Source of the DNA: Nitrospirales bacterium
Lineage (GTDB): Bacteria; Nitrospirota; Nitrospiria; Nitrospirales; NS-4
Reading direction: 5' to 3'
Assembly: GCA_036005325.1 (NCBI GenBank)
Contig: DASYQR010000130.1
Span: 1-52,864, forward strand
DNA: 52,864 nt
Position 1 is the first letter of the stretch; every line of letters starts with the position of its first letter. The notes under the pieces were generated by a model. The model searched no databases. It had not been told where the DNA came from and was given only the letters and a program-made list of their open reading frames with translations. Below are positions 1-52,864 of this stretch, in pieces. Position numbers and translations under genes: made by a program.

Positions 1-161
1 CCTTCGCCGACCTTGGCCGGAAGGAGATGGGGATCGAAAGGCAGTTTTGCCTTCGGTGTCATCCAGGACTCCTGTTTTAGGCTCCTGTGGCACTATATGA
101 ATACCATGGGCGGGGATCGTTGTACAAGAAGGGGATATTGCAGCGGTTCTCCCTCGCTGTC

Positions 162-390
162 TCAGTTACTCAGCTTCTTACTGTTGATGGTGAGAGAAAG
201 CTTTCCGTCTGTTATCGAGCTCGTTGCTCCCTTGAAGCCGCCCTCTCGCCCAAGCGTGATGCCATACCTGCTAGGTAAATCGTGTTCGGTCAGCGCGCTG
301 GTCGTAATGGTACTGATGGAGCGGATGGACTCACACCCGAGGGGCATCAACAATAAGACAACCAAACAGCGCGTAGTGAAACACTTTCAT
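162..390 (-). pseudogene. Small lipoprotein-like gene, apparently frameshifted near its 5' end
   Basis: A GAGGAGG RBS plus ATG at 390 gives MKVFHYALFGCLIV.., which stops after 19 codons. The neighbouring frame (track ORF 162..365) continues VVLLLMPLGC(lipobox)ESIRS.. Loss of one base in the T/A run at about 364-366 would give MKVFHYALLVVLLLMPLGC.. Confidence 0.3.
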
Positions 391-425
391 TGGTTGTCCT
401 CCTCAGAACTGTCAGAAAATGTCGT

Positions 426-460
426 CCAGGCGAGAGGTACGAATAGATCCTCTCGCCTGG
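426..460 (-). terminator. Hairpin terminator downstream of the PepSY gene
   Basis: Perfect 12-bp stem CCAGGCGAGAGG / CCTCTCGCCTGG with an 11-nt loop. On the minus strand it is followed by ACGACATTTTCT. Confidence 0.55.
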
Positions 461-495
461 ACCTGAAGATCATTTCTGTTCGCCGCGTGCGATCG

Positions 496-774
496 TTAAT
501 TCTTCTCTAAAATTTTCCCAGTTTGAGCGTCGACCTTAACTTTATAGGTTTTCTTCGCAGCGTCAACAATTTCAATCTTATACGTGATGCGCCCGTTTTC
601 CTTATCCATTTCGACTTCGTAGGGCTTGCCTCCCGGCACCGAGTCTACAGCTGTCTTGATGGCCTGTTCCATTGAAATCGTCGCTTCAAGCGCCATCTGC
701 TTGTCCGATTTTGCCCACGCATCGCTGAAGCACAGCCCGGAAACCAAGATCGCTATAGCCAGTACGTATCGCAT
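496..774 (-). CDS. Secreted PepSY-domain protein
   Basis: Signal peptide MRYVLAIAILVSGLCFSDAWA. PepSY-like core AIKTAVDSVPGGKPYEVEMDKENGRITYKIEIV..KVKVDAQTGKIL. AAGGAGG RBS. Confidence 0.8.
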   Translation of the reverse strand: MRYVLAIAILVSGLCFSDAWAKSDKQMALEATISMEQAIKTAVDSVPGGKPYEVEMDKENGRITYKIEIVDAAKKTYKVKVDAQTGKILEKN

Positions 775-843
775 AGGTCCTCCTTACATAACGTGAGATT
801 TTTGCCCAGTGACTCATATATCGATGGACGACGTTCGAGCGTG

Positions 844-886
844 AACCTAACAACTCCATCGTGTGTAGTCTGAGCAAAATTGCTCA
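844..886 (-). promoter_or_regulatory. Module copy G: palindromic 16-mer TGAGCAATTTTGCTCA, 21 nt, then TGTTAGGTT, reading toward the PepSY gene
   Basis: 16-mer at 871..886 with perfect dyad TGAGCAA/TTGCTCA. TAGGTT at 844..849 on the minus strand, preceded by TGT. 21-nt spacer. Confidence 0.55.
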
Positions 887-963
887 AGTCTTTAATTTTA
901 CTATGAAACCGTCGCGGCTTGACGGAGTTCGGGGTGAAGCTTCCACCGTCAGGGGCGGCCGGG

Positions 964-1006
964 TGAGCACTTTGGAACAGACGGGGCACCTCGACTCCGG
1001 TATACG
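964..1006 (+). promoter_or_regulatory. Module copy I: TGAGCACTTTGGAACA, 21 nt, then TATACG, reading toward the lipoprotein gene at 1054
   Basis: 16-mer at 964..979, 21-nt spacer, -10-like TATACG at 1001..1006 (no TG extension). Confidence 0.45.
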
Positions 1007-1053
1007 TCATGCAGGCATAAGCGCGCCGGAAATTGTAGCCATCACGAGGCTCT

Positions 1054-1509
1054 ATGAACAAGCCACCGATAACGATGAAAACTACGGGCCTCGTTGTGTG
1101 CCTTCTTGCGCTGGCGAGTTTGCTCGCAGGCTGCGCCGGCGCGCAGAAACCTCACGCGGCAGTCGCGCCCGCAATTGAAGGCGACCTCAGCAGCGAGTGG
1201 GAGATCCAAGACGAAGCCACGTTCGATACGATCACGTTGGATCGCTACGGAAACGGCGGATACAACTGGCAGAATGGCCGGATCGAGACGACAAGCTTTT
1301 CGGACGGCAAGTGGACCGGAAACTGGGTACAGCCGGGCAATGACCGGCAGGGCGGATTCGAGTTAGTGTTATCCCCCGATCGTTCACTCGCTCAGGGAAC
1401 GTGGTGGTACACGCGCATTCGCGAGAAGATCATCCCGCCCGGTGAGCCGGGAAAAGAGTTCAAGTTGAAACGGGTGCCGACAGAAACCACGACACGCCCC
1501 GCGTCTTAA
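1054..1509 (+). CDS. Lipoprotein, function unknown
   Basis: Signal peptide with lipobox LLAGC (..LLALASLLAGCAGAQ). GAGG RBS. No family recognised. Confidence 0.75.
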   Translation: MNKPPITMKTTGLVVCLLALASLLAGCAGAQKPHAAVAPAIEGDLSSEWEIQDEATFDTITLDRYGNGGYNWQNGRIETTSFSDGKWTGNWVQPGNDRQGGFELVLSPDRSLAQGTWWYTRIREKIIPPGEPGKEFKLKRVPTETTTRPAS

Positions 1510-1528
1510 GGTACGTCAGTTAATACGC

Positions 1529-1544
1529 TGTTCGCAATTGCTCA
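1529..1544 (-). promoter_or_regulatory. Module copy F (orphan): TGAGCAATTGCGAACA with no recognisable -10
   Basis: 16-mer matches the consensus at 15/16. It points into the 3' end of the plus-strand lipoprotein gene. Its upstream flank resembles that of copy D. Confidence 0.35.
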
Positions 1545-1645
1545 GAAGTCTTTGTACTCAGGGTTCGATGCCACCGCCGCCGGCCAGAGGGCGTCAGTGC
1601 CGGCCGATCCTCCCGGAGATCTCTCCGATCCTCGTGTCGCTCGGG

Positions 1646-1813
1646 TCAAGAGACTCGGGTAGAGCGTCCCGAGACCAGGTGAATCACCAGCAACACGATT
1701 CCGATCAGGAAGAGAATCCAAGAGATCTGGGAGGCGACGGCGGCGATTCCCGCCAATCCCAGGGCTCCTGCGACCAGTCCTACCAGCAAGAACACTAAGG
1801 CATAGTACAACAT
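1646..1813 (-). CDS. DUF1328 (UPF0391) small membrane protein, 55 aa; below the ORF-track cutoff
   Basis: Manual translation: MLYYALVFLLVGLVAGALGLAGIAAVASQISWILFLIGIVLLVIHLVSGRSTRVS. AAAGGAG RBS 7 nt upstream. The track's plus-strand ORF 1538..1798 is its shadow. Confidence 0.8.
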   Translation of the reverse strand: MLYYALVFLLVGLVAGALGLAGIAAVASQISWILFLIGIVLLVIHLVSGRSTRVS

Positions 1814-1859
1814 CTGAAGCTCCTTTCTGTTGAAGGCAACGACTTACAGTGAGGCGCTC

Positions 1860-1902
1860 ACCCTAACAGCTACCTCGGTTGTCGTCTGTTCACAATTGCT
1901 CA
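1860..1902 (-). promoter_or_regulatory. Module copy A: TGAGCAATTGTGAACA, 21 nt, then TGTTAGGGT, upstream of DUF1328
   Basis: 16-mer at 1887..1902, TAGGGT at 1860..1865 on the minus strand, 21-nt spacer. ATG lies about 40 nt after the predicted start site. Confidence 0.55.
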
Positions 1903-2109
1903 CGGTCTGTGAATTTATTAGAGTTTATTTCGTAAGGTGGTGATTTGGTTCGGTTTATATTTTTCATCAAAGCGGCTGACCTAATCCCCAGCTGTTGTAA
2001 CAGTCTGACTATTAGTCACAGCAGCCGATGCCTACTATAGACTCTGGACCAGTTAAAAGGGGACAGGTTAAGTCTGAGGTAGGCAGTCCAGCGGCGATGC
2101 CGAGCACGT

Positions 2110-2451
2110 TCAGGGCGGGCTGTAACCCAATCCCAGCGGGAACACCGTCGCCGGCTGCCGGCTGGCGGGGGCGGAACTGGCGTCTATCGCCGTGTGGTGT
2201 TGCTGGTCGTCCAGCCTGGCGTTGCGCCGCGCCGTTTCCAGGCGTGCGATCTGGTAAAACTTCTCTGCCTGTTCCGTATTTAATTCTCCTACCCCAACCA
2301 GCCTCACGAGCTCCAGATGGTACGCCTCCAGTTGCTGCTCCAGGGTCAAGACTCCTCTCTCAGTGGATGGATCATGTGGGGTTGCGGGAAGGTTCATGCA
2401 GCCGAAGAACGTGGAGACAACCAGTCCCAGGACTAGCGCGAGAAGCTGCAT
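2110..2451 (-). CDS. Lipoprotein, function unknown
   Basis: MQLLALVLGLVVSTFFGC lipobox-type signal. AGGGAG RBS. Confidence 0.7.
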   Translation of the reverse strand: MQLLALVLGLVVSTFFGCMNLPATPHDPSTERGVLTLEQQLEAYHLELVRLVGVGELNTEQAEKFYQIARLETARRNARLDDQQHHTAIDASSAPASRQPATVFPLGLGYSPP

Positions 2452-2492
2452 GTCGCGTTCTCCCTATTCAGAGTCAGAGCGTAGTTCAGCAT
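2433..2492 (-). other. 19-codon upstream ORF (MLNYALTLNRENATCSFSR) overlapping the lipoprotein start; looks like a relic of a DUF1328 5' end
   Basis: GAAGGGAGTTTCAGATGCTGAACTACGCTCTG closely parallels the DUF1328 start region GAAAGGAGCTTCAGATGTTGTACTATGCCTTA. Confidence 0.3.
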
Positions 2493-2557
2493 CTGAAACT
2501 CCCTTCTATGTCTAGTTAAGTATGCAAAGGCCCGGCCGATGAAATCGGCAACGCTCT

Positions 2558-2600
2558 AACCTAACAGTTACCTCGGTTGCCGTCTGTTCACAATTGCTCA
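2558..2600 (-). promoter_or_regulatory. Module copy B: TGAGCAATTGTGAACA, 21 nt, then TGTTAGGTT
   Basis: 16-mer at 2585..2600, TAGGTT at 2558..2563 on the minus strand, 21-nt spacer. Confidence 0.55.
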
Positions 2601-2634
2601 GAGCCTGTTAATTTATTGAGGGGCGGGGGCGGGT

Positions 2635-4137
2635 TCAACGGCCGGCGGGGGCGACGTCGCGCCACTCGACGGCGCCGAACCGGGTGTCGCCGAGGAAAAC
2701 GTAGGCGAGACTTATGGTTCCCACCGTCTGGTGCCGGTCGGGTATATCGGGATAGTGCGCATCCCGCGCTGACGCGATGTATTGGACCGAGAGGGCGTGG
2801 CGACCGTACACGCGGAGGGTGAACGACGCCGTCCCGCGGGCGATGGTTTCCGATCCACGGTTCTCAGTGGAGCCGACGCCGCTGACATAGTACTCTCGCC
2901 CCGTCACGTCGAGCATGGCCACGTCGCCGAGGATGAGGCGGAGCGCGAGGAGCCCCTGCGGGGTGGCGCCGTAGTGGTAGTCGCGTTCACCTGTGCCGTG
3001 GATCGAGCCGGCCGCGCCGTAGCCGACGCCGCCGAGAGCCGTGCCCTGGAGCGCGATTGCGTCCGAGAGCCACCACTGGGCGGTGGTACCGAGCGAGAGG
3101 GCCGTGCTCGAGACACGGAAGATCTGCGGAGCGATGTAGTCATAGCTCCCGTAGAGACCCCACACCCCGCGATAGGCATCGCCCGCCGCGTAGTCCGTTC
3201 CGAAGAGAAGGCCGCGGGTCATGATGTTCTCGAAGGTATTGGCGCTGGCGGCCCTGAATTGGAAATCGAAATAGTCGAATGGGCGCGTGTAGCTATAGCC
3301 GGGCTTCCCGGGGAGCCCGTAGGCAATGGAGAAATCTGCGGTCCCCTCATTCTGTCTGATGCCGCGCGAAACGTTCGGGGCGTGCGCTAGCGCGCTCAGG
3401 CTTGCGCCGAGCTCGAACCGCGCGAAGACGGCCGGGTCTCGGCTCGGGAACACGTCATCGAACCGGTTGCCGAAGACGAGGCGGTTGAAGCCGGTGGGCG
3501 GTGAGATCACCGCCGCGCCCAGTTCGCGCCAGAACCCGGGCGTGCCGCCGCCGCTCTCGAGCAACAGGCTGGCCATCCGGAAGAGCGGTTCGCCCAAGAA
3601 GCTGCCGCCGATCGGGGTCGAGATCTGGTCGTTGATGGAGGGCGGTCCGGTCTCGCCCCCCATCTCCCAGAGAAAGCTGCCGGCGGCGGCATACGCGAAC
3701 GACTCCCAGAAGTTGAGGCCGGCCGATCGCGCCAATCCGTAGTAGACGGACCCCCCATACGGATGTAGGAACTGGTTCGTGGCGAACGGGTCGCTGTCAA
3801 CCACCCACTTGGAATCGGTCAAGTTCTTCCAGAACGACTCGGTGCCAGTACGGTACACCTCCTTCGGCTCGACGAAGTGCCGGTCGAACTGATTGAGCAG
3901 GAAGAGGTACCCGATGACCTCGACCGCCGGGATGACGTAGCTCCTGCCGGCTCCCGTCTCCCAGGACAGAACGGTCTTCGGCACCTCAGAGCGGGCGGGC
4001 GCGGGAGCGGCCCCCGGCGTCATGGGTGCGGCAGCGGGCTCCTCGGCGAAGCCTGCACCTTGCGTTGCGAGGACGAGTGCGAAGACGCCGGCGAGGAGCG
4101 CCCAGTAAAGCCCACCGGTATGTCGGGATCCGCTCAC
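2635..4137 (-). CDS. Secreted / outer-membrane protein with a DUF3943-like N-terminal region and a beta-rich C-terminal part
   Basis: Signal peptide ..ALVLATQGAGFA. Region FATNQFLHPYGGSVYYGLARSAG..GSFLWEMGGETGPPSINDQISTPIGGSFLGEP recalled as DUF3943-like. Alternating Gly/aromatic C-terminal half. GTG start. Confidence 0.65.
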   Translation of the reverse strand: MSGSRHTGGLYWALLAGVFALVLATQGAGFAEEPAAAPMTPGAAPAPARSEVPKTVLSWETGAGRSYVIPAVEVIGYLFLLNQFDRHFVEPKEVYRTGTESFWKNLTDSKWVVDSDPFATNQFLHPYGGSVYYGLARSAGLNFWESFAYAAAGSFLWEMGGETGPPSINDQISTPIGGSFLGEPLFRMASLLLESGGGTPGFWRELGAAVISPPTGFNRLVFGNRFDDVFPSRDPAVFARFELGASLSALAHAPNVSRGIRQNEGTADFSIAYGLPGKPGYSYTRPFDYFDFQFRAASANTFENIMTRGLLFGTDYAAGDAYRGVWGLYGSYDYIAPQIFRVSSTALSLGTTAQWWLSDAIALQGTALGGVGYGAAGSIHGTGERDYHYGATPQGLLALRLILGDVAMLDVTGREYYVSGVGSTENRGSETIARGTASFTLRVYGRHALSVQYIASARDAHYPDIPDRHQTVGTISLAYVFLGDTRFGAVEWRDVAPAGR

Positions 4138-4212
4138 GATCCCAAACCGCTGTTTATCCCCACAAGCAGTTTCTCCTCCGGCTGAGCCGTTTTCCAGTGC
4201 ATAACGGCCGCA

Positions 4213-4241
4213 AGGCTAAACGACCCTTGGGGACCTGTCAA
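4213..4241 (-). promoter_or_regulatory. Sigma-70-like promoter TTGACA-N17-TAGCCT for the DUF3943 gene
   Basis: -35 at 4236..4241 and -10 at 4213..4218 on the minus strand, with exact 17-nt spacing. This gene lacks the 16-mer module. Confidence 0.45.
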
Positions 4242-4383
4242 GCGCGGCGTCGGTAGCAGAAGAAACGTGCGGGAAAACTCTAATGAGAGGCCTTTCGATC
4301 AACTCAGCGGCGCCGCACATCGCCTTGGGGATGCGGGCGCCGCCGCAGTTTACGCAGAATGGAAGGTCAAAACGAGAACCGAC

Positions 4384-4698
4384 CTATCCAACTTGAAGTG
4401 GGGCAGTATACTTCTTCATGGCGTCTTTGCCCGCTTCGAAGGCAGCGGTCAGGTCTGACTTCTTCTCTTTGATGAACTGCTTGCCCTGTTCGATGGTGGT
4501 ATCCAGCGTAGCCCTGACCTCTTTAGCCTTCTCCCGCATTTCTTCCTCGGCCTTCCCAGCGTAGGTCTTGAGCAGTTTCCTGGTTTCTGCCCCAGACTGA
4601 GGAGCCAGCAGCAATGCCGCTCCTATACCGATTACGGCCCCCGCTAAAAAGGCAAACCCCATCGACCCTGCCGAATATCCGTTGTCTTCTGCCGCCAT
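4384..4698 (-). CDS. YtxH-domain general-stress-type protein
   Basis: N-terminal TM segment FAFLAGAVIGIGAALLLAPQSG followed by a charged helical region (ETRKLLKTYAGKAEEEMREKAKE..), the typical YtxH layout. AAGGAGG RBS. Confidence 0.8.
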   Translation of the reverse strand: MAAEDNGYSAGSMGFAFLAGAVIGIGAALLLAPQSGAETRKLLKTYAGKAEEEMREKAKEVRATLDTTIEQGKQFIKEKKSDLTAAFEAGKDAMKKYTAPLQVG

Positions 4699-4800
4699 TG
4701 GATGACCCTCCTTTATTCCGTACTCATATGTGAGCGTGGACGTCTCATTAGTACCCTCTGCCCCTCGCCGTGCCGATGATGATGCCGACGTCGAGGCTCT

Positions 4801-4843
4801 AACCTAACAGCTCTACCGTGCGCTGTCTGGTCAACATTGCTCA
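4801..4843 (-). promoter_or_regulatory. Module copy C: TGAGCAATGTTGACCA, 21 nt, then TGTTAGGTT, upstream of ytxH-like gene
   Basis: 16-mer at 4828..4843, TAGGTT at 4801..4806 on the minus strand, 21-nt spacer. Confidence 0.5.
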
Positions 4844-4986
4844 GGTTTGACGATGATTGATGATTATGGATATGACCGCTTCTGAGCCATGCCCTAAGTA
4901 CTTCATATCGTTATCGTATGGCCTGCCAGAGCTTTTAATTCGCTTCCCTTAATCTCTGATTCTCTGCCCCTAAATAAATTTAGATG

Positions 4987-5029
4987 TGATCCATTTTGAA
5001 CAGACTACACATGATGTAGCTGTTAGATT
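4987..5029 (+). promoter_or_regulatory. Module copy E: TGATCCATTTTGAACA, 21 nt, then TGTTAGATT, upstream of the small-ORF operon
   Basis: 16-mer at 4987..5002, TAGATT at 5024..5029, 21-nt spacer. Divergent from copy C. Confidence 0.5.
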
Positions 5030-5077
5030 CGAGCATCGATAATAGGCCAACTGAAGGCTTTTCCTGGGAGGTCATTC

Positions 5078-5251
5078 ATGCTCGAGATTATTCAATCCGT
5101 CCATGTTCTCGCCGGCGTCTTCGTTCTTACCGCACTCGCGATCCTTCTCGTTTTCGGGTTCCGAGGTCTCTGCTGGCCCAAGGCGCTGCGGTCGAATGAC
5201 CGCCAAGCCTATCCACACTACGCCCAGTTACTACGTAAGATGCCGTTCTGA
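5078..5251 (+). CDS. Small membrane protein, 57 aa; not in the ORF track
   Basis: GGGAGG RBS 6 nt before the ATG. MLEIIQSVHVLAGVFVLTALAILLVFGFRGLCWPKALRSNDRQAYPHYAQLLRKMPF, one TM segment. Confidence 0.5.
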   Translation: MLEIIQSVHVLAGVFVLTALAILLVFGFRGLCWPKALRSNDRQAYPHYAQLLRKMPF

Positions 5252-5264
5252 CAGGAGGCCCCCC

Positions 5265-5489
5265 ATGAGCACGATGCTCATCGACGATATTGCCCATGAA
5301 ATGCTGGATCCACTGGTTGAGCAGGAGAATCTCCGGTTAGCCTGGAGGATGCGGTTTTTCGGATTTTCCCGCTGCCCGCTGACCCTCGCCCAGCACGCCC
5401 AACTACAAGCTACGTGCCTCCGAGTCCTTGGCCCACGCTGGCGGGAGGACATAGCGAAGGAGGAGCCATGGCACAGAAACAGACTGTAG
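5265..5489 (+). CDS. Hypothetical protein, 74 aa
   Basis: AGGAGG RBS before the ATG at 5265. This is the internal start of track ORF 5103..5489 (MSTMLIDDIAHEMLDPLVEQENL..). Confidence 0.5.
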   Translation: MSTMLIDDIAHEMLDPLVEQENLRLAWRMRFFGFSRCPLTLAQHAQLQATCLRVLGPRWREDIAKEEPWHRNRL

Positions 5490-5749
5490 CGGACCGTATC
5501 ATGGGAAAAACTTCCATGATGACCAGGATGGCCAGCGCGGAGGCGAGTGACGCCGGCCTGTGCCCCCGGTGCAGCGGATTCATGGTGCAGGAAAGGTTCG
5601 ATGACTTCCCCGGGGGGGTCGCCGGCCTGCCTTTCCAAGGAGTCCGATGTGTCAATTGCGGGGAGATTCTTGACCTTCTTATTCTGGAGCATCGCAACCA
5701 GAGACCGCAACCAGTGAACAACCGTCGGCGTTTCCACCAGCAACTCTGA
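5468..5749 (+). CDS. Small zinc-ribbon protein, 93 aa
   Basis: GGAGGAG RBS before the ATG at 5468. Two CxxC pairs (CPRCSG ... CVNCGE). Overlaps the previous ORF by 22 nt. Confidence 0.55.
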   Translation: MAQKQTVADRIMGKTSMMTRMASAEASDAGLCPRCSGFMVQERFDDFPGGVAGLPFQGVRCVNCGEILDLLILEHRNQRPQPVNNRRRFHQQL

Positions 5750-5843
5750 GGCGTAACTCCCGGAGCTGGTGCTCTACGCGATGTCATTTCGATGAGGCTT
5801 CAGTGCCCATCCTCTGATGGCCGTATCGAAAAGGAGGCTTGCC

Positions 5844-5987
5844 ATGACACCCAATGTACAAGATCTCCGGCTCTCCCTACTTGCGCATCTGCGAGATCCC
5901 ACGCAACGAAAGATGCCGTCAGACCGGATTCTGAAGTGGCTATTCGGTATGGTCTTTCTGTTCAACCTATTGTATTTCATCTCGTGA
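5844..5987 (+). CDS. Possible 47-aa tail-anchored membrane peptide
   Basis: AAGGAGG RBS 6 nt before the ATG. MTPNVQDLRLSLLAHLRDPTQRKMPSDRILKWLFGMVFLFNLLYFIS. Confidence 0.35.
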   Translation: MTPNVQDLRLSLLAHLRDPTQRKMPSDRILKWLFGMVFLFNLLYFIS

Positions 5988-6000
5988 GCAATAGTCACCA
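5985..6000 (+). promoter_or_regulatory. Module copy H (degenerate): TGAGCAATAGTCACCA followed by GACTACA, as in copies E and G
   Basis: Matches the consensus first half plus the GACTACA continuation. No -10 at +21. A perfect TATAAT lies at 6045..6050 instead. Confidence 0.3.
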
Positions 6001-6074
6001 GACTACAAAAGAGGCCGGCCGAGAGGCCATGAAGACGGAACGAATATAATTCCTTGCCAAGTTGAGGTATGCCG

Positions 6075-6410
6075 ATGAAACATCTTGCGACCGTAATGAC
6101 GGTGCTTGCGAGTATAGCCATCCAGATTGGCGTAGCTCACGCCGAACCGCCGAAGATTCAACCGCCATCCGTCCCGGAAACACGCGGACCTTCTTCGTCC
6201 GGGGAAATCGACGATTCGATTGCGAACCGATTGACGATCGGCATGTCCGACACGGAAGTCTTAACGCTCGCCGGACCGCCCAAATCTCCTAAGGAGGGAA
6301 ACCTTTCCTCTGCGTCACGCTGGACGTATGTGGTCCGCGATCAAGTGATGGAACTCAGTTTCGGATCTGGTCGTATTGTCGAGATTAAGTGGTTTCCATT
6401 AAAACCCTGA
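6075..6410 (+). CDS. Secreted protein with a BamE/SmpA-OmlA-like region
   Basis: Signal peptide MKHLATVMTVLASIAIQIGVAHA. RLTIGMSDTEVLTLAGPP..WTYVV..ELSFGSGRIVEIKW resembles the SmpA_OmlA fold pattern. GAGG RBS favours the ATG at 6075. Confidence 0.55.
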   Translation: MKHLATVMTVLASIAIQIGVAHAEPPKIQPPSVPETRGPSSSGEIDDSIANRLTIGMSDTEVLTLAGPPKSPKEGNLSSASRWTYVVRDQVMELSFGSGRIVEIKWFPLKP

Positions 6411-7618
6411 ACGGTTTGCCACGTGACGTGAACTCTGAACTGCAGAGTACCCCGGCCGGTTCCGTAGGAGAGCCCCCTCCCACGGAAGGGACGTCGTCGC
6501 CGGACCCTACCCAACTCACCGTCCGCATACCGGTGAGCGCGCGAGGCCTGGCACTTGCCATTTTGGCCACCGTTGCCGTGGTATTTGCGCTGCAGTGGGC
6601 GGAGAAGTTTTTCATACCGCTCCTGCTCGGCATCATCATGGCATACACCCTCAATCCCTTCGTTGTTTGGCTGGAGCGCATTAAGATCCCTCGCCTGGTG
6701 GGTACCACCATTGTGATGATTGCCCTCCTGTGCGCGGCCGCCTTTACGACGATGTCGCTGCGCGGCCAGGTGCAGACGATACTCGAGCAGTTGCCCGAAG
6801 CGACGAACAAAATTTCTGCAACGCTCCTCGCCATGCGGAAGGGTCAGCCCACCACCATGCAGAAAGTGCAAGCCGCCGCGCGCGAGATCGATAAGGCGAC
6901 AAGCCAGGCGGCGGATGCCCATGCGACGCCCAAACAGACTGCGACCCACGTCGTCGTTGACCGGCCCGCGTTCAATCTGGGCGACTTCTTGTGGGCGGGT
7001 TCCATGGGGGCTTTAGCATTCATCAGCCAAGCCACTATGGTGCTTATCTTGGTCTTCTTCCTCTTGCTGGCTGGTGACACGTTCAAACGTAAGCTGGTGC
7101 GCTTGACCGGCCCATCGCTGTCGAACAAGAAAATCACGGTGCAAATCTTGGACGACATCAACGTATCCATCCAGCGCTATATGTTTACGCTGCTGGTGGC
7201 CAACGTGCTCCTGGCACTCCTTACCTGGACCGCGTTCCGCTGGATCGGTCTGGAAAATGCAGGCGCATGGGCGGTCGCTGCGGGTTTACTGCATGTCATT
7301 CCTTACTTCGGGCCCGTTCTTATCGCAGTAGCTACGGGAATGGCGGGCTTTTTGCAATTCGAGTCGCCCTGGATGGCGCTGTTGGTGTCGGGCAGCTCGC
7401 TGGCGATTGCCACCTTCGTCGGCATGTTTGTCATCACATGGATGACCGGCAAGATCGCACAAATGAATGCAGCGGCGGTGTTTATCGCGTTGCTCTTCTT
7501 GGGATGGCTATGGGGGGTATGGGGCCTGTTGCTCGCTATTCCCATCATTGGCATGGTGAAGGTCGTCTCCCAGCATATAGAAGAACTCCAGCCCTTGGCT
7601 GAGTTGCTGGGAGAATGA
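6389..7618 (+). CDS. AI-2E family (PerM/UPF0118) transporter
   Basis: Multi-TM protein with the LHVIPYFGPVL motif region typical of AI-2E transporters. Start uncertain; it overlaps the upstream gene. Confidence 0.85.
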   Translation: MVSIKTLNGLPRDVNSELQSTPAGSVGEPPPTEGTSSPDPTQLTVRIPVSARGLALAILATVAVVFALQWAEKFFIPLLLGIIMAYTLNPFVVWLERIKIPRLVGTTIVMIALLCAAAFTTMSLRGQVQTILEQLPEATNKISATLLAMRKGQPTTMQKVQAAAREIDKATSQAADAHATPKQTATHVVVDRPAFNLGDFLWAGSMGALAFISQATMVLILVFFLLLAGDTFKRKLVRLTGPSLSNKKITVQILDDINVSIQRYMFTLLVANVLLALLTWTAFRWIGLENAGAWAVAAGLLHVIPYFGPVLIAVATGMAGFLQFESPWMALLVSGSSLAIATFVGMFVITWMTGKIAQMNAAAVFIALLFLGWLWGVWGLLLAIPIIGMVKVVSQHIEELQPLAELLGE

Positions 7619-7656
7619 AGGCGTACTGCTTTACGAGGGGTAGGCCCAAAGTCGCA

Positions 7657-8064
7657 TTATTTTGTGAACGTCTTGTCATGCACAGACTTACGGTAATTGG
7701 ATAGTTCCTTCGTGAGCCAATCTGCGTTTGATGTTGGGGGATGATCAGCGCATCGCACCCAGTAAGGTCGGCCGCTTACACTACTTTTTGAGGCAGCCAG
7801 CTCGATAAACTCCTCGGGTGTCTTAATGTCGTACCTGAAGAAGTCATACTTCGACTGTAGATGTTTCGCAGCCTCTTCGGAATTGTATTCTTTGTCATTT
7901 CTTGTAAAGACACAACCGGACTTTTCTACATACCGTAACAGATGATCAATGGTATGCAGATAAGCGTCATCAGCTGGTGATGCAACTGCAGATGACACCA
8001 AGAGCATTCCGAGAAGGCTCAAGTATACGAGATACTTTCGTATTCGATAATATTCTTTTCCCAT
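7657..8064 (-). CDS. DUF5329-like secreted protein
   Basis: Signal peptide. IDHLLRYVEKSGCVFTRNDKEYNSEEAAKHL..FIELAASKSSVSGRPYWVRC matches my recollection of the DUF5329 pattern. GC is markedly low. Confidence 0.6.
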   Translation of the reverse strand: MGKEYYRIRKYLVYLSLLGMLLVSSAVASPADDAYLHTIDHLLRYVEKSGCVFTRNDKEYNSEEAAKHLQSKYDFFRYDIKTPEEFIELAASKSSVSGRPYWVRCADHPPTSNADWLTKELSNYRKSVHDKTFTK

Positions 8065-8116
8065 CAGTTGACCTGCCCCGAATTATTGTACCGCCTTTCC
8101 CCCTCTGCCATGCCGC

Positions 8117-8160
8117 AGCGTACCAGCTACAAACGGGTGGCGGCTGTTCACAATTGCTCG
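8117..8160 (-). promoter_or_regulatory. Module copy D: CGAGCAATTGTGAACA, 22 nt, then TGGTACGCT, upstream of DUF5329 and directly downstream of the crp/fnr-like gene
   Basis: 16-mer at 8145..8160, TACGCT at 8117..8122 on the minus strand preceded by TGG, 22-nt spacer. Confidence 0.5.
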
Positions 8161-8208
8161 GCAGTCTGTGAATTCAGGGTTCGGTGCCGCCGTCGGCGGC
8201 GGTGGCCG

Positions 8209-8874
8209 TTAGTCGTGGAGGACGATATTCATGAGGGAACTGTGAACGTGCAAGCCGTTTTTCAAGCCGCCGTTGTAGCTGATCAGGCCCAGTTTGCGAA
8301 ACTTGTTCATGAAAAAGCTGACTCGTGAGCGCGTCGTGCCGATGATCTCCGCCAGCGTTTCCTGGCTGATCTTCGCAATCACCGGCTCCGGTTTGCCTTC
8401 CTTCCCGAAGTTGGCCAGCAGGAGCAGCACCCGCGCCAGTCGCTTCTCGCTGGAGTTGAAGAGCTGATCCACCAGGTCCTCCTCAAGCCGGATGTTGCGG
8501 GAAAGCAGATGGGCGAGCAACAGCTCGGAAAAGGTGGGCTCGTTGTGGAGCACCCGGATCATGTTTTGTTTCTCCAGCCGCACGATCTCGCACGCGGACA
8601 TGGCGGTGGCGGTGGCCATGCGCACCGGCCGGCCCGAGAGGCAGCTCTCGCCAAAGAAGTCGTCGGTCCCTAAAATGCCGACGACCGCTTCTTTGCCCTG
8701 TTTGGAGACGACCGTGAGCTTGACCTTGCCTTTTTGGATATAAAAGATGGCGTCGGCCGGGTCACCTTGGGAGAAAACCTTCTGGTTCTTCCGGTAGTCG
8801 GCAATCGTCCTTCCTTCGCCGACCTTGGTCAGAAAGACCTGGGGATCGAATGGCGGTTTGTTATTCGTTTTCAT
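8209..8874 (-). CDS. Crp/Fnr-family transcriptional regulator (cNMP-binding domain plus C-terminal HTH)
   Basis: FSQGDPADAIFYIQKGKVKLTVVSKQGKEAVVGIL..FFGE effector domain. HTH ISQETLAEIIGTTRSRVSFFMNKFRKLGLI. AGGAGA RBS supports the ATG at 8874 (MKTNNKPP). Confidence 0.85.
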   Translation of the reverse strand: MKTNNKPPFDPQVFLTKVGEGRTIADYRKNQKVFSQGDPADAIFYIQKGKVKLTVVSKQGKEAVVGILGTDDFFGESCLSGRPVRMATATAMSACEIVRLEKQNMIRVLHNEPTFSELLLAHLLSRNIRLEEDLVDQLFNSSEKRLARVLLLLANFGKEGKPEPVIAKISQETLAEIIGTTRSRVSFFMNKFRKLGLISYNGGLKNGLHVHSSLMNIVLHD

Positions 8875-8926
8875 CCAGGTCTCCTTTTTAAGATACACCT
8901 GTAGTAATTAAACCTACTCTAATATA

Positions 8927-8956
8927 TATATACCAGAGGTACAAAACCGTCGTCAA
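8927..8956 (-). promoter_or_regulatory. Sigma-70-like promoter TTGACG-N18-(TGG)TATATA for the crp/fnr-like gene
   Basis: -35 at 8951..8956 and an extended -10 within a (TA)n run at 8927..8935, both on the minus strand. Confidence 0.45.
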
Positions 8957-8975
8957 GGGGGTATTGAAGCTGTTT

Positions 8976-9371
8976 CTAAATCTGCTTGTAGACGAAGACG
9001 CCGAGGAGGATGCCGATGAAGGTGAGCAGGTTCATTTTCAGCGTGAACCCCAGGCTGACTTTCAGCAGCCAGAGATCGACCGTGAACGGCGGGGTGATGC
9101 CGAGGTTCAAGGCCTGCGTGAAGATGTTCTGGATGATGCCGGGACGGAAGACCGCGGCGAGAGTTTCTCCGAGCAAACCGCCGAGCAAGCCGCCGACGAT
9201 GACACAGATGACCAAGACCCAGGGAGATTTACGCACGTCCCGCACTCTATAAGTAACTTTCCCTGCTGTCAAGCCTAAATCCTCGGCCAAGACGAATGAT
9301 GACCAATCCTGGAATCCCTGTCGCAAGGAGACCGATTCATACTGAAATCGCCTTGACAGTTCCGGCGTCAT
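8976..9371 (-). CDS. DUF4321-family membrane protein
   Basis: KSPWVLVICVIVGGLLGGLLGE...LNLGITPPFTVDLWLLKVSLGFTLKMNLLTFIGILLGVFVY fits the DUF4321 pattern. The track ORF extends past the ffh start. True start is either the ATG at 9371 or an internal GTG near 9236. Confidence 0.65.
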   Translation of the reverse strand: MTPELSRRFQYESVSLRQGFQDWSSFVLAEDLGLTAGKVTYRVRDVRKSPWVLVICVIVGGLLGGLLGETLAAVFRPGIIQNIFTQALNLGITPPFTVDLWLLKVSLGFTLKMNLLTFIGILLGVFVYKQI

Positions 9372-9426
9372 TCCAGTACACTTGAAAATCAAAATCTTTA
9401 GGTTTTTTCGGTAAATAGAGGCATCT

Positions 9427-10767
9427 ATGCTCGAAGCCCTGTCAGCCAAACTTGACGACATTCTGAAGCGCCTTCGCGGCCACGGCGTCCTGACCGAGGC
9501 AGCGATTGCGGAGGCTCTGAAGGAGGTGCGGCTGGCGCTGCTTGAAGCGGATGTCAACTTCAAAATCGTCAAGGAGTTTGTCGAGCGCGTCCGAATCAAG
9601 GCGATCGGCCAGGAGGTGCTCCAGAGCCTGACGCCGGGACATCAGGTCGTCAAGGTCGTGCACGAGGAACTCTGCGCGCTCATGGGGCAGCAGCAGACCG
9701 GCCTGGCGCTCTCACCGATGCCCCCGACGGTCATCATGATGGTCGGGCTCCAGGGGGCGGGCAAAACCACGACGTGCGGCAAGCTGGCACGGCACTTCAA
9801 GACGCACGGTAAGCGCGTGCTGCTGGTGGCGGCCGATCCGCGGCGGCCAGCGGCCGCGGAGCAGTTGGCCGTGCTGGGCGCGCAGCTCGAGGTGCCGGTC
9901 CATCGGGCCGACTCCACGGGTCGTGACGCGGTTTCCATCTGCGTGGAGGGGGTCGAGCGGGGCCGCACTCAAGGGTTTGATGTCGTGATCCTGGATACCG
10001 GCGGGCGCCTGCATATCGACGACGATTTGATGAACGAACTGGCGGCGATCCGGACCAAGACAACGCCCCAGGAAGTGCTCCTGGTCGCCGACGCGATGAT
10101 CGGGCAGGATGCGGTGGCCATGGCCGAACAGTTCGACCGGCGGGTGGGGCTGACCGGCGTGGTCCTGACCAAAGCCGAAGGTGATGCCCGAGGCGGGGCG
10201 GTGCTCTCGATCAAGGCCGTCACCGGCAAGCCGATCAAGTTCCTCGGCACGGGCGAGAAGCTGGAGGCCTTGGAGCCGTTCCACCCGGATCGCATGGCCG
10301 CGCGTATTCTCGGGATGGGCGATGTCCTCTCGCTCATCGAGAAGGCGCAGGAGGTGGTCGACCGGGACCAGGCCGAGGGGATGGCCCAGAAGCTCCGGTC
10401 GGAGAGCCTCACGCTGGAGGACTTCCGGGAGCAGCTCAAACAGGTCAACAAGCTGGGCTCGCTGGAGCAGATCCTGGACATGCTGCCGGGTGGGCAGCGT
10501 CTCAAAGAAGCGGCGGGCGGCGGGGCGGCGGAGAAAGAGGTGGCGCGCGTGGCGGCCATCATTGATTCCATGACGACTCGTGAACGGCGCGATCACACGC
10601 TGCTGAACGGCAGCCGCAAGCAGCGGATCGCGAAGGGCAGCGGGACCAGCGTGCAGGACGTGAATCGGTTGATCAAGCAGTACCTGGAAGCCCGCAAGAT
10701 GATGAAAATGTTGTCGGGGCAGGCCGGACGTAAGAAGCTGGGCCGGTCGATGCGCGCGTTCTCATGA
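9427..10767 (+). CDS. ffh: Signal recognition particle protein Ffh
   Basis: GLQGAGKTTTCGKLA P-loop, DTGGRLH, M-domain with a Met-rich tail. Confidence 0.95.
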   Translation: MLEALSAKLDDILKRLRGHGVLTEAAIAEALKEVRLALLEADVNFKIVKEFVERVRIKAIGQEVLQSLTPGHQVVKVVHEELCALMGQQQTGLALSPMPPTVIMMVGLQGAGKTTTCGKLARHFKTHGKRVLLVAADPRRPAAAEQLAVLGAQLEVPVHRADSTGRDAVSICVEGVERGRTQGFDVVILDTGGRLHIDDDLMNELAAIRTKTTPQEVLLVADAMIGQDAVAMAEQFDRRVGLTGVVLTKAEGDARGGAVLSIKAVTGKPIKFLGTGEKLEALEPFHPDRMAARILGMGDVLSLIEKAQEVVDRDQAEGMAQKLRSESLTLEDFREQLKQVNKLGSLEQILDMLPGGQRLKEAAGGGAAEKEVARVAAIIDSMTTRERRDHTLLNGSRKQRIAKGSGTSVQDVNRLIKQYLEARKMMKMLSGQAGRKKLGRSMRAFS

Positions 10768-10803
10768 TATCTCATAACTTTCAGAGAGAGGAGAGGTAAC
10801 CAC

Positions 10804-11073
10804 GTGGTGCGACTCAGACTTACGCGAGGGGGGCGGCACAAGCGGCCCTTCTATCGAATCGTGGCAGCGGATTCCAGGATGCCGAGAGACGGGCGGTACA
10901 TCGAAGTCCTTGGCACGTATGATCCTTTGAAGACGCCGGCTGCCGTCGCGATCAAGCAGGAGCGGGTGATGGAATGGCTCAAGAAAGGGGCCCAACCGTC
11001 GGTCACGGTCCATACCCTGCTGCGTCGGGCCGGTGTCCTCAAGCAGCTGAAGGCGACCCCCGCCAAAGCGTAG
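10804..11073 (+). CDS. rpsP: 30S ribosomal protein S16
   Basis: [25 protein letters not shown]..; GTG start. Confidence 0.95.
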
Positions 11074-11118
11074 ACGACATCTTGGCGTCCGCATCCCTAC
11101 CGGGGAGGAGGTGCGGCG

Positions 11119-11333
<215 letters not shown>

Positions 11334-11358
<25 letters not shown>

Positions 11359-11876
11359 CCGAGCACGAACTGGTCGCGATCGGGAAGGTCCTGCGCGTTC
11401 ACGGATTGCGCGGCGAGGTGAAGGTACAGTCGCTCTCCGACATGCCGCACCGGTTTGAAACACTGACGAAGGTTGTCGTGGCGAGCCCGGCCGGCGCGCG
11501 GCGGGAGCTGGATGTCCGCGCGTGCCGGAAAATGGCGCACGACTATCTCGTGACCTTCGAGGGGATCGAGACGCCCGAAGCCGCGGCCTCGTTGGTCGGA
11601 AGCCTGATGCAGATTCCGGAAGAGCGGCTGGCGCCACTGCCGGATGGCCGATACTATCAGCACGACCTTCTGGGGATGGTGGTGCGGACGGAAGAGGGGA
11701 CGCCAGTCGGGACGCTTGCCGATATTCTTCCGACGGGGGCCAATGCGGTGTTTGTGATACGCGGGGAGGCTGGTCAAGAGCACCTGATTCCCGCAACCCA
11801 CGAAGTAGTCAGAAGGGTGGACGTGCCGGGCCGGCTGATGACCATCCGCCGTATCGCGGGCTTACTGGAAAGCTAA
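11334..11876 (+). CDS. rimM: 16S rRNA processing protein RimM
   Basis: [16 protein letters not shown] signature, PRC barrel C-terminal part, conserved synteny. Confidence 0.9.
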
Positions 11877-11883
11877 ACGTAAA

Positions 11884-12624
11884 ATGAAATGCGACATTCT
11901 CACGTTGTTTCCCGACATGGTGGAGGCGGTGGTCAGCGCCAGCATCCTGGGACGGGGCCGTGAGAAAGGCCTGCTGGATATCCGCGTGGTGAATCTGCGC
12001 GAGTACGCGGAAGGGCGGCACAAGGTCGCGGACGACTATCCGTACGGCGGCGGGGCGGGGATGGTGATCAAACCCGAACCGGTCTTCCGCGCCGTGGACG
12101 ACCTGCGCGCGCGGGATGGTGACCTGCGTCTGGTGATGCTGTCGCCGCAGGGCCGGCGCTTCACCCAGGCTATCGCGGAGGAATTCGCCCGAGAAACGCG
12201 GCGCGTGGTGTTTCTGTGTGGACACTACGAAGGCATCGACGAGCGGGTGCGGGAGGGCTTGGCGCCGGAAGAGGTGTCCGTCGGCGATTACATCCTGACC
12301 GGAGGTGAGCTGGCGGCGCTGATCATCGTCGACGCAGCGGCCCGTCTGGTGCCGGGGGTGTTGGGGGACCAGCAGTCCGCGGAGGCGGACTCCTTCGGGG
12401 GGTCCTTGCTGGATTATCCCCACTATACCCGTCCGCCGGTCTACAGAGGATTGGAGGTGCCGGAGGTGCTTCGGTCCGGCGACCACGACGCGATCCGGTC
12501 ATGGCGCCGGGCGCAGTCCCTGTTGAATACCTTGAGCAAGCGGCCCGATCTCTTGGAGCGGGCGGAGTTGACGCCGGAGGAGCGGCAAGTGTTGAATGAG
12601 TTTTCGCGCGAAGGTAACGCCTGA
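11884..12624 (+). CDS. trmD: tRNA (guanine37-N1)-methyltransferase
   Basis: [10 protein letters not shown].., [32 protein letters not shown]. Confidence 0.95.
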
Positions 12625-12655
12625 CGGGCGAACAGAAGAGAGAGGAGAGACAGTC

Positions 12656-13072
12656 ATGAATCGGCTCCAGCGGTTGAATGCGGCGATGGTAAAGAAAAAC
12701 ATGCCGAGTTTTGAGATCGGCGACACGGTACGAGTCCACGTGAGGGTCGTGGAGGGTGAGAAGGAGCGCGTGCAGGTGTTCGAAGGCGTGGTCATCAGCC
12801 GGAAGGGCGGGCAGAGCGCCGAAACCTTCACCGTTCGGAAAGTGTCCTACGGAGTTGGGGTCGAGCGGATTTTCCCGATCCATTCACCGGTAGTGGAGCG
12901 GATCGACGTGGTTCGCCAAGGCCGGGTCCGGCGGGCCAAGCTGTTCTACCTCCGATCCAAGAAAGGCAAGACAGCCCGGGTGGCCGAGCGCGAATACTTG
13001 GCGGAGGGCAAGCCCAAGCCGGAGACTGCACCGGACACTGTCGAGCCGGCGCCCGTCAAGGCCGGCGCCTGA
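12656..13072 (+). CDS. rplS: 50S ribosomal protein L19 with a short C-terminal extension
   Basis: Start trimmed to MNRLQRLN.. after the [38 protein letters not shown]. Confidence 0.93.
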
Positions 13073-13087
13073 AGACGGCAGGAGCAC

Positions 13088-13711
13088 GTGTCGCTGAATC
13101 CCGATGACACGTTCGAGTGTGAGGCGTGGACGCGCGGGTTTCGGCGCGTGGCAGGTCTAGATGAGGCCGGACGCGGCCCGCTGGCCGGTCCGGTGGTGGC
13201 GGCGGCGGTGGTCCTGCCCCGCCGGTGTCGCTTGCAAGGGCTGCGGGATGCAAAACTCCTGAGCGAGCGGCAGCGCGACTGTCTGTACACGAGCCTTCTC
13301 ACGGTGGCAGTGGATGTCGGTGTCGGCGTCGTGGATGCGGAGTTGATCGATGCTCTGAACATTCTCGAGGCCACCCGCCTTGCCATGTGTCAGGCGATCC
13401 GGCATTTGTCTCCTCCGCCCGATTATCTCCTTCTCGACGCCGTCGTCCTGCCGGGAGTTCCGACGGAACAGCGGGCGGTCATCAAAGGCGATGGGCTGTG
13501 CCTGTCCGTCGCCGCCGCGTCGGTTGTCGCGAAGGTCCTTCGGGATCGGTTGATGGTCAGAGCGCACGCCCAGTACCCGCAGTACGGGTTTCTCCTGCAC
13601 AAGGGATACGGGACCGCCGAGCACCTGCGTCAGCTGCAACGGCATGGGCCCTGCGCGCTGCACCGGCGGAGTTTTCGTCCCGTCTTGGAGTTGGAGACTG
13701 ACGCCCGATGA
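13088..13711 (+). CDS. rnhB: Ribonuclease HII
   Basis: VAGLDEAGRGPLAGPVVAAAV.., DSKLL-like DAKLLS, GYGTAEH. Confidence 0.93.
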   Translation: MSLNPDDTFECEAWTRGFRRVAGLDEAGRGPLAGPVVAAAVVLPRRCRLQGLRDAKLLSERQRDCLYTSLLTVAVDVGVGVVDAELIDALNILEATRLAMCQAIRHLSPPPDYLLLDAVVLPGVPTEQRAVIKGDGLCLSVAAASVVAKVLRDRLMVRAHAQYPQYGFLLHKGYGTAEHLRQLQRHGPCALHRRSFRPVLELETDAR

Positions 13712-14091
13712 GCGCCCGGAGCCTCCTCGGCGCGGAAGGTGAGCGTGCGGCCGCAGAGTTTTTGGAGGCCCGGGGTTACCGGATTGTGGAACGGAACTAC
13801 CGGACGCGGCGTGGGGAGATTGATCTCATTGCGCAAGAGGGACGCACTCTGGTGTTCGTCGAAGTGAAAGCCCGGCTCAATGATCGGTTCGGCGGGCCCG
13901 GCGCGGCCATCACCCCCACCAAGCAGGCCCGGATCGCGCGGCTCGCCCAACACTATCTACTGAGGCGGCGGCTCGGAGACCGGCCCTGTCGGTTCGACGT
14001 GGTGCTCATCTGGGGCGATGATCCCAAGACTCGGCGGATTGAACTGCTGCCCGGCGCGTTTGAAGCGCCGGCGACCCGCTCATCCGCATGA
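13708..14091 (+). CDS. YraN-family (UPF0102) endonuclease-like protein
   Basis: GERAAAEFLEARGYRIVERNYRTRRGEIDLIA..LVFVEVKAR. Confidence 0.9.
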   Translation: MSARSLLGAEGERAAAEFLEARGYRIVERNYRTRRGEIDLIAQEGRTLVFVEVKARLNDRFGGPGAAITPTKQARIARLAQHYLLRRRLGDRPCRFDVVLIWGDDPKTRRIELLPGAFEAPATRSSA

Positions 14092-14756
14092 TCGAGTTTT
14101 TTCATGTCGCCAAGGCGTATAATGGCCGACCGGCCCTCCAGGATGTCAGTTTCAAGATTGAGAAAGGCGAGTTTGTCTTTCTCACCGGATCCAGCGGAGC
14201 CGGCAAAACGACCCTTCTCCGGTTGATCTTTTGCGCCGAGGCTCCGGATGAGGGGCAAATCTTGGTGCACAACCGGAATTTGTCGCAGATCAAGGGGTCG
14301 GCTGTCCCGTATCTGCGCCGGACGATGGGGTTCGTGTTTCAGGATTTTCGGCTCCTGCCGAAAAAGACGGTGTTCGAGAATGTCGCGCTGGCGCTGAAGG
14401 TCTGCGGTGTGTCGGAAGGGGTGCTTCGCGTGAAGGCTGTCGAGACGCTGGGCGCCGTCGGGTTGGGGCATAAACTGGAGGCCTTGCCCATGATGCTATC
14501 GGCGGGGGAACAGCAGCGGGTGTGTCTGGCGCGCGCGATCGTGAACGATCCGCAGATCCTTCTTGCGGACGAGCCGACCGGCAATCTGGACGCCGCCCTG
14601 GCTGGAGAGATTCTGGAGCTGTTGAAGAACGTGAACGCGCGCGGCACGACGGTGCTGCTGGCCACTCACAACCGGGATCTGTTGCGCAGCGTGCTGCGTC
14701 GGATGGTGAAGTTGGATCAGGGCCGTGTGGTGGAGGACGGGTGTCCCGAGCGATGA
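14088..14756 (+). CDS. ftsE: Cell division ATP-binding protein FtsE
   Basis: GSSGAGKTTLLRL Walker A, LSAGEQQRV signature, LLADEPTGNLD. Confidence 0.93.
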   Translation: MIEFFHVAKAYNGRPALQDVSFKIEKGEFVFLTGSSGAGKTTLLRLIFCAEAPDEGQILVHNRNLSQIKGSAVPYLRRTMGFVFQDFRLLPKKTVFENVALALKVCGVSEGVLRVKAVETLGAVGLGHKLEALPMMLSAGEQQRVCLARAIVNDPQILLADEPTGNLDAALAGEILELLKNVNARGTTVLLATHNRDLLRSVLRRMVKLDQGRVVEDGCPER

Positions 14757-15652
14757 CTCCCCTGCGCTACCTCCTGAGCGAAGCCGTGGACAACGTCAAG
14801 GCCAACCGGACCACCACGGTCATTGCCCTGGTCACCACGACGTTTACGATGCTGGGCATGGGCGTGTTTCTGCTCTTGTATCTGAACATCCAGGACGCAC
14901 TCGGGTCATTGCGCGAGGAGATCAAGGTCATCGTCTATCTCCGGGACTCGGCGACTGCGCAGGACATTGCGGCGATACGGGCCGAGGTGAGCCGCGATCC
15001 GGCCGTCGCGGGAATCGAGTTGGTATCCAGAGAGCAGGCCCTCGCGACGTTCCGGGCGCAGTTTCCCTCGGAAGAGCGCTTGCTCAGCGGACTCGGCGAC
15101 AATCCATTTCCCGCTTCGCTCGTCATCAAGGTTGGCCAGGCGTATCGGTCGTCGGAGCAAGTGAGCGCGCTCGTCCAAAAACTCAAGATGTTGTCCGAGG
15201 CGGAAGAAGTGCTCTATAGTCAGGACTGGATCGAGAACGTGGCAGCCGCGCTGCGGTATCTGCGGGTGTTGGGCATAGGCATCGGCGTGGTGCTGGCGGT
15301 GTCCATGGTGACGATTCTTGCCAATACGACCCGATTGACGGTGTACGCGCGCCGGGAGGAGATCGAGATTCTCAAGTTGATCGGCGCGACGGCGGGCTTC
15401 ATCAAGACCCCGTTTGTTCTCGAGGGCGCGCTGTTGGGCGGCGCGGGCGCTGCGTGCGCGCTCTTTCTCCTGCGAACGTTATTGGGACTGGCAGAAAGCA
15501 AGCTGGCGATCAAAGGAACGTTTTGGGGGATGGGACGGGGATTGATGTTTCTCCCGGACCGTGTGACGGTCGCGTTTCTGTTGCTGGGGATCATGCTGGG
15601 GTGTTTGGGGAGCATGGTCTCGTTGAGCCAACTGCGCGGTGCGAGGAGTTGA
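14753..15652 (+). CDS. ftsX: Cell division permease FtsX
   Basis: Start trimmed to MTPLRYLLSEAVDNVKANR (ATGA overlap with ftsE). Four TM segments, periplasmic loop. Confidence 0.9.
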   Translation: MTPLRYLLSEAVDNVKANRTTTVIALVTTTFTMLGMGVFLLLYLNIQDALGSLREEIKVIVYLRDSATAQDIAAIRAEVSRDPAVAGIELVSREQALATFRAQFPSEERLLSGLGDNPFPASLVIKVGQAYRSSEQVSALVQKLKMLSEAEEVLYSQDWIENVAAALRYLRVLGIGIGVVLAVSMVTILANTTRLTVYARREEIEILKLIGATAGFIKTPFVLEGALLGGAGAACALFLLRTLLGLAESKLAIKGTFWGMGRGLMFLPDRVTVAFLLLGIMLGCLGSMVSLSQLRGARS

Positions 15653-16842
15653 TGCGGAGCGTTGGGTTGGCCGTACTGGCCGTCGCTCTGGCGGGCGCGC
15701 CGGCGCTGGCCGCCCCGTCCGATCGGAACGACCCGCTTTCGGAGAAGATCAAGAAAGAGCGGCAGCTCCTGGAGAAACTCCAGAGCGAAATCAAGGAGAA
15801 AAAGCAGAGGTCGGAGGAGGCCCAGCGCAAGGAAGCCTCGGTGCTGCAAGCCCTCGATGAAGCAGATCGCCGTATCAAGCTCCGGCGCGAGGGTCTCGTG
15901 CGGGTGAATGAGAAACTCCGGGAGAAGGACCACGAGATCGCGGAGACAAACATCTCCCTCCAACGCCTGCGGGAGCGGATCGCCCAGCGGGAGGGTTCGA
16001 TTCGGGGCCGATTGCGGGTGATGTATAAGGAAGGGCCGAACGGGCAGTTGAAGCTCTTGGTGGCGTCCAACGATTATAACGACCTGCAGGTCCGGGTCGC
16101 GGCATTGCGGTGGCTCTCGCGGAGAGAGTACCAATTGGTCGAAGGATACCGCGACGATCAGGCCAGGCTCGAATCAACCGAGGCCCGTCTCTTACGGGCC
16201 CGCGGGGAGCTGCAGGGGTACCGGCAGGAAATCGCCGCCAAACTGGCGGCCGTGAAGGAAGAACGGACGAAGAAAGACCGTCTTCTGGCGCGGGTGCGAA
16301 GCGAGAAAGTGATGTATGTCAAGGCCGTCGACGAGCTGGAAAAGTCCGCCCAGCGAATCGAAGGCTTGCTCCGGGACTTCGAGGCGCGCCGCAAGACGAC
16401 GGCCGCGACACGCATGCTGCCGTCCGGAGAAGGATTGGCTCGGTTCAAGGGCCGGCTCGGCTGGCCCACCGAGGGGGATGTGGTGGGCTTCTTTGGACGC
16501 CAGAAGCATCAGAAATTTGACACCTATGTGCAGCGGAAGGGGATCGAGATCCGCGCCAATCAAGGGACGGTCATCTGGTCGGTCGCCGACGGCGTGGTGG
16601 CGTTCGCCGATTGGATGCGCGGGTATGGACTCCTGATGATCGTGGATCATGGCGAAGGGTTTTTCTCCCTGTACGCCCATGCATCGAAGCTGTTGGTGAA
16701 TGTCGGTGAGACCGTCCGGAGCCATCAACCGATCGGAGAAATCGGCGATACCGGGCTGACCGGCGAGAGCACACTGTATTTTGAGCTGCGACAGCGCGGC
16801 GAGGCCGTGGATCCGTTGGCTTGGTTGACCAAGCGGCGATAA
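15652..16842 (+). CDS. envC: EnvC-like murein hydrolase activator (coiled-coil plus M23/LytM domain)
   Basis: Start trimmed to MRSVGLAVLAVALAG (signal peptide). Long coiled coil. C-terminal GIEIRA..YGLLMIVDHGEGFFSLYAH..GDTG. Confidence 0.85.
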   Translation: MRSVGLAVLAVALAGAPALAAPSDRNDPLSEKIKKERQLLEKLQSEIKEKKQRSEEAQRKEASVLQALDEADRRIKLRREGLVRVNEKLREKDHEIAETNISLQRLRERIAQREGSIRGRLRVMYKEGPNGQLKLLVASNDYNDLQVRVAALRWLSRREYQLVEGYRDDQARLESTEARLLRARGELQGYRQEIAAKLAAVKEERTKKDRLLARVRSEKVMYVKAVDELEKSAQRIEGLLRDFEARRKTTAATRMLPSGEGLARFKGRLGWPTEGDVVGFFGRQKHQKFDTYVQRKGIEIRANQGTVIWSVADGVVAFADWMRGYGLLMIVDHGEGFFSLYAHASKLLVNVGETVRSHQPIGEIGDTGLTGESTLYFELRQRGEAVDPLAWLTKRR

Positions 16843-16866
16843 GATAAGGGTCCGAGGAAAAGGAGC

Positions 16867-18267
16867 ATGGTGATGGACGGAATCAGACAGACGCTGAAAA
16901 CGACGATTGGATGGGGGGCGGTGTTTCTCGGAACCCTGATCATCGGGATTTTTCTGGGGAAGGGCTGGGACCGGACGGTGCTGGCGACCGAAACGTATGA
17001 AGAGTTGAAGACCTTCACCGAGGTGCTGGCTCACGTCCAGAAGCACTACGTCGAAGAAGTGAAGACCAAAGATCTGGTCTACGGCGCGATCCGGGGCATG
17101 CTTTCGACGCTCGATCCGCACTCCGCGTTCATGCCTCCCGATGTGTACAAGGAGGTACAGGTCGAGACGAAGGGCGAGTTCGGCGGGGTGGGTATTCAAA
17201 TCGGGATGAAGGAGAATCGCCTGACCGTCATCGCCCCGATCGACGGCACCCCGGCCGATAAAGCGGGGGTGAAGGCAGGGGACTTCATCATCAAGGTCAA
17301 CGACGAATCCACCAAGGAGATGACCCTGATCGACGCCGTGCAGAAGATGCGGGGACCGAAGGGAACCAAGGTCACCCTCACGATCCAGCGCGAGGCGGTG
17401 CTGGAGCCGCTCGTCTTCGTTCTGACCAGAGACGTCATCAAAATCGACAGCGTCCGGTCCAAGATGCTCGACGGCAACATCGGCTACGTCCGGGTGACCC
17501 AGTTCCAGGACTTGACCGCCAAGGACTTGAAGGAAGCCCTCCGCAAGTTGCGCGAGCAGAAGATGCAATCGTTGGTCCTGGACCTCCGGAACAACCCGGG
17601 CGGATTGCTGAATTCCGCCGTGGAGGTGTCGGAGCAGTTCGTCGGGTTGAATCGCTTGATCGTCTACATCAAGACCCGCGATGGGCGGAAGGACGATTAC
17701 ATCGCTCACATCAAGGACCAGCCGGATGACTATCCGATCATTATTCTGGTGAACGAAGGCAGCGCCAGCGCGTCCGAAATCGTGGCCGGGGCGTTGCAGG
17801 ATTGGGGGCGCGCGGTCGTTGTGGGCGTGCAAACCTTCGGGAAAGGTTCGGTGCAGACCATTCTGCCACTCGGGGACGGATCGGGTCTTCGCCTGACGAC
17901 GGCCAAGTATTACACGCCGAAGGGACGAAGCATCCACGGGGTCGGGATCGCTCCCGATATCTTAGTGAAAGGCAAGCCATCCGCGACCCCGACTATCCGG
18001 GAGCGGGACCTGGACAAGTCCCTACGCGACCCTAACCGCGAGGGCTTTGTGCCTCCTGCGGAGCCTCCGGTGGAGACCCCCCCCGCCGCGAAACCGGAAT
18101 CCAAAGGCGACCGGAAAGACAAGGAGGCGGCCAAGGATAAAGAGGGGAAGGACAAAGACGAGGACGACCCGCAACTCCAGAAGGCCGTGGAGCTGTTGAA
18201 ATCATGGATGATTTTTAAGGACTTACGGCCTCTTAAGCGAGACGACCGGGTCGAGAAGGTGATGTAA
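16867..18267 (+). CDS. ctpA: Carboxy-terminal processing protease (S41) with a charged C-terminal tail
   Basis: PDZ segment (GVGIQIG..VIAPIDGTPADKAGVKAGD), LDLRNNPGGLL, VNEGSASASEI. Confidence 0.92.
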   Translation: MVMDGIRQTLKTTIGWGAVFLGTLIIGIFLGKGWDRTVLATETYEELKTFTEVLAHVQKHYVEEVKTKDLVYGAIRGMLSTLDPHSAFMPPDVYKEVQVETKGEFGGVGIQIGMKENRLTVIAPIDGTPADKAGVKAGDFIIKVNDESTKEMTLIDAVQKMRGPKGTKVTLTIQREAVLEPLVFVLTRDVIKIDSVRSKMLDGNIGYVRVTQFQDLTAKDLKEALRKLREQKMQSLVLDLRNNPGGLLNSAVEVSEQFVGLNRLIVYIKTRDGRKDDYIAHIKDQPDDYPIIILVNEGSASASEIVAGALQDWGRAVVVGVQTFGKGSVQTILPLGDGSGLRLTTAKYYTPKGRSIHGVGIAPDILVKGKPSATPTIRERDLDKSLRDPNREGFVPPAEPPVETPPAAKPESKGDRKDKEAAKDKEGKDKDEDDPQLQKAVELLKSWMIFKDLRPLKRDDRVEKVM

Positions 18268-18432
18268 AAAAATGCGACCGGAACAGCTTGGGAGGGGTTG
18301 ATTGAGCCGAGAAACGCCTTATTCGACAGATGGATTGTTGTTCGGAGACCCTCTTCGTTGGATGGAAGCGGGTTCTGCCAAGAGAAAATCACACAAGAGC
18401 AGGGTTGAATTTATTAAAGGAGGAGCAGCACT

Positions 18433-18735
18433 ATGACAGCGGGAACGAAGGAGAAGGAGACGAAGGTAGCGGCGGGGTTCAAGCCGCTAAAAGACAGGTG
18501 CTTTGTCAGCTACACGGAGGAATTGGAGCGTACGGCAGGCGGGATTTATATTCCGGATGCCGCCAAAGAGAAACCCCAGCGGGGCAAGATCGAAGCCATC
18601 GGAGCCGACGTGAAGGCCGTGAAGGTGGGGGACATCATCCTCTTCGATAAGTACTCCGGAAGCAAGATCAACGTGGACGGCACAGATTACCTCATCATCA
18701 AGGAAGAGGATATCCTGGGCATTTTCGACAAATAA
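18433..18735 (+). CDS. groES: Co-chaperonin GroES
   Basis: KPLKDRCFV..ERTAGGIYIPDAAKEKPQRGKI.. with a roughly 13-aa N-terminal extension. Confidence 0.95.
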   Translation: MTAGTKEKETKVAAGFKPLKDRCFVSYTEELERTAGGIYIPDAAKEKPQRGKIEAIGADVKAVKVGDIILFDKYSGSKINVDGTDYLIIKEEDILGIFDK

Positions 18736-18774
18736 TCAGTTCCCTGCAACGGGACCTATGGACTGAAAGAATGA

Positions 18775-20424
<1,650 letters not shown>

Positions 20425-20447
20425 ACCCTCCCTGCTTGAGAAAGCAC

Positions 20448-20490
20448 GAAGGCCCTCGGAGGACATCCTCCGGGGGCCTTTTCATTTTTG
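20448..20490. terminator. Rho-independent, probably bidirectional terminator between groEL and the convergent Lrp-like gene
   Basis: Roughly 13-bp GC-rich stem AAGGCCCTCGGAGG / CCTCCGGGGGCCTT followed by TTTTCATTTTT. Confidence 0.7.
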
Positions 20491-20510
20491 CCGCTCTTGC
20501 GTGCTGTGTG

Positions 20511-20747
20511 CTAGATGTTGAGGACGAAGCAGGTGTTGGTCTTCGTGACGCCGTCCACCGAGCGGATGTTCGACAGCAACAGAGTGCTGAGCGTCTCCAG
20601 GTTTTCGGCTTCGACCTGCACGATGAGATCGTAGTTGCCGCTCACGGTATAGACAGCCTTAACGCCGGCGATGCGTTGGATCGTTTTGTACGCGCTCTTG
20701 GTGTGGTCGCCCGCGACCTCAATCAAGATAAACGCGGAGATGGCCAT
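20511..20747 (-). CDS. Stand-alone Lrp/AsnC ligand-binding (RAM) domain protein
   Basis: Start trimmed to MAISAFILIEV.. AsnC_trans_reg pattern ..VKAVYTVSGNYDLIVQVEAENLETLSTLL. Confidence 0.75.
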   Translation of the reverse strand: MAISAFILIEVAGDHTKSAYKTIQRIAGVKAVYTVSGNYDLIVQVEAENLETLSTLLLSNIRSVDGVTKTNTCFVLNI

Positions 20748-20796
20748 GGGTCGGTCTCCAAATTCCGACGGACGGTAACAGAGGGCTCCGGTCAAG

Positions 20797-21273
20797 TCAA
20801 GGCGGAAGCCCGGCGCGCAACCGCGCGATCCCTTCCAGAATCTGATCGTCCCCGACCGTCACATCGGGCAGCGTGCGCAGCAGGCGCGAACGGACTAGCG
20901 CTTCGAGGTCGTCGAGCGTCCGAATATGCAGCCGTTCGGACAGGTAGCGGACAAGAGCGGGATTGAAGCCAGGCAGTGTGAGCCAGGACGCGAATTCCGG
21001 GGAGACCGGCTCGGATGCAGGAGCGCCCGCTTCAATCCGGCCGGTTTCGCAGAAAAGGGCGATCTTCTGGGCCAGGTCTTTTCCAATCCCTTTGATTTTG
21101 ATCAACTCCCCACGGCGGCTGAGCTCCCCGGCGTCCTCCGCGAGACGTTCGATCAGCCGGGCCGCCTGCCGGTAGGCGCGGACCCGGAAGGGATTGGCCT
21201 CTTGCTTTTCAAGCTCGGCGGCGACGCGCCGGAATTCGGCGGCGATGGCCTGGTTGCGAAGTTGGCCCATCAT
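20797..21273 (-). CDS. Helix-hairpin-helix protein resembling only the N-terminal (8-kDa plus fingers) part of family X DNA polymerases
   Basis: NQAIAAEFRRVAAELEKQEANPFRVRAYRQAARLIERLAED..IKGIGKDLAQKI..LPGFNPALVRYL. No palm or PHP region follows. Confidence 0.65.
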   Translation of the reverse strand: MMGQLRNQAIAAEFRRVAAELEKQEANPFRVRAYRQAARLIERLAEDAGELSRRGELIKIKGIGKDLAQKIALFCETGRIEAGAPASEPVSPEFASWLTLPGFNPALVRYLSERLHIRTLDDLEALVRSRLLRTLPDVTVGDDQILEGIARLRAGLPP

Positions 21274-21319
21274 CCGGATTATACAACAGGGACCGGCCTA
21301 ATCTTAGCGGCCGGCGCTG

Positions 21320-21350
21320 TTGACAGCGTTTCAGAGCCGTATGGTATGAT
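21320..21350 (+). promoter_or_regulatory. Possible promoter TTGACA-N19-(TGG)TATGAT for thiSGE
   Basis: Good hexamers and a TG extension, but a long 19-nt spacer. The leader would be only a few nt long. Confidence 0.35.
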
Positions 21351-21356
21351 CCCTTC

Positions 21357-21581
21357 ATGATGCGTATCACGCTGAACGGCGAGAATCGGGAAGTGACGGA
21401 GGGTCATTCGGTGTCATCCCTTCTGTCCGACCTGGGCATCCCCGCCGAGCGTGTCGCCGTTGAGCTGAACCTCAAGATTGTGGACCGTCAGGCGTTTACG
21501 GGAACCTCGCTGTGCGACGGAGACAGGCTTGAAGTCATCGGCTTCATCGGCGGGGGGAAGAACGACGACGATGAACGATGA
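21357..21581 (+). CDS. thiS: Sulfur carrier protein ThiS with a 7-aa extension after the GG motif
   Basis: [18 protein letters not shown] followed by KNDDDER. Overlaps the thiG start by 11 nt. Confidence 0.85.
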
Positions 21582-22344
21582 TCGCTTGACGATTGCCGGG
21601 ATCGAGTTTCACTCCCGCCTCTGGGTGGGAACGGGCAAGTATAAGGATTTCATCGAGACGCAAAAGGCCATCGAGGCGGCCGGCGCAGAGGTGGTGACGG
21701 TGGCCGTGCGCCGGGTCAACATCACGGACCGGAAATCCGAAAACCTTCTCGATTACATCAGCCCCAAGAAATACAAGATTCTGCCCAACACAGCCGGCTG
21801 TTACACCGTTGAGGATGCGCTCCGGTACGCACGACTGGCTCGCGCTGCCGGTATCTCCGACATGGTGAAGCTGGAAGTGATCGGCGACGAGCGGACATTG
21901 TTCCCCGATACGGCGGGATTGATCGAGGCGGCGAAGATCTTGGTCAAGGAAGGATTTATCGTGTTCCCCTACACCAACGACGACCCGATCGTCGCCAAGC
22001 GCTTGGTGGATGTCGGCTGTCCGGCCGTGATGCCGCTGGCTGCTCCGATCGGCTCCGGATTGGGCATCCGCAATCCCTACAATCTCAAAATCCTCATGGA
22101 ATCCGTGCGCGTGCCGGTTATCGTGGACGCGGGCGTCGGGACGGCGTCGGACGCCGCGCTGGCGATGGAGTACGGAGCCGACGCGGTCCTGATGAACACC
22201 GCCATCGCCGGCGCGAAAGAGCCCATCCTCATGGCCGAAGCCATGAAGCACGCCGTCTGGGCCGGGCGGCTGGCCTATAAGGCGGGCCGGATTCCACGCA
22301 AGCTCTACGCCACCGCCAGCAGCCCCATCGAGGGAATGTTGTAA
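21571..22344 (+). CDS. thiG: Thiazole synthase ThiG
   Basis: Start trimmed to [44 protein letters not shown]. Confidence 0.95.
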
Positions 22345-22353
22345 GCCCTCTGC

Positions 22354-22980
22354 ATGGCCCGAGTTGATTTCTCTCTCTACCTCGTCACCGACCGCCATCA
22401 GACGTGCGGCCGTTCCCTTCATGATGTGATCCGTGCCGCGCTGCGCGCCGGAGTACGCGTCGTGCAGCTTCGCGAGAAAGATCTGCCGACCCGCCCCTTA
22501 CTGGCCTTGGCTCGTGAGCTAACCGAGCTAGCCAGGTCGTACCGGGCCAAGGTTCTTGTCAACGACCGGGCGGATGTCTGCCTGGCGGCAGGGAGCGACG
22601 GGGTTCAGTTACCGGCGGCTGGATTGCCAGCTCCTGCATCTCGTCGAGTGCTGGGGCCGGACCGTTTGATCGGGGTGTCCGCGCACTCTGCGGAGGAAGC
22701 GGTCCGTGCTGAAGCGGACGGGGCCGATTTCGTCGTGCTGGGGCCGATCTTCGAGACGCCGTCGAAGCATGGCTTCGGTCCCCCGATCGGGCTGAGTGAA
22801 CTCGAGCGCGCGCGGATGCGCTGCCGGGTTCCGCTCTTCGGCATCGGGGGCATCACGTCGCATCGCGTCCGCGATGTGCTGCAAGCCGGCGCGCGCGGCG
22901 TGGCGGTTATCGGGAGCGTGATGGCGGCAGAAGACGTCGAGCGCGCGTCTCGTGAGTTGCTGAACGCGCTCGAAAGCTGA
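22354..22980 (+). CDS. thiE: Thiamine-phosphate synthase ThiE
   Basis: LYLVTD.., VQLREKD, GVSAHS, GPIFETPSK, IGGI. Confidence 0.92.
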   Translation: MARVDFSLYLVTDRHQTCGRSLHDVIRAALRAGVRVVQLREKDLPTRPLLALARELTELARSYRAKVLVNDRADVCLAAGSDGVQLPAAGLPAPASRRVLGPDRLIGVSAHSAEEAVRAEADGADFVVLGPIFETPSKHGFGPPIGLSELERARMRCRVPLFGIGGITSHRVRDVLQAGARGVAVIGSVMAAEDVERASRELLNALES

Positions 22981-23009
22981 TGCCTCCTGTGTCCGTGAGG
23001 GCCGCTTGG

Positions 23010-23038
23010 TTGACCCGTCAGGGGGGTGATGCTAGAAT
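23010..23038 (+). promoter_or_regulatory. Sigma-70 promoter TTGACC-N17-(TGc)TAGAAT upstream of mpa
   Basis: -35 at 23010..23015, extended -10 at 23030..23038, exact 17-nt spacer. Confidence 0.55.
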
Positions 23039-23087
23039 GACTCCGTGTCTATGAGCATACGATCGGGATTGCCGAAGAGACGCGACG

Positions 23088-24854
23088 ATGGCCGAGATGA
23101 AAAAGACGCCGGGTCGGCTGAGTTCGATTCGTAACACCGTCAAGAAGCTGACCGGCCTGTCCGAGGGTCAGTCGGCAGAGGGCAACATGAAAGACGAGCA
23201 GGAGAGAGAAAAGGAAAAGCTCCTGGTGCAGATTCGCTCGTTGGAGGAAGAGGTGCGTCGCCTCCATCAGGCGCGACACCAACTCGAGCAGACGAATCGG
23301 CAGAACGATCGACTCACCGAGGCTCTGCAGGACGCCAAGACCCAGATCGAGGCGATGCGGGCCGAGGTGGAAAAGCTTACGGCCCCGCCGTCTACCTATG
23401 GCATCTTTTCCAGTGCCAATAAAGATCAGACAGTCAACGTCTACGTCACCGGACGGAAGCTGAAAGTCAATCTCCATCCGACCATCAACCTCAAGACCCT
23501 CCGGAAGGGCCAAGAAGTCATCCTGAACGAGGCCCTGAACGTCATCGAAGCCTGCGGCTTTGACGTGCAAGGCGAGGTGGTCCGCTTGAAGGATACGCTG
23601 GACGAGAGACGGGCAACCATCACGCTGCGTACCGATGAAGAGCGAGTGGCCGAGCTGGCCGAACCGCTCCTGGCCCAGAAGCTCAGCGTCGGGGATCATC
23701 TACTCTTCGATGCGCGCTCGGGCTACCTGCTGGAAAAACTGCCGAAGTCGGAAGTCGAAGAGCTGGTCCTGGAAGAAGTCCCGGACGTCAAATACACCGA
23801 CATCGGCGGCCTGCGCGATCAGATCGAGCAGATCCAAGACGCCGTGGAGCTGCCGTTCCTCCATGCCGACTTGTTCAAAGAGCACAAGCTGCGGGCGCCG
23901 AAAGGGGTCCTGCTGTACGGCCCTCCGGGCTGCGGCAAAACCTTGATCGCCAAGGCCGTCGCCAACTCGATCGCCAAGAAGCTTGGACACTTGACCGGCA
24001 AGGACATTCGCAGCTTTTTCCTTCACGTCAAGGGGCCCGAACTCCTGAACAAATACGTGGGCGAGTCGGAACGCCAGGTTCGCGAGGTCTTCAAGAAGGC
24101 GAAAGAGAAGGCGGATGACGGTTACCCGGTGATCGTCTTCTTCGATGAGATGGACGCCCTCTTCCGTACCCGCGGCAGCGGCATCTCGTCCGACATCGAG
24201 TCCACGATCGTACCGCAGTTTCTCTCGGAGATTGACGGCGTCGAGCGGCTGAACAACGTCATCGTGATCGGCGCCAGCAACCGGCAGGACCTCATCGACC
24301 CGGCTGTCCTGCGGCCAGGCCGCCTGGACGTCAAGATCAAGATCGACCGGCCGGATAAGTCTGCGGCTCGGGACATATTCTCCAAGTACCTGACGTCGGA
24401 CCTGCCGTGGCATCCGGAAGAGCTCGAGCGGGACGGCGGGGATGTCGCCAAGGTCGTCGAGCGGCTGATCGGGGTGACCGTGGAGTCCATGTACGCGCTC
24501 AGCGAGGAGAACCAGTACCTTGAAGTGACTTACGCCAACGGGGACAAGGAGATGTTCTACATGAAGGACTTCTCCAGCGGAGCTCTGATCGAAGGTATCG
24601 TCTCGCGCGCCAAAAAATATGCCATCAAGCGGTTACTTAAGACCGACGAGCGGGGCCTCAAGACCGACGATTTGCTTCGCGCCATCCGGGATGAGTTCAA
24701 GGAACACGAAGACCTGCCCAACACGACCAACCCCGACGACTGGGCGAAGATCGCCGGCAAGAAAGCAGATAAGATCGTCCACGTGCGGACGATCACGGTC
24801 GGCTCCCACGAATCGCGTCGGATCGAGACCGTCACCACCGGCCACTATCTCTGA
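23088..24854 (+). CDS. mpa: Proteasome-associated AAA ATPase Mpa/ARC
   Basis: N-terminal coiled coil, OB region, GPPGCGKT Walker A, C-terminal GHYL (compare the GQYL docking motif). Confidence 0.93.
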
Positions 24855-24885
24855 CGCGATCCACCATGCCCAGGAAGATCAACGC

Positions 24886-26367
24886 ATGACGACCAAGCGA
24901 GCCATCGGTAGTGAGACGGAGTTCGGGATCGCCACCCGCGACCCGGAGTCCGTGGACCCCGTGTCCAATTCTCTCTTTCTGATCAATCACTACCCGAATT
25001 TCCCCTCGCCCAAGATCCTCTGGGATTACGAAAACGAGAACCCCCTGCTGGATATCCGCGGCTTTGAAGTCGAAGGGGAACGGGAGCGGCCTGGACCGGA
25101 CTACAATCGGTTGCTGAATAAGGTGCTGGCCAACGGTGGCCGTCTCTATGTGGACGGGGCGCATCCGGAATACTCGACGCCGGAGTGTACGACGGCCCGG
25201 GATGTCGTGCTGTACGAAAAGGCCGGCGAGCGCATCCTCGCCGCTGCCTTGCGTGCGGTGGAGCAGGTGCGGGGAGCCGGGAGCCTGCTCGTCTACAAGA
25301 ACAACACGGACGGAAAGGGCAACAGTTACGGCTATCACGAGAACTACCTCGTGGCCCGCGATGTTCCCTTCGAACGCGTCGCGCGCGCCCTTGTGCCGTT
25401 TCTGGTGACTCGGCAGATCTTCGCGGGCGCCGGCAAGGTCGGAGCGGAGAATCAATCGGCGCCGGCTGTCTATCAGCTCTCGCAGCGGGCCGACTTCTTC
25501 GAGACGCTGATGGACCTCAATACGATGGTGAAACGGCCGATCATCAACACGCGAGACGAGCCGCATGCCGATCCTGCCCGGTACCGCCGGCTTCACGTCA
25601 TTGCCGGAGATGTCAACATGGCGGAGTGCGCGACCTTCCTCAAGGTGGGCACGATGGCTATCGTGCTGGATCTGATCGAAGAGAACTGGGCGCTCCCGGC
25701 GGTCGATCTGGACGACCCCGTGCAGGCGATCAAGGCAGTCTCGCGCGATCTGGAGGTGAAGGCCGAGCTGCGGCTGGCCGGAGGCAAGACCACGACGGCC
25801 ATCGCTGTGCAGCGCGTCTATCTCAAGGCGGCGCAGGATTTTTACGCGAGCCATGAGCTGACCCTTCCGGTGAAGGAAGTTCTGATCCGCTGGGAAGAGA
25901 CCCTGGACAAGCTGGAGCGCGATCCCCGCGAGCTCGTCCGTGAGTTGGACTGGGTGGCCAAGCGGGCCCTGATCGAGTCGTATCTGGACCGCAAGGGCTG
26001 CGGCTGGGAGGATCCGCGTGTGGCGATGATGGATCTGCAGTACCACGATGTCCGTCCGGAGAAGGGGCTGTACTTTACACTCGAACGCGCCAACCAAGTG
26101 GAGCGTATCGTGATGGATGAAGAGGTCCAGAAGGCGGAGACCGTTGCGCCGCTCGATACTCGCGCGTACTTCCGTGCGGCATGCGTGAAGAAATGGCCAC
26201 AGGAAGTCTACGCCGCCAGTTGGACGTCGGTGCTCTTCGACATCGGCAATGCAACGATTAAAAAAGTTCCCCTGATGGAGCCGCTGCGCGGCACCGAGGC
26301 CCTCACCAAAAGTCTGCTGGACGAATCCGAGACGGTCGATGCCTTGTTGGACAAATTAAAGGCCTGA
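24886..26367 (+). CDS. dop: Pup deamidase/depupylase Dop
   Basis: Start trimmed to MTTKRAIGSETEFGI. YQLSQRADFFE..RPIINTRDEPHADPARYRRLHVIAGD. At 493 aa it is longer than its paralog, and it sits directly after mpa. Confidence 0.85.
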   Translation: MTTKRAIGSETEFGIATRDPESVDPVSNSLFLINHYPNFPSPKILWDYENENPLLDIRGFEVEGERERPGPDYNRLLNKVLANGGRLYVDGAHPEYSTPECTTARDVVLYEKAGERILAAALRAVEQVRGAGSLLVYKNNTDGKGNSYGYHENYLVARDVPFERVARALVPFLVTRQIFAGAGKVGAENQSAPAVYQLSQRADFFETLMDLNTMVKRPIINTRDEPHADPARYRRLHVIAGDVNMAECATFLKVGTMAIVLDLIEENWALPAVDLDDPVQAIKAVSRDLEVKAELRLAGGKTTTAIAVQRVYLKAAQDFYASHELTLPVKEVLIRWEETLDKLERDPRELVRELDWVAKRALIESYLDRKGCGWEDPRVAMMDLQYHDVRPEKGLYFTLERANQVERIVMDEEVQKAETVAPLDTRAYFRAACVKKWPQEVYAASWTSVLFDIGNATIKKVPLMEPLRGTEALTKSLLDESETVDALLDKLKA

Positions 26368-26372
26368 CGGCG

Positions 26373-27188
26373 GTGCCCTTCCACCTTGACGACCATGGGT
26401 CCAGTTTCTACGACTTTCTGACGACCCGCGGCCAGGATTTTCCTCTTCAGGCTCCTCAGATCGGGTCCCCTGTTCCTGCCTCTGGAACGCCGGCGGCTGC
26501 CGGCTTGCCGGCCGTTCCGCACGGCACCACCGTGCTGGCGATTCGGTTTCAAGGTGGTGTGTTGATGGCCGGCGATCGACAGGCCACGGAGGGATTTCAG
26601 GTCTCCGGGCGCCGCATCGATAAGGTATTCAAGACCGACTCTCATTCGGCCGTCGCCATCGCCGGCGCGGCGGGGCCCGCCGTCGAACTGGCGCGTCTCT
26701 TCCAGATCGAGCTGGAACATTACGAAAAGCTGGAAGGCGATGTCCTGTCGTACGAGGGCAAGGCCAACAAGCTGGCGCAGATGGTCCGGGGAAACCTGCC
26801 GATGGCGTTCCAGGGCTTGGTGGTGATTCCCCTGTTTGGGGGATACGATCTGAAGCGCCGCGAAGGCAGGATCTTCAAGTACGATGTGACCGGCGGTCGA
26901 TATGAGGAAACGGAATACTACGCGACGGGATCGGGCGGAAAAGACGCGCGCGATACAATGAAGCAGTTATACCGGCGCGGTCTCACGGAGGCGCAGGTGC
27001 TCCGCATCGCGCTGGAAGCCCTTTACAATGCCGGCGAGGATGATGTCGGCACGGGAGGACCCGATCTGGTCCGCGGCATCTATCCCACCGTGAAGATGAT
27101 CACCGAAACTGGCGTCCGCGATCTGGAGGAATCCCAGATCGCTGAGTCCTGCCGAACCCTGATCGATGAACGGCGCGAGAGGGCCTGA
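26373..27188 (+). CDS. prcB: Proteasome beta subunit PrcB with propeptide
   Basis: SSFYDFL.. propeptide, then PHG|TTVLAIRFQGGVLMAGDRQAT (catalytic Thr after processing). Confidence 0.93.
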   Translation: MPFHLDDHGSSFYDFLTTRGQDFPLQAPQIGSPVPASGTPAAAGLPAVPHGTTVLAIRFQGGVLMAGDRQATEGFQVSGRRIDKVFKTDSHSAVAIAGAAGPAVELARLFQIELEHYEKLEGDVLSYEGKANKLAQMVRGNLPMAFQGLVVIPLFGGYDLKRREGRIFKYDVTGGRYEETEYYATGSGGKDARDTMKQLYRRGLTEAQVLRIALEALYNAGEDDVGTGGPDLVRGIYPTVKMITETGVRDLEESQIAESCRTLIDERRERA

Positions 27189-27190
27189 CG

Positions 27191-27880
27191 ATGGCGCTCC
27201 CTTATTACGTGTCCCCCGAGCAAATGATGGCCGACAAGGCCGAGTATGCCAAGAAGGGCATCGCCAAGGGCCGTTCGATTATCGCGATGGAATTCACGGA
27301 AGGTGTGTTGTTGGTGGCGGACAATCCCAGCGCGTCGCTGCACAAGATTTCCGAGATGTACGACCGGATCGCGTTTTCAGGCGCCGGCAAGTACAATGAG
27401 TTCGAGATGCTCCGCAAGGCGGGCATCCGGCACGCCGATCTCAAAGGGTACACATACAGCCGGGAGGATGTGACGGCGAAATCGCTGGCCAACGCCTATT
27501 CGCAATCCATCGGAAGCCTCTTCAGTGTCGAGCCGAAGCCGCTCGAAGTGGAGCTGCTGGTCGTCGAGGTGGGCCAGGGAGAGAAGCCCAGCGAAATCTA
27601 CCGGATCTCCTTCGACGGGAGTATTATTGATGAACGGGGTGTGGCAGTGATCGGCGGGAAGTCCGAGGCGTTGATGACGTTCCTGAAAAACCGGTGGAAG
27701 GCCCCGACCGTCTCATTGCGGGATGCGTTGAAGCTGAGCGTTGAGGCCTTGGAGACCGTGACAAACCAGAAACTGGGGCCGGAGGTGCTCGAGGTGGCGG
27801 TGCTGGACCGCACCAAGCCCGGGCGCACCTTTCGCCGGATCGCCTCCGCAGAAGCGAGATCGCTCTTGAATTCGCCATGA
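27191..27880 (+). CDS. prcA: Proteasome alpha subunit PrcA
   Basis: YYVSPEQMMADKAEYAKKGIAKGRS.. is a typical bacterial alpha-subunit N-terminus. 2-nt gap after prcB. Confidence 0.93.
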   Translation: MALPYYVSPEQMMADKAEYAKKGIAKGRSIIAMEFTEGVLLVADNPSASLHKISEMYDRIAFSGAGKYNEFEMLRKAGIRHADLKGYTYSREDVTAKSLANAYSQSIGSLFSVEPKPLEVELLVVEVGQGEKPSEIYRISFDGSIIDERGVAVIGGKSEALMTFLKNRWKAPTVSLRDALKLSVEALETVTNQKLGPEVLEVAVLDRTKPGRTFRRIASAEARSLLNSP

Positions 27881-29253
27881 AGCCGCGCATCTTCGGCCTC
27901 GAGAACGAATACGGCCTGATCTTCTCCCCGAACGGGCGCATCTACCTTCCCATCGAAAAAATCCTCGGTTACATCTTCGAAGGTCTCATCCCCAACAGCT
28001 GGCCCTCGAACGCGTTCCTCGTGAACGGCGCGCGTTTCTATCAGGACACCGGATGCCATCCCGAGTATTCGACGCCGGAGTGCGACAACATCGAGGATCT
28101 GGTCGTGCACGACAAGGCGGGCGAGCGCCTCTTGGAAGCCTGTCTGCCGGCCGCCGAGGAGCGCCTCCGCGAGGAAGGCCTCTCGGGCGAGATCTATATC
28201 TTCAAGAACAACACGGACTCGCTGGGCAACACGTACGGTTGTCACGAAAACTTTTTGATGCGGCGGGACGTGGACTTCTGGAAAGTGACCGAGCAACTCA
28301 TTCCTTTCTTCGTGACACGGCAGATCTTTGCCGGCGCGGGCAAGGTCCTCAAGGTCTCCGGCAAGGCCCAGCTCTTCATCGCCCAGCGGGCTCAGCACAT
28401 TCACGAGAAGACGTCCTCGTCCACCACGTCGTCCCGCAGCATCATCAACACCCGCGATGAGCCCCACGCCGACGCGGAGAAATACCGGAGGCTGCACATC
28501 ATCGTCGGCGACTCGAACATGTCGGAGATCGCCACCTACCTCAAGGTCGGCACGGCGGCGCTGGTGCTCTCGATGATCGAGGACGGGTACACCGTGTCCC
28601 ACATCGAACTGGATGACCCGGTCAAAGCCATCCGGGAGATCGCGCGCGATACGACACTCAAAAAGAAGATCAAGCTTGAGGACGGGCGCGAGTTGACGGC
28701 CATCGAAATCCAGCGCATCTACCTGGAACGCGCCATGGAATATCTCTGGTCCCTCGACGATGATCCGGTCGCCGCCGACGTGGTGCGTCGCTGGGAGGAC
28801 GTGCTTATCCGCCTCGAGGACGACCCCATGCAGCTCTGCCATGAGCTGGATTGGGTCATCAAGAAGCGGCTCATGCTCGAGTACATGGACAAGAAAGAGT
28901 GCGGGTGGGACGATCCGCGAATCACCATGATGGATCTCCAATACCACGACGTAAAGCGGACCAGGGGCCTGTACTATCTGCTGGAAAAGCAGGGTCTGGC
29001 GGAACGACTGGTGCCTGAGGACGCCGTGCAGCACGCCATGACGAACCCTCCCCAGACGACGCGCGCCAAAGTGCGGGGCGACTTCATCCGGTTCGCGCGC
29101 GCGAAGAATCGGTCCTACACGGTGGACTGGACCTATCTCAAACTCAACGGGTACTGGGAGGAGACCATCCTCTGCATGGACCCTTTCAGCTCGACCAACC
29201 GTCGCGTGGAAGAGCTCCTCTCCCAGGTTTCAGGCCAGCGTGCGTTTCGATAA
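27877..29253 (+). CDS. pafA: Pup--protein ligase PafA
   Basis: IFGLENEYG.., SSSTTSSRSIINTRDEPHADAEKYRRLHIIVGDSNMSE is a close PafA-type signature. ATGA overlap with prcA. Confidence 0.88.
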   Translation: MKPRIFGLENEYGLIFSPNGRIYLPIEKILGYIFEGLIPNSWPSNAFLVNGARFYQDTGCHPEYSTPECDNIEDLVVHDKAGERLLEACLPAAEERLREEGLSGEIYIFKNNTDSLGNTYGCHENFLMRRDVDFWKVTEQLIPFFVTRQIFAGAGKVLKVSGKAQLFIAQRAQHIHEKTSSSTTSSRSIINTRDEPHADAEKYRRLHIIVGDSNMSEIATYLKVGTAALVLSMIEDGYTVSHIELDDPVKAIREIARDTTLKKKIKLEDGRELTAIEIQRIYLERAMEYLWSLDDDPVAADVVRRWEDVLIRLEDDPMQLCHELDWVIKKRLMLEYMDKKECGWDDPRITMMDLQYHDVKRTRGLYYLLEKQGLAERLVPEDAVQHAMTNPPQTTRAKVRGDFIRFARAKNRSYTVDWTYLKLNGYWEETILCMDPFSSTNRRVEELLSQVSGQRAFR

Positions 29254-30139
29254 TGTGATTACGGGGCGCCTGCGAGCGTTTGCCGTTTTCCTTGCCACAG
29301 TTCCTCTCGTATGTCTGAGCGTCGCGGGCCAACCTGGGGCCACGGAGCCTGCCGACAAAGTCCTTAAGACAAAGCAGGGAGACGTCATTTATTTCACGCT
29401 GAACGTCGAGGGCGAGCCCACGTCCGTCCAAGGACGGTTCCATGACCGTCTCGTGCCATTTTTCAAGACGGGGCCAGCGGGAGGATTCGGCGCGTTAGTC
29501 GGCATTGATATGGCCGACGCTCCCGACACGGCCGATCTGAAGGCGGAGATCACGTATGCCGACGGGGTACGCAAGCGGGTGTTTCGAGTCGCCGTGGCGG
29601 CCGAACATTTTCGCGAGCAGCGGATGACGCTCCCGAAGGAACAGGTCGAGCCGGACGACGCCGCGTTGAAGCGGATTGCCTTGGAAAAGGAAAAAGTGAA
29701 GGCGGTGCTGGCAGCCTTGACCACTGAACGTCTCTGGGCCCATGCGTTCATCGTGCCGGTGGAGGGGACTGCGTCAGGGGCGTTTGGCAGCAAGCGCATC
29801 CTGAACGGCCAGCCACGCAACCAGCACAACGGTGAGGATATCGCGGCGCCGCTCGGGACGCCGGTCAAGGCGACCAACGACGGCATCGTCAAGATGGTGG
29901 ATGACCACTTTTTCAGCGGCAAGGGCGTCATCCTCGATCACGGGCTCGGCCTGTTCACCATGTACTTTCACCTGGACACGGCCACGGTCAAGGAGGGGGA
30001 ACGCGTGAAGCGGGGGGATGTGATCGGGACGGTCGGCCAGTCCGGGCGCGCCACCGGCCCGCACCTACACTGGGGCGCATGGCTCAACGGCTCGCGCGTG
30101 AACCCGTTTGCCCTCGCCAAACTCCCGCTCGATAAATAA
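29240..30139 (+). CDS. Secreted M23-family metallopeptidase
   Basis: Signal peptide. HNGEDIAAPLGTPV.., LDHGLGLFTMYFHL, GQSGRATGPHLHW. Overlaps the pafA stop by 14 nt. Confidence 0.88.
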   Translation: MRFDNVITGRLRAFAVFLATVPLVCLSVAGQPGATEPADKVLKTKQGDVIYFTLNVEGEPTSVQGRFHDRLVPFFKTGPAGGFGALVGIDMADAPDTADLKAEITYADGVRKRVFRVAVAAEHFREQRMTLPKEQVEPDDAALKRIALEKEKVKAVLAALTTERLWAHAFIVPVEGTASGAFGSKRILNGQPRNQHNGEDIAAPLGTPVKATNDGIVKMVDDHFFSGKGVILDHGLGLFTMYFHLDTATVKEGERVKRGDVIGTVGQSGRATGPHLHWGAWLNGSRVNPFALAKLPLDK

Positions 30140-30271
30140 CGCAGATCCTGTCGCCTGCGTCTATGGGGTCCTGTCGGCTTGGCATCCCGCCGTGCTCCGA
30201 AAAGCTGCGCGCGGCGGGAGCCCTGCGCCCGCCGCCACCCCGCCGCCTCCGGCGCCATCGGCGCTACCCGC

Positions 30272-30300
30272 TTGACTCCGTAACCCCGGTGGCCTAGCCT
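30272..30300 (+). promoter_or_regulatory. Sigma-70-like promoter TTGACT-N17-TAGCCT
   Basis: Exact 17-nt spacing. Same -10 hexamer as the promoter at 4213..4241. Confidence 0.4.
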
Positions 30301-30403
30301 TTCTAGCATGATGCTCCCGGCTTCAACCTTTTCCCTCCTTCCCGTGTCTCATAGAGAGAAGCGCAACGTTGCGTCTCCACCAACACGGGAAAGGATGAAG
30401 CTT

Positions 30404-30763
30404 ATGGGGCTTACCTACATCAACGCGACTGTCATCAATCCTGCCGATAGCAAGAAACGGATGAAGCTGGAGTTTCTCGTTGACTCGGGCGCTGTGTACA
30501 GCGTGGTTCCTCAAGCGGTTCTTAAGAAGCTGGGCATCAAGCCATGCGGGCGCAAAGAATTCACGTTGGCGGATGGAACCCCGATCATGCGCAAGTTTGG
30601 AAACGCGCTGTTCGCGTTTCGAAAAACTCCGGGCGCGTCGCCTGTCATCTTCGGCGAGAAAGGCGACACGCCGCTGCTCGGCATGGTCTCACTGGAGGCG
30701 CTGGGCTACATCCTTGATCCACTTCGCCGCGAACTCCGCCCGCTGCCGATGGTGCTGGGATAG
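30404..30763 (+). CDS. Retropepsin-like (clan AA) aspartic protease
   Basis: FLVDSGAVYSVVP active-site DSGA motif, ..LLGMVSLEALG. Start at the ATG at 30404 or 30395 (AAGGA RBS). Confidence 0.7.
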   Translation: MGLTYINATVINPADSKKRMKLEFLVDSGAVYSVVPQAVLKKLGIKPCGRKEFTLADGTPIMRKFGNALFAFRKTPGASPVIFGEKGDTPLLGMVSLEALGYILDPLRRELRPLPMVLG

Positions 30764-30852
30764 AGGGGTTCGAGTTCCAGCGGGGAACCACCTAGTCGAG
30801 TCACCGTTTCCTGGCGACGGCTTTCGTAAATGAGAGAGAAGGGAGCAGTAGC

Positions 30853-31182
30853 ATGCAGCCCGACGATGAGGACTTGCGGCGAAGTGGAACAGATAAAGCC
30901 AATCGTCTCCGATGGGCGCGAACCGTATTGGAGCGCAAGGGGAGAAGTAAGAATTGTTACCCCTCATGGATTGTTACAATCGGCCTAATTCTCGGAGTTC
31001 TTGGCTTGTTTGCCTTCACTGTAAGCATTTTGAAGAAAGTCCAATCCGGTCATGGTCTGGACACCTATAGGACTGCGGCAGGTGTGGAATTTACGTATAG
31101 CGGGGCCTTAATTCTTCTTGTGCTCATCGTTGTGACGCTTATTGCTGGGTTCATCATCCGATATCGCAAAAGATTGAAATAG
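30853..31182 (+). CDS. Two-TM membrane protein, function unknown, in a low-GC patch
   Basis: GGGAG RBS. TM segments WIVTIGLILGVLGLFAFTVSIL and ALILLVLIVVTLIAGFII. Confidence 0.55.
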   Translation: MQPDDEDLRRSGTDKANRLRWARTVLERKGRSKNCYPSWIVTIGLILGVLGLFAFTVSILKKVQSGHGLDTYRTAAGVEFTYSGALILLVLIVVTLIAGFIIRYRKRLK

Positions 31183-31218
31183 GCAGAAGAATTAGTGGCA
31201 GAAGAATTAGGGGCAGAG
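31182..31218 (+). repeat. 15-nt tandem repeat, 2.5 copies (GGCAGAAGAATTAGN)
   Basis: ggcagaagaattagt / ggcagaagaattagg / ggcagag, directly after the stop codon at 31180..31182. Confidence 0.6.
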
Positions 31219-31258
31219 TCGGTTTTTTCAAGTACGCAACCAGTTCGAGCAAATCCAG

Positions 31259-32137
31259 ATGCCTCCCCCGGGAATTTCCATTCAAAACCTGAAAGCCCAC
31301 GTGCAAACGCTCGCAGGGGAGATCGGGGAGCGGAATGTGTTCCGGCCCAAGGCGCTGCGCCGCGCGGAGGAGTACATCGAACAGACGTGGCGCGCGCAGG
31401 GCTACGAGGTTACGCGCCAGGAGTACGTCGTCGGCGGCGAGAAATGGGCCAACCTGGAAGTCACGCGTCGCAGCCGGAAGCAGCCGGCCGCCTTCCTTCT
31501 CCTGGGCGCGCACTACGATTCGGTCGTGGGCTGTCCGGGCGCCAACGATAACGCGACCGGCGTTGCGGCCCTGCTGGAGATCGCCCGCAGCTTCACCGCC
31601 ATCGAGCCGGCGGCGTCCGTGCGGTTCGTCGCATTTGTGAATGAGGAGTCGCCCTTTTTCCAGACCGCACAGATGGGAAGTCATGTGTACGCGCAGATGG
31701 CCCGCAAGCGGGGCGACGACATTCGCGCGATGGTCTCTCTGGAAACCATCGGCTATTACAGCGACGCGCCGGGCAGCCAGCAGTTCCCTTTCCCGTCGTG
31801 GGCGTATAATTTGGCGTTTCCCGACCGGGGCAATTTTGTCGTCTTTGCGTCCAACTGGGGTTCACGAGTGGTCACGCGTCGGGTGGAGGCGTTGTTTCGC
31901 GCCCATTCCGATTTCCCGGTGGAATCGATTTCCACGTTCGAGGTTGTTCCTGGCGTGGACTGGAGCGACCACAGCTCGTTCTGGCGCGTGGGCTATCCGG
32001 CGTTCATGGTCACCGATACTGCGCTGTACCGCTACCCACACTATCACTTGCCGACGGACACGCCGGACAAGGTCAACTACGGCGCGCTGGCCCGAGTCGT
32101 GCAAGGGCTGGCCGGTGCCTTTCGCGCCTTCCAATGA
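31259..32137 (+). CDS. M28-family aminopeptidase
   Basis: LLLGAHYDSVVGCPGANDNATGVAALLEIAR, VRFVAFVNEE. Confidence 0.85.
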   Translation: MPPPGISIQNLKAHVQTLAGEIGERNVFRPKALRRAEEYIEQTWRAQGYEVTRQEYVVGGEKWANLEVTRRSRKQPAAFLLLGAHYDSVVGCPGANDNATGVAALLEIARSFTAIEPAASVRFVAFVNEESPFFQTAQMGSHVYAQMARKRGDDIRAMVSLETIGYYSDAPGSQQFPFPSWAYNLAFPDRGNFVVFASNWGSRVVTRRVEALFRAHSDFPVESISTFEVVPGVDWSDHSSFWRVGYPAFMVTDTALYRYPHYHLPTDTPDKVNYGALARVVQGLAGAFRAFQ

Positions 32138-32152
32138 TACGCGGCACTGCTG

Positions 32153-32503
32153 CTATCCTTCCTTCTGGTAAGTTTCACAGGCGGACACGTCGATCGTGTA
32201 GGTCCGGCGGCACTCGCCGCAGCGGAATTTGACGGCGTCCTGTACCACGTCCACCAGGCTGACGCGCAGTTCGGCGGGATGCGCGGCGGCGCATTTCGCC
32301 AGATCACCCGTGGCTTCCTTTGCCGCCGCGCTGACCTCGCCCTCGCGGGTCGTGAGCGAGCGGAAGGTGAACCGGTGTCGCATGTGGCAGTTGGTGCAGG
32401 CCACGGACACGCGGTCCGGCGGCAGCAAGGCTTTGAAGCTCAACGAGAGGGGATGGGCTGCGAAACATTGTTGCGCGAAGGCGCCGCTTTTAAATGTTGG
32501 CAT
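32153..32503 (-). CDS. Hypothetical double zinc-ribbon-like protein
   Basis: CTNCH... and CGEC... pairs in two similar half-units (VACTNCHMRHRFTF / FRCGECRRTYTI). Confidence 0.5.
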   Translation of the reverse strand: MPTFKSGAFAQQCFAAHPLSLSFKALLPPDRVSVACTNCHMRHRFTFRSLTTREGEVSAAAKEATGDLAKCAAAHPAELRVSLVDVVQDAVKFRCGECRRTYTIDVSACETYQKEG

Positions 32504-32510
32504 GAGGCAA

Positions 32511-32688
32511 GCCCGGATTACTCGTGAATGCCGTAGCGAGGCAATTGAGACCGAAGCCCGCCGTGGCTTCTCGCAAGTGAGGGCGACGCAGGCGTACCCG
32601 CAGTGGTACGTCGAGGAGACCGAGCGAGAAAAGCCGCGCCGGGCGAGAGGATCGGCTGCCGCAGTAGGTGTTCATGAATAGTCCGGGC
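32511..32688. repeat. 178-nt intergenic element closed by 18-nt imperfect inverted repeats, with nested internal hairpins
   Basis: GCCCGGATTACTCGTGAA (32511..32528) pairs with TTCATGAATAGTCCGGGC (32671..32688), 15/18 Watson-Crick. Internal stems include GAAGCC/GGCTTC, TCTCGC/GCGAGA, CGACG/CGTCG and GTACC/GGTAC. Confidence 0.5.
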
Positions 32689-34130
32689 TATAGGTTGGTC
32701 GGAATGCTGGACGGCGCCTTATTGAGCACCGCATCCGCGGCACGAGAGAGCTCAGCGTCATAGTTGTGGCTGGGCGCGTAAACGCGGAATACTATGATGC
32801 GTGTCGGGAGGAGGTCCAGGAATTCTTCGAGCGGTTCGGTCGACACGGCTTGCGTGGCCGGATCGTAGACGTACAAGGGGACGCCGCGTGTGTCTTTTGG
32901 GTCGGGACGCGGGTCCAGCGGGGCCATGTCCACCCGGAATGGAATTCTGTGCAGTTTGGCCGGTAATTCCTTCTGGATCAGCGCTTCGAAGTGCTCACGG
33001 CTCGGAAAGTCCATCCCGCGTTCCTGTCCCTTTTCTTTCAGGATCGTGTTGTAGGCCATCTTCCACTTGACGTCACGGCCGAGGACGAGGGCCCACTCCT
33101 CGCCGAGCCGTCGACGCGTCGCCTGCCGGGACTTTGTCCATCCCCGGACTTCCTCCAGCAAGGACCAGTCCGTGAGGTGCAGGTACTCCTCCATCTTCTT
33201 GCGCGGGTCGTGCGGGAAGACGAGCCGCATCGTGTCGCCGAAGATCTCGCGGAGGTGGATGTCAATCGCCCGCGTCGTCCGGTGGTAGTACACGTTGGAG
33301 TACAGGTACATCCGTGTGTTCAGGAACATCTGGAGCGCGGGCAGGCCGGTTTTGTGGATGGTGAAGCCCTTGCCGGTGATCATCGTGTAATGGATGAGCC
33401 GGCTGAGGTCCACCGGGCCGACGGCCACGCCGCACATGTAGGAGTCGCGGAGGACATAATCCAGGTTATCCCCCGTATAGCTGCCGGAAATGATCGGTTG
33501 GAGAAAGTTCAGCCATCGCGGCATCCGCGAACTGTCCTTGCCTTTTTCCTTCAGGATGAGATGCGCGACCTGGTTGGGGTCCAGCTCCTCGCCCTTGGCG
33601 AAGGGCCCCGAAGGGCTCCGGCGGATCCTCCGGATGGTCGGGCCGAGGTGCTCCCGAATGATGAGTTGTCCGAGTTTCTCATGGGTCAGGTGGAACTGCT
33701 CGAGGAAGTTCTCGTCGAAGAAATGACAGAATGGCCCGTGTCCGATGTCATGGACGAGGGCGGTGACGCGGAGCAGCTCTTCGATGTAGCTGGCCGAGGG
33801 GACGTCCCGGATGACCTTGGTTAAAAAGGGATAGAGGTGCCGTGCGAACCGGCCGGCGACGTGCATGGCGCCAAGCGAGTGGACGAAGCGGCTATGCTCG
33901 GCCGACGGATAGACCCACCGGGCGCTCTGGAGTTGGTAGATATATCGGAGTCGCTGGGCCCACGATGAATCGATGAGGTCCTTCTCGGTGGCCTCCTGCG
34001 GATCGTTGCGAACGGCGCTCTTCTCGGAGAGGGCGAAGGGGACGGTGAAGGTGATGTATTCGTGGATCGGGTCGGCGATCAGGGCCGAACCGTCATAGTG
34101 GGATTTGCCGAGGGAGGGATGGGGCGTCAC
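32688..34130 (-). CDS. HD-domain phosphohydrolase, SAMHD1/dNTP triphosphohydrolase-like
   Basis: DPIHEYITF.., QRLRYIYQL, HSRFVHSLGAMHVA, LVHDIGHGPFCHFFD, DNLDYVLRDSYMCGV. Confidence 0.8.
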   Translation of the reverse strand: MTPHPSLGKSHYDGSALIADPIHEYITFTVPFALSEKSAVRNDPQEATEKDLIDSSWAQRLRYIYQLQSARWVYPSAEHSRFVHSLGAMHVAGRFARHLYPFLTKVIRDVPSASYIEELLRVTALVHDIGHGPFCHFFDENFLEQFHLTHEKLGQLIIREHLGPTIRRIRRSPSGPFAKGEELDPNQVAHLILKEKGKDSSRMPRWLNFLQPIISGSYTGDNLDYVLRDSYMCGVAVGPVDLSRLIHYTMITGKGFTIHKTGLPALQMFLNTRMYLYSNVYYHRTTRAIDIHLREIFGDTMRLVFPHDPRKKMEEYLHLTDWSLLEEVRGWTKSRQATRRRLGEEWALVLGRDVKWKMAYNTILKEKGQERGMDFPSREHFEALIQKELPAKLHRIPFRVDMAPLDPRPDPKDTRGVPLYVYDPATQAVSTEPLEEFLDLLPTRIIVFRVYAPSHNYDAELSRAADAVLNKAPSSIPTNL

Positions 34131-34142
34131 CAGAAAAATCTA

Positions 34143-34643
34143 TCACGATGAAGGTGGGGGCGCAAGGTGCTTCATCCGTGCCTGATGCTCCCGGAATCGG
34201 ACGACGGCTTGGTAGAGCAGAATGTATCCGACGACCGCTCCGATAGTCCCCAGAAGCACGTGTCCTACGACGAAGGGGACCAGATAGGGATAGAAGTGAT
34301 CCCACAGGAGCCGGAACTTATCCACCCACAGCAGGGACTTGAACGCGATCCAATCAATGTTGGGCGGGGGACCGACCGGGTCCAGGAGCAAGCCCACCCA
34401 CATGCTGCCGGCGACGATCGGCACGAAGGTCCAAGGGTTGTTGACCAGATTGCCCGCCATCAAGGCCACGAGGTTCAAGCGAAAGGCCCAGGCGCAGAGC
34501 AGCGCGGTGACAAAGTGGAGGCCATAAGTGGGAGAAAAAGCGATGAAGACCCCGACGGCAAAGGCCAGAGCAGTGCGTTGGGGTGAGTCGCCCAGATGCA
34601 GAATCTGATGGAGCTTCTCCTTGATGACGGTGAGAGATATCAT
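34143..34643 (-). CDS. DUF2062-family membrane protein
   Basis: SPQRTALAFAVGVFIAFSPTYGLHFVTALLCAWAFRLNLVALMAGNLVNNPWT. Confidence 0.8.
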   Translation of the reverse strand: MISLTVIKEKLHQILHLGDSPQRTALAFAVGVFIAFSPTYGLHFVTALLCAWAFRLNLVALMAGNLVNNPWTFVPIVAGSMWVGLLLDPVGPPPNIDWIAFKSLLWVDKFRLLWDHFYPYLVPFVVGHVLLGTIGAVVGYILLYQAVVRFREHQARMKHLAPPPSS

Positions 34644-35644
34644 CCCACACGGTGCTCATAGCCTTTGGCGGCCAGCGGACGAACGGAGCCGTTGGTCCCA
34701 ATGATACGAAGTCCCTGGCTTGCCGGGACGATTCGGCCGATGGCGGTCGCTCGCAGCCGCCGGCGGCTGATGAGCGCCTCGACGCGTCGAACTTTGGGCG
34801 GGGAAACGGCGAACAGCAGTTCATAGTCTTCCCCGCCGCTGAGCGCATACGCGATCGGATCCCGTCGTCGGCTCCGTGCATGAGCGAGGAGCGCCGGCGA
34901 CAACGGGAACTTCCGGGCGTCTAATAGGCAACCGACTCCGCTCTCCTCACAAATGTGCCGCACGTCCCCCGCCAACCCATCCGACAGATCAATGGCCGCG
35001 CTGGCCAACCGGTTCTCGGCCAGCAGCCGGGCCTCATGCAGCCGTGCCGTCGGCACCAAGTGGCGGCCAGTCAGGTAGGGACTGGTGCGCTTGCGCGCCT
35101 GCAGCAGTTCCAATCCGGCCTGCGCATCACCCACTGTGCCGGTCACATAGAGATAGTCGCCGGCATGGGCGGTTGACCGCCGAAGCACCTCGCGGGGCGC
35201 GGTCTCTCCCAGCACGACGATCGTCAAGAACAGATCGCGGCGCGAGACGGAGGTGTCGCCGCCGATGATTGCCACATCGGCCCCTCGGCACGCGGTGTGC
35301 ACTCCCGCATACAGCGCTTCGACATCACGGGATGACTCGCGAGGGGTGAGGGCCAGGGCCATCAGCACGAAGCGGGGGATACCTCCCATCGCCGCGATGT
35401 CACTGAAATTGACCATGGCGGCCTTGTATCCGAGTTGCCGGTAGGAGGTGCACCTCAGATCGAAGTGAACATGCTCGGCAAGCAGGTCGGTGGTCACCAG
35501 CAAGACATGTCCGGGCTGGGGTTTTAGGACGGCAGCGTCATCGCCGATTCCCGCCACGACCGATTCCCTTAAGGCGCGCGGAACTCGTGTCGCTTGCCGG
35601 AGACGTTGGATCAGCTCGAACTCGCCGATGCGGCTTCGGCGCAT
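34640..35644 (-). CDS. thiL: Thiamine-monophosphate kinase ThiL
   Basis: Start trimmed to [15 protein letters not shown] (TGATG overlap with the lon stop). GIGDDAAVL, LVTTDLLAEHVHF, GGDT. Confidence 0.9.
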   Translation of the reverse strand: MRRSRIGEFELIQRLRQATRVPRALRESVVAGIGDDAAVLKPQPGHVLLVTTDLLAEHVHFDLRCTSYRQLGYKAAMVNFSDIAAMGGIPRFVLMALALTPRESSRDVEALYAGVHTACRGADVAIIGGDTSVSRRDLFLTIVVLGETAPREVLRRSTAHAGDYLYVTGTVGDAQAGLELLQARKRTSPYLTGRHLVPTARLHEARLLAENRLASAAIDLSDGLAGDVRHICEESGVGCLLDARKFPLSPALLAHARSRRRDPIAYALSGGEDYELLFAVSPPKVRRVEALISRRRLRATAIGRIVPASQGLRIIGTNGSVRPLAAKGYEHRVG

Positions 35645-38100
35645 CAGCCGTGTTGTCTGGAGGAAGCGGCGGCGACGGGCCGCCGGTTCATCGATGATCG
35701 GCGCGCGGGGGCGGCAGGCTTCGCGTGAACTCCACCGGGAACCGGTGCGCGACGCAGGGCCGCTCCCAGGACTTCGTCCATCGTCTCGGCGAAAATGCAA
35801 GTCATGCCCTTCAGGAGATGCTTGGGGATGTCGGCCAGATCTTTCTGGTTTTTCTTGGGAAGGATCACTTTGAAAATGCCGACCCGCTTGGCCGCCAGGA
35901 TCTTTTCCTTGAGCCCGCCGATCTCCAGGACCCGGCCCCGCAGGGTGACTTCACCGGTCATGGCCAGCTCATGACGCACCGGCCTGTTGGTAAAGGCGGA
36001 GGTGAGCGCGGTGGCCATGGTGATGCCGGCGGAGGGCCCGTCTTTCGGAATCGCACCGGCCGGAACATGGATATGAATGTCATGTTGCGCGAAGACATCC
36101 GGTTTGAGACCCAATTGGCGCGCGCGCGACCGGACATAGCTGAGAGCGGCTTGCGCCGATTCTTTCATGACGTCACCCAGGTGGCCGGTCAGGGTCAGGG
36201 TGCCTTTGCCTTTCATGATCGTCGCTTCGATGTGGATGATGTCTCCGCCGACTTCGGTCCAGGCCAAGCCGGTAGCGACGCCGATCAGGTCCTTCTTCTC
36301 TTCGCTTTCCTTGTGGTGCCTGGGCACGCCCAGGTACTTGGGAAGGGCAGTCGGCGTGATGGCGTAGAGTTGATCCTCTCCCTCGGCGATCTTCTTGACC
36401 ACCTTGCGCATCACGTTGGCGATCTCGCGCTCAAGGTTCCGAACTCCCGCTTCTCTGGTATAGTCTCCGACGATCCGGTGAAGCGCCCGATCGGTGAAGG
36501 TGATCTGCTTCTCGGTGATGCCGTGCTCGGTCAGCTGGCGGGGAATCAGAAACCGCTTGGCAATGCCGATTTTCTCCTCTTGAGAATAGCCGGGAATTTC
36601 GATGATCTCCATGCGGTCACGCAGGGCCGAGAGGATCGGGTCCATGAGATTGGCCGTGGTGATAAACATGACCTCGGAGAGGTCGAACGGCACGCCCAGG
36701 TAATGGTCGCTGAACGCGTGGTTCTGCTCCGGGTCCAGAACCTCCAGCAAGGCGGCCGACGGATCACCGCGGAAATCCGCCCCCACCTTGTCCACCTCGT
36801 CCATCATGAACACGGGGTTGGCGGTGCCTGCCTGTTTGATGCCCTGGATGATGCGGCCGGGCATGGCACCCACATACGTCCGGCGATGGCCGCGAATCTC
36901 GGCCTCGTCCCGGATGCCGCCCAGCGAGATTCGGACGAACTCCCGGCCCAGAGCCCGCGCGATGGATTTCCCCAGCGAAGTCTTGCCCACACCGGGCGGG
37001 CCGACGAAACAGAGGATCGGACCCTTCATTTTCTCCTTCATTTTCCGGACGGCCAGGTACTCCAGGATGCGCTCTTTAACCTTTTCCAGGTCGTAGTGGT
37101 CTTCGTTCAGGACCTTGGCGGCGGCTTTAATGTCGAGCGTGTCCTTTGTCTTCTTGCTCCAGGGTAATTCCACCAACCACTCAAGGTAGGTCCGTACCGT
37201 AGCCGCTTCGGCGGTATCCGGATGCATCTTCTCCAGGCGCTTGAGTTGCTTCTCGGCTTCCTTGAGGACCTTCTCGGGCATCTTGGAGTCTTTGATGCTC
37301 TTCCGGAACTCGGCCACCTCTTCGGCCCGTTCGTCCAGCTCGCCCAGCTCTTTTTGGATCGCCTTGAGCTGCTCGCGCAGGAAATATTCCCGCTGGGTCT
37401 TGTCCATCTCGCCTTTGGCTTCGGCCTGGATTTTCTGCTGCATCGAGAGGACTTCGATTTCCGCCCCGAGGAGCTCGCTGGCGCGTCGGAGGCGGACGAC
37501 GGGATCCTCGATCTCCAAGACCTCTTGGGTGGCGTCTACCTTGAGCCCGAGGTTCGAGACAGTCATGTCAGCGAGCCGGCCGGGATCCTGGAGGTTCTCG
37601 ATGACGACCATCACGTCCGGCATCAGAATCTTGCCCAGGCTCACAAGGCGTTCGAGCTGCTCTTTCACGGTCCGCATCAAGGCTTCGCCCTCCAGGGACT
37701 GGCCTTGAACTTTGACCTCGGGGAGCTGCTTCAGGCGGACTTCGAAGAAGGGCTCGGTCTGTACGAACTCCTCGATGCGGGCCTTGGCCAATCCTTGGAC
37801 CAGGATCTTGATCCGGTCGTCGGGCAGTTTGAGCATTCGCATCACCATCCCTACCGTCCCGACAGAATAGATATCCTCCGGTTGGGGGTTCTCGACTTCC
37901 AGCGAGCGCTGGGCCGCGAGCATGATGATCCGATTCCCCGCCAATGCCGCTTCGATGGCCTTGACCGACATCTCACGGCCGACGAACAGCGGAAGGACCA
38001 TGTAGGGAAACACGACGATGTCACGAATTGGGAGCAGAGGGAGACGGTCAGGAATCTCCGTCCGGGACAGTTCGCCTTGAACTTGCTCAGCCATGAACAC
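35644..38100 (-). CDS. lon: ATP-dependent Lon protease
   Basis: [27 protein letters not shown]-domain, GPPGVGKTS, catalytic PKDGPSAG. Confidence 0.97.
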
Positions 38101-38108
38101 CCTATTTC

Positions 38109-38981
38109 CTAGAGGTGAAGCCCCTTCAGATACTGGGCAAAAGGGGCACCCAGTTCGGGATTCTTGAGTCCGAAATCGACGGTGGCTTTCAGGAAACCGA
38201 GCTTGTCGCCGGCGTCGTGCCTGGTGCCGTTGACGAGGGCGGCGTGCATCGGTGCTGCATGCGCCATGGTGCGCAGCGCGTCAGTGAGCTGGATTTCCTG
38301 GTTCTTGCCTGGTTGCGTTTTCTCCAAAACGGAAAAGATTGTCGCGGGCAGGATATAGCGGCCGATCACGGCCAGCCGGGAGGGCGCCTCCTGCGGCGTC
38401 GGTTTTTCGATCAAGTCGGTGACTTTGAAAAGCCCGGGCCTGACGGGCCTGGAAGCGATGATACCGTAGCTGGACACAGTCTCCGGCTCGACTTCATACA
38501 CGCCCAGGATGGGGGTGCCGAGTTCTTCATAGAGTGCTATCAATTGTCCGATCGCAGGAATGGGTGCATCGATGACCTCGTCCCCAAGGATGACGGCAAA
38601 GGGCTCATCGCCGATGAGATGTTTGGCGCAGAGGATGGCATGTCCGAGACCGCGGGCCTGCCGTTGGCGGACGTAAGAGAAGTTGGCCAGTTCCGATATC
38701 CTGCGGATCTCTTTGAGCACGTCCTCTTTGCCACTTTCTTTCAGAACCTCCTCCAACTCGAACGACAGATCGAAGTGATCCTCGATGGCACGTTTTCCCC
38801 GACCTGTGATGACGATGATGTCCTGAATTCCAGCGCTGACCGCCTCTTCCACGGCGTACTGAATCAAGGGCTTATCGACCAGCGGGAGCATCTCTTTGGG
38901 GGAGGCTTTGGTAGCTGGAAGGAAGCGGGTTCCGAGGCCAGCGGCTGGGATGATGGCCTTGGAGACCTTGGACAATGCCAT
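38109..38981 (-). CDS. galU: UTP--glucose-1-phosphate uridylyltransferase
   Basis: [35 protein letters not shown]. Confidence 0.95.
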
Positions 38982-39053
38982 AACAATCGGATTTTACGGG
39001 CGGTACCCCGCAAAGTCAAGCTGAGCACCGAGGTCTCATCCAGCCTTTTTCCC

Positions 39054-39082
39054 TTTACTTCCCTTGAGGTAATCTGTAGAAT
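39054..39082 (+). promoter_or_regulatory. Possible promoter TTTACT-N17-TAGAAT upstream of bamA
   Basis: Hexamers with a 17-nt spacer in the galU/bamA divergent region. Confidence 0.35.
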
Positions 39083-39167
39083 TTCCTCGCATTTTACGCC
39101 GTTTTAGTCATGTCTTCGGTGCACTGCCGGAGGCAGTTATGGCGACCGGGAGGGGGATTCGAGGACG

Positions 39168-41573
39168 GTGCAGTTTTGCCGCACGAAAGGGGCGGACCGT
39201 CCCGGTCAAAAAATGGCGTGGCCGTTGCTTACAGGAGTTGGTGCGGTCTTTAGAGTGACTACGCTATTGGGGGTCTGGATCGTGCTCGTGGGAGGCTTCA
39301 TCTGGGTCATCGGCCAAGGGATCGCCATGGCTCAAGAGTCCGGCCAGCAGATCCGGTCCATTCGAATCCAGGGAAACAAACGGATCGAAGTCCCGGCCAT
39401 CAAGGGCCGCCTCACGCTGAAGGAGGGCGAACCCTTTACCACGGAAAGGATCCGAGAACAGATTCGAGCCTTGTACCAGATGGGGTACTTCGAGGATGTC
39501 CGCGTGGAAACCGAGCCTGTGGCGGGGGGGATGGCCGTGATCTTCATCGTCACGGAGAAACCCTTCGTGACGGAAATCCTTTTCGACGGCAATGACAATA
39601 TTAAAGACGAGAAGCTCACGGAGAAACTGACGGTCCGCACCCAGTCTTTTCTTGATCAGCAGCAGATTAAGGATAGCGTCGAGCGTCTGCGATTGTTGTA
39701 TGAGGAAGAAGGTTATTTCAGCGCACGTCTTGTTCCGGTCATCAAGTCCCTGGACGGCGAGCGGAAGTCGCTGACCTTTTTCATCAAAGAAGGCCCCAGG
39801 GCCCGCATTAAGACCGTCGCCTTCGATGGCGCGAAGGCCATCCCGGTCAAGAAACTGAAGAAACCGCTGTTCACACGGGAGTACTCCTGGCTCATCTCCT
39901 GGTGGGACGATTCGGGGATTTACAAAAAGGACGAGCTCGCCAACGACGTCGAGCGGCTGCGCCAGGCCTACTTCGACGAAGGGTATCTCGACGTCAAGAT
40001 CGGTACGCCCAAGGTGGAGCTGAGCGACGACAAGCAGTGGTTTACGATCCGTTTTCCCGTGGAAGAGGGATCGCAATACCGGTTCGCGAAGATCAGCTAC
40101 AAGGGGCAAACGCTCTTTCCGGAGTCGGAGCTCAGGGCGGGAAGTAAGTTGAAAGAGGGAGACGTCGTCCGGATGGCGGAGGTTCGCGAGGATATCACCC
40201 GCGCCACGGATCTGTATGGCGTGAAGGGGTACGCGTTTGCGGATGTGAACCCCCAGATTCTCCCGAACCCCGAGTCCAAGACCGCCGCGGTCATTTTCGA
40301 AATCAAAGAAGGCGCACTGATTCGCGTCCGACACATCAACATCTCCGGCAACGATAAGACCCGCGACAAGGTGATCCGGCGGGAACTGCGCGTGAACGAG
40401 GCCGAGTTGATCGATACGGAGGCCATGAAACTGAGCTTCAAACGGCTCAACAACATGAACTACTTCGAGACGGTCGAGATCATCCCGAAGCAGGTCGATC
40501 CGAACACGGTCGATCTGGACGTGAAGGTCAAGGAGAAGTCCACCGGAACCTTCAGCGTGGGCGGTGGCTACAGCTCGCTCGATAAGCTGGGAATAGTGGC
40601 CGACATCACGGAGGGCAACCTGTTCGGCCGGGGCCAACTCCTGAAAATTCGCGGCCAGTTGGGCCAGGCGCGGACGTATGGTGTCGTGACCTTCCGGGAG
40701 CCCTACCTGTTCGACGAGGCGCTGTCGGCGCAGGTTGACTTGTTCTCCCGTCAGACGTTTTACACCTCGTACTTTGAACGGCGGCAAGGCGCCGACATTG
40801 TGTTGGGCAAGTGGTTCTCGGAATACCTGAGCGGAAGTGCGACTTACCTGCTTGAGAAGCTCGAGATTTCCAACGATCTTTCCGGCCAGCTCTTTCTCGG
40901 TGGGGGAGGGACGACGAACACTCCGGTTTCCGACCTTCCGCTCTTGGTCCAAGAGCAACTCGGGACGTCCACGACGAGCGCGATTATCCTGGGTGTCGCG
41001 CGCGACACGCGGGACGTGTATGTGGATCCCAAGTCCGGAGCACGCCACGCCCTGACGACGGAGTTTGCGGGGAGCGTGCTTGGGGGCAGCAACGATTTTT
41101 ACAAGGTGATCGGGGATACTTCGTGGTACTTTCCGGTGCTGTGGGATACCGTGTTTAACCCGCGCGTTCGGCTCGGAGTCGCCCATGCCTACGAAGCCGC
41201 CAGTCAGCTTCCGGTCGGCGACCGGTTCTTCGTGGGCGGCATCCAGACCATGCGGGGATTCAGTTTCGGTCGGGCCGGCCCCGTGGCTCCTGATTTCACC
41301 CCCTTGGGAGGCAATAAGCAGCTTATCTTCAACTTCGACTACATTTTTCCGTTGATTCCCGAATTGAAGGTCAAAGGGGTGTTATTCTTCGACTACGGGA
41401 AGGGGTTCGATGACGGAGAGTCGCTGAGCTTGAACTTGCGCAAGTCGGTGGGCATGGAGGTGCGGTGGATCTCACCGTTCGGTCCCCTCCGGGTGGCATA
41501 TGGAATTAATCTTTCTCCGCGCGCAGGAGAACATACGGGCGTGTTCGAGTTTTCGGTCGGCGCGCTTTTTTAG
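39168..41573 (+). CDS. bamA: Outer membrane protein assembly factor BamA
   Basis: IRSIRIQGNKRI.. POTRA repeats and a C-terminal Omp85 barrel ending ..FEFSVGALF. Start at 39168 or the ATG at 39213. Confidence 0.93.
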   Translation: MQFCRTKGADRPGQKMAWPLLTGVGAVFRVTTLLGVWIVLVGGFIWVIGQGIAMAQESGQQIRSIRIQGNKRIEVPAIKGRLTLKEGEPFTTERIREQIRALYQMGYFEDVRVETEPVAGGMAVIFIVTEKPFVTEILFDGNDNIKDEKLTEKLTVRTQSFLDQQQIKDSVERLRLLYEEEGYFSARLVPVIKSLDGERKSLTFFIKEGPRARIKTVAFDGAKAIPVKKLKKPLFTREYSWLISWWDDSGIYKKDELANDVERLRQAYFDEGYLDVKIGTPKVELSDDKQWFTIRFPVEEGSQYRFAKISYKGQTLFPESELRAGSKLKEGDVVRMAEVREDITRATDLYGVKGYAFADVNPQILPNPESKTAAVIFEIKEGALIRVRHINISGNDKTRDKVIRRELRVNEAELIDTEAMKLSFKRLNNMNYFETVEIIPKQVDPNTVDLDVKVKEKSTGTFSVGGGYSSLDKLGIVADITEGNLFGRGQLLKIRGQLGQARTYGVVTFREPYLFDEALSAQVDLFSRQTFYTSYFERRQGADIVLGKWFSEYLSGSATYLLEKLEISNDLSGQLFLGGGGTTNTPVSDLPLLVQEQLGTSTTSAIILGVARDTRDVYVDPKSGARHALTTEFAGSVLGGSNDFYKVIGDTSWYFPVLWDTVFNPRVRLGVAHAYEAASQLPVGDRFFVGGIQTMRGFSFGRAGPVAPDFTPLGGNKQLIFNFDYIFPLIPELKVKGVLFFDYGKGFDDGESLSLNLRKSVGMEVRWISPFGPLRVAYGINLSPRAGEHTGVFEFSVGALF

Positions 41574-41609
41574 AGGGGGCGTGGATTGCCCCATGGATGA
41601 GAAAGGGAC

Positions 41610-42155
41610 ATGGTCATGAAGCACGGAAGCGGGATCTTGGCGGTTGTGTTCGCGATTGCATTGGTATGCGAGGCGCCGGTCTGGGCGGCGGAATTAAAAA
41701 TCGGCGTGATAGAACCGCAAAAAGTGCTGGATCAAACCAAGTCCGGCAAGAAGATCAAGGACTCGCTGCAGGAATACGTCAAGACGCGCCAAAAGCTCAT
41801 CGATATGGAAGAAGAAGAGCTTAAAAAGATGGAGGAGGATTTGGTCAAGCAGGGCGCGGTCTTAAGCGCCGAGGCCAAAAAAGAGAAGGAAGAGAAATTC
41901 CGTCAGAAGATGGTAGAGTATCAGCGGAAAGTCCAGCAACTGAACCAGGAGGTCCAGGTCAAGAAAAAGGAGACGCTGGATGAATTCAACAAGGGCCTTG
42001 AACAGGTCATCCGGGGAATCGCTGATAAGGAGAAAATCACCTTGGTGGTGGAAAAGGGGGATAATGGCGCCGGTGCGCTGATCATCTACAGTCATCCCTC
42101 TCTTGATCTCACCGACCGCGTGATCAAGGAATTGGACGCGAAGGGGGGCAAGTGA
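41610..42155 (+). CDS. skp: OmpH/Skp periplasmic chaperone
   Basis: Signal peptide, [11 protein letters not shown].., Lys/Glu-rich coiled region, position after bamA. Confidence 0.88.
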
Positions 42156-42634
42156 ACCAGGAGAGTAGTCATGTCTTGTGTCTGAGCAGCACCGATATCC
42201 AGGCGATCCTGCCTCATCGCTATCCGTTCCTCTTGGTGGACCGCATCGAGGAGCTGGAGATCGGCAAGCGGGTGGTCGGCATCAAGAATGTGACGATCAA
42301 CGAACCGTTCTTTCAGGGGCATTTCCCCGGCCGGCCCATCATGCCGGGGGTCCTGATCATCGAGGCGATGGCACAGGTGGGAGGGATCCTCGCCTTCAAG
42401 TCGGCGAATCAAGCAGGTGCCAAGCTGGTTTACTTCATGGGAATCGAGAAGGCCAAATTCCGAAAACCGGTCACGCCCGGCGACCAGTTGCGGTTTGTGG
42501 TGGATGTCCTGCGGGCCCGCCATCCCTACTGGAAGATGCGGGGGGAGGCCTTCGTGGATGACACCCTTGTCTGCGAGGCCGAGCTGATGGCGATGATCAC
42601 GGACGGGTTATCAGCGCCGGAGGTTGAACCGTGA
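42152..42634 (+). CDS. fabZ: 3-hydroxyacyl-ACP dehydratase FabZ
   Basis: [14 protein letters not shown].., [23 protein letters not shown]. Confidence 0.95.
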
Positions 42635-43437
42635 GCTCCCGCGTGCATCAGACCGCCATCGTGCATCCCAAGGCCGAGCTGGGCGAGGATGTGACGGTGG
42701 GTCCTTACACCGTGATCGGGGAGCACGTGCGCATCGGACGGAGCACCCGCATTGATCCGCATGTTGTGATCGAGGGATGGACCGAGGTGGGGGAACATTG
42801 CCAGATCCATTCCTTCGTCTCGCTCGGCGCGCCGCCGCAGCACCTGAAGTACAACGGGGAGGAGACCTACGTCCGGATCGGCCACCACAACATTCTCCGG
42901 GAGTACGTGACCGTCAACCGCGCCACGGTGTTTGGCGGAGGTGTGACCAGTCTGGGAAATCACAATGTGCTGATGGCGTATGTGCACATCGCCCACGACT
43001 GCCACATCGGCGACCATGTCTTGATGGCGAATGCCGCCACGCTGGCCGGCCACATCACGATCGGCGATCATGCCATCGTGGGAGGGCTCGTCGGGATTCA
43101 CCAGTTCGTCCGGATCGGGCCCTACAGCATGATCGGCGGCTGTTCGGCGGTCGGGCAGGATGTCCCTCCGTTTATGCGGGCGGCCGGCGGCTATCGCGCT
43201 CGGCTTTTCGGCGTCAACACCATCGGGTTGAAACGCCATGGGTTCTCAGATGACCGTATCCGGCAACTCAAGCAGGTCTACCTGGCGCTGTTCCGGTCGG
43301 ATCTCCGGCTGGCCGAAGCCGTCAAGAAGGTCCGTGACGAATTCGGCGAGTCCGAGGATGTGCAGGCCATGCTGGCATTTCTGGATGGCACGAAGCGCGG
43401 CGTCTGCAAGGGTTCTGATGAGCGCGAGGAGGAGTAA
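42631..43437 (+). CDS. lpxA: UDP-N-acetylglucosamine acyltransferase LpxA
   Basis: Hexapeptide repeats ([26 protein letters not shown]..) and a C-terminal helical domain. Confidence 0.93.
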
Positions 43438-43443
43438 GACGAC

Positions 43444-44319
43444 GTGACGGCTCGCGCCTCCGAAAGATCGGCCGGGGCACGAGTACCGGACACGCAGAGA
43501 GAATGGATCGGCTTGATCGCTGGCAATGGCCGCTTCCCGCTCCTCTTCGCCGAGAACGCCCGCCGGCTCGGCTACCGTGTGTCGGCGGTGGCTTTGAGCG
43601 GGGAAGCTGACCCGTCGCTCGAGCGGGTCGTGGACCGGATTCACTGGGTCGCACTGGGCCAACTTGGGCGGCTGATCAAGGCCTTCAAGCAGGATGGCGT
43701 CCGCCAGGCTGTCATGATCGGCGGCGTCAAGAAGACGCACCTGTTTTCCAATATCCGGTTCGACCTCCGCTCGCTTGCACTCCTCCGGCGTGTGACCGTC
43801 CGCAAAGACGACTCCTTGCTGCGCGCCTTCGCAGCTGAGCTGGAAGATGAGGGCATCAAGGTACGGGAATCAACGTTCGGTCTGGATGGTTTACTGATGG
43901 AGGAAGGCACACTCACCAAGCGGGCGCCTACCAAAAAGGAATGGCGTGACATCGAGTTCGGCTGGGAGATGGCCGAGGTCGTCGGCCGCCTCGACATCGG
44001 TCAGTGCGTCGTGGTGAAGGACCGGGTGGTGGTGGCGGTAGAAGCGGTCGAAGGGTCTGATGAAGCAATTCGGAGGGGCGGGAAGCTGGCGCGCTCGGGC
44101 GCTGTGGTCGTGAAACGGTTCAAGCCTCAGCAGGACCGACGCTTTGACCTGCCGGCCGTCGGTCCGGGGACCATCCGGGCGATGGCTGAAAGCGGCGCGG
44201 CCGTGCTGGCCATCGAAGCCGGAAAGGCGATTTTCTTGGATCGGGAAGACGCCATTCATGCCGCCGAGCAGGCCGGCATCGCGATCGTGGGGATACAGAA
44301 GTTAAACGTTAATCGTTAA
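43444..44319 (+). CDS. lpxI: UDP-2,3-diacylglucosamine diphosphatase LpxI (DUF1009)
   Basis: IGLIAGNGRFPLL.., VMIGGVKK, DIGQCVVVKDRVVVAVEAVEGSDEAIRRGG. Confidence 0.85.
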   Translation: MTARASERSAGARVPDTQREWIGLIAGNGRFPLLFAENARRLGYRVSAVALSGEADPSLERVVDRIHWVALGQLGRLIKAFKQDGVRQAVMIGGVKKTHLFSNIRFDLRSLALLRRVTVRKDDSLLRAFAAELEDEGIKVRESTFGLDGLLMEEGTLTKRAPTKKEWRDIEFGWEMAEVVGRLDIGQCVVVKDRVVVAVEAVEGSDEAIRRGGKLARSGAVVVKRFKPQQDRRFDLPAVGPGTIRAMAESGAAVLAIEAGKAIFLDREDAIHAAEQAGIAIVGIQKLNVNR

Positions 44320-44373
44320 TCGTCAAACGTCTTGGCTATTCCCGATTAACGAATAACGTATATCGAATAACGG
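44301..44373. repeat. AT-rich block of short tandem and inverted repeats at the lpxI / oxidoreductase junction
   Basis: CGTTAATCG twice (44307..44322, overlapping) is the inverted complement of CGATTAACG (44343..44351). CGAATAACG occurs twice (44350..44358 and 44364..44372). Confidence 0.5.
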
Positions 44374-44378
44374 GATTT

Positions 44379-45326
44379 ATGGAGCCAATCAGAGTAGGCG
44401 TCATCGGCGTGGGATCACTCGGGCAGCACCATGCGCGGGTCTACGCGGAGCTTCCTGGATCTCGCTTGGTGGGCGTCGCGGACGTGGACAAAGGACGGGC
44501 CGAGTCGGTCGCCGCGAGGCACGGCTGTCAGGCGATGACCGACTATCGGAAACTGATCGAGGAGGTGGACGCTGTCAGTGTGGTGGCGCCGACGCTTCTC
44601 CATCACGAGATCGCGCGGACCTGCTTGATGGCTGGTTTGCATGTGCTGGTGGAGAAGCCGCTCACGGCAACCGTGGAGCAAGCACGCGATCTCGTCACCA
44701 CCGCTTCGACTCGGAATGTGACGTTGCAGGTGGGGCACATTGAGCGTTTCAATTCGGCCTTCCGCGCGACGCAGGGAGCCATCAAAGCGCCTCTCCTTAT
44801 CGAGTGTCAGCGCTGGGCGCCGTTTACTTTCCGCGGGGCGGACGTGGATGTGGTGTTGGACCTGATGATCCACGATTTGGACCTCGTGCTGGGGTTGATC
44901 GGCGTGCCGGTGCGTGAAGTGCAGGCAGACGGACTCGCGATGCTCTCGCCTACGACCGATGTGGCGCAGGCGCGGGTCGTCTTCCAAAACGGCTGTGTCG
45001 CGACGTTCAGCGCGAATCGCGTGGCCGAATCCAAGATCCGCGAGGTACGCGTTTGGGAGCCGGAAGGTTTCGTGATGATCGATTTGGCCAAGCAAACTGC
45101 GGTTGTGGGCCGGCGGACCATGGGGACATCGGGGAGCCATGAAGTTCTGACGGAACAGGTCCGGGGCGATGGGCGCGAACCGCTGAAGCTTGAATTGGAA
45201 GCCTTTCTCGATTCAATCCGTACGGGCGCCGCACCGTTGGTTTCGGGACAGGAGGGCATGGCTGCGCTGGAGCTCGCGTATGCCATCATGAATGAAATTG
45301 CCACGCATCCTTATCATCACGGGTGA
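44379..45326 (+). CDS. Gfo/Idh/MocA-family oxidoreductase
   Basis: IRVGVIGVGSLGQHHARVY Rossmann N-terminus. VEKPLT motif. Confidence 0.88.
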   Translation: MEPIRVGVIGVGSLGQHHARVYAELPGSRLVGVADVDKGRAESVAARHGCQAMTDYRKLIEEVDAVSVVAPTLLHHEIARTCLMAGLHVLVEKPLTATVEQARDLVTTASTRNVTLQVGHIERFNSAFRATQGAIKAPLLIECQRWAPFTFRGADVDVVLDLMIHDLDLVLGLIGVPVREVQADGLAMLSPTTDVAQARVVFQNGCVATFSANRVAESKIREVRVWEPEGFVMIDLAKQTAVVGRRTMGTSGSHEVLTEQVRGDGREPLKLELEAFLDSIRTGAAPLVSGQEGMAALELAYAIMNEIATHPYHHG

Positions 45327-46443
45327 AGCCTCCGGCGACCTGCACGGCGCCAATTTGGCCTTAGCCCTGAGGGCGCAGGCGCCGGATCTCGCGATCCTGG
45401 GGGTGGGCGGATCCCGCATGCGGGCCGTCGGCGTAAATTTAGTCCAGGACATCGGTCATCTGGACGTGATGGGGCTGATCGGGCTGTCCGCCGTCCGTAC
45501 CCTGGCACGGCGGATGCTCACCATCAGACGGATTTTGCGGCAGGGCTCACTTGATCTCGTCGTCCTCATCGACAATCCTGGCCTGAATTTCCACTTCGCC
45601 CGTATTGCCAAGCAGGCCGGACTTCGCGTGGTGTACTACATCGCGCCGCAGATCTGGGCATGGCGCCCTCGCCGCATGCGGTGGATGCAGCGACGGGTCG
45701 ATCACGTGTTGGTGGTGCTGCCGTTCGAAGAGGAGCTCTACCGGCAGGCCGGCGTTCCCTGCAGCTTCGTGGGGCACCCGCTCATGGACGATGTGGCCGA
45801 GTCCTATGACCGGGAGAAGGTGCGAGCCGCCTACGGCCTTCCGCGGGATGCCTGTGTGCTCGGTCTCCTGCCGGGGAGCCGGACCAGGGAGGTAAAGGAC
45901 TTGCTGCCGGTCTTTCTGAAGGCCGCCCGTCTGCTCCAGCAAGAGGGCCGACCGATTCGATTGATTCTGGCCGTCGCCGATACGGTGAGCCAGGAAGCCA
46001 TCAAGCGCACGTGCGACGAAGCCGGGCTGGATGTCCGGCTGGTGCCGCGCGATCCGAACGGAGTCATGGCGGCGGCCGATCTATTATTCATCGCGTCCGG
46101 CACCGCGACGCTCCAGGCGGCGATTATCGGAACCCCGATGGTGATTGCGTACAAGCACTCCTGGTTCACGTATCTGCTCGCGCGTTTGCTGGTGCGTGTC
46201 CGCAGCATCGGGTTGGCCAACATCGTTGCCGGCCGACCGTTTATTCCCGAGCTGATCCAGCATCAGGCTACACCCGCCCGTCTTGCCGAAGAGGCCAAGC
46301 GAATCCTTGACGATGCGTCCTGCCGTGAATGGATGCGCGCAGAGATGGCCCGTGTCCGAGCGTTGCTCGGATCTCCGGGAGCCTCCGCGCGTGCGGCCGC
46401 GGTCGTGCTCGATCAACTCCGACGGAGAGAGGCAGGCGTCTGA
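45292..46443 (+). CDS. lpxB: Lipid-A-disaccharide synthase LpxB
   Basis: ILIITGEASGDLHGANLA.., YYIAPQIWAWR. Confidence 0.93.
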   Translation: MKLPRILIITGEASGDLHGANLALALRAQAPDLAILGVGGSRMRAVGVNLVQDIGHLDVMGLIGLSAVRTLARRMLTIRRILRQGSLDLVVLIDNPGLNFHFARIAKQAGLRVVYYIAPQIWAWRPRRMRWMQRRVDHVLVVLPFEEELYRQAGVPCSFVGHPLMDDVAESYDREKVRAAYGLPRDACVLGLLPGSRTREVKDLLPVFLKAARLLQQEGRPIRLILAVADTVSQEAIKRTCDEAGLDVRLVPRDPNGVMAAADLLFIASGTATLQAAIIGTPMVIAYKHSWFTYLLARLLVRVRSIGLANIVAGRPFIPELIQHQATPARLAEEAKRILDDASCREWMRAEMARVRALLGSPGASARAAAVVLDQLRRREAGV

Positions 46444-48188
46444 TGCAATTGTACCTGCGATTGCTCCAGTTCCTCCGGCTCTACTGGGGACGGTTGGTGG
46501 CTGCGGCCATCTGCTCGGGGCTGGTGGCGGCCTTTACGGGCGCCTATGCCTGGCTCGTGCGGCCCGCTATTGACGAGGTCTTCATCAACAGGAACGAGAC
46601 ATGGCTGATCCTATTACCGGTCGTTTTGATGGCTGTGTCAGTGCTCAAGGGCGTGGCCAGTTATGGACAGACCTACCTCATGGTCTATGTCGGCACCCGC
46701 GTGGTCACGGACATCCGCCAGCAGCTCTTCGGTCATCTCATGCGTCTTCCGATAAGCTTTCACCTCAAAAACCCGTCCAGCCGGATGATGTCTCGCGTCA
46801 TTAACGATGTGAACTGGATTCAAAATGCGGTGTCCGGTGTGTTGAAGGACCTGTTCCAGCAAAGCTTGACGTTTCTGGTTCTGCTGGGTGTGGTGTTCTA
46901 TCAGAACTGGCGGCTGACCCTACTCTCAATTGTAGTGATTCCCCTCTCGGTGTATCCCATGGTCCGGTTCGGGGCTCGGCTCCGGCGGCTGGCCACGACC
47001 GGCCAGGAGCGGACAGCCGATATGTCCACGGCCCTGCAGGAGACGCTGACCGGCATCCGCATCGTCAAGGGCTTCACGCGTGAGGCCGCCGAAGATCGGC
47101 GCTTCGCGCGAGTCAATGAGGCGTATTTCCGCGCCTGGATGAAATCCACGCAGGTGTCCGCCTTCACCTCGCCGGTGCTGGAGACGGTCGGCGTTCTTGG
47201 CGTGGCCGGCATCATCTGGTATGGAGGGTGGCAGGTCATGCACGGGACGATGACCTCCGGGACATTTTTCTCGTTCCTCACGGCGGTGTTTCTGATGTAT
47301 AACCCGGTGAAGCGGTTAGCCTCGGCCAACAACTCGATCCAGCAAGCCCTGTCTGCCGCCGAACGCGTCTTTGCGGTTCTGGATGTTCCTACTGAAGCCG
47401 CGCAGGATACCGGCGTCCGGGACCTCGACGGCGTACGGTCCGCCATCGAGCTGCGGGACGTCTCGTTCCGGTACGAAGGCGTTGAGACCTGGGCCTTGCA
47501 GGATATCTCGCTGACGGTCAAAGCCGGCGAAGTGCTGGCTCTCGTGGGGAGCAGCGGCGCCGGCAAGACCACGCTCGTCAATCTCATCCCCCGGTTTTAT
47601 GATCCGACGAAAGGCGCAATCCTCATCGACGGGGTGGACCTCCGCGAGATCCGTCTGGCGGCGCTTCGGCGTCAGATCGGGATCGTGTCCCAGGAGACGC
47701 TTCTGTTCGATGACACGGTGCGCCACAACATCGCTTACGGCAGGGACGACGTCACCGACGACGCGATCATCGAGGCGGCGCGGGCGGCCTATGCCCATGA
47801 CTTCATCATGCGGATGCCGAACGGGTACGACACGCTCATTGGAGAGAACGGAGTCAAGCTCTCGGGCGGCGAGCGGCAGCGGTTAGCCATCGCGCGGGCC
47901 TTGTTGCGAAACCCGCCGATTCTAATCCTTGACGAGGCCACTTCCTCGCTGGACACGGAATCCGAGCGCATGGTCCAGATGGCGCTGGCCAATCTCATGA
48001 AAGGCCGGACGACGTTCGTGATCGCGCACCGGCTTTCGACGGTCCAGCGCGCGAGCCGGATCGTCGTGCTGGCCGGTGGCCGCATCGTCGAAATCGGCCG
48101 TCATGAAGACCTGCTCGCCGGGGCCGGGACCTACCAGCGCCTCTATCAGATGCAGTTTCAGAACGGCGGTGAGGATATGCCGACATGA
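46443..48188 (+). CDS. msbA: Lipid A export ABC transporter MsbA-like
   Basis: Start trimmed to MQLYLRLLQFL (TGATG overlap with lpxB). Six-TM domain, GSSGAGKTT, LSGGERQRLAIARA. Confidence 0.9.
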   Translation: MQLYLRLLQFLRLYWGRLVAAAICSGLVAAFTGAYAWLVRPAIDEVFINRNETWLILLPVVLMAVSVLKGVASYGQTYLMVYVGTRVVTDIRQQLFGHLMRLPISFHLKNPSSRMMSRVINDVNWIQNAVSGVLKDLFQQSLTFLVLLGVVFYQNWRLTLLSIVVIPLSVYPMVRFGARLRRLATTGQERTADMSTALQETLTGIRIVKGFTREAAEDRRFARVNEAYFRAWMKSTQVSAFTSPVLETVGVLGVAGIIWYGGWQVMHGTMTSGTFFSFLTAVFLMYNPVKRLASANNSIQQALSAAERVFAVLDVPTEAAQDTGVRDLDGVRSAIELRDVSFRYEGVETWALQDISLTVKAGEVLALVGSSGAGKTTLVNLIPRFYDPTKGAILIDGVDLREIRLAALRRQIGIVSQETLLFDDTVRHNIAYGRDDVTDDAIIEAARAAYAHDFIMRMPNGYDTLIGENGVKLSGGERQRLAIARALLRNPPILILDEATSSLDTESERMVQMALANLMKGRTTFVIAHRLSTVQRASRIVVLAGGRIVEIGRHEDLLAGAGTYQRLYQMQFQNGGEDMPT

Positions 48189-48840
48189 CGATGGCGAGCC
48201 GGTTGAAGCTATGGCTCCTTCCGCCGATCGGCTATGCGGCGATCCGGACGCTGGGGCGGACGTTGCGAATCCGCACGCTGCATGTCGATCGCATCAGCGC
48301 CTTCTGGAAAACGGGCCGTCCCGTCATTGTCGCCTTCTGGCATGGCCGCCAGCTCATGCTGCCCTTAGGCTACCGCGGGTCCCGCCTGTACATTCTGATC
48401 AGCGAGCATCGCGACGGGGAATTGATTCACCGCATCATGCGGTGGTTCGGCTTTGACACCGTTCGGGGCTCCAGCACCCGCGGCGGCGTACGGGCGTTGC
48501 GGCAGTTGGTGCGGCTGGGGCGGTCCGGCGCCGCTCTGGCGGTTACCCCCGACGGCCCGCGGGGCCCCCGGTGCGTCGCGCAGGCCGGCGTGGTGGAACT
48601 GGCGAAGCTGACGGGCCTGCCGATCCTTCCCTTCACCTTCGCCGCCTCAAAAAAAAACTCTTCGGGAGCTGGGACCGCTTCGAAGTCCCGCTGCCGTTCA
48701 GCCAGGCCTGCTATGCGTGGGGAGAGCCGATCTGGGTGCCGACCGATGCGGACCGCGCGCAGCTTGAGGCGAAGCGGGTGGAAGTGGAAGCGGCGCTCAA
48801 CAAACTCGGTGATGAGGCGGATCGCTCGGTAAAGGGATGA
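48185..48840 (+). pseudogene. DUF374-family (lysophospholipid acyltransferase-like) gene interrupted by a frameshift in an A9 run
   Basis: Frame 1 reads ..VAFWHGRQLMLP..ISEHRDGELI..AVTPDGPRGP..LPFTFAASKK, then becomes junk. The -1 frame continues KKLFGSWDRFEVPLPFSQACYAWGEPIWV.. and ends in an ATGA overlap with waaA. The switch point is A9 at 48649..48657. Confidence 0.8.
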
Positions 48841-50180
48841 GCGCCGGGTCGGAGAGCGAAGAACGCCTCATGTTCGGCCTCTACAACTTTCTCCTCGTGC
48901 TCGCCTCGCCTGTCATCCTGGCTCTGCTCTGGGCCAAGAAGCGCTGCCGTCCAGGCCTGCGCCAGCGCCTGGGGTGGCTTCCCAAGGACTTGACTGCCGA
49001 ATGGAGAGACGGCCGGACGATCTGGGTGCATGCCGTGTCGATGGGGGAAGCGACGGCGGTTGTACCCTTGGTTCAGCAGTTGAAAGCACGCTATCCCGAC
49101 GCCCGGATCCTGGTGTCGACCGTGACCGAGACCGGCAAGGAGACGGTCCTGCGTCGGCTGACAGAGCAGGCGCAGCATCTCTACTTCCCGCTGGATTTTC
49201 CTTGGGCGGTCCGGTCCGTGCTCCAGGCGACTCGTCCGCGTCTGATCGTCGTGGTCGAAACGGAACTGTGGCCGAACTTTCTGCGTGAAGCGGCGGTACG
49301 CGGAATCCCAGTGGTCCTGGTGAACGGCCGTCTGTCGACCGACTCTTTCGCCGGGTATCTCCGGCTCCGTCCGTTTTTCCGACGCGTCCTGGCATCGTTC
49401 ACGCTCTGTTCCATGCAGACTGAGCGGGATGTGGACCGGATGATCCAGCTCGGCGTGGAGCCGGCGCGGGTCGTGCGGACCGGCAACCTCAAGTACGATC
49501 AGGTCGCGGCCTTGACGCAGGCTGCACCGGGCCAGATTGCCAAGCACGATCTGGGTCTGACGGAAGGGGAAGAGCTGTTCGTCGCGGGCAGCACGCATCC
49601 GGGTGAAGAGGAGGCGGTCTTGGACTGTTACCGCCGCCTGCTCGACGTTGCGCCCGCGCTGGTCCTGGTGCTGGCTCCTCGGCATATCGAACGGGCGGAG
49701 GTTGTGTGCCAGGTGGTGCGTGCGCGCGGTCTCGAAGCCGTTCGGCGAACGTCGTTATCCCACATGACGGGTCAGAGATCGCGCGGTCCACGCGTGATCG
49801 TGCTGGATACAAGGGGCGAGTTGGCGTCTTTGTACCGAGAGGCCACGCTGGTCTTTGTGGGCGGCAGTCTGATTGCGTTGGGCGGCCACAGTCCTTTGGA
49901 GCCAGCAGCCTGGGGCAAGGCCCCCGTCTTCGGTCCCCACATGGACCATTTTGCTGAAGCGGCGGAGTTGTTGCTCGGTCGGGGAGCCGGACTGCAAGTG
50001 CGCGATGCTGACGAGATGACCGACGCCATGACGGCTCTGCTCAAGGACCGCGCCCGTCTTGAGGAAAGAGGGAAGGCCGCCTATCAGCTCGTCCTAGAGA
50101 ACCAGGGAGCCGTGGCGCGAACCGTAGCCTTGATCGCACAGGTTCTCGGGAAAGGGTCATGGAGTACCTGCTCTCGATAG
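48837..50180 (+). CDS. waaA: 3-deoxy-D-manno-octulosonic acid (Kdo) transferase
   Basis: WVHAVSMGEATAVVPLV.., ELWPNFL, FVGGSL..GGHSPLEPAA. Confidence 0.93.
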   Translation: MSAGSESEERLMFGLYNFLLVLASPVILALLWAKKRCRPGLRQRLGWLPKDLTAEWRDGRTIWVHAVSMGEATAVVPLVQQLKARYPDARILVSTVTETGKETVLRRLTEQAQHLYFPLDFPWAVRSVLQATRPRLIVVVETELWPNFLREAAVRGIPVVLVNGRLSTDSFAGYLRLRPFFRRVLASFTLCSMQTERDVDRMIQLGVEPARVVRTGNLKYDQVAALTQAAPGQIAKHDLGLTEGEELFVAGSTHPGEEEAVLDCYRRLLDVAPALVLVLAPRHIERAEVVCQVVRARGLEAVRRTSLSHMTGQRSRGPRVIVLDTRGELASLYREATLVFVGGSLIALGGHSPLEPAAWGKAPVFGPHMDHFAEAAELLLGRGAGLQVRDADEMTDAMTALLKDRARLEERGKAAYQLVLENQGAVARTVALIAQVLGKGSWSTCSR

Positions 50181-51238
50181 AAGGTCGGTCTCCCTGGGGA
50201 TGGGCGCTTGCTCCGCTGATCCCGCTGGCCTCTATGTATGGTCTTGTCATGCGCGCCAGATCAGCGCTCTACGCGCACGGCCTGCTGCCCCAACAGGCTC
50301 TGCCCTGTCGGGTCATTAGCATCGGAAATCTGACGGTGGGGGGGACCGGCAAGACTCCGGTGGTGATCGCGCTGGCCACGGCGCTCAGGGACCGTGGCCG
50401 CCGGGTTGGGGTCGTGAGTCGCGGCTATAAGCGCCGGAGCGCGGATCCTCTCGTGGAGGTCTCCGACGGCCAGGTCGTACGGGGACATCCGAGCGAGACT
50501 GGAGACGAGCCTTTTCTGATCGCGCAGCGGTGTCCGGGCGTGCCGGTGGCGGTCGGCGCCGACCGTCCGCTCGTGGGACGGCACCTGATCGATCGCTATG
50601 GTGTGGATACGCTGATCCTGGATGACGGGTATCAACACCTGGCGCTGCAACGGGACGTGAATATCCTGGTTCTGGATGCCGGTGCTCCGTTCGGCAACGG
50701 CTATTTGCTTCCGAGGGGACGGCTCCGCGAACCGCTCGCATCAATAGCGCGAGCTTCGGCGGTGCTCGTAACACGCGCGTCGCAGAGCGGGTATCTTGAT
50801 GAGATCAAGTCGGTAGTGCATGCAGAGGCGCCGGCGGTGCCGATCTGGGTCACGGATTTTGTGCCGAGCGCAGTCACGCGCGTCGGGGGATCGGCCACGG
50901 TGGAGCCGTCGGTGTTGAAAGGGGAACGGGTGCTGGCCCTAAGCGGGATCGGACATCCGGGTTCGTTTCAACGACTGTTGGTCGCCGCCGGGGCGACGGT
51001 GACGGACCATTGCGTCTTTCCCGACCATCACGCATACTCTCAGGAAGATGTGTTATCCGTACAGCGGACCGCGGAGCGCCTGGGTGTGGACCGCATCGTG
51101 ACCACTGAGAAGGATGCGGTCAAGTTGGCGGAATTTGAGAAAGCCCAAGGCGGCCAGGGAACGATCTGGGCGGTCCGGATTGATCTGATATGGCTTGAGG
51201 GATTGGAGGAATGGACGCGCGTCGTGTTGCAAGGCTGA
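50159..51238 (+). CDS. lpxK: Tetraacyldisaccharide 4'-kinase LpxK
   Basis: VISIGNLTVGGTGKTPVV P-loop, ILDDGYQH. Confidence 0.92.
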   Translation: MEYLLSIEGRSPWGWALAPLIPLASMYGLVMRARSALYAHGLLPQQALPCRVISIGNLTVGGTGKTPVVIALATALRDRGRRVGVVSRGYKRRSADPLVEVSDGQVVRGHPSETGDEPFLIAQRCPGVPVAVGADRPLVGRHLIDRYGVDTLILDDGYQHLALQRDVNILVLDAGAPFGNGYLLPRGRLREPLASIARASAVLVTRASQSGYLDEIKSVVHAEAPAVPIWVTDFVPSAVTRVGGSATVEPSVLKGERVLALSGIGHPGSFQRLLVAAGATVTDHCVFPDHHAYSQEDVLSVQRTAERLGVDRIVTTEKDAVKLAEFEKAQGGQGTIWAVRIDLIWLEGLEEWTRVVLQG

Positions 51239-52864
51239 TGCGGCCGGGGGCGGTGAAACGCATCCTGGTGCGGGGGACGAACTGGATCGGCGACGCGGTC
51301 TTGACCACGCCGGCGCTGGCGGCCCTGCGCGCGGGCTTTCCGCAGGCGAAGATTGCCGTACTGGTCAAGCCCGCGATCGCCGAGCTTTTGGCGGGCCATC
51401 CGGCCGTGGACGAGATCGTGCTGTACCGCGATCCGGGACCGCACGCCGGGCTCGGCGGCAAGCTGTCCCTGACGCGCCAGTTGAGCCGAGGGCGCTATGA
51501 TCTGGCGGTGCTGTTCCAGAACGCCTTCGAGGCCGCGGTCCTCACTGCACTGGCCGGCATTCCCAACCGCTACGGCTACGCCACTGATGGCCGCTCGTTT
51601 TTGCTCACCCATCGGGTGCCGCTGACCCCGAAGATCCGGCGCAAACACCAAGTACAGTACTACCTGGAGCTGCTCCGGCCTCTGGGCATCCCGGTCGTGC
51701 CGACGACTCCGATGTTGCGAACGACGCCGGGAGAAGATGCGGCAGTGGTTGAGCAACTGCACGCGTTCGGTGTTAAGCCCGATCAAGTCGTGATCGGCCT
51801 CAATCCTGGTTCCGTCTACGGCTCGGCCAAACGCTGGCTCCCGGAGCGCTTCGCCCAGGTGGCGGACCGTCTGGCGGCCGACCATGGGGCCTGCGTACTG
51901 GTCTTCGGGGGCCGGGGCGAGGAGGAGTTGGGCCACGCGATCGCCGACATGATGACGGCTTCGACCATCGTACTCTCCGGACACACGACGGTACGGCAGT
52001 TGATGGCCTTGATCAAGCGGTGTCGGCTGTTTCTCACGAACGACACCGGCCCCATGCACATCGCGGCGGCGTTCGGCGTGCCGCTGGTGGCAATCTTCGG
52101 GCCGACCAACCCGGCGACCACGTCGCCCTACGGTTCCGGACACGAACTCGCCCGCCATCCGGTGGAGTGCTCGCCGTGTCTGCTCCGGGAATGCCCTATT
52201 GACCACCGCTGCATGCAGGGGATTAGTGTGGAGATGGTCCACGCGGCAGCCGTCCGGCAGCTTGCCAGGCAGAATACGGCCGGCGCGAACCAGTCATCGT
52301 TCAGCAGTCATCCTTCAAAAGGGAAGGCGCCGGTGGTCTATCTGGACCGCGATGGGACGCTCAACTTTGATCCCGGCTATCTGAGTCAGCCTGACCAGCT
52401 CAGCCTTCTGCCGGGAGTCGGACGGGCCGTGGCGCGTTTGAACCGGGCCGGCTTTAAGACGGTCGTGGTGTCCAATCAGTCGGGAGTGAGCAGGAGGCTC
52501 ATCACGAAGGAGCAATTGGACGCCGTCCATCAACGGCTGCGCGAGTTGCTGGCCCAGGACGGCGCCTGGCTGGATGGGATCTATGTCTGCACGCACCTGC
52601 CCGAGGAAGCCTGCTCCTGCCGCAAGCCCGCGCCCGGCCTGGTGATCCGTGCGCAGCAGGAATTGGGCCTGGCATCGGACCATGCAATCGTGGTCGGAGA
52701 TAAGGCCAGTGACATGGAATTGGCGCGGAACATCGGTGCGACGGCGGTCTTTGTGTTGAGCGGGAATCATTCAGAGGAAGAGCAGGCCCGCATCGCCGAC
52801 TGCGGCCTCGTGCCGGACCATGTGGCCCGCGATCTGACGGAAGCGGTGAAGTGGATTCTGGAGA
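51238..52864 (+). CDS. In-frame fusion of an ADP-heptose:LPS heptosyltransferase (GT9, WaaF-like) with D,D-heptose-1,7-bisphosphate phosphatase GmhB; 3' end outside the window
   Basis: Manual translation with no stop from 51238 to 52864; absent from the ORF track because it is open-ended. N-terminal part: KRILVRGTNWIGDAVLTTPALAAL.., NDTGPMHIAAAFGVPLVAIFGPT. A roughly 25-aa linker follows. C-terminal part: VVYLDRDGTLN.., VVSNQSG, CSCRKPAPG, VVGDKASD. Confidence 0.85.
   Translation, partial: MRPGAVKRILVRGTNWIGDAVLTTPALAALRAGFPQAKIAVLVKPAIAELLAGHPAVDEIVLYRDPGPHAGLGGKLSLTRQLSRGRYDLAVLFQNAFEAAVLTALAGIPNRYGYATDGRSFLLTHRVPLTPKIRRKHQVQYYLELLRPLGIPVVPTTPMLRTTPGEDAAVVEQLHAFGVKPDQVVIGLNPGSVYGSAKRWLPERFAQVADRLAADHGACVLVFGGRGEEELGHAIADMMTASTIVLSGHTTVRQLMALIKRCRLFLTNDTGPMHIAAAFGVPLVAIFGPTNPATTSPYGSGHELARHPVECSPCLLRECPIDHRCMQGISVEMVHAAAVRQLARQNTAGANQSSFSSHPSKGKAPVVYLDRDGTLNFDPGYLSQPDQLSLLPGVGRAVARLNRAGFKTVVVSNQSGVSRRLITKEQLDAVHQRLRELLAQDGAWLDGIYVCTHLPEEACSCRKPAPGLVIRAQQELGLASDHAIVVGDKASDMELARNIGATAVFVLSGNHSEEEQARIADCGLVPDHVARDLTEAVKWILE

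What the first reader, a model, noticed from the sequence alone, without database searches (positions are those of the whole stretch)
844..8160. Nine copies of one 16-bp dyad plus extended -10 module: a compact regulon abutting a Crp/Fnr-family regulator
**Seen in sequence.**
- A 16-mer occurs nine times in 7.3 kb and nowhere else in the other 44 kb that I could find. Consensus is TGAGCAATTGTGAACA, laid out as TGAGC-N6-GAACA.
- Gene-sense copies: I TGAGCACTTTGGAACA, G TGAGCAATTTTGCTCA, F TGAGCAATTGCGAACA, A and B TGAGCAATTGTGAACA, C TGAGCAATGTTGACCA, E TGATCCATTTTGAACA, H TGAGCAATAGTCACCA, D CGAGCAATTGTGAACA.
- In six copies, exactly 21 nt (22 in D) downstream lies an extended -10: TGTTAGGTT, TGTTAGGGT, TGTTAGATT or TGGTACGCT. 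Copy I has TATACG without the TG.
- Each copy is oriented toward the adjacent gene start, 40-100 nt away.
- Several copies also share an upstream AAATTCACAGAC-like stretch.

**Established knowledge.** CRP/FNR-family dimers bind 5-N6-5 dyads. They activate Class II promoters from sites centred at -41.5, typically at promoters that lack a good -35.

**Inference.**
- If the TAnnnT hexamer is at -12..-7, the 16-mer spans -49..-34, so its centre is at -41.5.
- The only regulator gene in the island (8209..8874) ends 49 nt from copy D.
- I therefore propose that this regulator controls the set through a recognition sequence different from the CRP (TGTGA) or FNR (TTGAT) half-sites.
Basis: partly seen in the sequence, partly recalled or inferred. 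Interest (0 to 1): 0.75.

Follow-up and report, generated by a model that had tools for sequence, protein, structure and literature searches.

The report
Stress-gene promoters sharing a Crp-type operator
Nine promoters in a 7-kb Nitrospira gene island carry the same 16-bp docking site for a previously undescribed branch of the CRP/FNR regulator family, and the same regulator-plus-site pair recurs across at least five bacterial phyla.

Summary
The 16-mer occurs nine times in 871..8160 (0.17 expected by chance) and nowhere else in the window. A scoring matrix built only from other genomes picks out exactly these nine.

- The adjacent Crp/Fnr gene (8209..8874) belongs to a large, highly conserved subfamily found in Nitrospirota, Acidobacteriota, Alphaproteobacteria, Methylomirabilota and Rokubacteria.
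- Around 80 orthologues, the motif is about 30-fold enriched and densest within 300 bp of the regulator gene.
- Of 120 metagenome stretches chosen by the DNA motif alone, 29% carry the regulator.
- Across phyla a TAnnnT -10 hexamer lies 21-22 bp after the site. That places the site centre at -41.5/-42.5, the Class II activator geometry.
- The DNA-recognition helix (GTTRSRVSFFMNKF) is nearly invariant, as is the site.
- cAMP-contact and FNR cysteine features are absent.

Target genes are small envelope and stress proteins, response regulators and the regulator itself.

Corrections to the finding:
- Copy F faces no gene.
- Copy H lacks the -10 at this spacing.
- A second paralogue, cut by the contig end, sits at 1..62.

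Binding, transcription start sites and the activating signal are untested. I found no prior description. I class it as a new member of a known kind.

The parts
844..886 (-). Promoter module G. The 16-mer TGAGCAATTTTGCTCA (871-886) is a perfect dyad. It is followed by GAC, a 21-nt spacer and TGT+TAGGTT (-10 at 844-849). It drives the PepSY gene 496..774.
   Evidence: (29.7 bits); Pfam
964..1006 (+). Promoter module I. The 16-mer is TGAGCACTTTGGAACA (964-979) and the weak -10 is TATACG (1001-1006). It drives the lipoprotein-like gene 1054..1509.
   Evidence: 23.7 bits
1529..1544 (-). Copy F, TGAGCAATTGCGAACA, lies in a convergent 3'-3' gap. It has no -10 at offset 21/22 and no downstream gene. 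It shares 58 nt (83%) with the flank of copy D. It is probably a duplicated relic, or possibly an antisense promoter.
   Evidence: 21.3 bits; family D4
1860..1902 (-). Promoter module A. The 16-mer matches the consensus (1887-1902) and is followed by TGT+TAGGGT (-10 at 1860-1865). It drives the DUF1328 gene 1646..1813.
   Evidence: 32.3 bits
2558..2600 (-). Promoter module B. The 16-mer matches the consensus (2585-2600) and is followed by TGT+TAGGTT (-10 at 2558-2563). It is a duplicate of module A and is followed by a 5' remnant of a DUF1328 gene. It drives 2110..2451.
   Evidence: 32.3 bits; D2, 90%
4801..4843 (-). Promoter module C. The 16-mer is TGAGCAATGTTGACCA (4828-4843), followed by TGT+TAGGTT (-10 at 4801-4806). 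It drives the YtxH gene 4384..4698. DUF3943 (2635..4137) lies downstream, and whether it is co-transcribed is unknown.
   Evidence: 25.5 bits
4987..5029 (+). Promoter module E. The 16-mer is TGATCCATTTTGAACA (4987-5002), followed by TGT+TAGATT (-10 at 5024-5029). It drives a small-gene operon: 5078..5251 (membrane protein), 5265..5489, 5468..5749 (zinc-ribbon protein) and 5844..5987.
   Evidence: 25.7 bits. In L201 the orthologue of 5078..5251 sits behind a variant site.
5985..6000 (+). Copy H, TGAGCAATAGTCACCA, overlaps the stop codon of 5817..5987. It lies upstream of the BamE-like gene 6075..6410 and the AI-2E transporter 6389..7618. It has no -10 at offset 21/22; a TATAAT is at 6045-6050.
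   Evidence: 22.1 bits. AI-2E orthologues in L203 and L172 have canonical sites.
8117..8160 (-). Promoter module D. The 16-mer is CGAGCAATTGTGAACA (8145-8160), followed by TGG+TACGCT (-10 at 8117-8122, spacer 22). It lies 48 nt after the regulator's stop codon and drives the DUF5329 gene 7657..8064.
   Evidence: 21.7 bits. The same layout occurs in 20 of 21 cases in other genomes.
8209..8874 (-). Crp/Fnr-family regulator of 221 aa, with cNMP_binding and HTH_Crp_2 domains and the recognition helix GTTRSRVSFFMNKF. It is the proposed binder of the 16-mer.
1..62 (-). First 20 codons of a second paralogue of the same regulator subfamily, cut by the contig end. Its DNA is 80% identical to 8813-8892.
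   Evidence: D3

Best explanation
The region is a clustered regulon. Seven or eight sigma-70-type promoters have no usable -35 hexamer; only GAC at about -33..-31 is kept. Each carries a 16-bp dyad, TG(A/T)GCAAT-N2-TTGNNCA, centred at -41.5 (-42.5 in D).

A dimer of the Crp/Fnr-subfamily protein encoded at 8209..8874 binds this dyad through its helix-turn-helix (recognition helix TTRSRVSF). The paralogue at the left contig edge probably binds it too. The bound dimer recruits RNA polymerase in the way CRP and FNR do at Class II promoters. An extended -10 (TGnTAnnnT in Nitrospira) and an A/T-rich tract at about -60 help.

The better half-site (TGAGCA) always lies away from the promoter. The half-site next to the promoter is relaxed because it overlaps the -35 region.

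The genes switched on encode small envelope and general-stress-type proteins: PepSY, DUF1328, YtxH, a BamE-like protein, an AI-2E transporter, DUF5329 and zinc-ribbon peptides. The effector is unlikely to be cAMP. The protein may also be controlled through its own abundance, because sites upstream of its own gene are common in other genomes.

Shown: the sites, their spacing, their cross-phylum conservation, their two-way linkage to the regulator gene, and the protein's fold and signatures.
Inferred: binding, activation, start sites and the signal.
For: - Nine sites against 0.17 expected. A matrix built from other genomes finds exactly these nine.
- 126 sites in 1.32 Mb around 80 orthologues from at least five phyla. 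71 of 80 loci have a site of 16 bits or more.
- Site density peaks within 300 bp of the regulator gene. 20 of 21 sites after the stop codon are co-oriented with the gene. 8 sites lie upstream of the regulator and point into it.
- 29% of motif-selected metagenome stretches (mean length 4.9 kb) carry the regulator.
- TAnnnT lies at offset 21 (31 sites) or 22 (17 sites), against 0-3 elsewhere. G and A are conserved at -33/-32.
- Sites are preferentially intergenic: the median open frame spanning a site is 132 codons, against 337 at random positions.
- A standard -35/-10 scan finds none of these promoters.
- The recognition helix is nearly invariant in 90 family members and in at least 100 of the 150 best 50%-cluster representatives.
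- The protein has the CRP fold: AlphaFold2 pLDDT 82.5, and the top Foldseek hits are CAP, GlxR and NtcA.
- Orthologous targets keep the site: the AI-2E gene in L203 and L172, the zinc-ribbon gene in L037, and the orthologue of 5078..5251 in L201.
Against: - There is no binding, start-site or expression data.
- Copies F and H do not fit the Class II geometry, and I has a poor -10.
- Only 48 of 134 sites have a strict TAnnnT at 21/22.
- Several YtxH and DUF1328 orthologues in other loci show no site within 450 nt, so the regulon's membership is fluid or these genes sit inside operons.
- Co-localisation cannot by itself exclude that the Crp gene is only a frequent target of some other factor.
- Choosing each site's orientation by best match to an asymmetric consensus inflates the apparent asymmetry of the half-sites.
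Confidence: 0.75

Rival explanations
1. The same regulator binds the same sites but acts mainly as a repressor. The dimer sits over the -35 region and blocks RNA polymerase until a signal releases it.
For: The site overlaps -49..-34, where binding could occlude the polymerase. CRP/FNR proteins can repress, which is established knowledge for FNR and for FixK2 autoregulation. Sites upstream of the regulator's own gene are frequent, which would fit negative autoregulation.
Against: The promoters lack a -35 hexamer, so they would be weak without help. The exact 21/22-nt phasing to the -10 is conserved across phyla. Such phasing is the hallmark of face-of-helix contacts in activation and is not needed for simple occlusion.
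Confidence: 0.1
2. The 16-mer is recognised by a different factor, either another transcription factor or an alternative sigma factor. The Crp-family gene is then only a frequent member or neighbour of that factor's regulon.
For: The linkage is correlative. The regulator gene itself often lies behind a site (8 of 116 downstream ORFs). Response regulators are the most common neighbouring targets.
Against: The site is a 16-bp dyad with TG-N12-CA ends, which is the CRP-family architecture. Perfect palindromes (TGAGCAATTTTGCTCA) recur, which argues against a sigma factor. Most linked response regulators are receiver-only and have no DNA-binding domain. The -10 is of the housekeeping type with an extended TG. 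The near-invariance of the helix-turn-helix parallels the near-invariance of the site. No other DNA-binding protein is encoded in the island.
Confidence: 0.08
3. The copies are a dispersed repeat (REP- or MITE-like) or simply the products of local duplication, with no regulatory role.
For: A/B and D/F share 56-58-nt modules at 83-90% identity. Module B carries a remnant of the gene start of module A, so local duplication did happen. G is flagged as hairpin-like.
Against: Across phyla only the 19-nt site and the -10 are conserved, not the flanks. Sites are intergenic, oriented toward genes and phased to a -10. No terminal inverted repeats or target-site duplications were seen. The motif is tied to one regulator family in both directions.
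Confidence: 0.02

Closest known systems
E. coli CRP (CAP) at Class II promoters such as galP1
   Same: Same two-domain fold (Foldseek probability 1.0). The site is a 16-bp 5-N6-5 dyad with the outer TG...CA and G at position 4 shared. The site centre is at -41.5, the -35 is poor, and an extended -10 is often present. An A/T tract lies upstream where the polymerase alpha-CTD docks (established knowledge).
   Different: Only 27% identity. The half-site is TGAGC/TGTGC rather than TGTGA. Of the base-contacting residues R180, E181 and R185, only R180 is kept (here R-S-R-V-S-F). cAMP contacts S83, T127 and S128 are replaced by M, L and E. The NCBIfam CRP score is 67.9 against a cut-off of 266.
FNR / FixK / Dnr-type regulators
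   Same: Same superfamily. They also activate from sites at -41.5. The hinge motif is related (SEKRLA here, compare ERLA).
   Different: There is no N-terminal cysteine cluster; the first Cys is residue 78. The box is TTGAT-N4-ATCAA rather than this motif. NCBIfam scores for Fnr and FixK are 28-34 against cut-offs of 228-300.
Mycobacterium tuberculosis CRP (Rv3676) and Thermus thermophilus CAP (PDB 3h3u, 4ev0)
   Same: These are the nearest solved structures by sequence (E 1.8e-19) and by fold (E 1e-16, TM 0.67).
   Different: Identity is about 25-30%. Both are cAMP-binding proteins with the RE(T)V recognition helix and TGTGA-type sites.
Thermus thermophilus SdrP (recalled from memory, not tested here)
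   Same: A CRP-family activator that needs no cyclic nucleotide, rises in stationary phase and switches on stress-type genes. It is a functional analogy for what this regulon may do.
   Different: It has a different operator (CRP-like TGTG...CACA) and is a different lineage. No sequence comparison was run here.
General stress regulons driven by sigma factors (sigma-B, RpoS, EcfG)
   Same: The target families overlap: CsbD, YtxH, YflT, Transgly_assoc (YeaQ/YmgE), BON, DUF1328, ferritin-like proteins, and single-domain response regulators with HWE/HisKA_2 kinases.
   Different: Control here goes through an activator site at housekeeping-type promoters, not through an alternative sigma factor's -35/-10.

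Membership tests
CRP/FNR superfamily | N-terminal cyclic-nucleotide-binding-type beta-barrel domain (PF00027) | tested here: met
   E 6.7e-21, residues 26-110.
CRP/FNR superfamily | C-terminal Crp-type helix-turn-helix (PF13545) | tested here: met
   E 5.3e-11, residues 144-202.
CRP/FNR superfamily | CAP-like overall fold with a long central helix | tested here: met
   AlphaFold2 pLDDT 82.5, helix 113-153; the top 50 Foldseek hits are all CAP, GlxR, Mtb CRP, NtcA or Vfr, probability 1.0.
CRP/FNR superfamily | A dimer binds a 14-16-bp dyad | not testable with these tools
   Only indirect evidence. The site is a 16-bp dyad (perfect in copy G) and is linked to the gene in both directions.
CRP sensu stricto (cAMP receptor protein) | Score above the curated equivalog cut-off | tested here: not met
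   67.9 bits against a cut-off of 266.
CRP sensu stricto (cAMP receptor protein) | cAMP-contacting residues E72, R82, S83, T127, S128 | tested here: not met
   E and R are kept in this protein, but S83 is M, T127 is L and S128 is E. The Arg is Y in some family members.
CRP sensu stricto (cAMP receptor protein) | Recognition residues R180/E181/R185 and a TGTGA half-site | tested here: not met
   R, S and F at these positions. The half-site is TGAGC/TGTGC.
FNR-type oxygen sensors | N-terminal Cys cluster for an iron-sulfur centre | tested here: not met
   There is no Cys before residue 78 (translation). C78 is not conserved at 90% or more in the wider family.
FNR-type oxygen sensors | TTGAT-N4-ATCAA box | tested here: not met
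   The site consensus is TGAGCAATTtTGaaCA.
NtcA | Score above the curated equivalog cut-off; GTA-N8-TAC site | tested here: not met
   66.4 bits against 244.95. The motif differs.
Class II activator-dependent promoter | Activator site centred near -41.5, overlapping the -35 region | tested here: met
   Measured from the -10 hexamer. Offset is 21 nt in G, I, A, B, C and E and 22 nt in D. 48 of 134 sites across phyla are at 21/22, against 0-3 elsewhere. Start sites are not mapped.
Class II activator-dependent promoter | No functional -35 hexamer | tested here: met
   the consensus scan finds none of the module promoters. Only G and A (and often C) at -33..-31 are conserved.
Class II activator-dependent promoter | Transcription depends on the bound activator | not testable with these tools
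   This needs reporter, in vitro transcription or deletion data.
Dispersed repeat / MITE / REP element | A whole unit with terminal repeats is conserved and scattered without regard to genes | tested here: not met
   only 19 nt plus the -10 are conserved across genomes. Sites are intergenic, oriented to genes and confined to one island here.

The most novel reading that the evidence does not exclude
This Crp/Fnr subfamily may be the master activator of a general-stress or dormancy-type regulon in phyla where no such regulator is known (Nitrospirota, Acidobacteriota, Methylomirabilota). It would have spread between phyla as a portable regulator-plus-operator module and would respond to a signal other than cAMP. 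In Nitrospiraceae it may be wired to a neighbouring KaiC-KaiB-kinase-response-regulator cluster.
Probability: 0.35. Interest if true: 0.75.

Novelty: new member of a known kind. Interest (0 to 1): 0.6.

Why it matters
Very few regulator-operator pairs are known for Nitrospira, which are key nitrite oxidisers, or for Acidobacteriota, a dominant soil phylum, because genetics in these organisms is hard.

Here a single 16-19-nt matrix and an almost invariant recognition helix define a regulon that can be read directly from genomes and metagenomes in at least five phyla. The regulator also occurs in tractable hosts (Bradyrhizobium, Rhodomicrobium, Ancylobacter), so the prediction can be tested.

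The target genes belong to the families that sigma-B, RpoS or EcfG control elsewhere. This may therefore be a way of building a stress response with an activator rather than with a sigma factor.

For annotation, it separates a large group from the catch-all label 'Crp/Fnr family transcriptional regulator'. That group comprises 1423 clusters at 50% identity with E of 1e-30 or better.

Tried and rejected
- First AlphaFold2 run on a 12-sequence alignment gave pLDDT 50.8 and was unusable. A 51-sequence alignment gave 82.5.
- Rfam and tRNA scans of the window found nothing.
- The consensus sigma-70 promoter scan did not find the module promoters. I take this as evidence of a missing -35, not of missing promoters.
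- Seven literature searches found no description of the motif or the subfamily. They used motif strings and combinations of Crp/Fnr with Nitrospira, Acidobacteria, CsbD and general stress. The one relevant paper (PMC8510549) only transfers known FNR, NnrR and CRP matrices to Nitrospira.
- The TTGACC-like part of the site could be a -35. Rejected, because the spacer to the -10 would be 22 nt.
- An alternative sigma factor could recognise the site. Rejected because of the dyad symmetry and the housekeeping-type -10.
- The conserved Cys78/Cys95 could form a redox switch. Dropped, because C78 falls below 90% conservation in the wider family and C95 aligns with a Cys in E. coli CRP.
- Mobile element hypothesis: rejected (see the rival explanations).
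- Footprinting of YtxH and DUF1328 orthologues gave mixed results.

Full report
**1. The observation**

The window is a complete 52,864-bp contig with 60.5% G+C. A search for TGAGCAATTGTGAACA with up to three mismatches gives nine matches, all between 871 and 8160. Dinucleotide-preserving shuffles give a mean of 0.17 and never more than one.

Read in gene sense, the copies are longer than 16 nt. The 16-mer is followed by GAC in seven of nine copies. In G, A, B, C and E a further 15 nt lead to TGTTAG(G/A)(G/T)T. This places a TAnnnT hexamer 21 nt after the 16-mer. Copy D has TGGTACGCT at 22 nt. Copy I has TATACG at 21 nt. The repeat finder recovers the same modules without being given the motif.

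I built a 19-nt scoring matrix only from sites in other genomes. It scores the nine copies at 21-32 bits. The next best position in the window scores 13.9 bits and is the opposite strand of palindromic copy G. Twenty shuffles peak at 6-17.5 bits. The count of nine, and the absence from the remaining 44 kb, are therefore solid.

**2. Surroundings**

Gene calls and Pfam show that eight of the nine copies lie 68-133 nt upstream of a start codon with a Shine-Dalgarno sequence.

| Copy | Gene(s) downstream |
|---|---|
| G | PepSY (496..774) |
| I | lipoprotein-like protein (1054..1509) |
| A | DUF1328 (1646..1813) |
| B | 113-aa protein (2110..2451) |
| C | YtxH (4384..4698) |
| E | operon of small proteins including a zinc-ribbon protein (5078..5987) |
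| H | BamE-like protein and AI-2E transporter (6075..7618) |
| D | DUF5329 (7657..8064) |

Copy F is the exception. It lies in a convergent 3'-3' gap, 19 nt from the stop codon of 1054..1509, with no -10 at the usual spacing. It shares 58 nt (83%) with the flank of D, so it looks like a duplicated relic.

Copy H overlaps the stop codon of the preceding ORF. Its only good -10 (TATAAT, 6045-6050) is 44 nt away.

The gene at 8209..8874 has cNMP_binding and HTH_Crp_2 domains.

Window 1..62 on the minus strand encodes MTPKAKLPFDPHLLPAKVGE. Its DNA is 80% identical to the start of that regulator gene. The island is therefore bracketed by two paralogues, one of them truncated by the contig end.

The rest of the window is housekeeping: ffh, a CtpB-like protease, GroEL, Mpa, Dop/PafA, Lon, BamA and MsbA. 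The island has lower G+C, 0.535-0.575 against 0.60-0.65 elsewhere.

**3. Related sequences: from regulator to motif**

The regulator's closest relatives (75-92% identity) come from Nitrospirae/Nitrospirales assemblies.

A scan of species-representative genomes found at least 559 loci encoding relatives. The best 80 have 60-77% identity. They come from Acidobacteriota, Alphaproteobacteria (including Bradyrhizobium, Rhodomicrobium and Ancylobacter), Nitrospirales, Methylomirabilis and Rokubacteria, plus one bin labelled Planctomycetota.

- In the 1.32 Mb around these genes the 16-mer (up to 3 mismatches) occurs 126 times, where about 4 are expected.
- With the matrix at 16 bits or more, 71 of 80 loci have a site.
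- Density is 7.05 per 10 kb within 300 bp of the regulator gene. It is 1.0-1.6 between 0.3 and 4 kb, and 0.2-0.3 between 6 and 10 kb. No site lies inside the gene.
- Of 21 sites just after the regulator's stop codon, 20 point away from it. This is exactly the layout of copy D.
- Eight further sites lie upstream of the regulator and point into it, which suggests autoregulation.
- One Nitrospiraceae locus (L024) has 13 sites in 20 kb, an island like the one here.

**4. Related sequences: from motif to regulator**

I scanned metagenome contigs with the DNA pattern alone: TGAGCAATTNTGANCAGAY, then 18-19 nt, then TANNNT. Thirty-five of them (29%) encode a family member at 45-81% identity. This includes 9 of the 29 stretches shorter than 2 kb. 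A given regulator family would be expected by chance in well under 1% of such stretches; this figure is my own estimate.

**5. Geometry**

I aligned 134 sites, nine of them from the window. The -10 was not used to select them.

- TAnnnT occurs at offset 21 in 31 sites and at offset 22 in 17 sites. It occurs 0-3 times at every other offset and on the opposite side.
- A at -11 and T at -7 are present in 63% and 60% of sites.
- Positions +17/+18 after the start of the site are G (112/134) and A (76/134). With the hexamer at -12..-7 these are -33/-32, which corresponds to the GA(C) of a TTGACA hexamer.

The site therefore spans -49..-34 with its centre at -41.5 (or -42.5). The -35 is vestigial. 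In line with this, a consensus -35/-10 scan finds none of these promoters.

Sites are preferentially intergenic. The longest open frame spanning a site has a median of 132 codons, against 337 at random positions.

The promoter-distal half (TGAGCA) is nearly invariant. The promoter-proximal half is TGNNCA. Perfect palindromes (TGAGCAATTTTGCTCA) recur in several phyla. Position 3 can be T: the closest syntenic orthologue (L201, ffh-DUF4321-Crp) has TGTGCAGTTTTGCACA with TAGGCT at offset 22. That site lies in front of the orthologue of window gene 5078..5251.

In Nitrospira an AT(A/C)AATT tract lies 9 nt upstream of the site, at about -65..-59. This is where the alpha-CTD docks at Class II promoters. 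That placement is established knowledge about Class II promoters; applying it here is my inference.

**6. The protein**

- The recognition helix GTTRSRVSFFMNKFRKLG and the hinge LFNSSEKRLAR are nearly invariant in 90 family members from the fetched loci.
- An exhaustive search finds 1423 cluster representatives (50% identity) at E of 1e-30 or better. At least 100 of the best 150 keep GTTR[SPA]R[VI][SN].
- The nearest solved structures are M. tuberculosis CRP by sequence (E 1.8e-19) and T. thermophilus CAP by fold (E 1.1e-16). The latter comparison used a model with pLDDT 82.5.
- Against E. coli CRP the identity is 27%. Of the DNA-contacting residues R180, E181 and R185, only the first is kept. 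cAMP contacts S83, T127 and S128 are M, L and E.
- There is no cysteine before residue 78, so no FNR-type cluster is possible.
- All NCBIfam hits (CRP, NtcA, YeiL, Fnr, FixK) are far below their cut-offs.

This is a distinct subfamily, and cAMP is an unlikely effector.

**7. What is regulated**

I ran Pfam on 116 ORFs downstream of sites near regulators and on 114 ORFs downstream of motif-selected sites.

- The most frequent are receiver-domain response regulators (10 and 15).
- Next come the regulator itself (8 and 4) and HisKA_2/HATPase kinases with PAS domains.
- Also present: Ysc84, B12-radical-SAM enzymes, Transgly_assoc, CsbD, YflT, PRC-barrel, Band_7, ferritin-like, DUF3309 and Ice_binding/Big_5 proteins.
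- AI-2E transporters recur next to the regulator in Nitrospira and Bradyrhizobium. In two Nitrospira-type loci (L203, L172) the transporter gene sits behind a canonical site.

Together with the window's PepSY, DUF1328, YtxH and BamE-like genes, this resembles the gene families of the sigma-B, RpoS and EcfG stress regulons. That resemblance is an inference and not a tested function.

**8. Mechanism and rivals**

The best-supported reading is Class II activation by this Crp-family dimer (confidence 0.75).

- A repressor role for the same protein (0.10) is disfavoured by the missing -35 and the strict helical phasing.
- A different binding factor (0.08) is disfavoured by the CRP-type dyad, the housekeeping -10, the lack of any other DNA-binding gene in the island, and the matching invariance of helix and site.
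- A repeat element (0.02) is excluded by the lack of flank conservation across genomes. Local duplication did shape this island, however. A and B share 90% over 58 nt, and B is followed by a 5' remnant of the DUF1328 gene. D and F are also duplicates.

**9. Novelty**

Seven full-text searches found no description of the motif or the subfamily. One study of CRP/FNR regulators in a Nitrospira-containing community only applies known matrices (PMC8510549). The searchable library excludes much subscription literature and curated regulon databases, so a prior computational prediction cannot be ruled out.

The kind of system is well known: a CRP/FNR activator acting at Class II promoters. The new elements are the subfamily, its operator and its cross-phylum regulon. 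I therefore class it as a new member of a known kind, with interest 0.6.

Noticed in passing
window 1-62 (-), compare 8813-8892: The contig begins inside a second gene of the same Crp/Fnr subfamily. Its N-terminus is MTPKAKLPFDPHLLPAKVGE and its DNA is 80% identical over 80 nt to the start of the 8209..8874 gene. Two paralogues therefore bracket the island. Tandem or nearby paralogues are also seen in 11 of the 80 related loci.
   Followed up: partly
window 2436-2492 (-): After promoter B there is a short frame, ATGCTGAACTACGCTCTGACTCTGAATAGG... It mirrors the start of the DUF1328 gene behind promoter A (ATGTTGTACTATGCCTTAGTG) and has the same ribosome-binding region. It is a 5' remnant left by duplication of promoter plus gene start, and it overlaps the start of 2110..2451.
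   Followed up: partly
window 1527-1584 and 8143-8200: Copies F and D share 58 nt (83%), including a GC-rich hairpin (GCCGCCGACGGCGGC in D) and GAACCCTGA upstream of the site. In D this flank follows the regulator's stop codon. In F it follows the DUF1328 gene. F faces the 3' end of a convergent gene and could at most drive an antisense RNA.
   Followed up: partly
L203 3751-6246; L204; L075 1455-5263; L184 2899-6377; L115: In Nitrospiraceae relatives the regulator and its sites sit next to a cluster of KaiC, KaiB, a HisKA_3 kinase and a response regulator with a GerE domain. In L184 a site drives the response-regulator gene. No Kai genes are in this window (tblastn).
   Followed up: partly
window A, B (about 9 nt upstream of the 16-mers); L203 7144 and 8988; L024; L037; L073: Sites from Nitrospira lineages share an AT(A/C)AATT tract ending 9 nt before the 16-mer, followed by CA(N)AGAC. 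This repeats the CAGAC that follows the site 21 bp later. It may be an alpha-CTD/UP-like element or a second protein contact. It is not conserved in other phyla.
   Followed up: partly
window 5468-5749 (+); L037 13234-13518; L041 11742-12026; L045, L074, L077: Small zinc-ribbon proteins (CxxC...CxxC) recur as genes directly behind sites in both Nitrospirales and Acidobacteriota. Their function is unknown.
   Followed up: no
window 5985-6050: The TGA of copy H is the stop codon of ORF 5817..5987. It is followed by a GGCCGGCC...GGCC hairpin and a perfect TATAAT at 6045-6050. That would put the site centre near -64.5, out of phase with both Class I and Class II positions.
   Followed up: no
window 1-9000 compared with 10000-52864: The island has lower G+C (0.535-0.575; 0.63 only over the DUF3943 gene) than the housekeeping remainder (0.60-0.65). 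In the closest syntenic relative (L201) the regulator is followed directly by the orthologue of 5078..5251 and then uvrB. The island is therefore a lineage-specific expansion.
   Followed up: partly
window 23088-29253: A bacterial proteasome/pupylation cluster is present: the Mpa/ARC ATPase at 23088..24854 and two Pup-ligase family genes at 24619..26367 and 27877..29253. It sits among ordinary housekeeping genes (ffh, GroEL, Lon, BamA, MsbA). It is unrelated to the finding.
   Followed up: no
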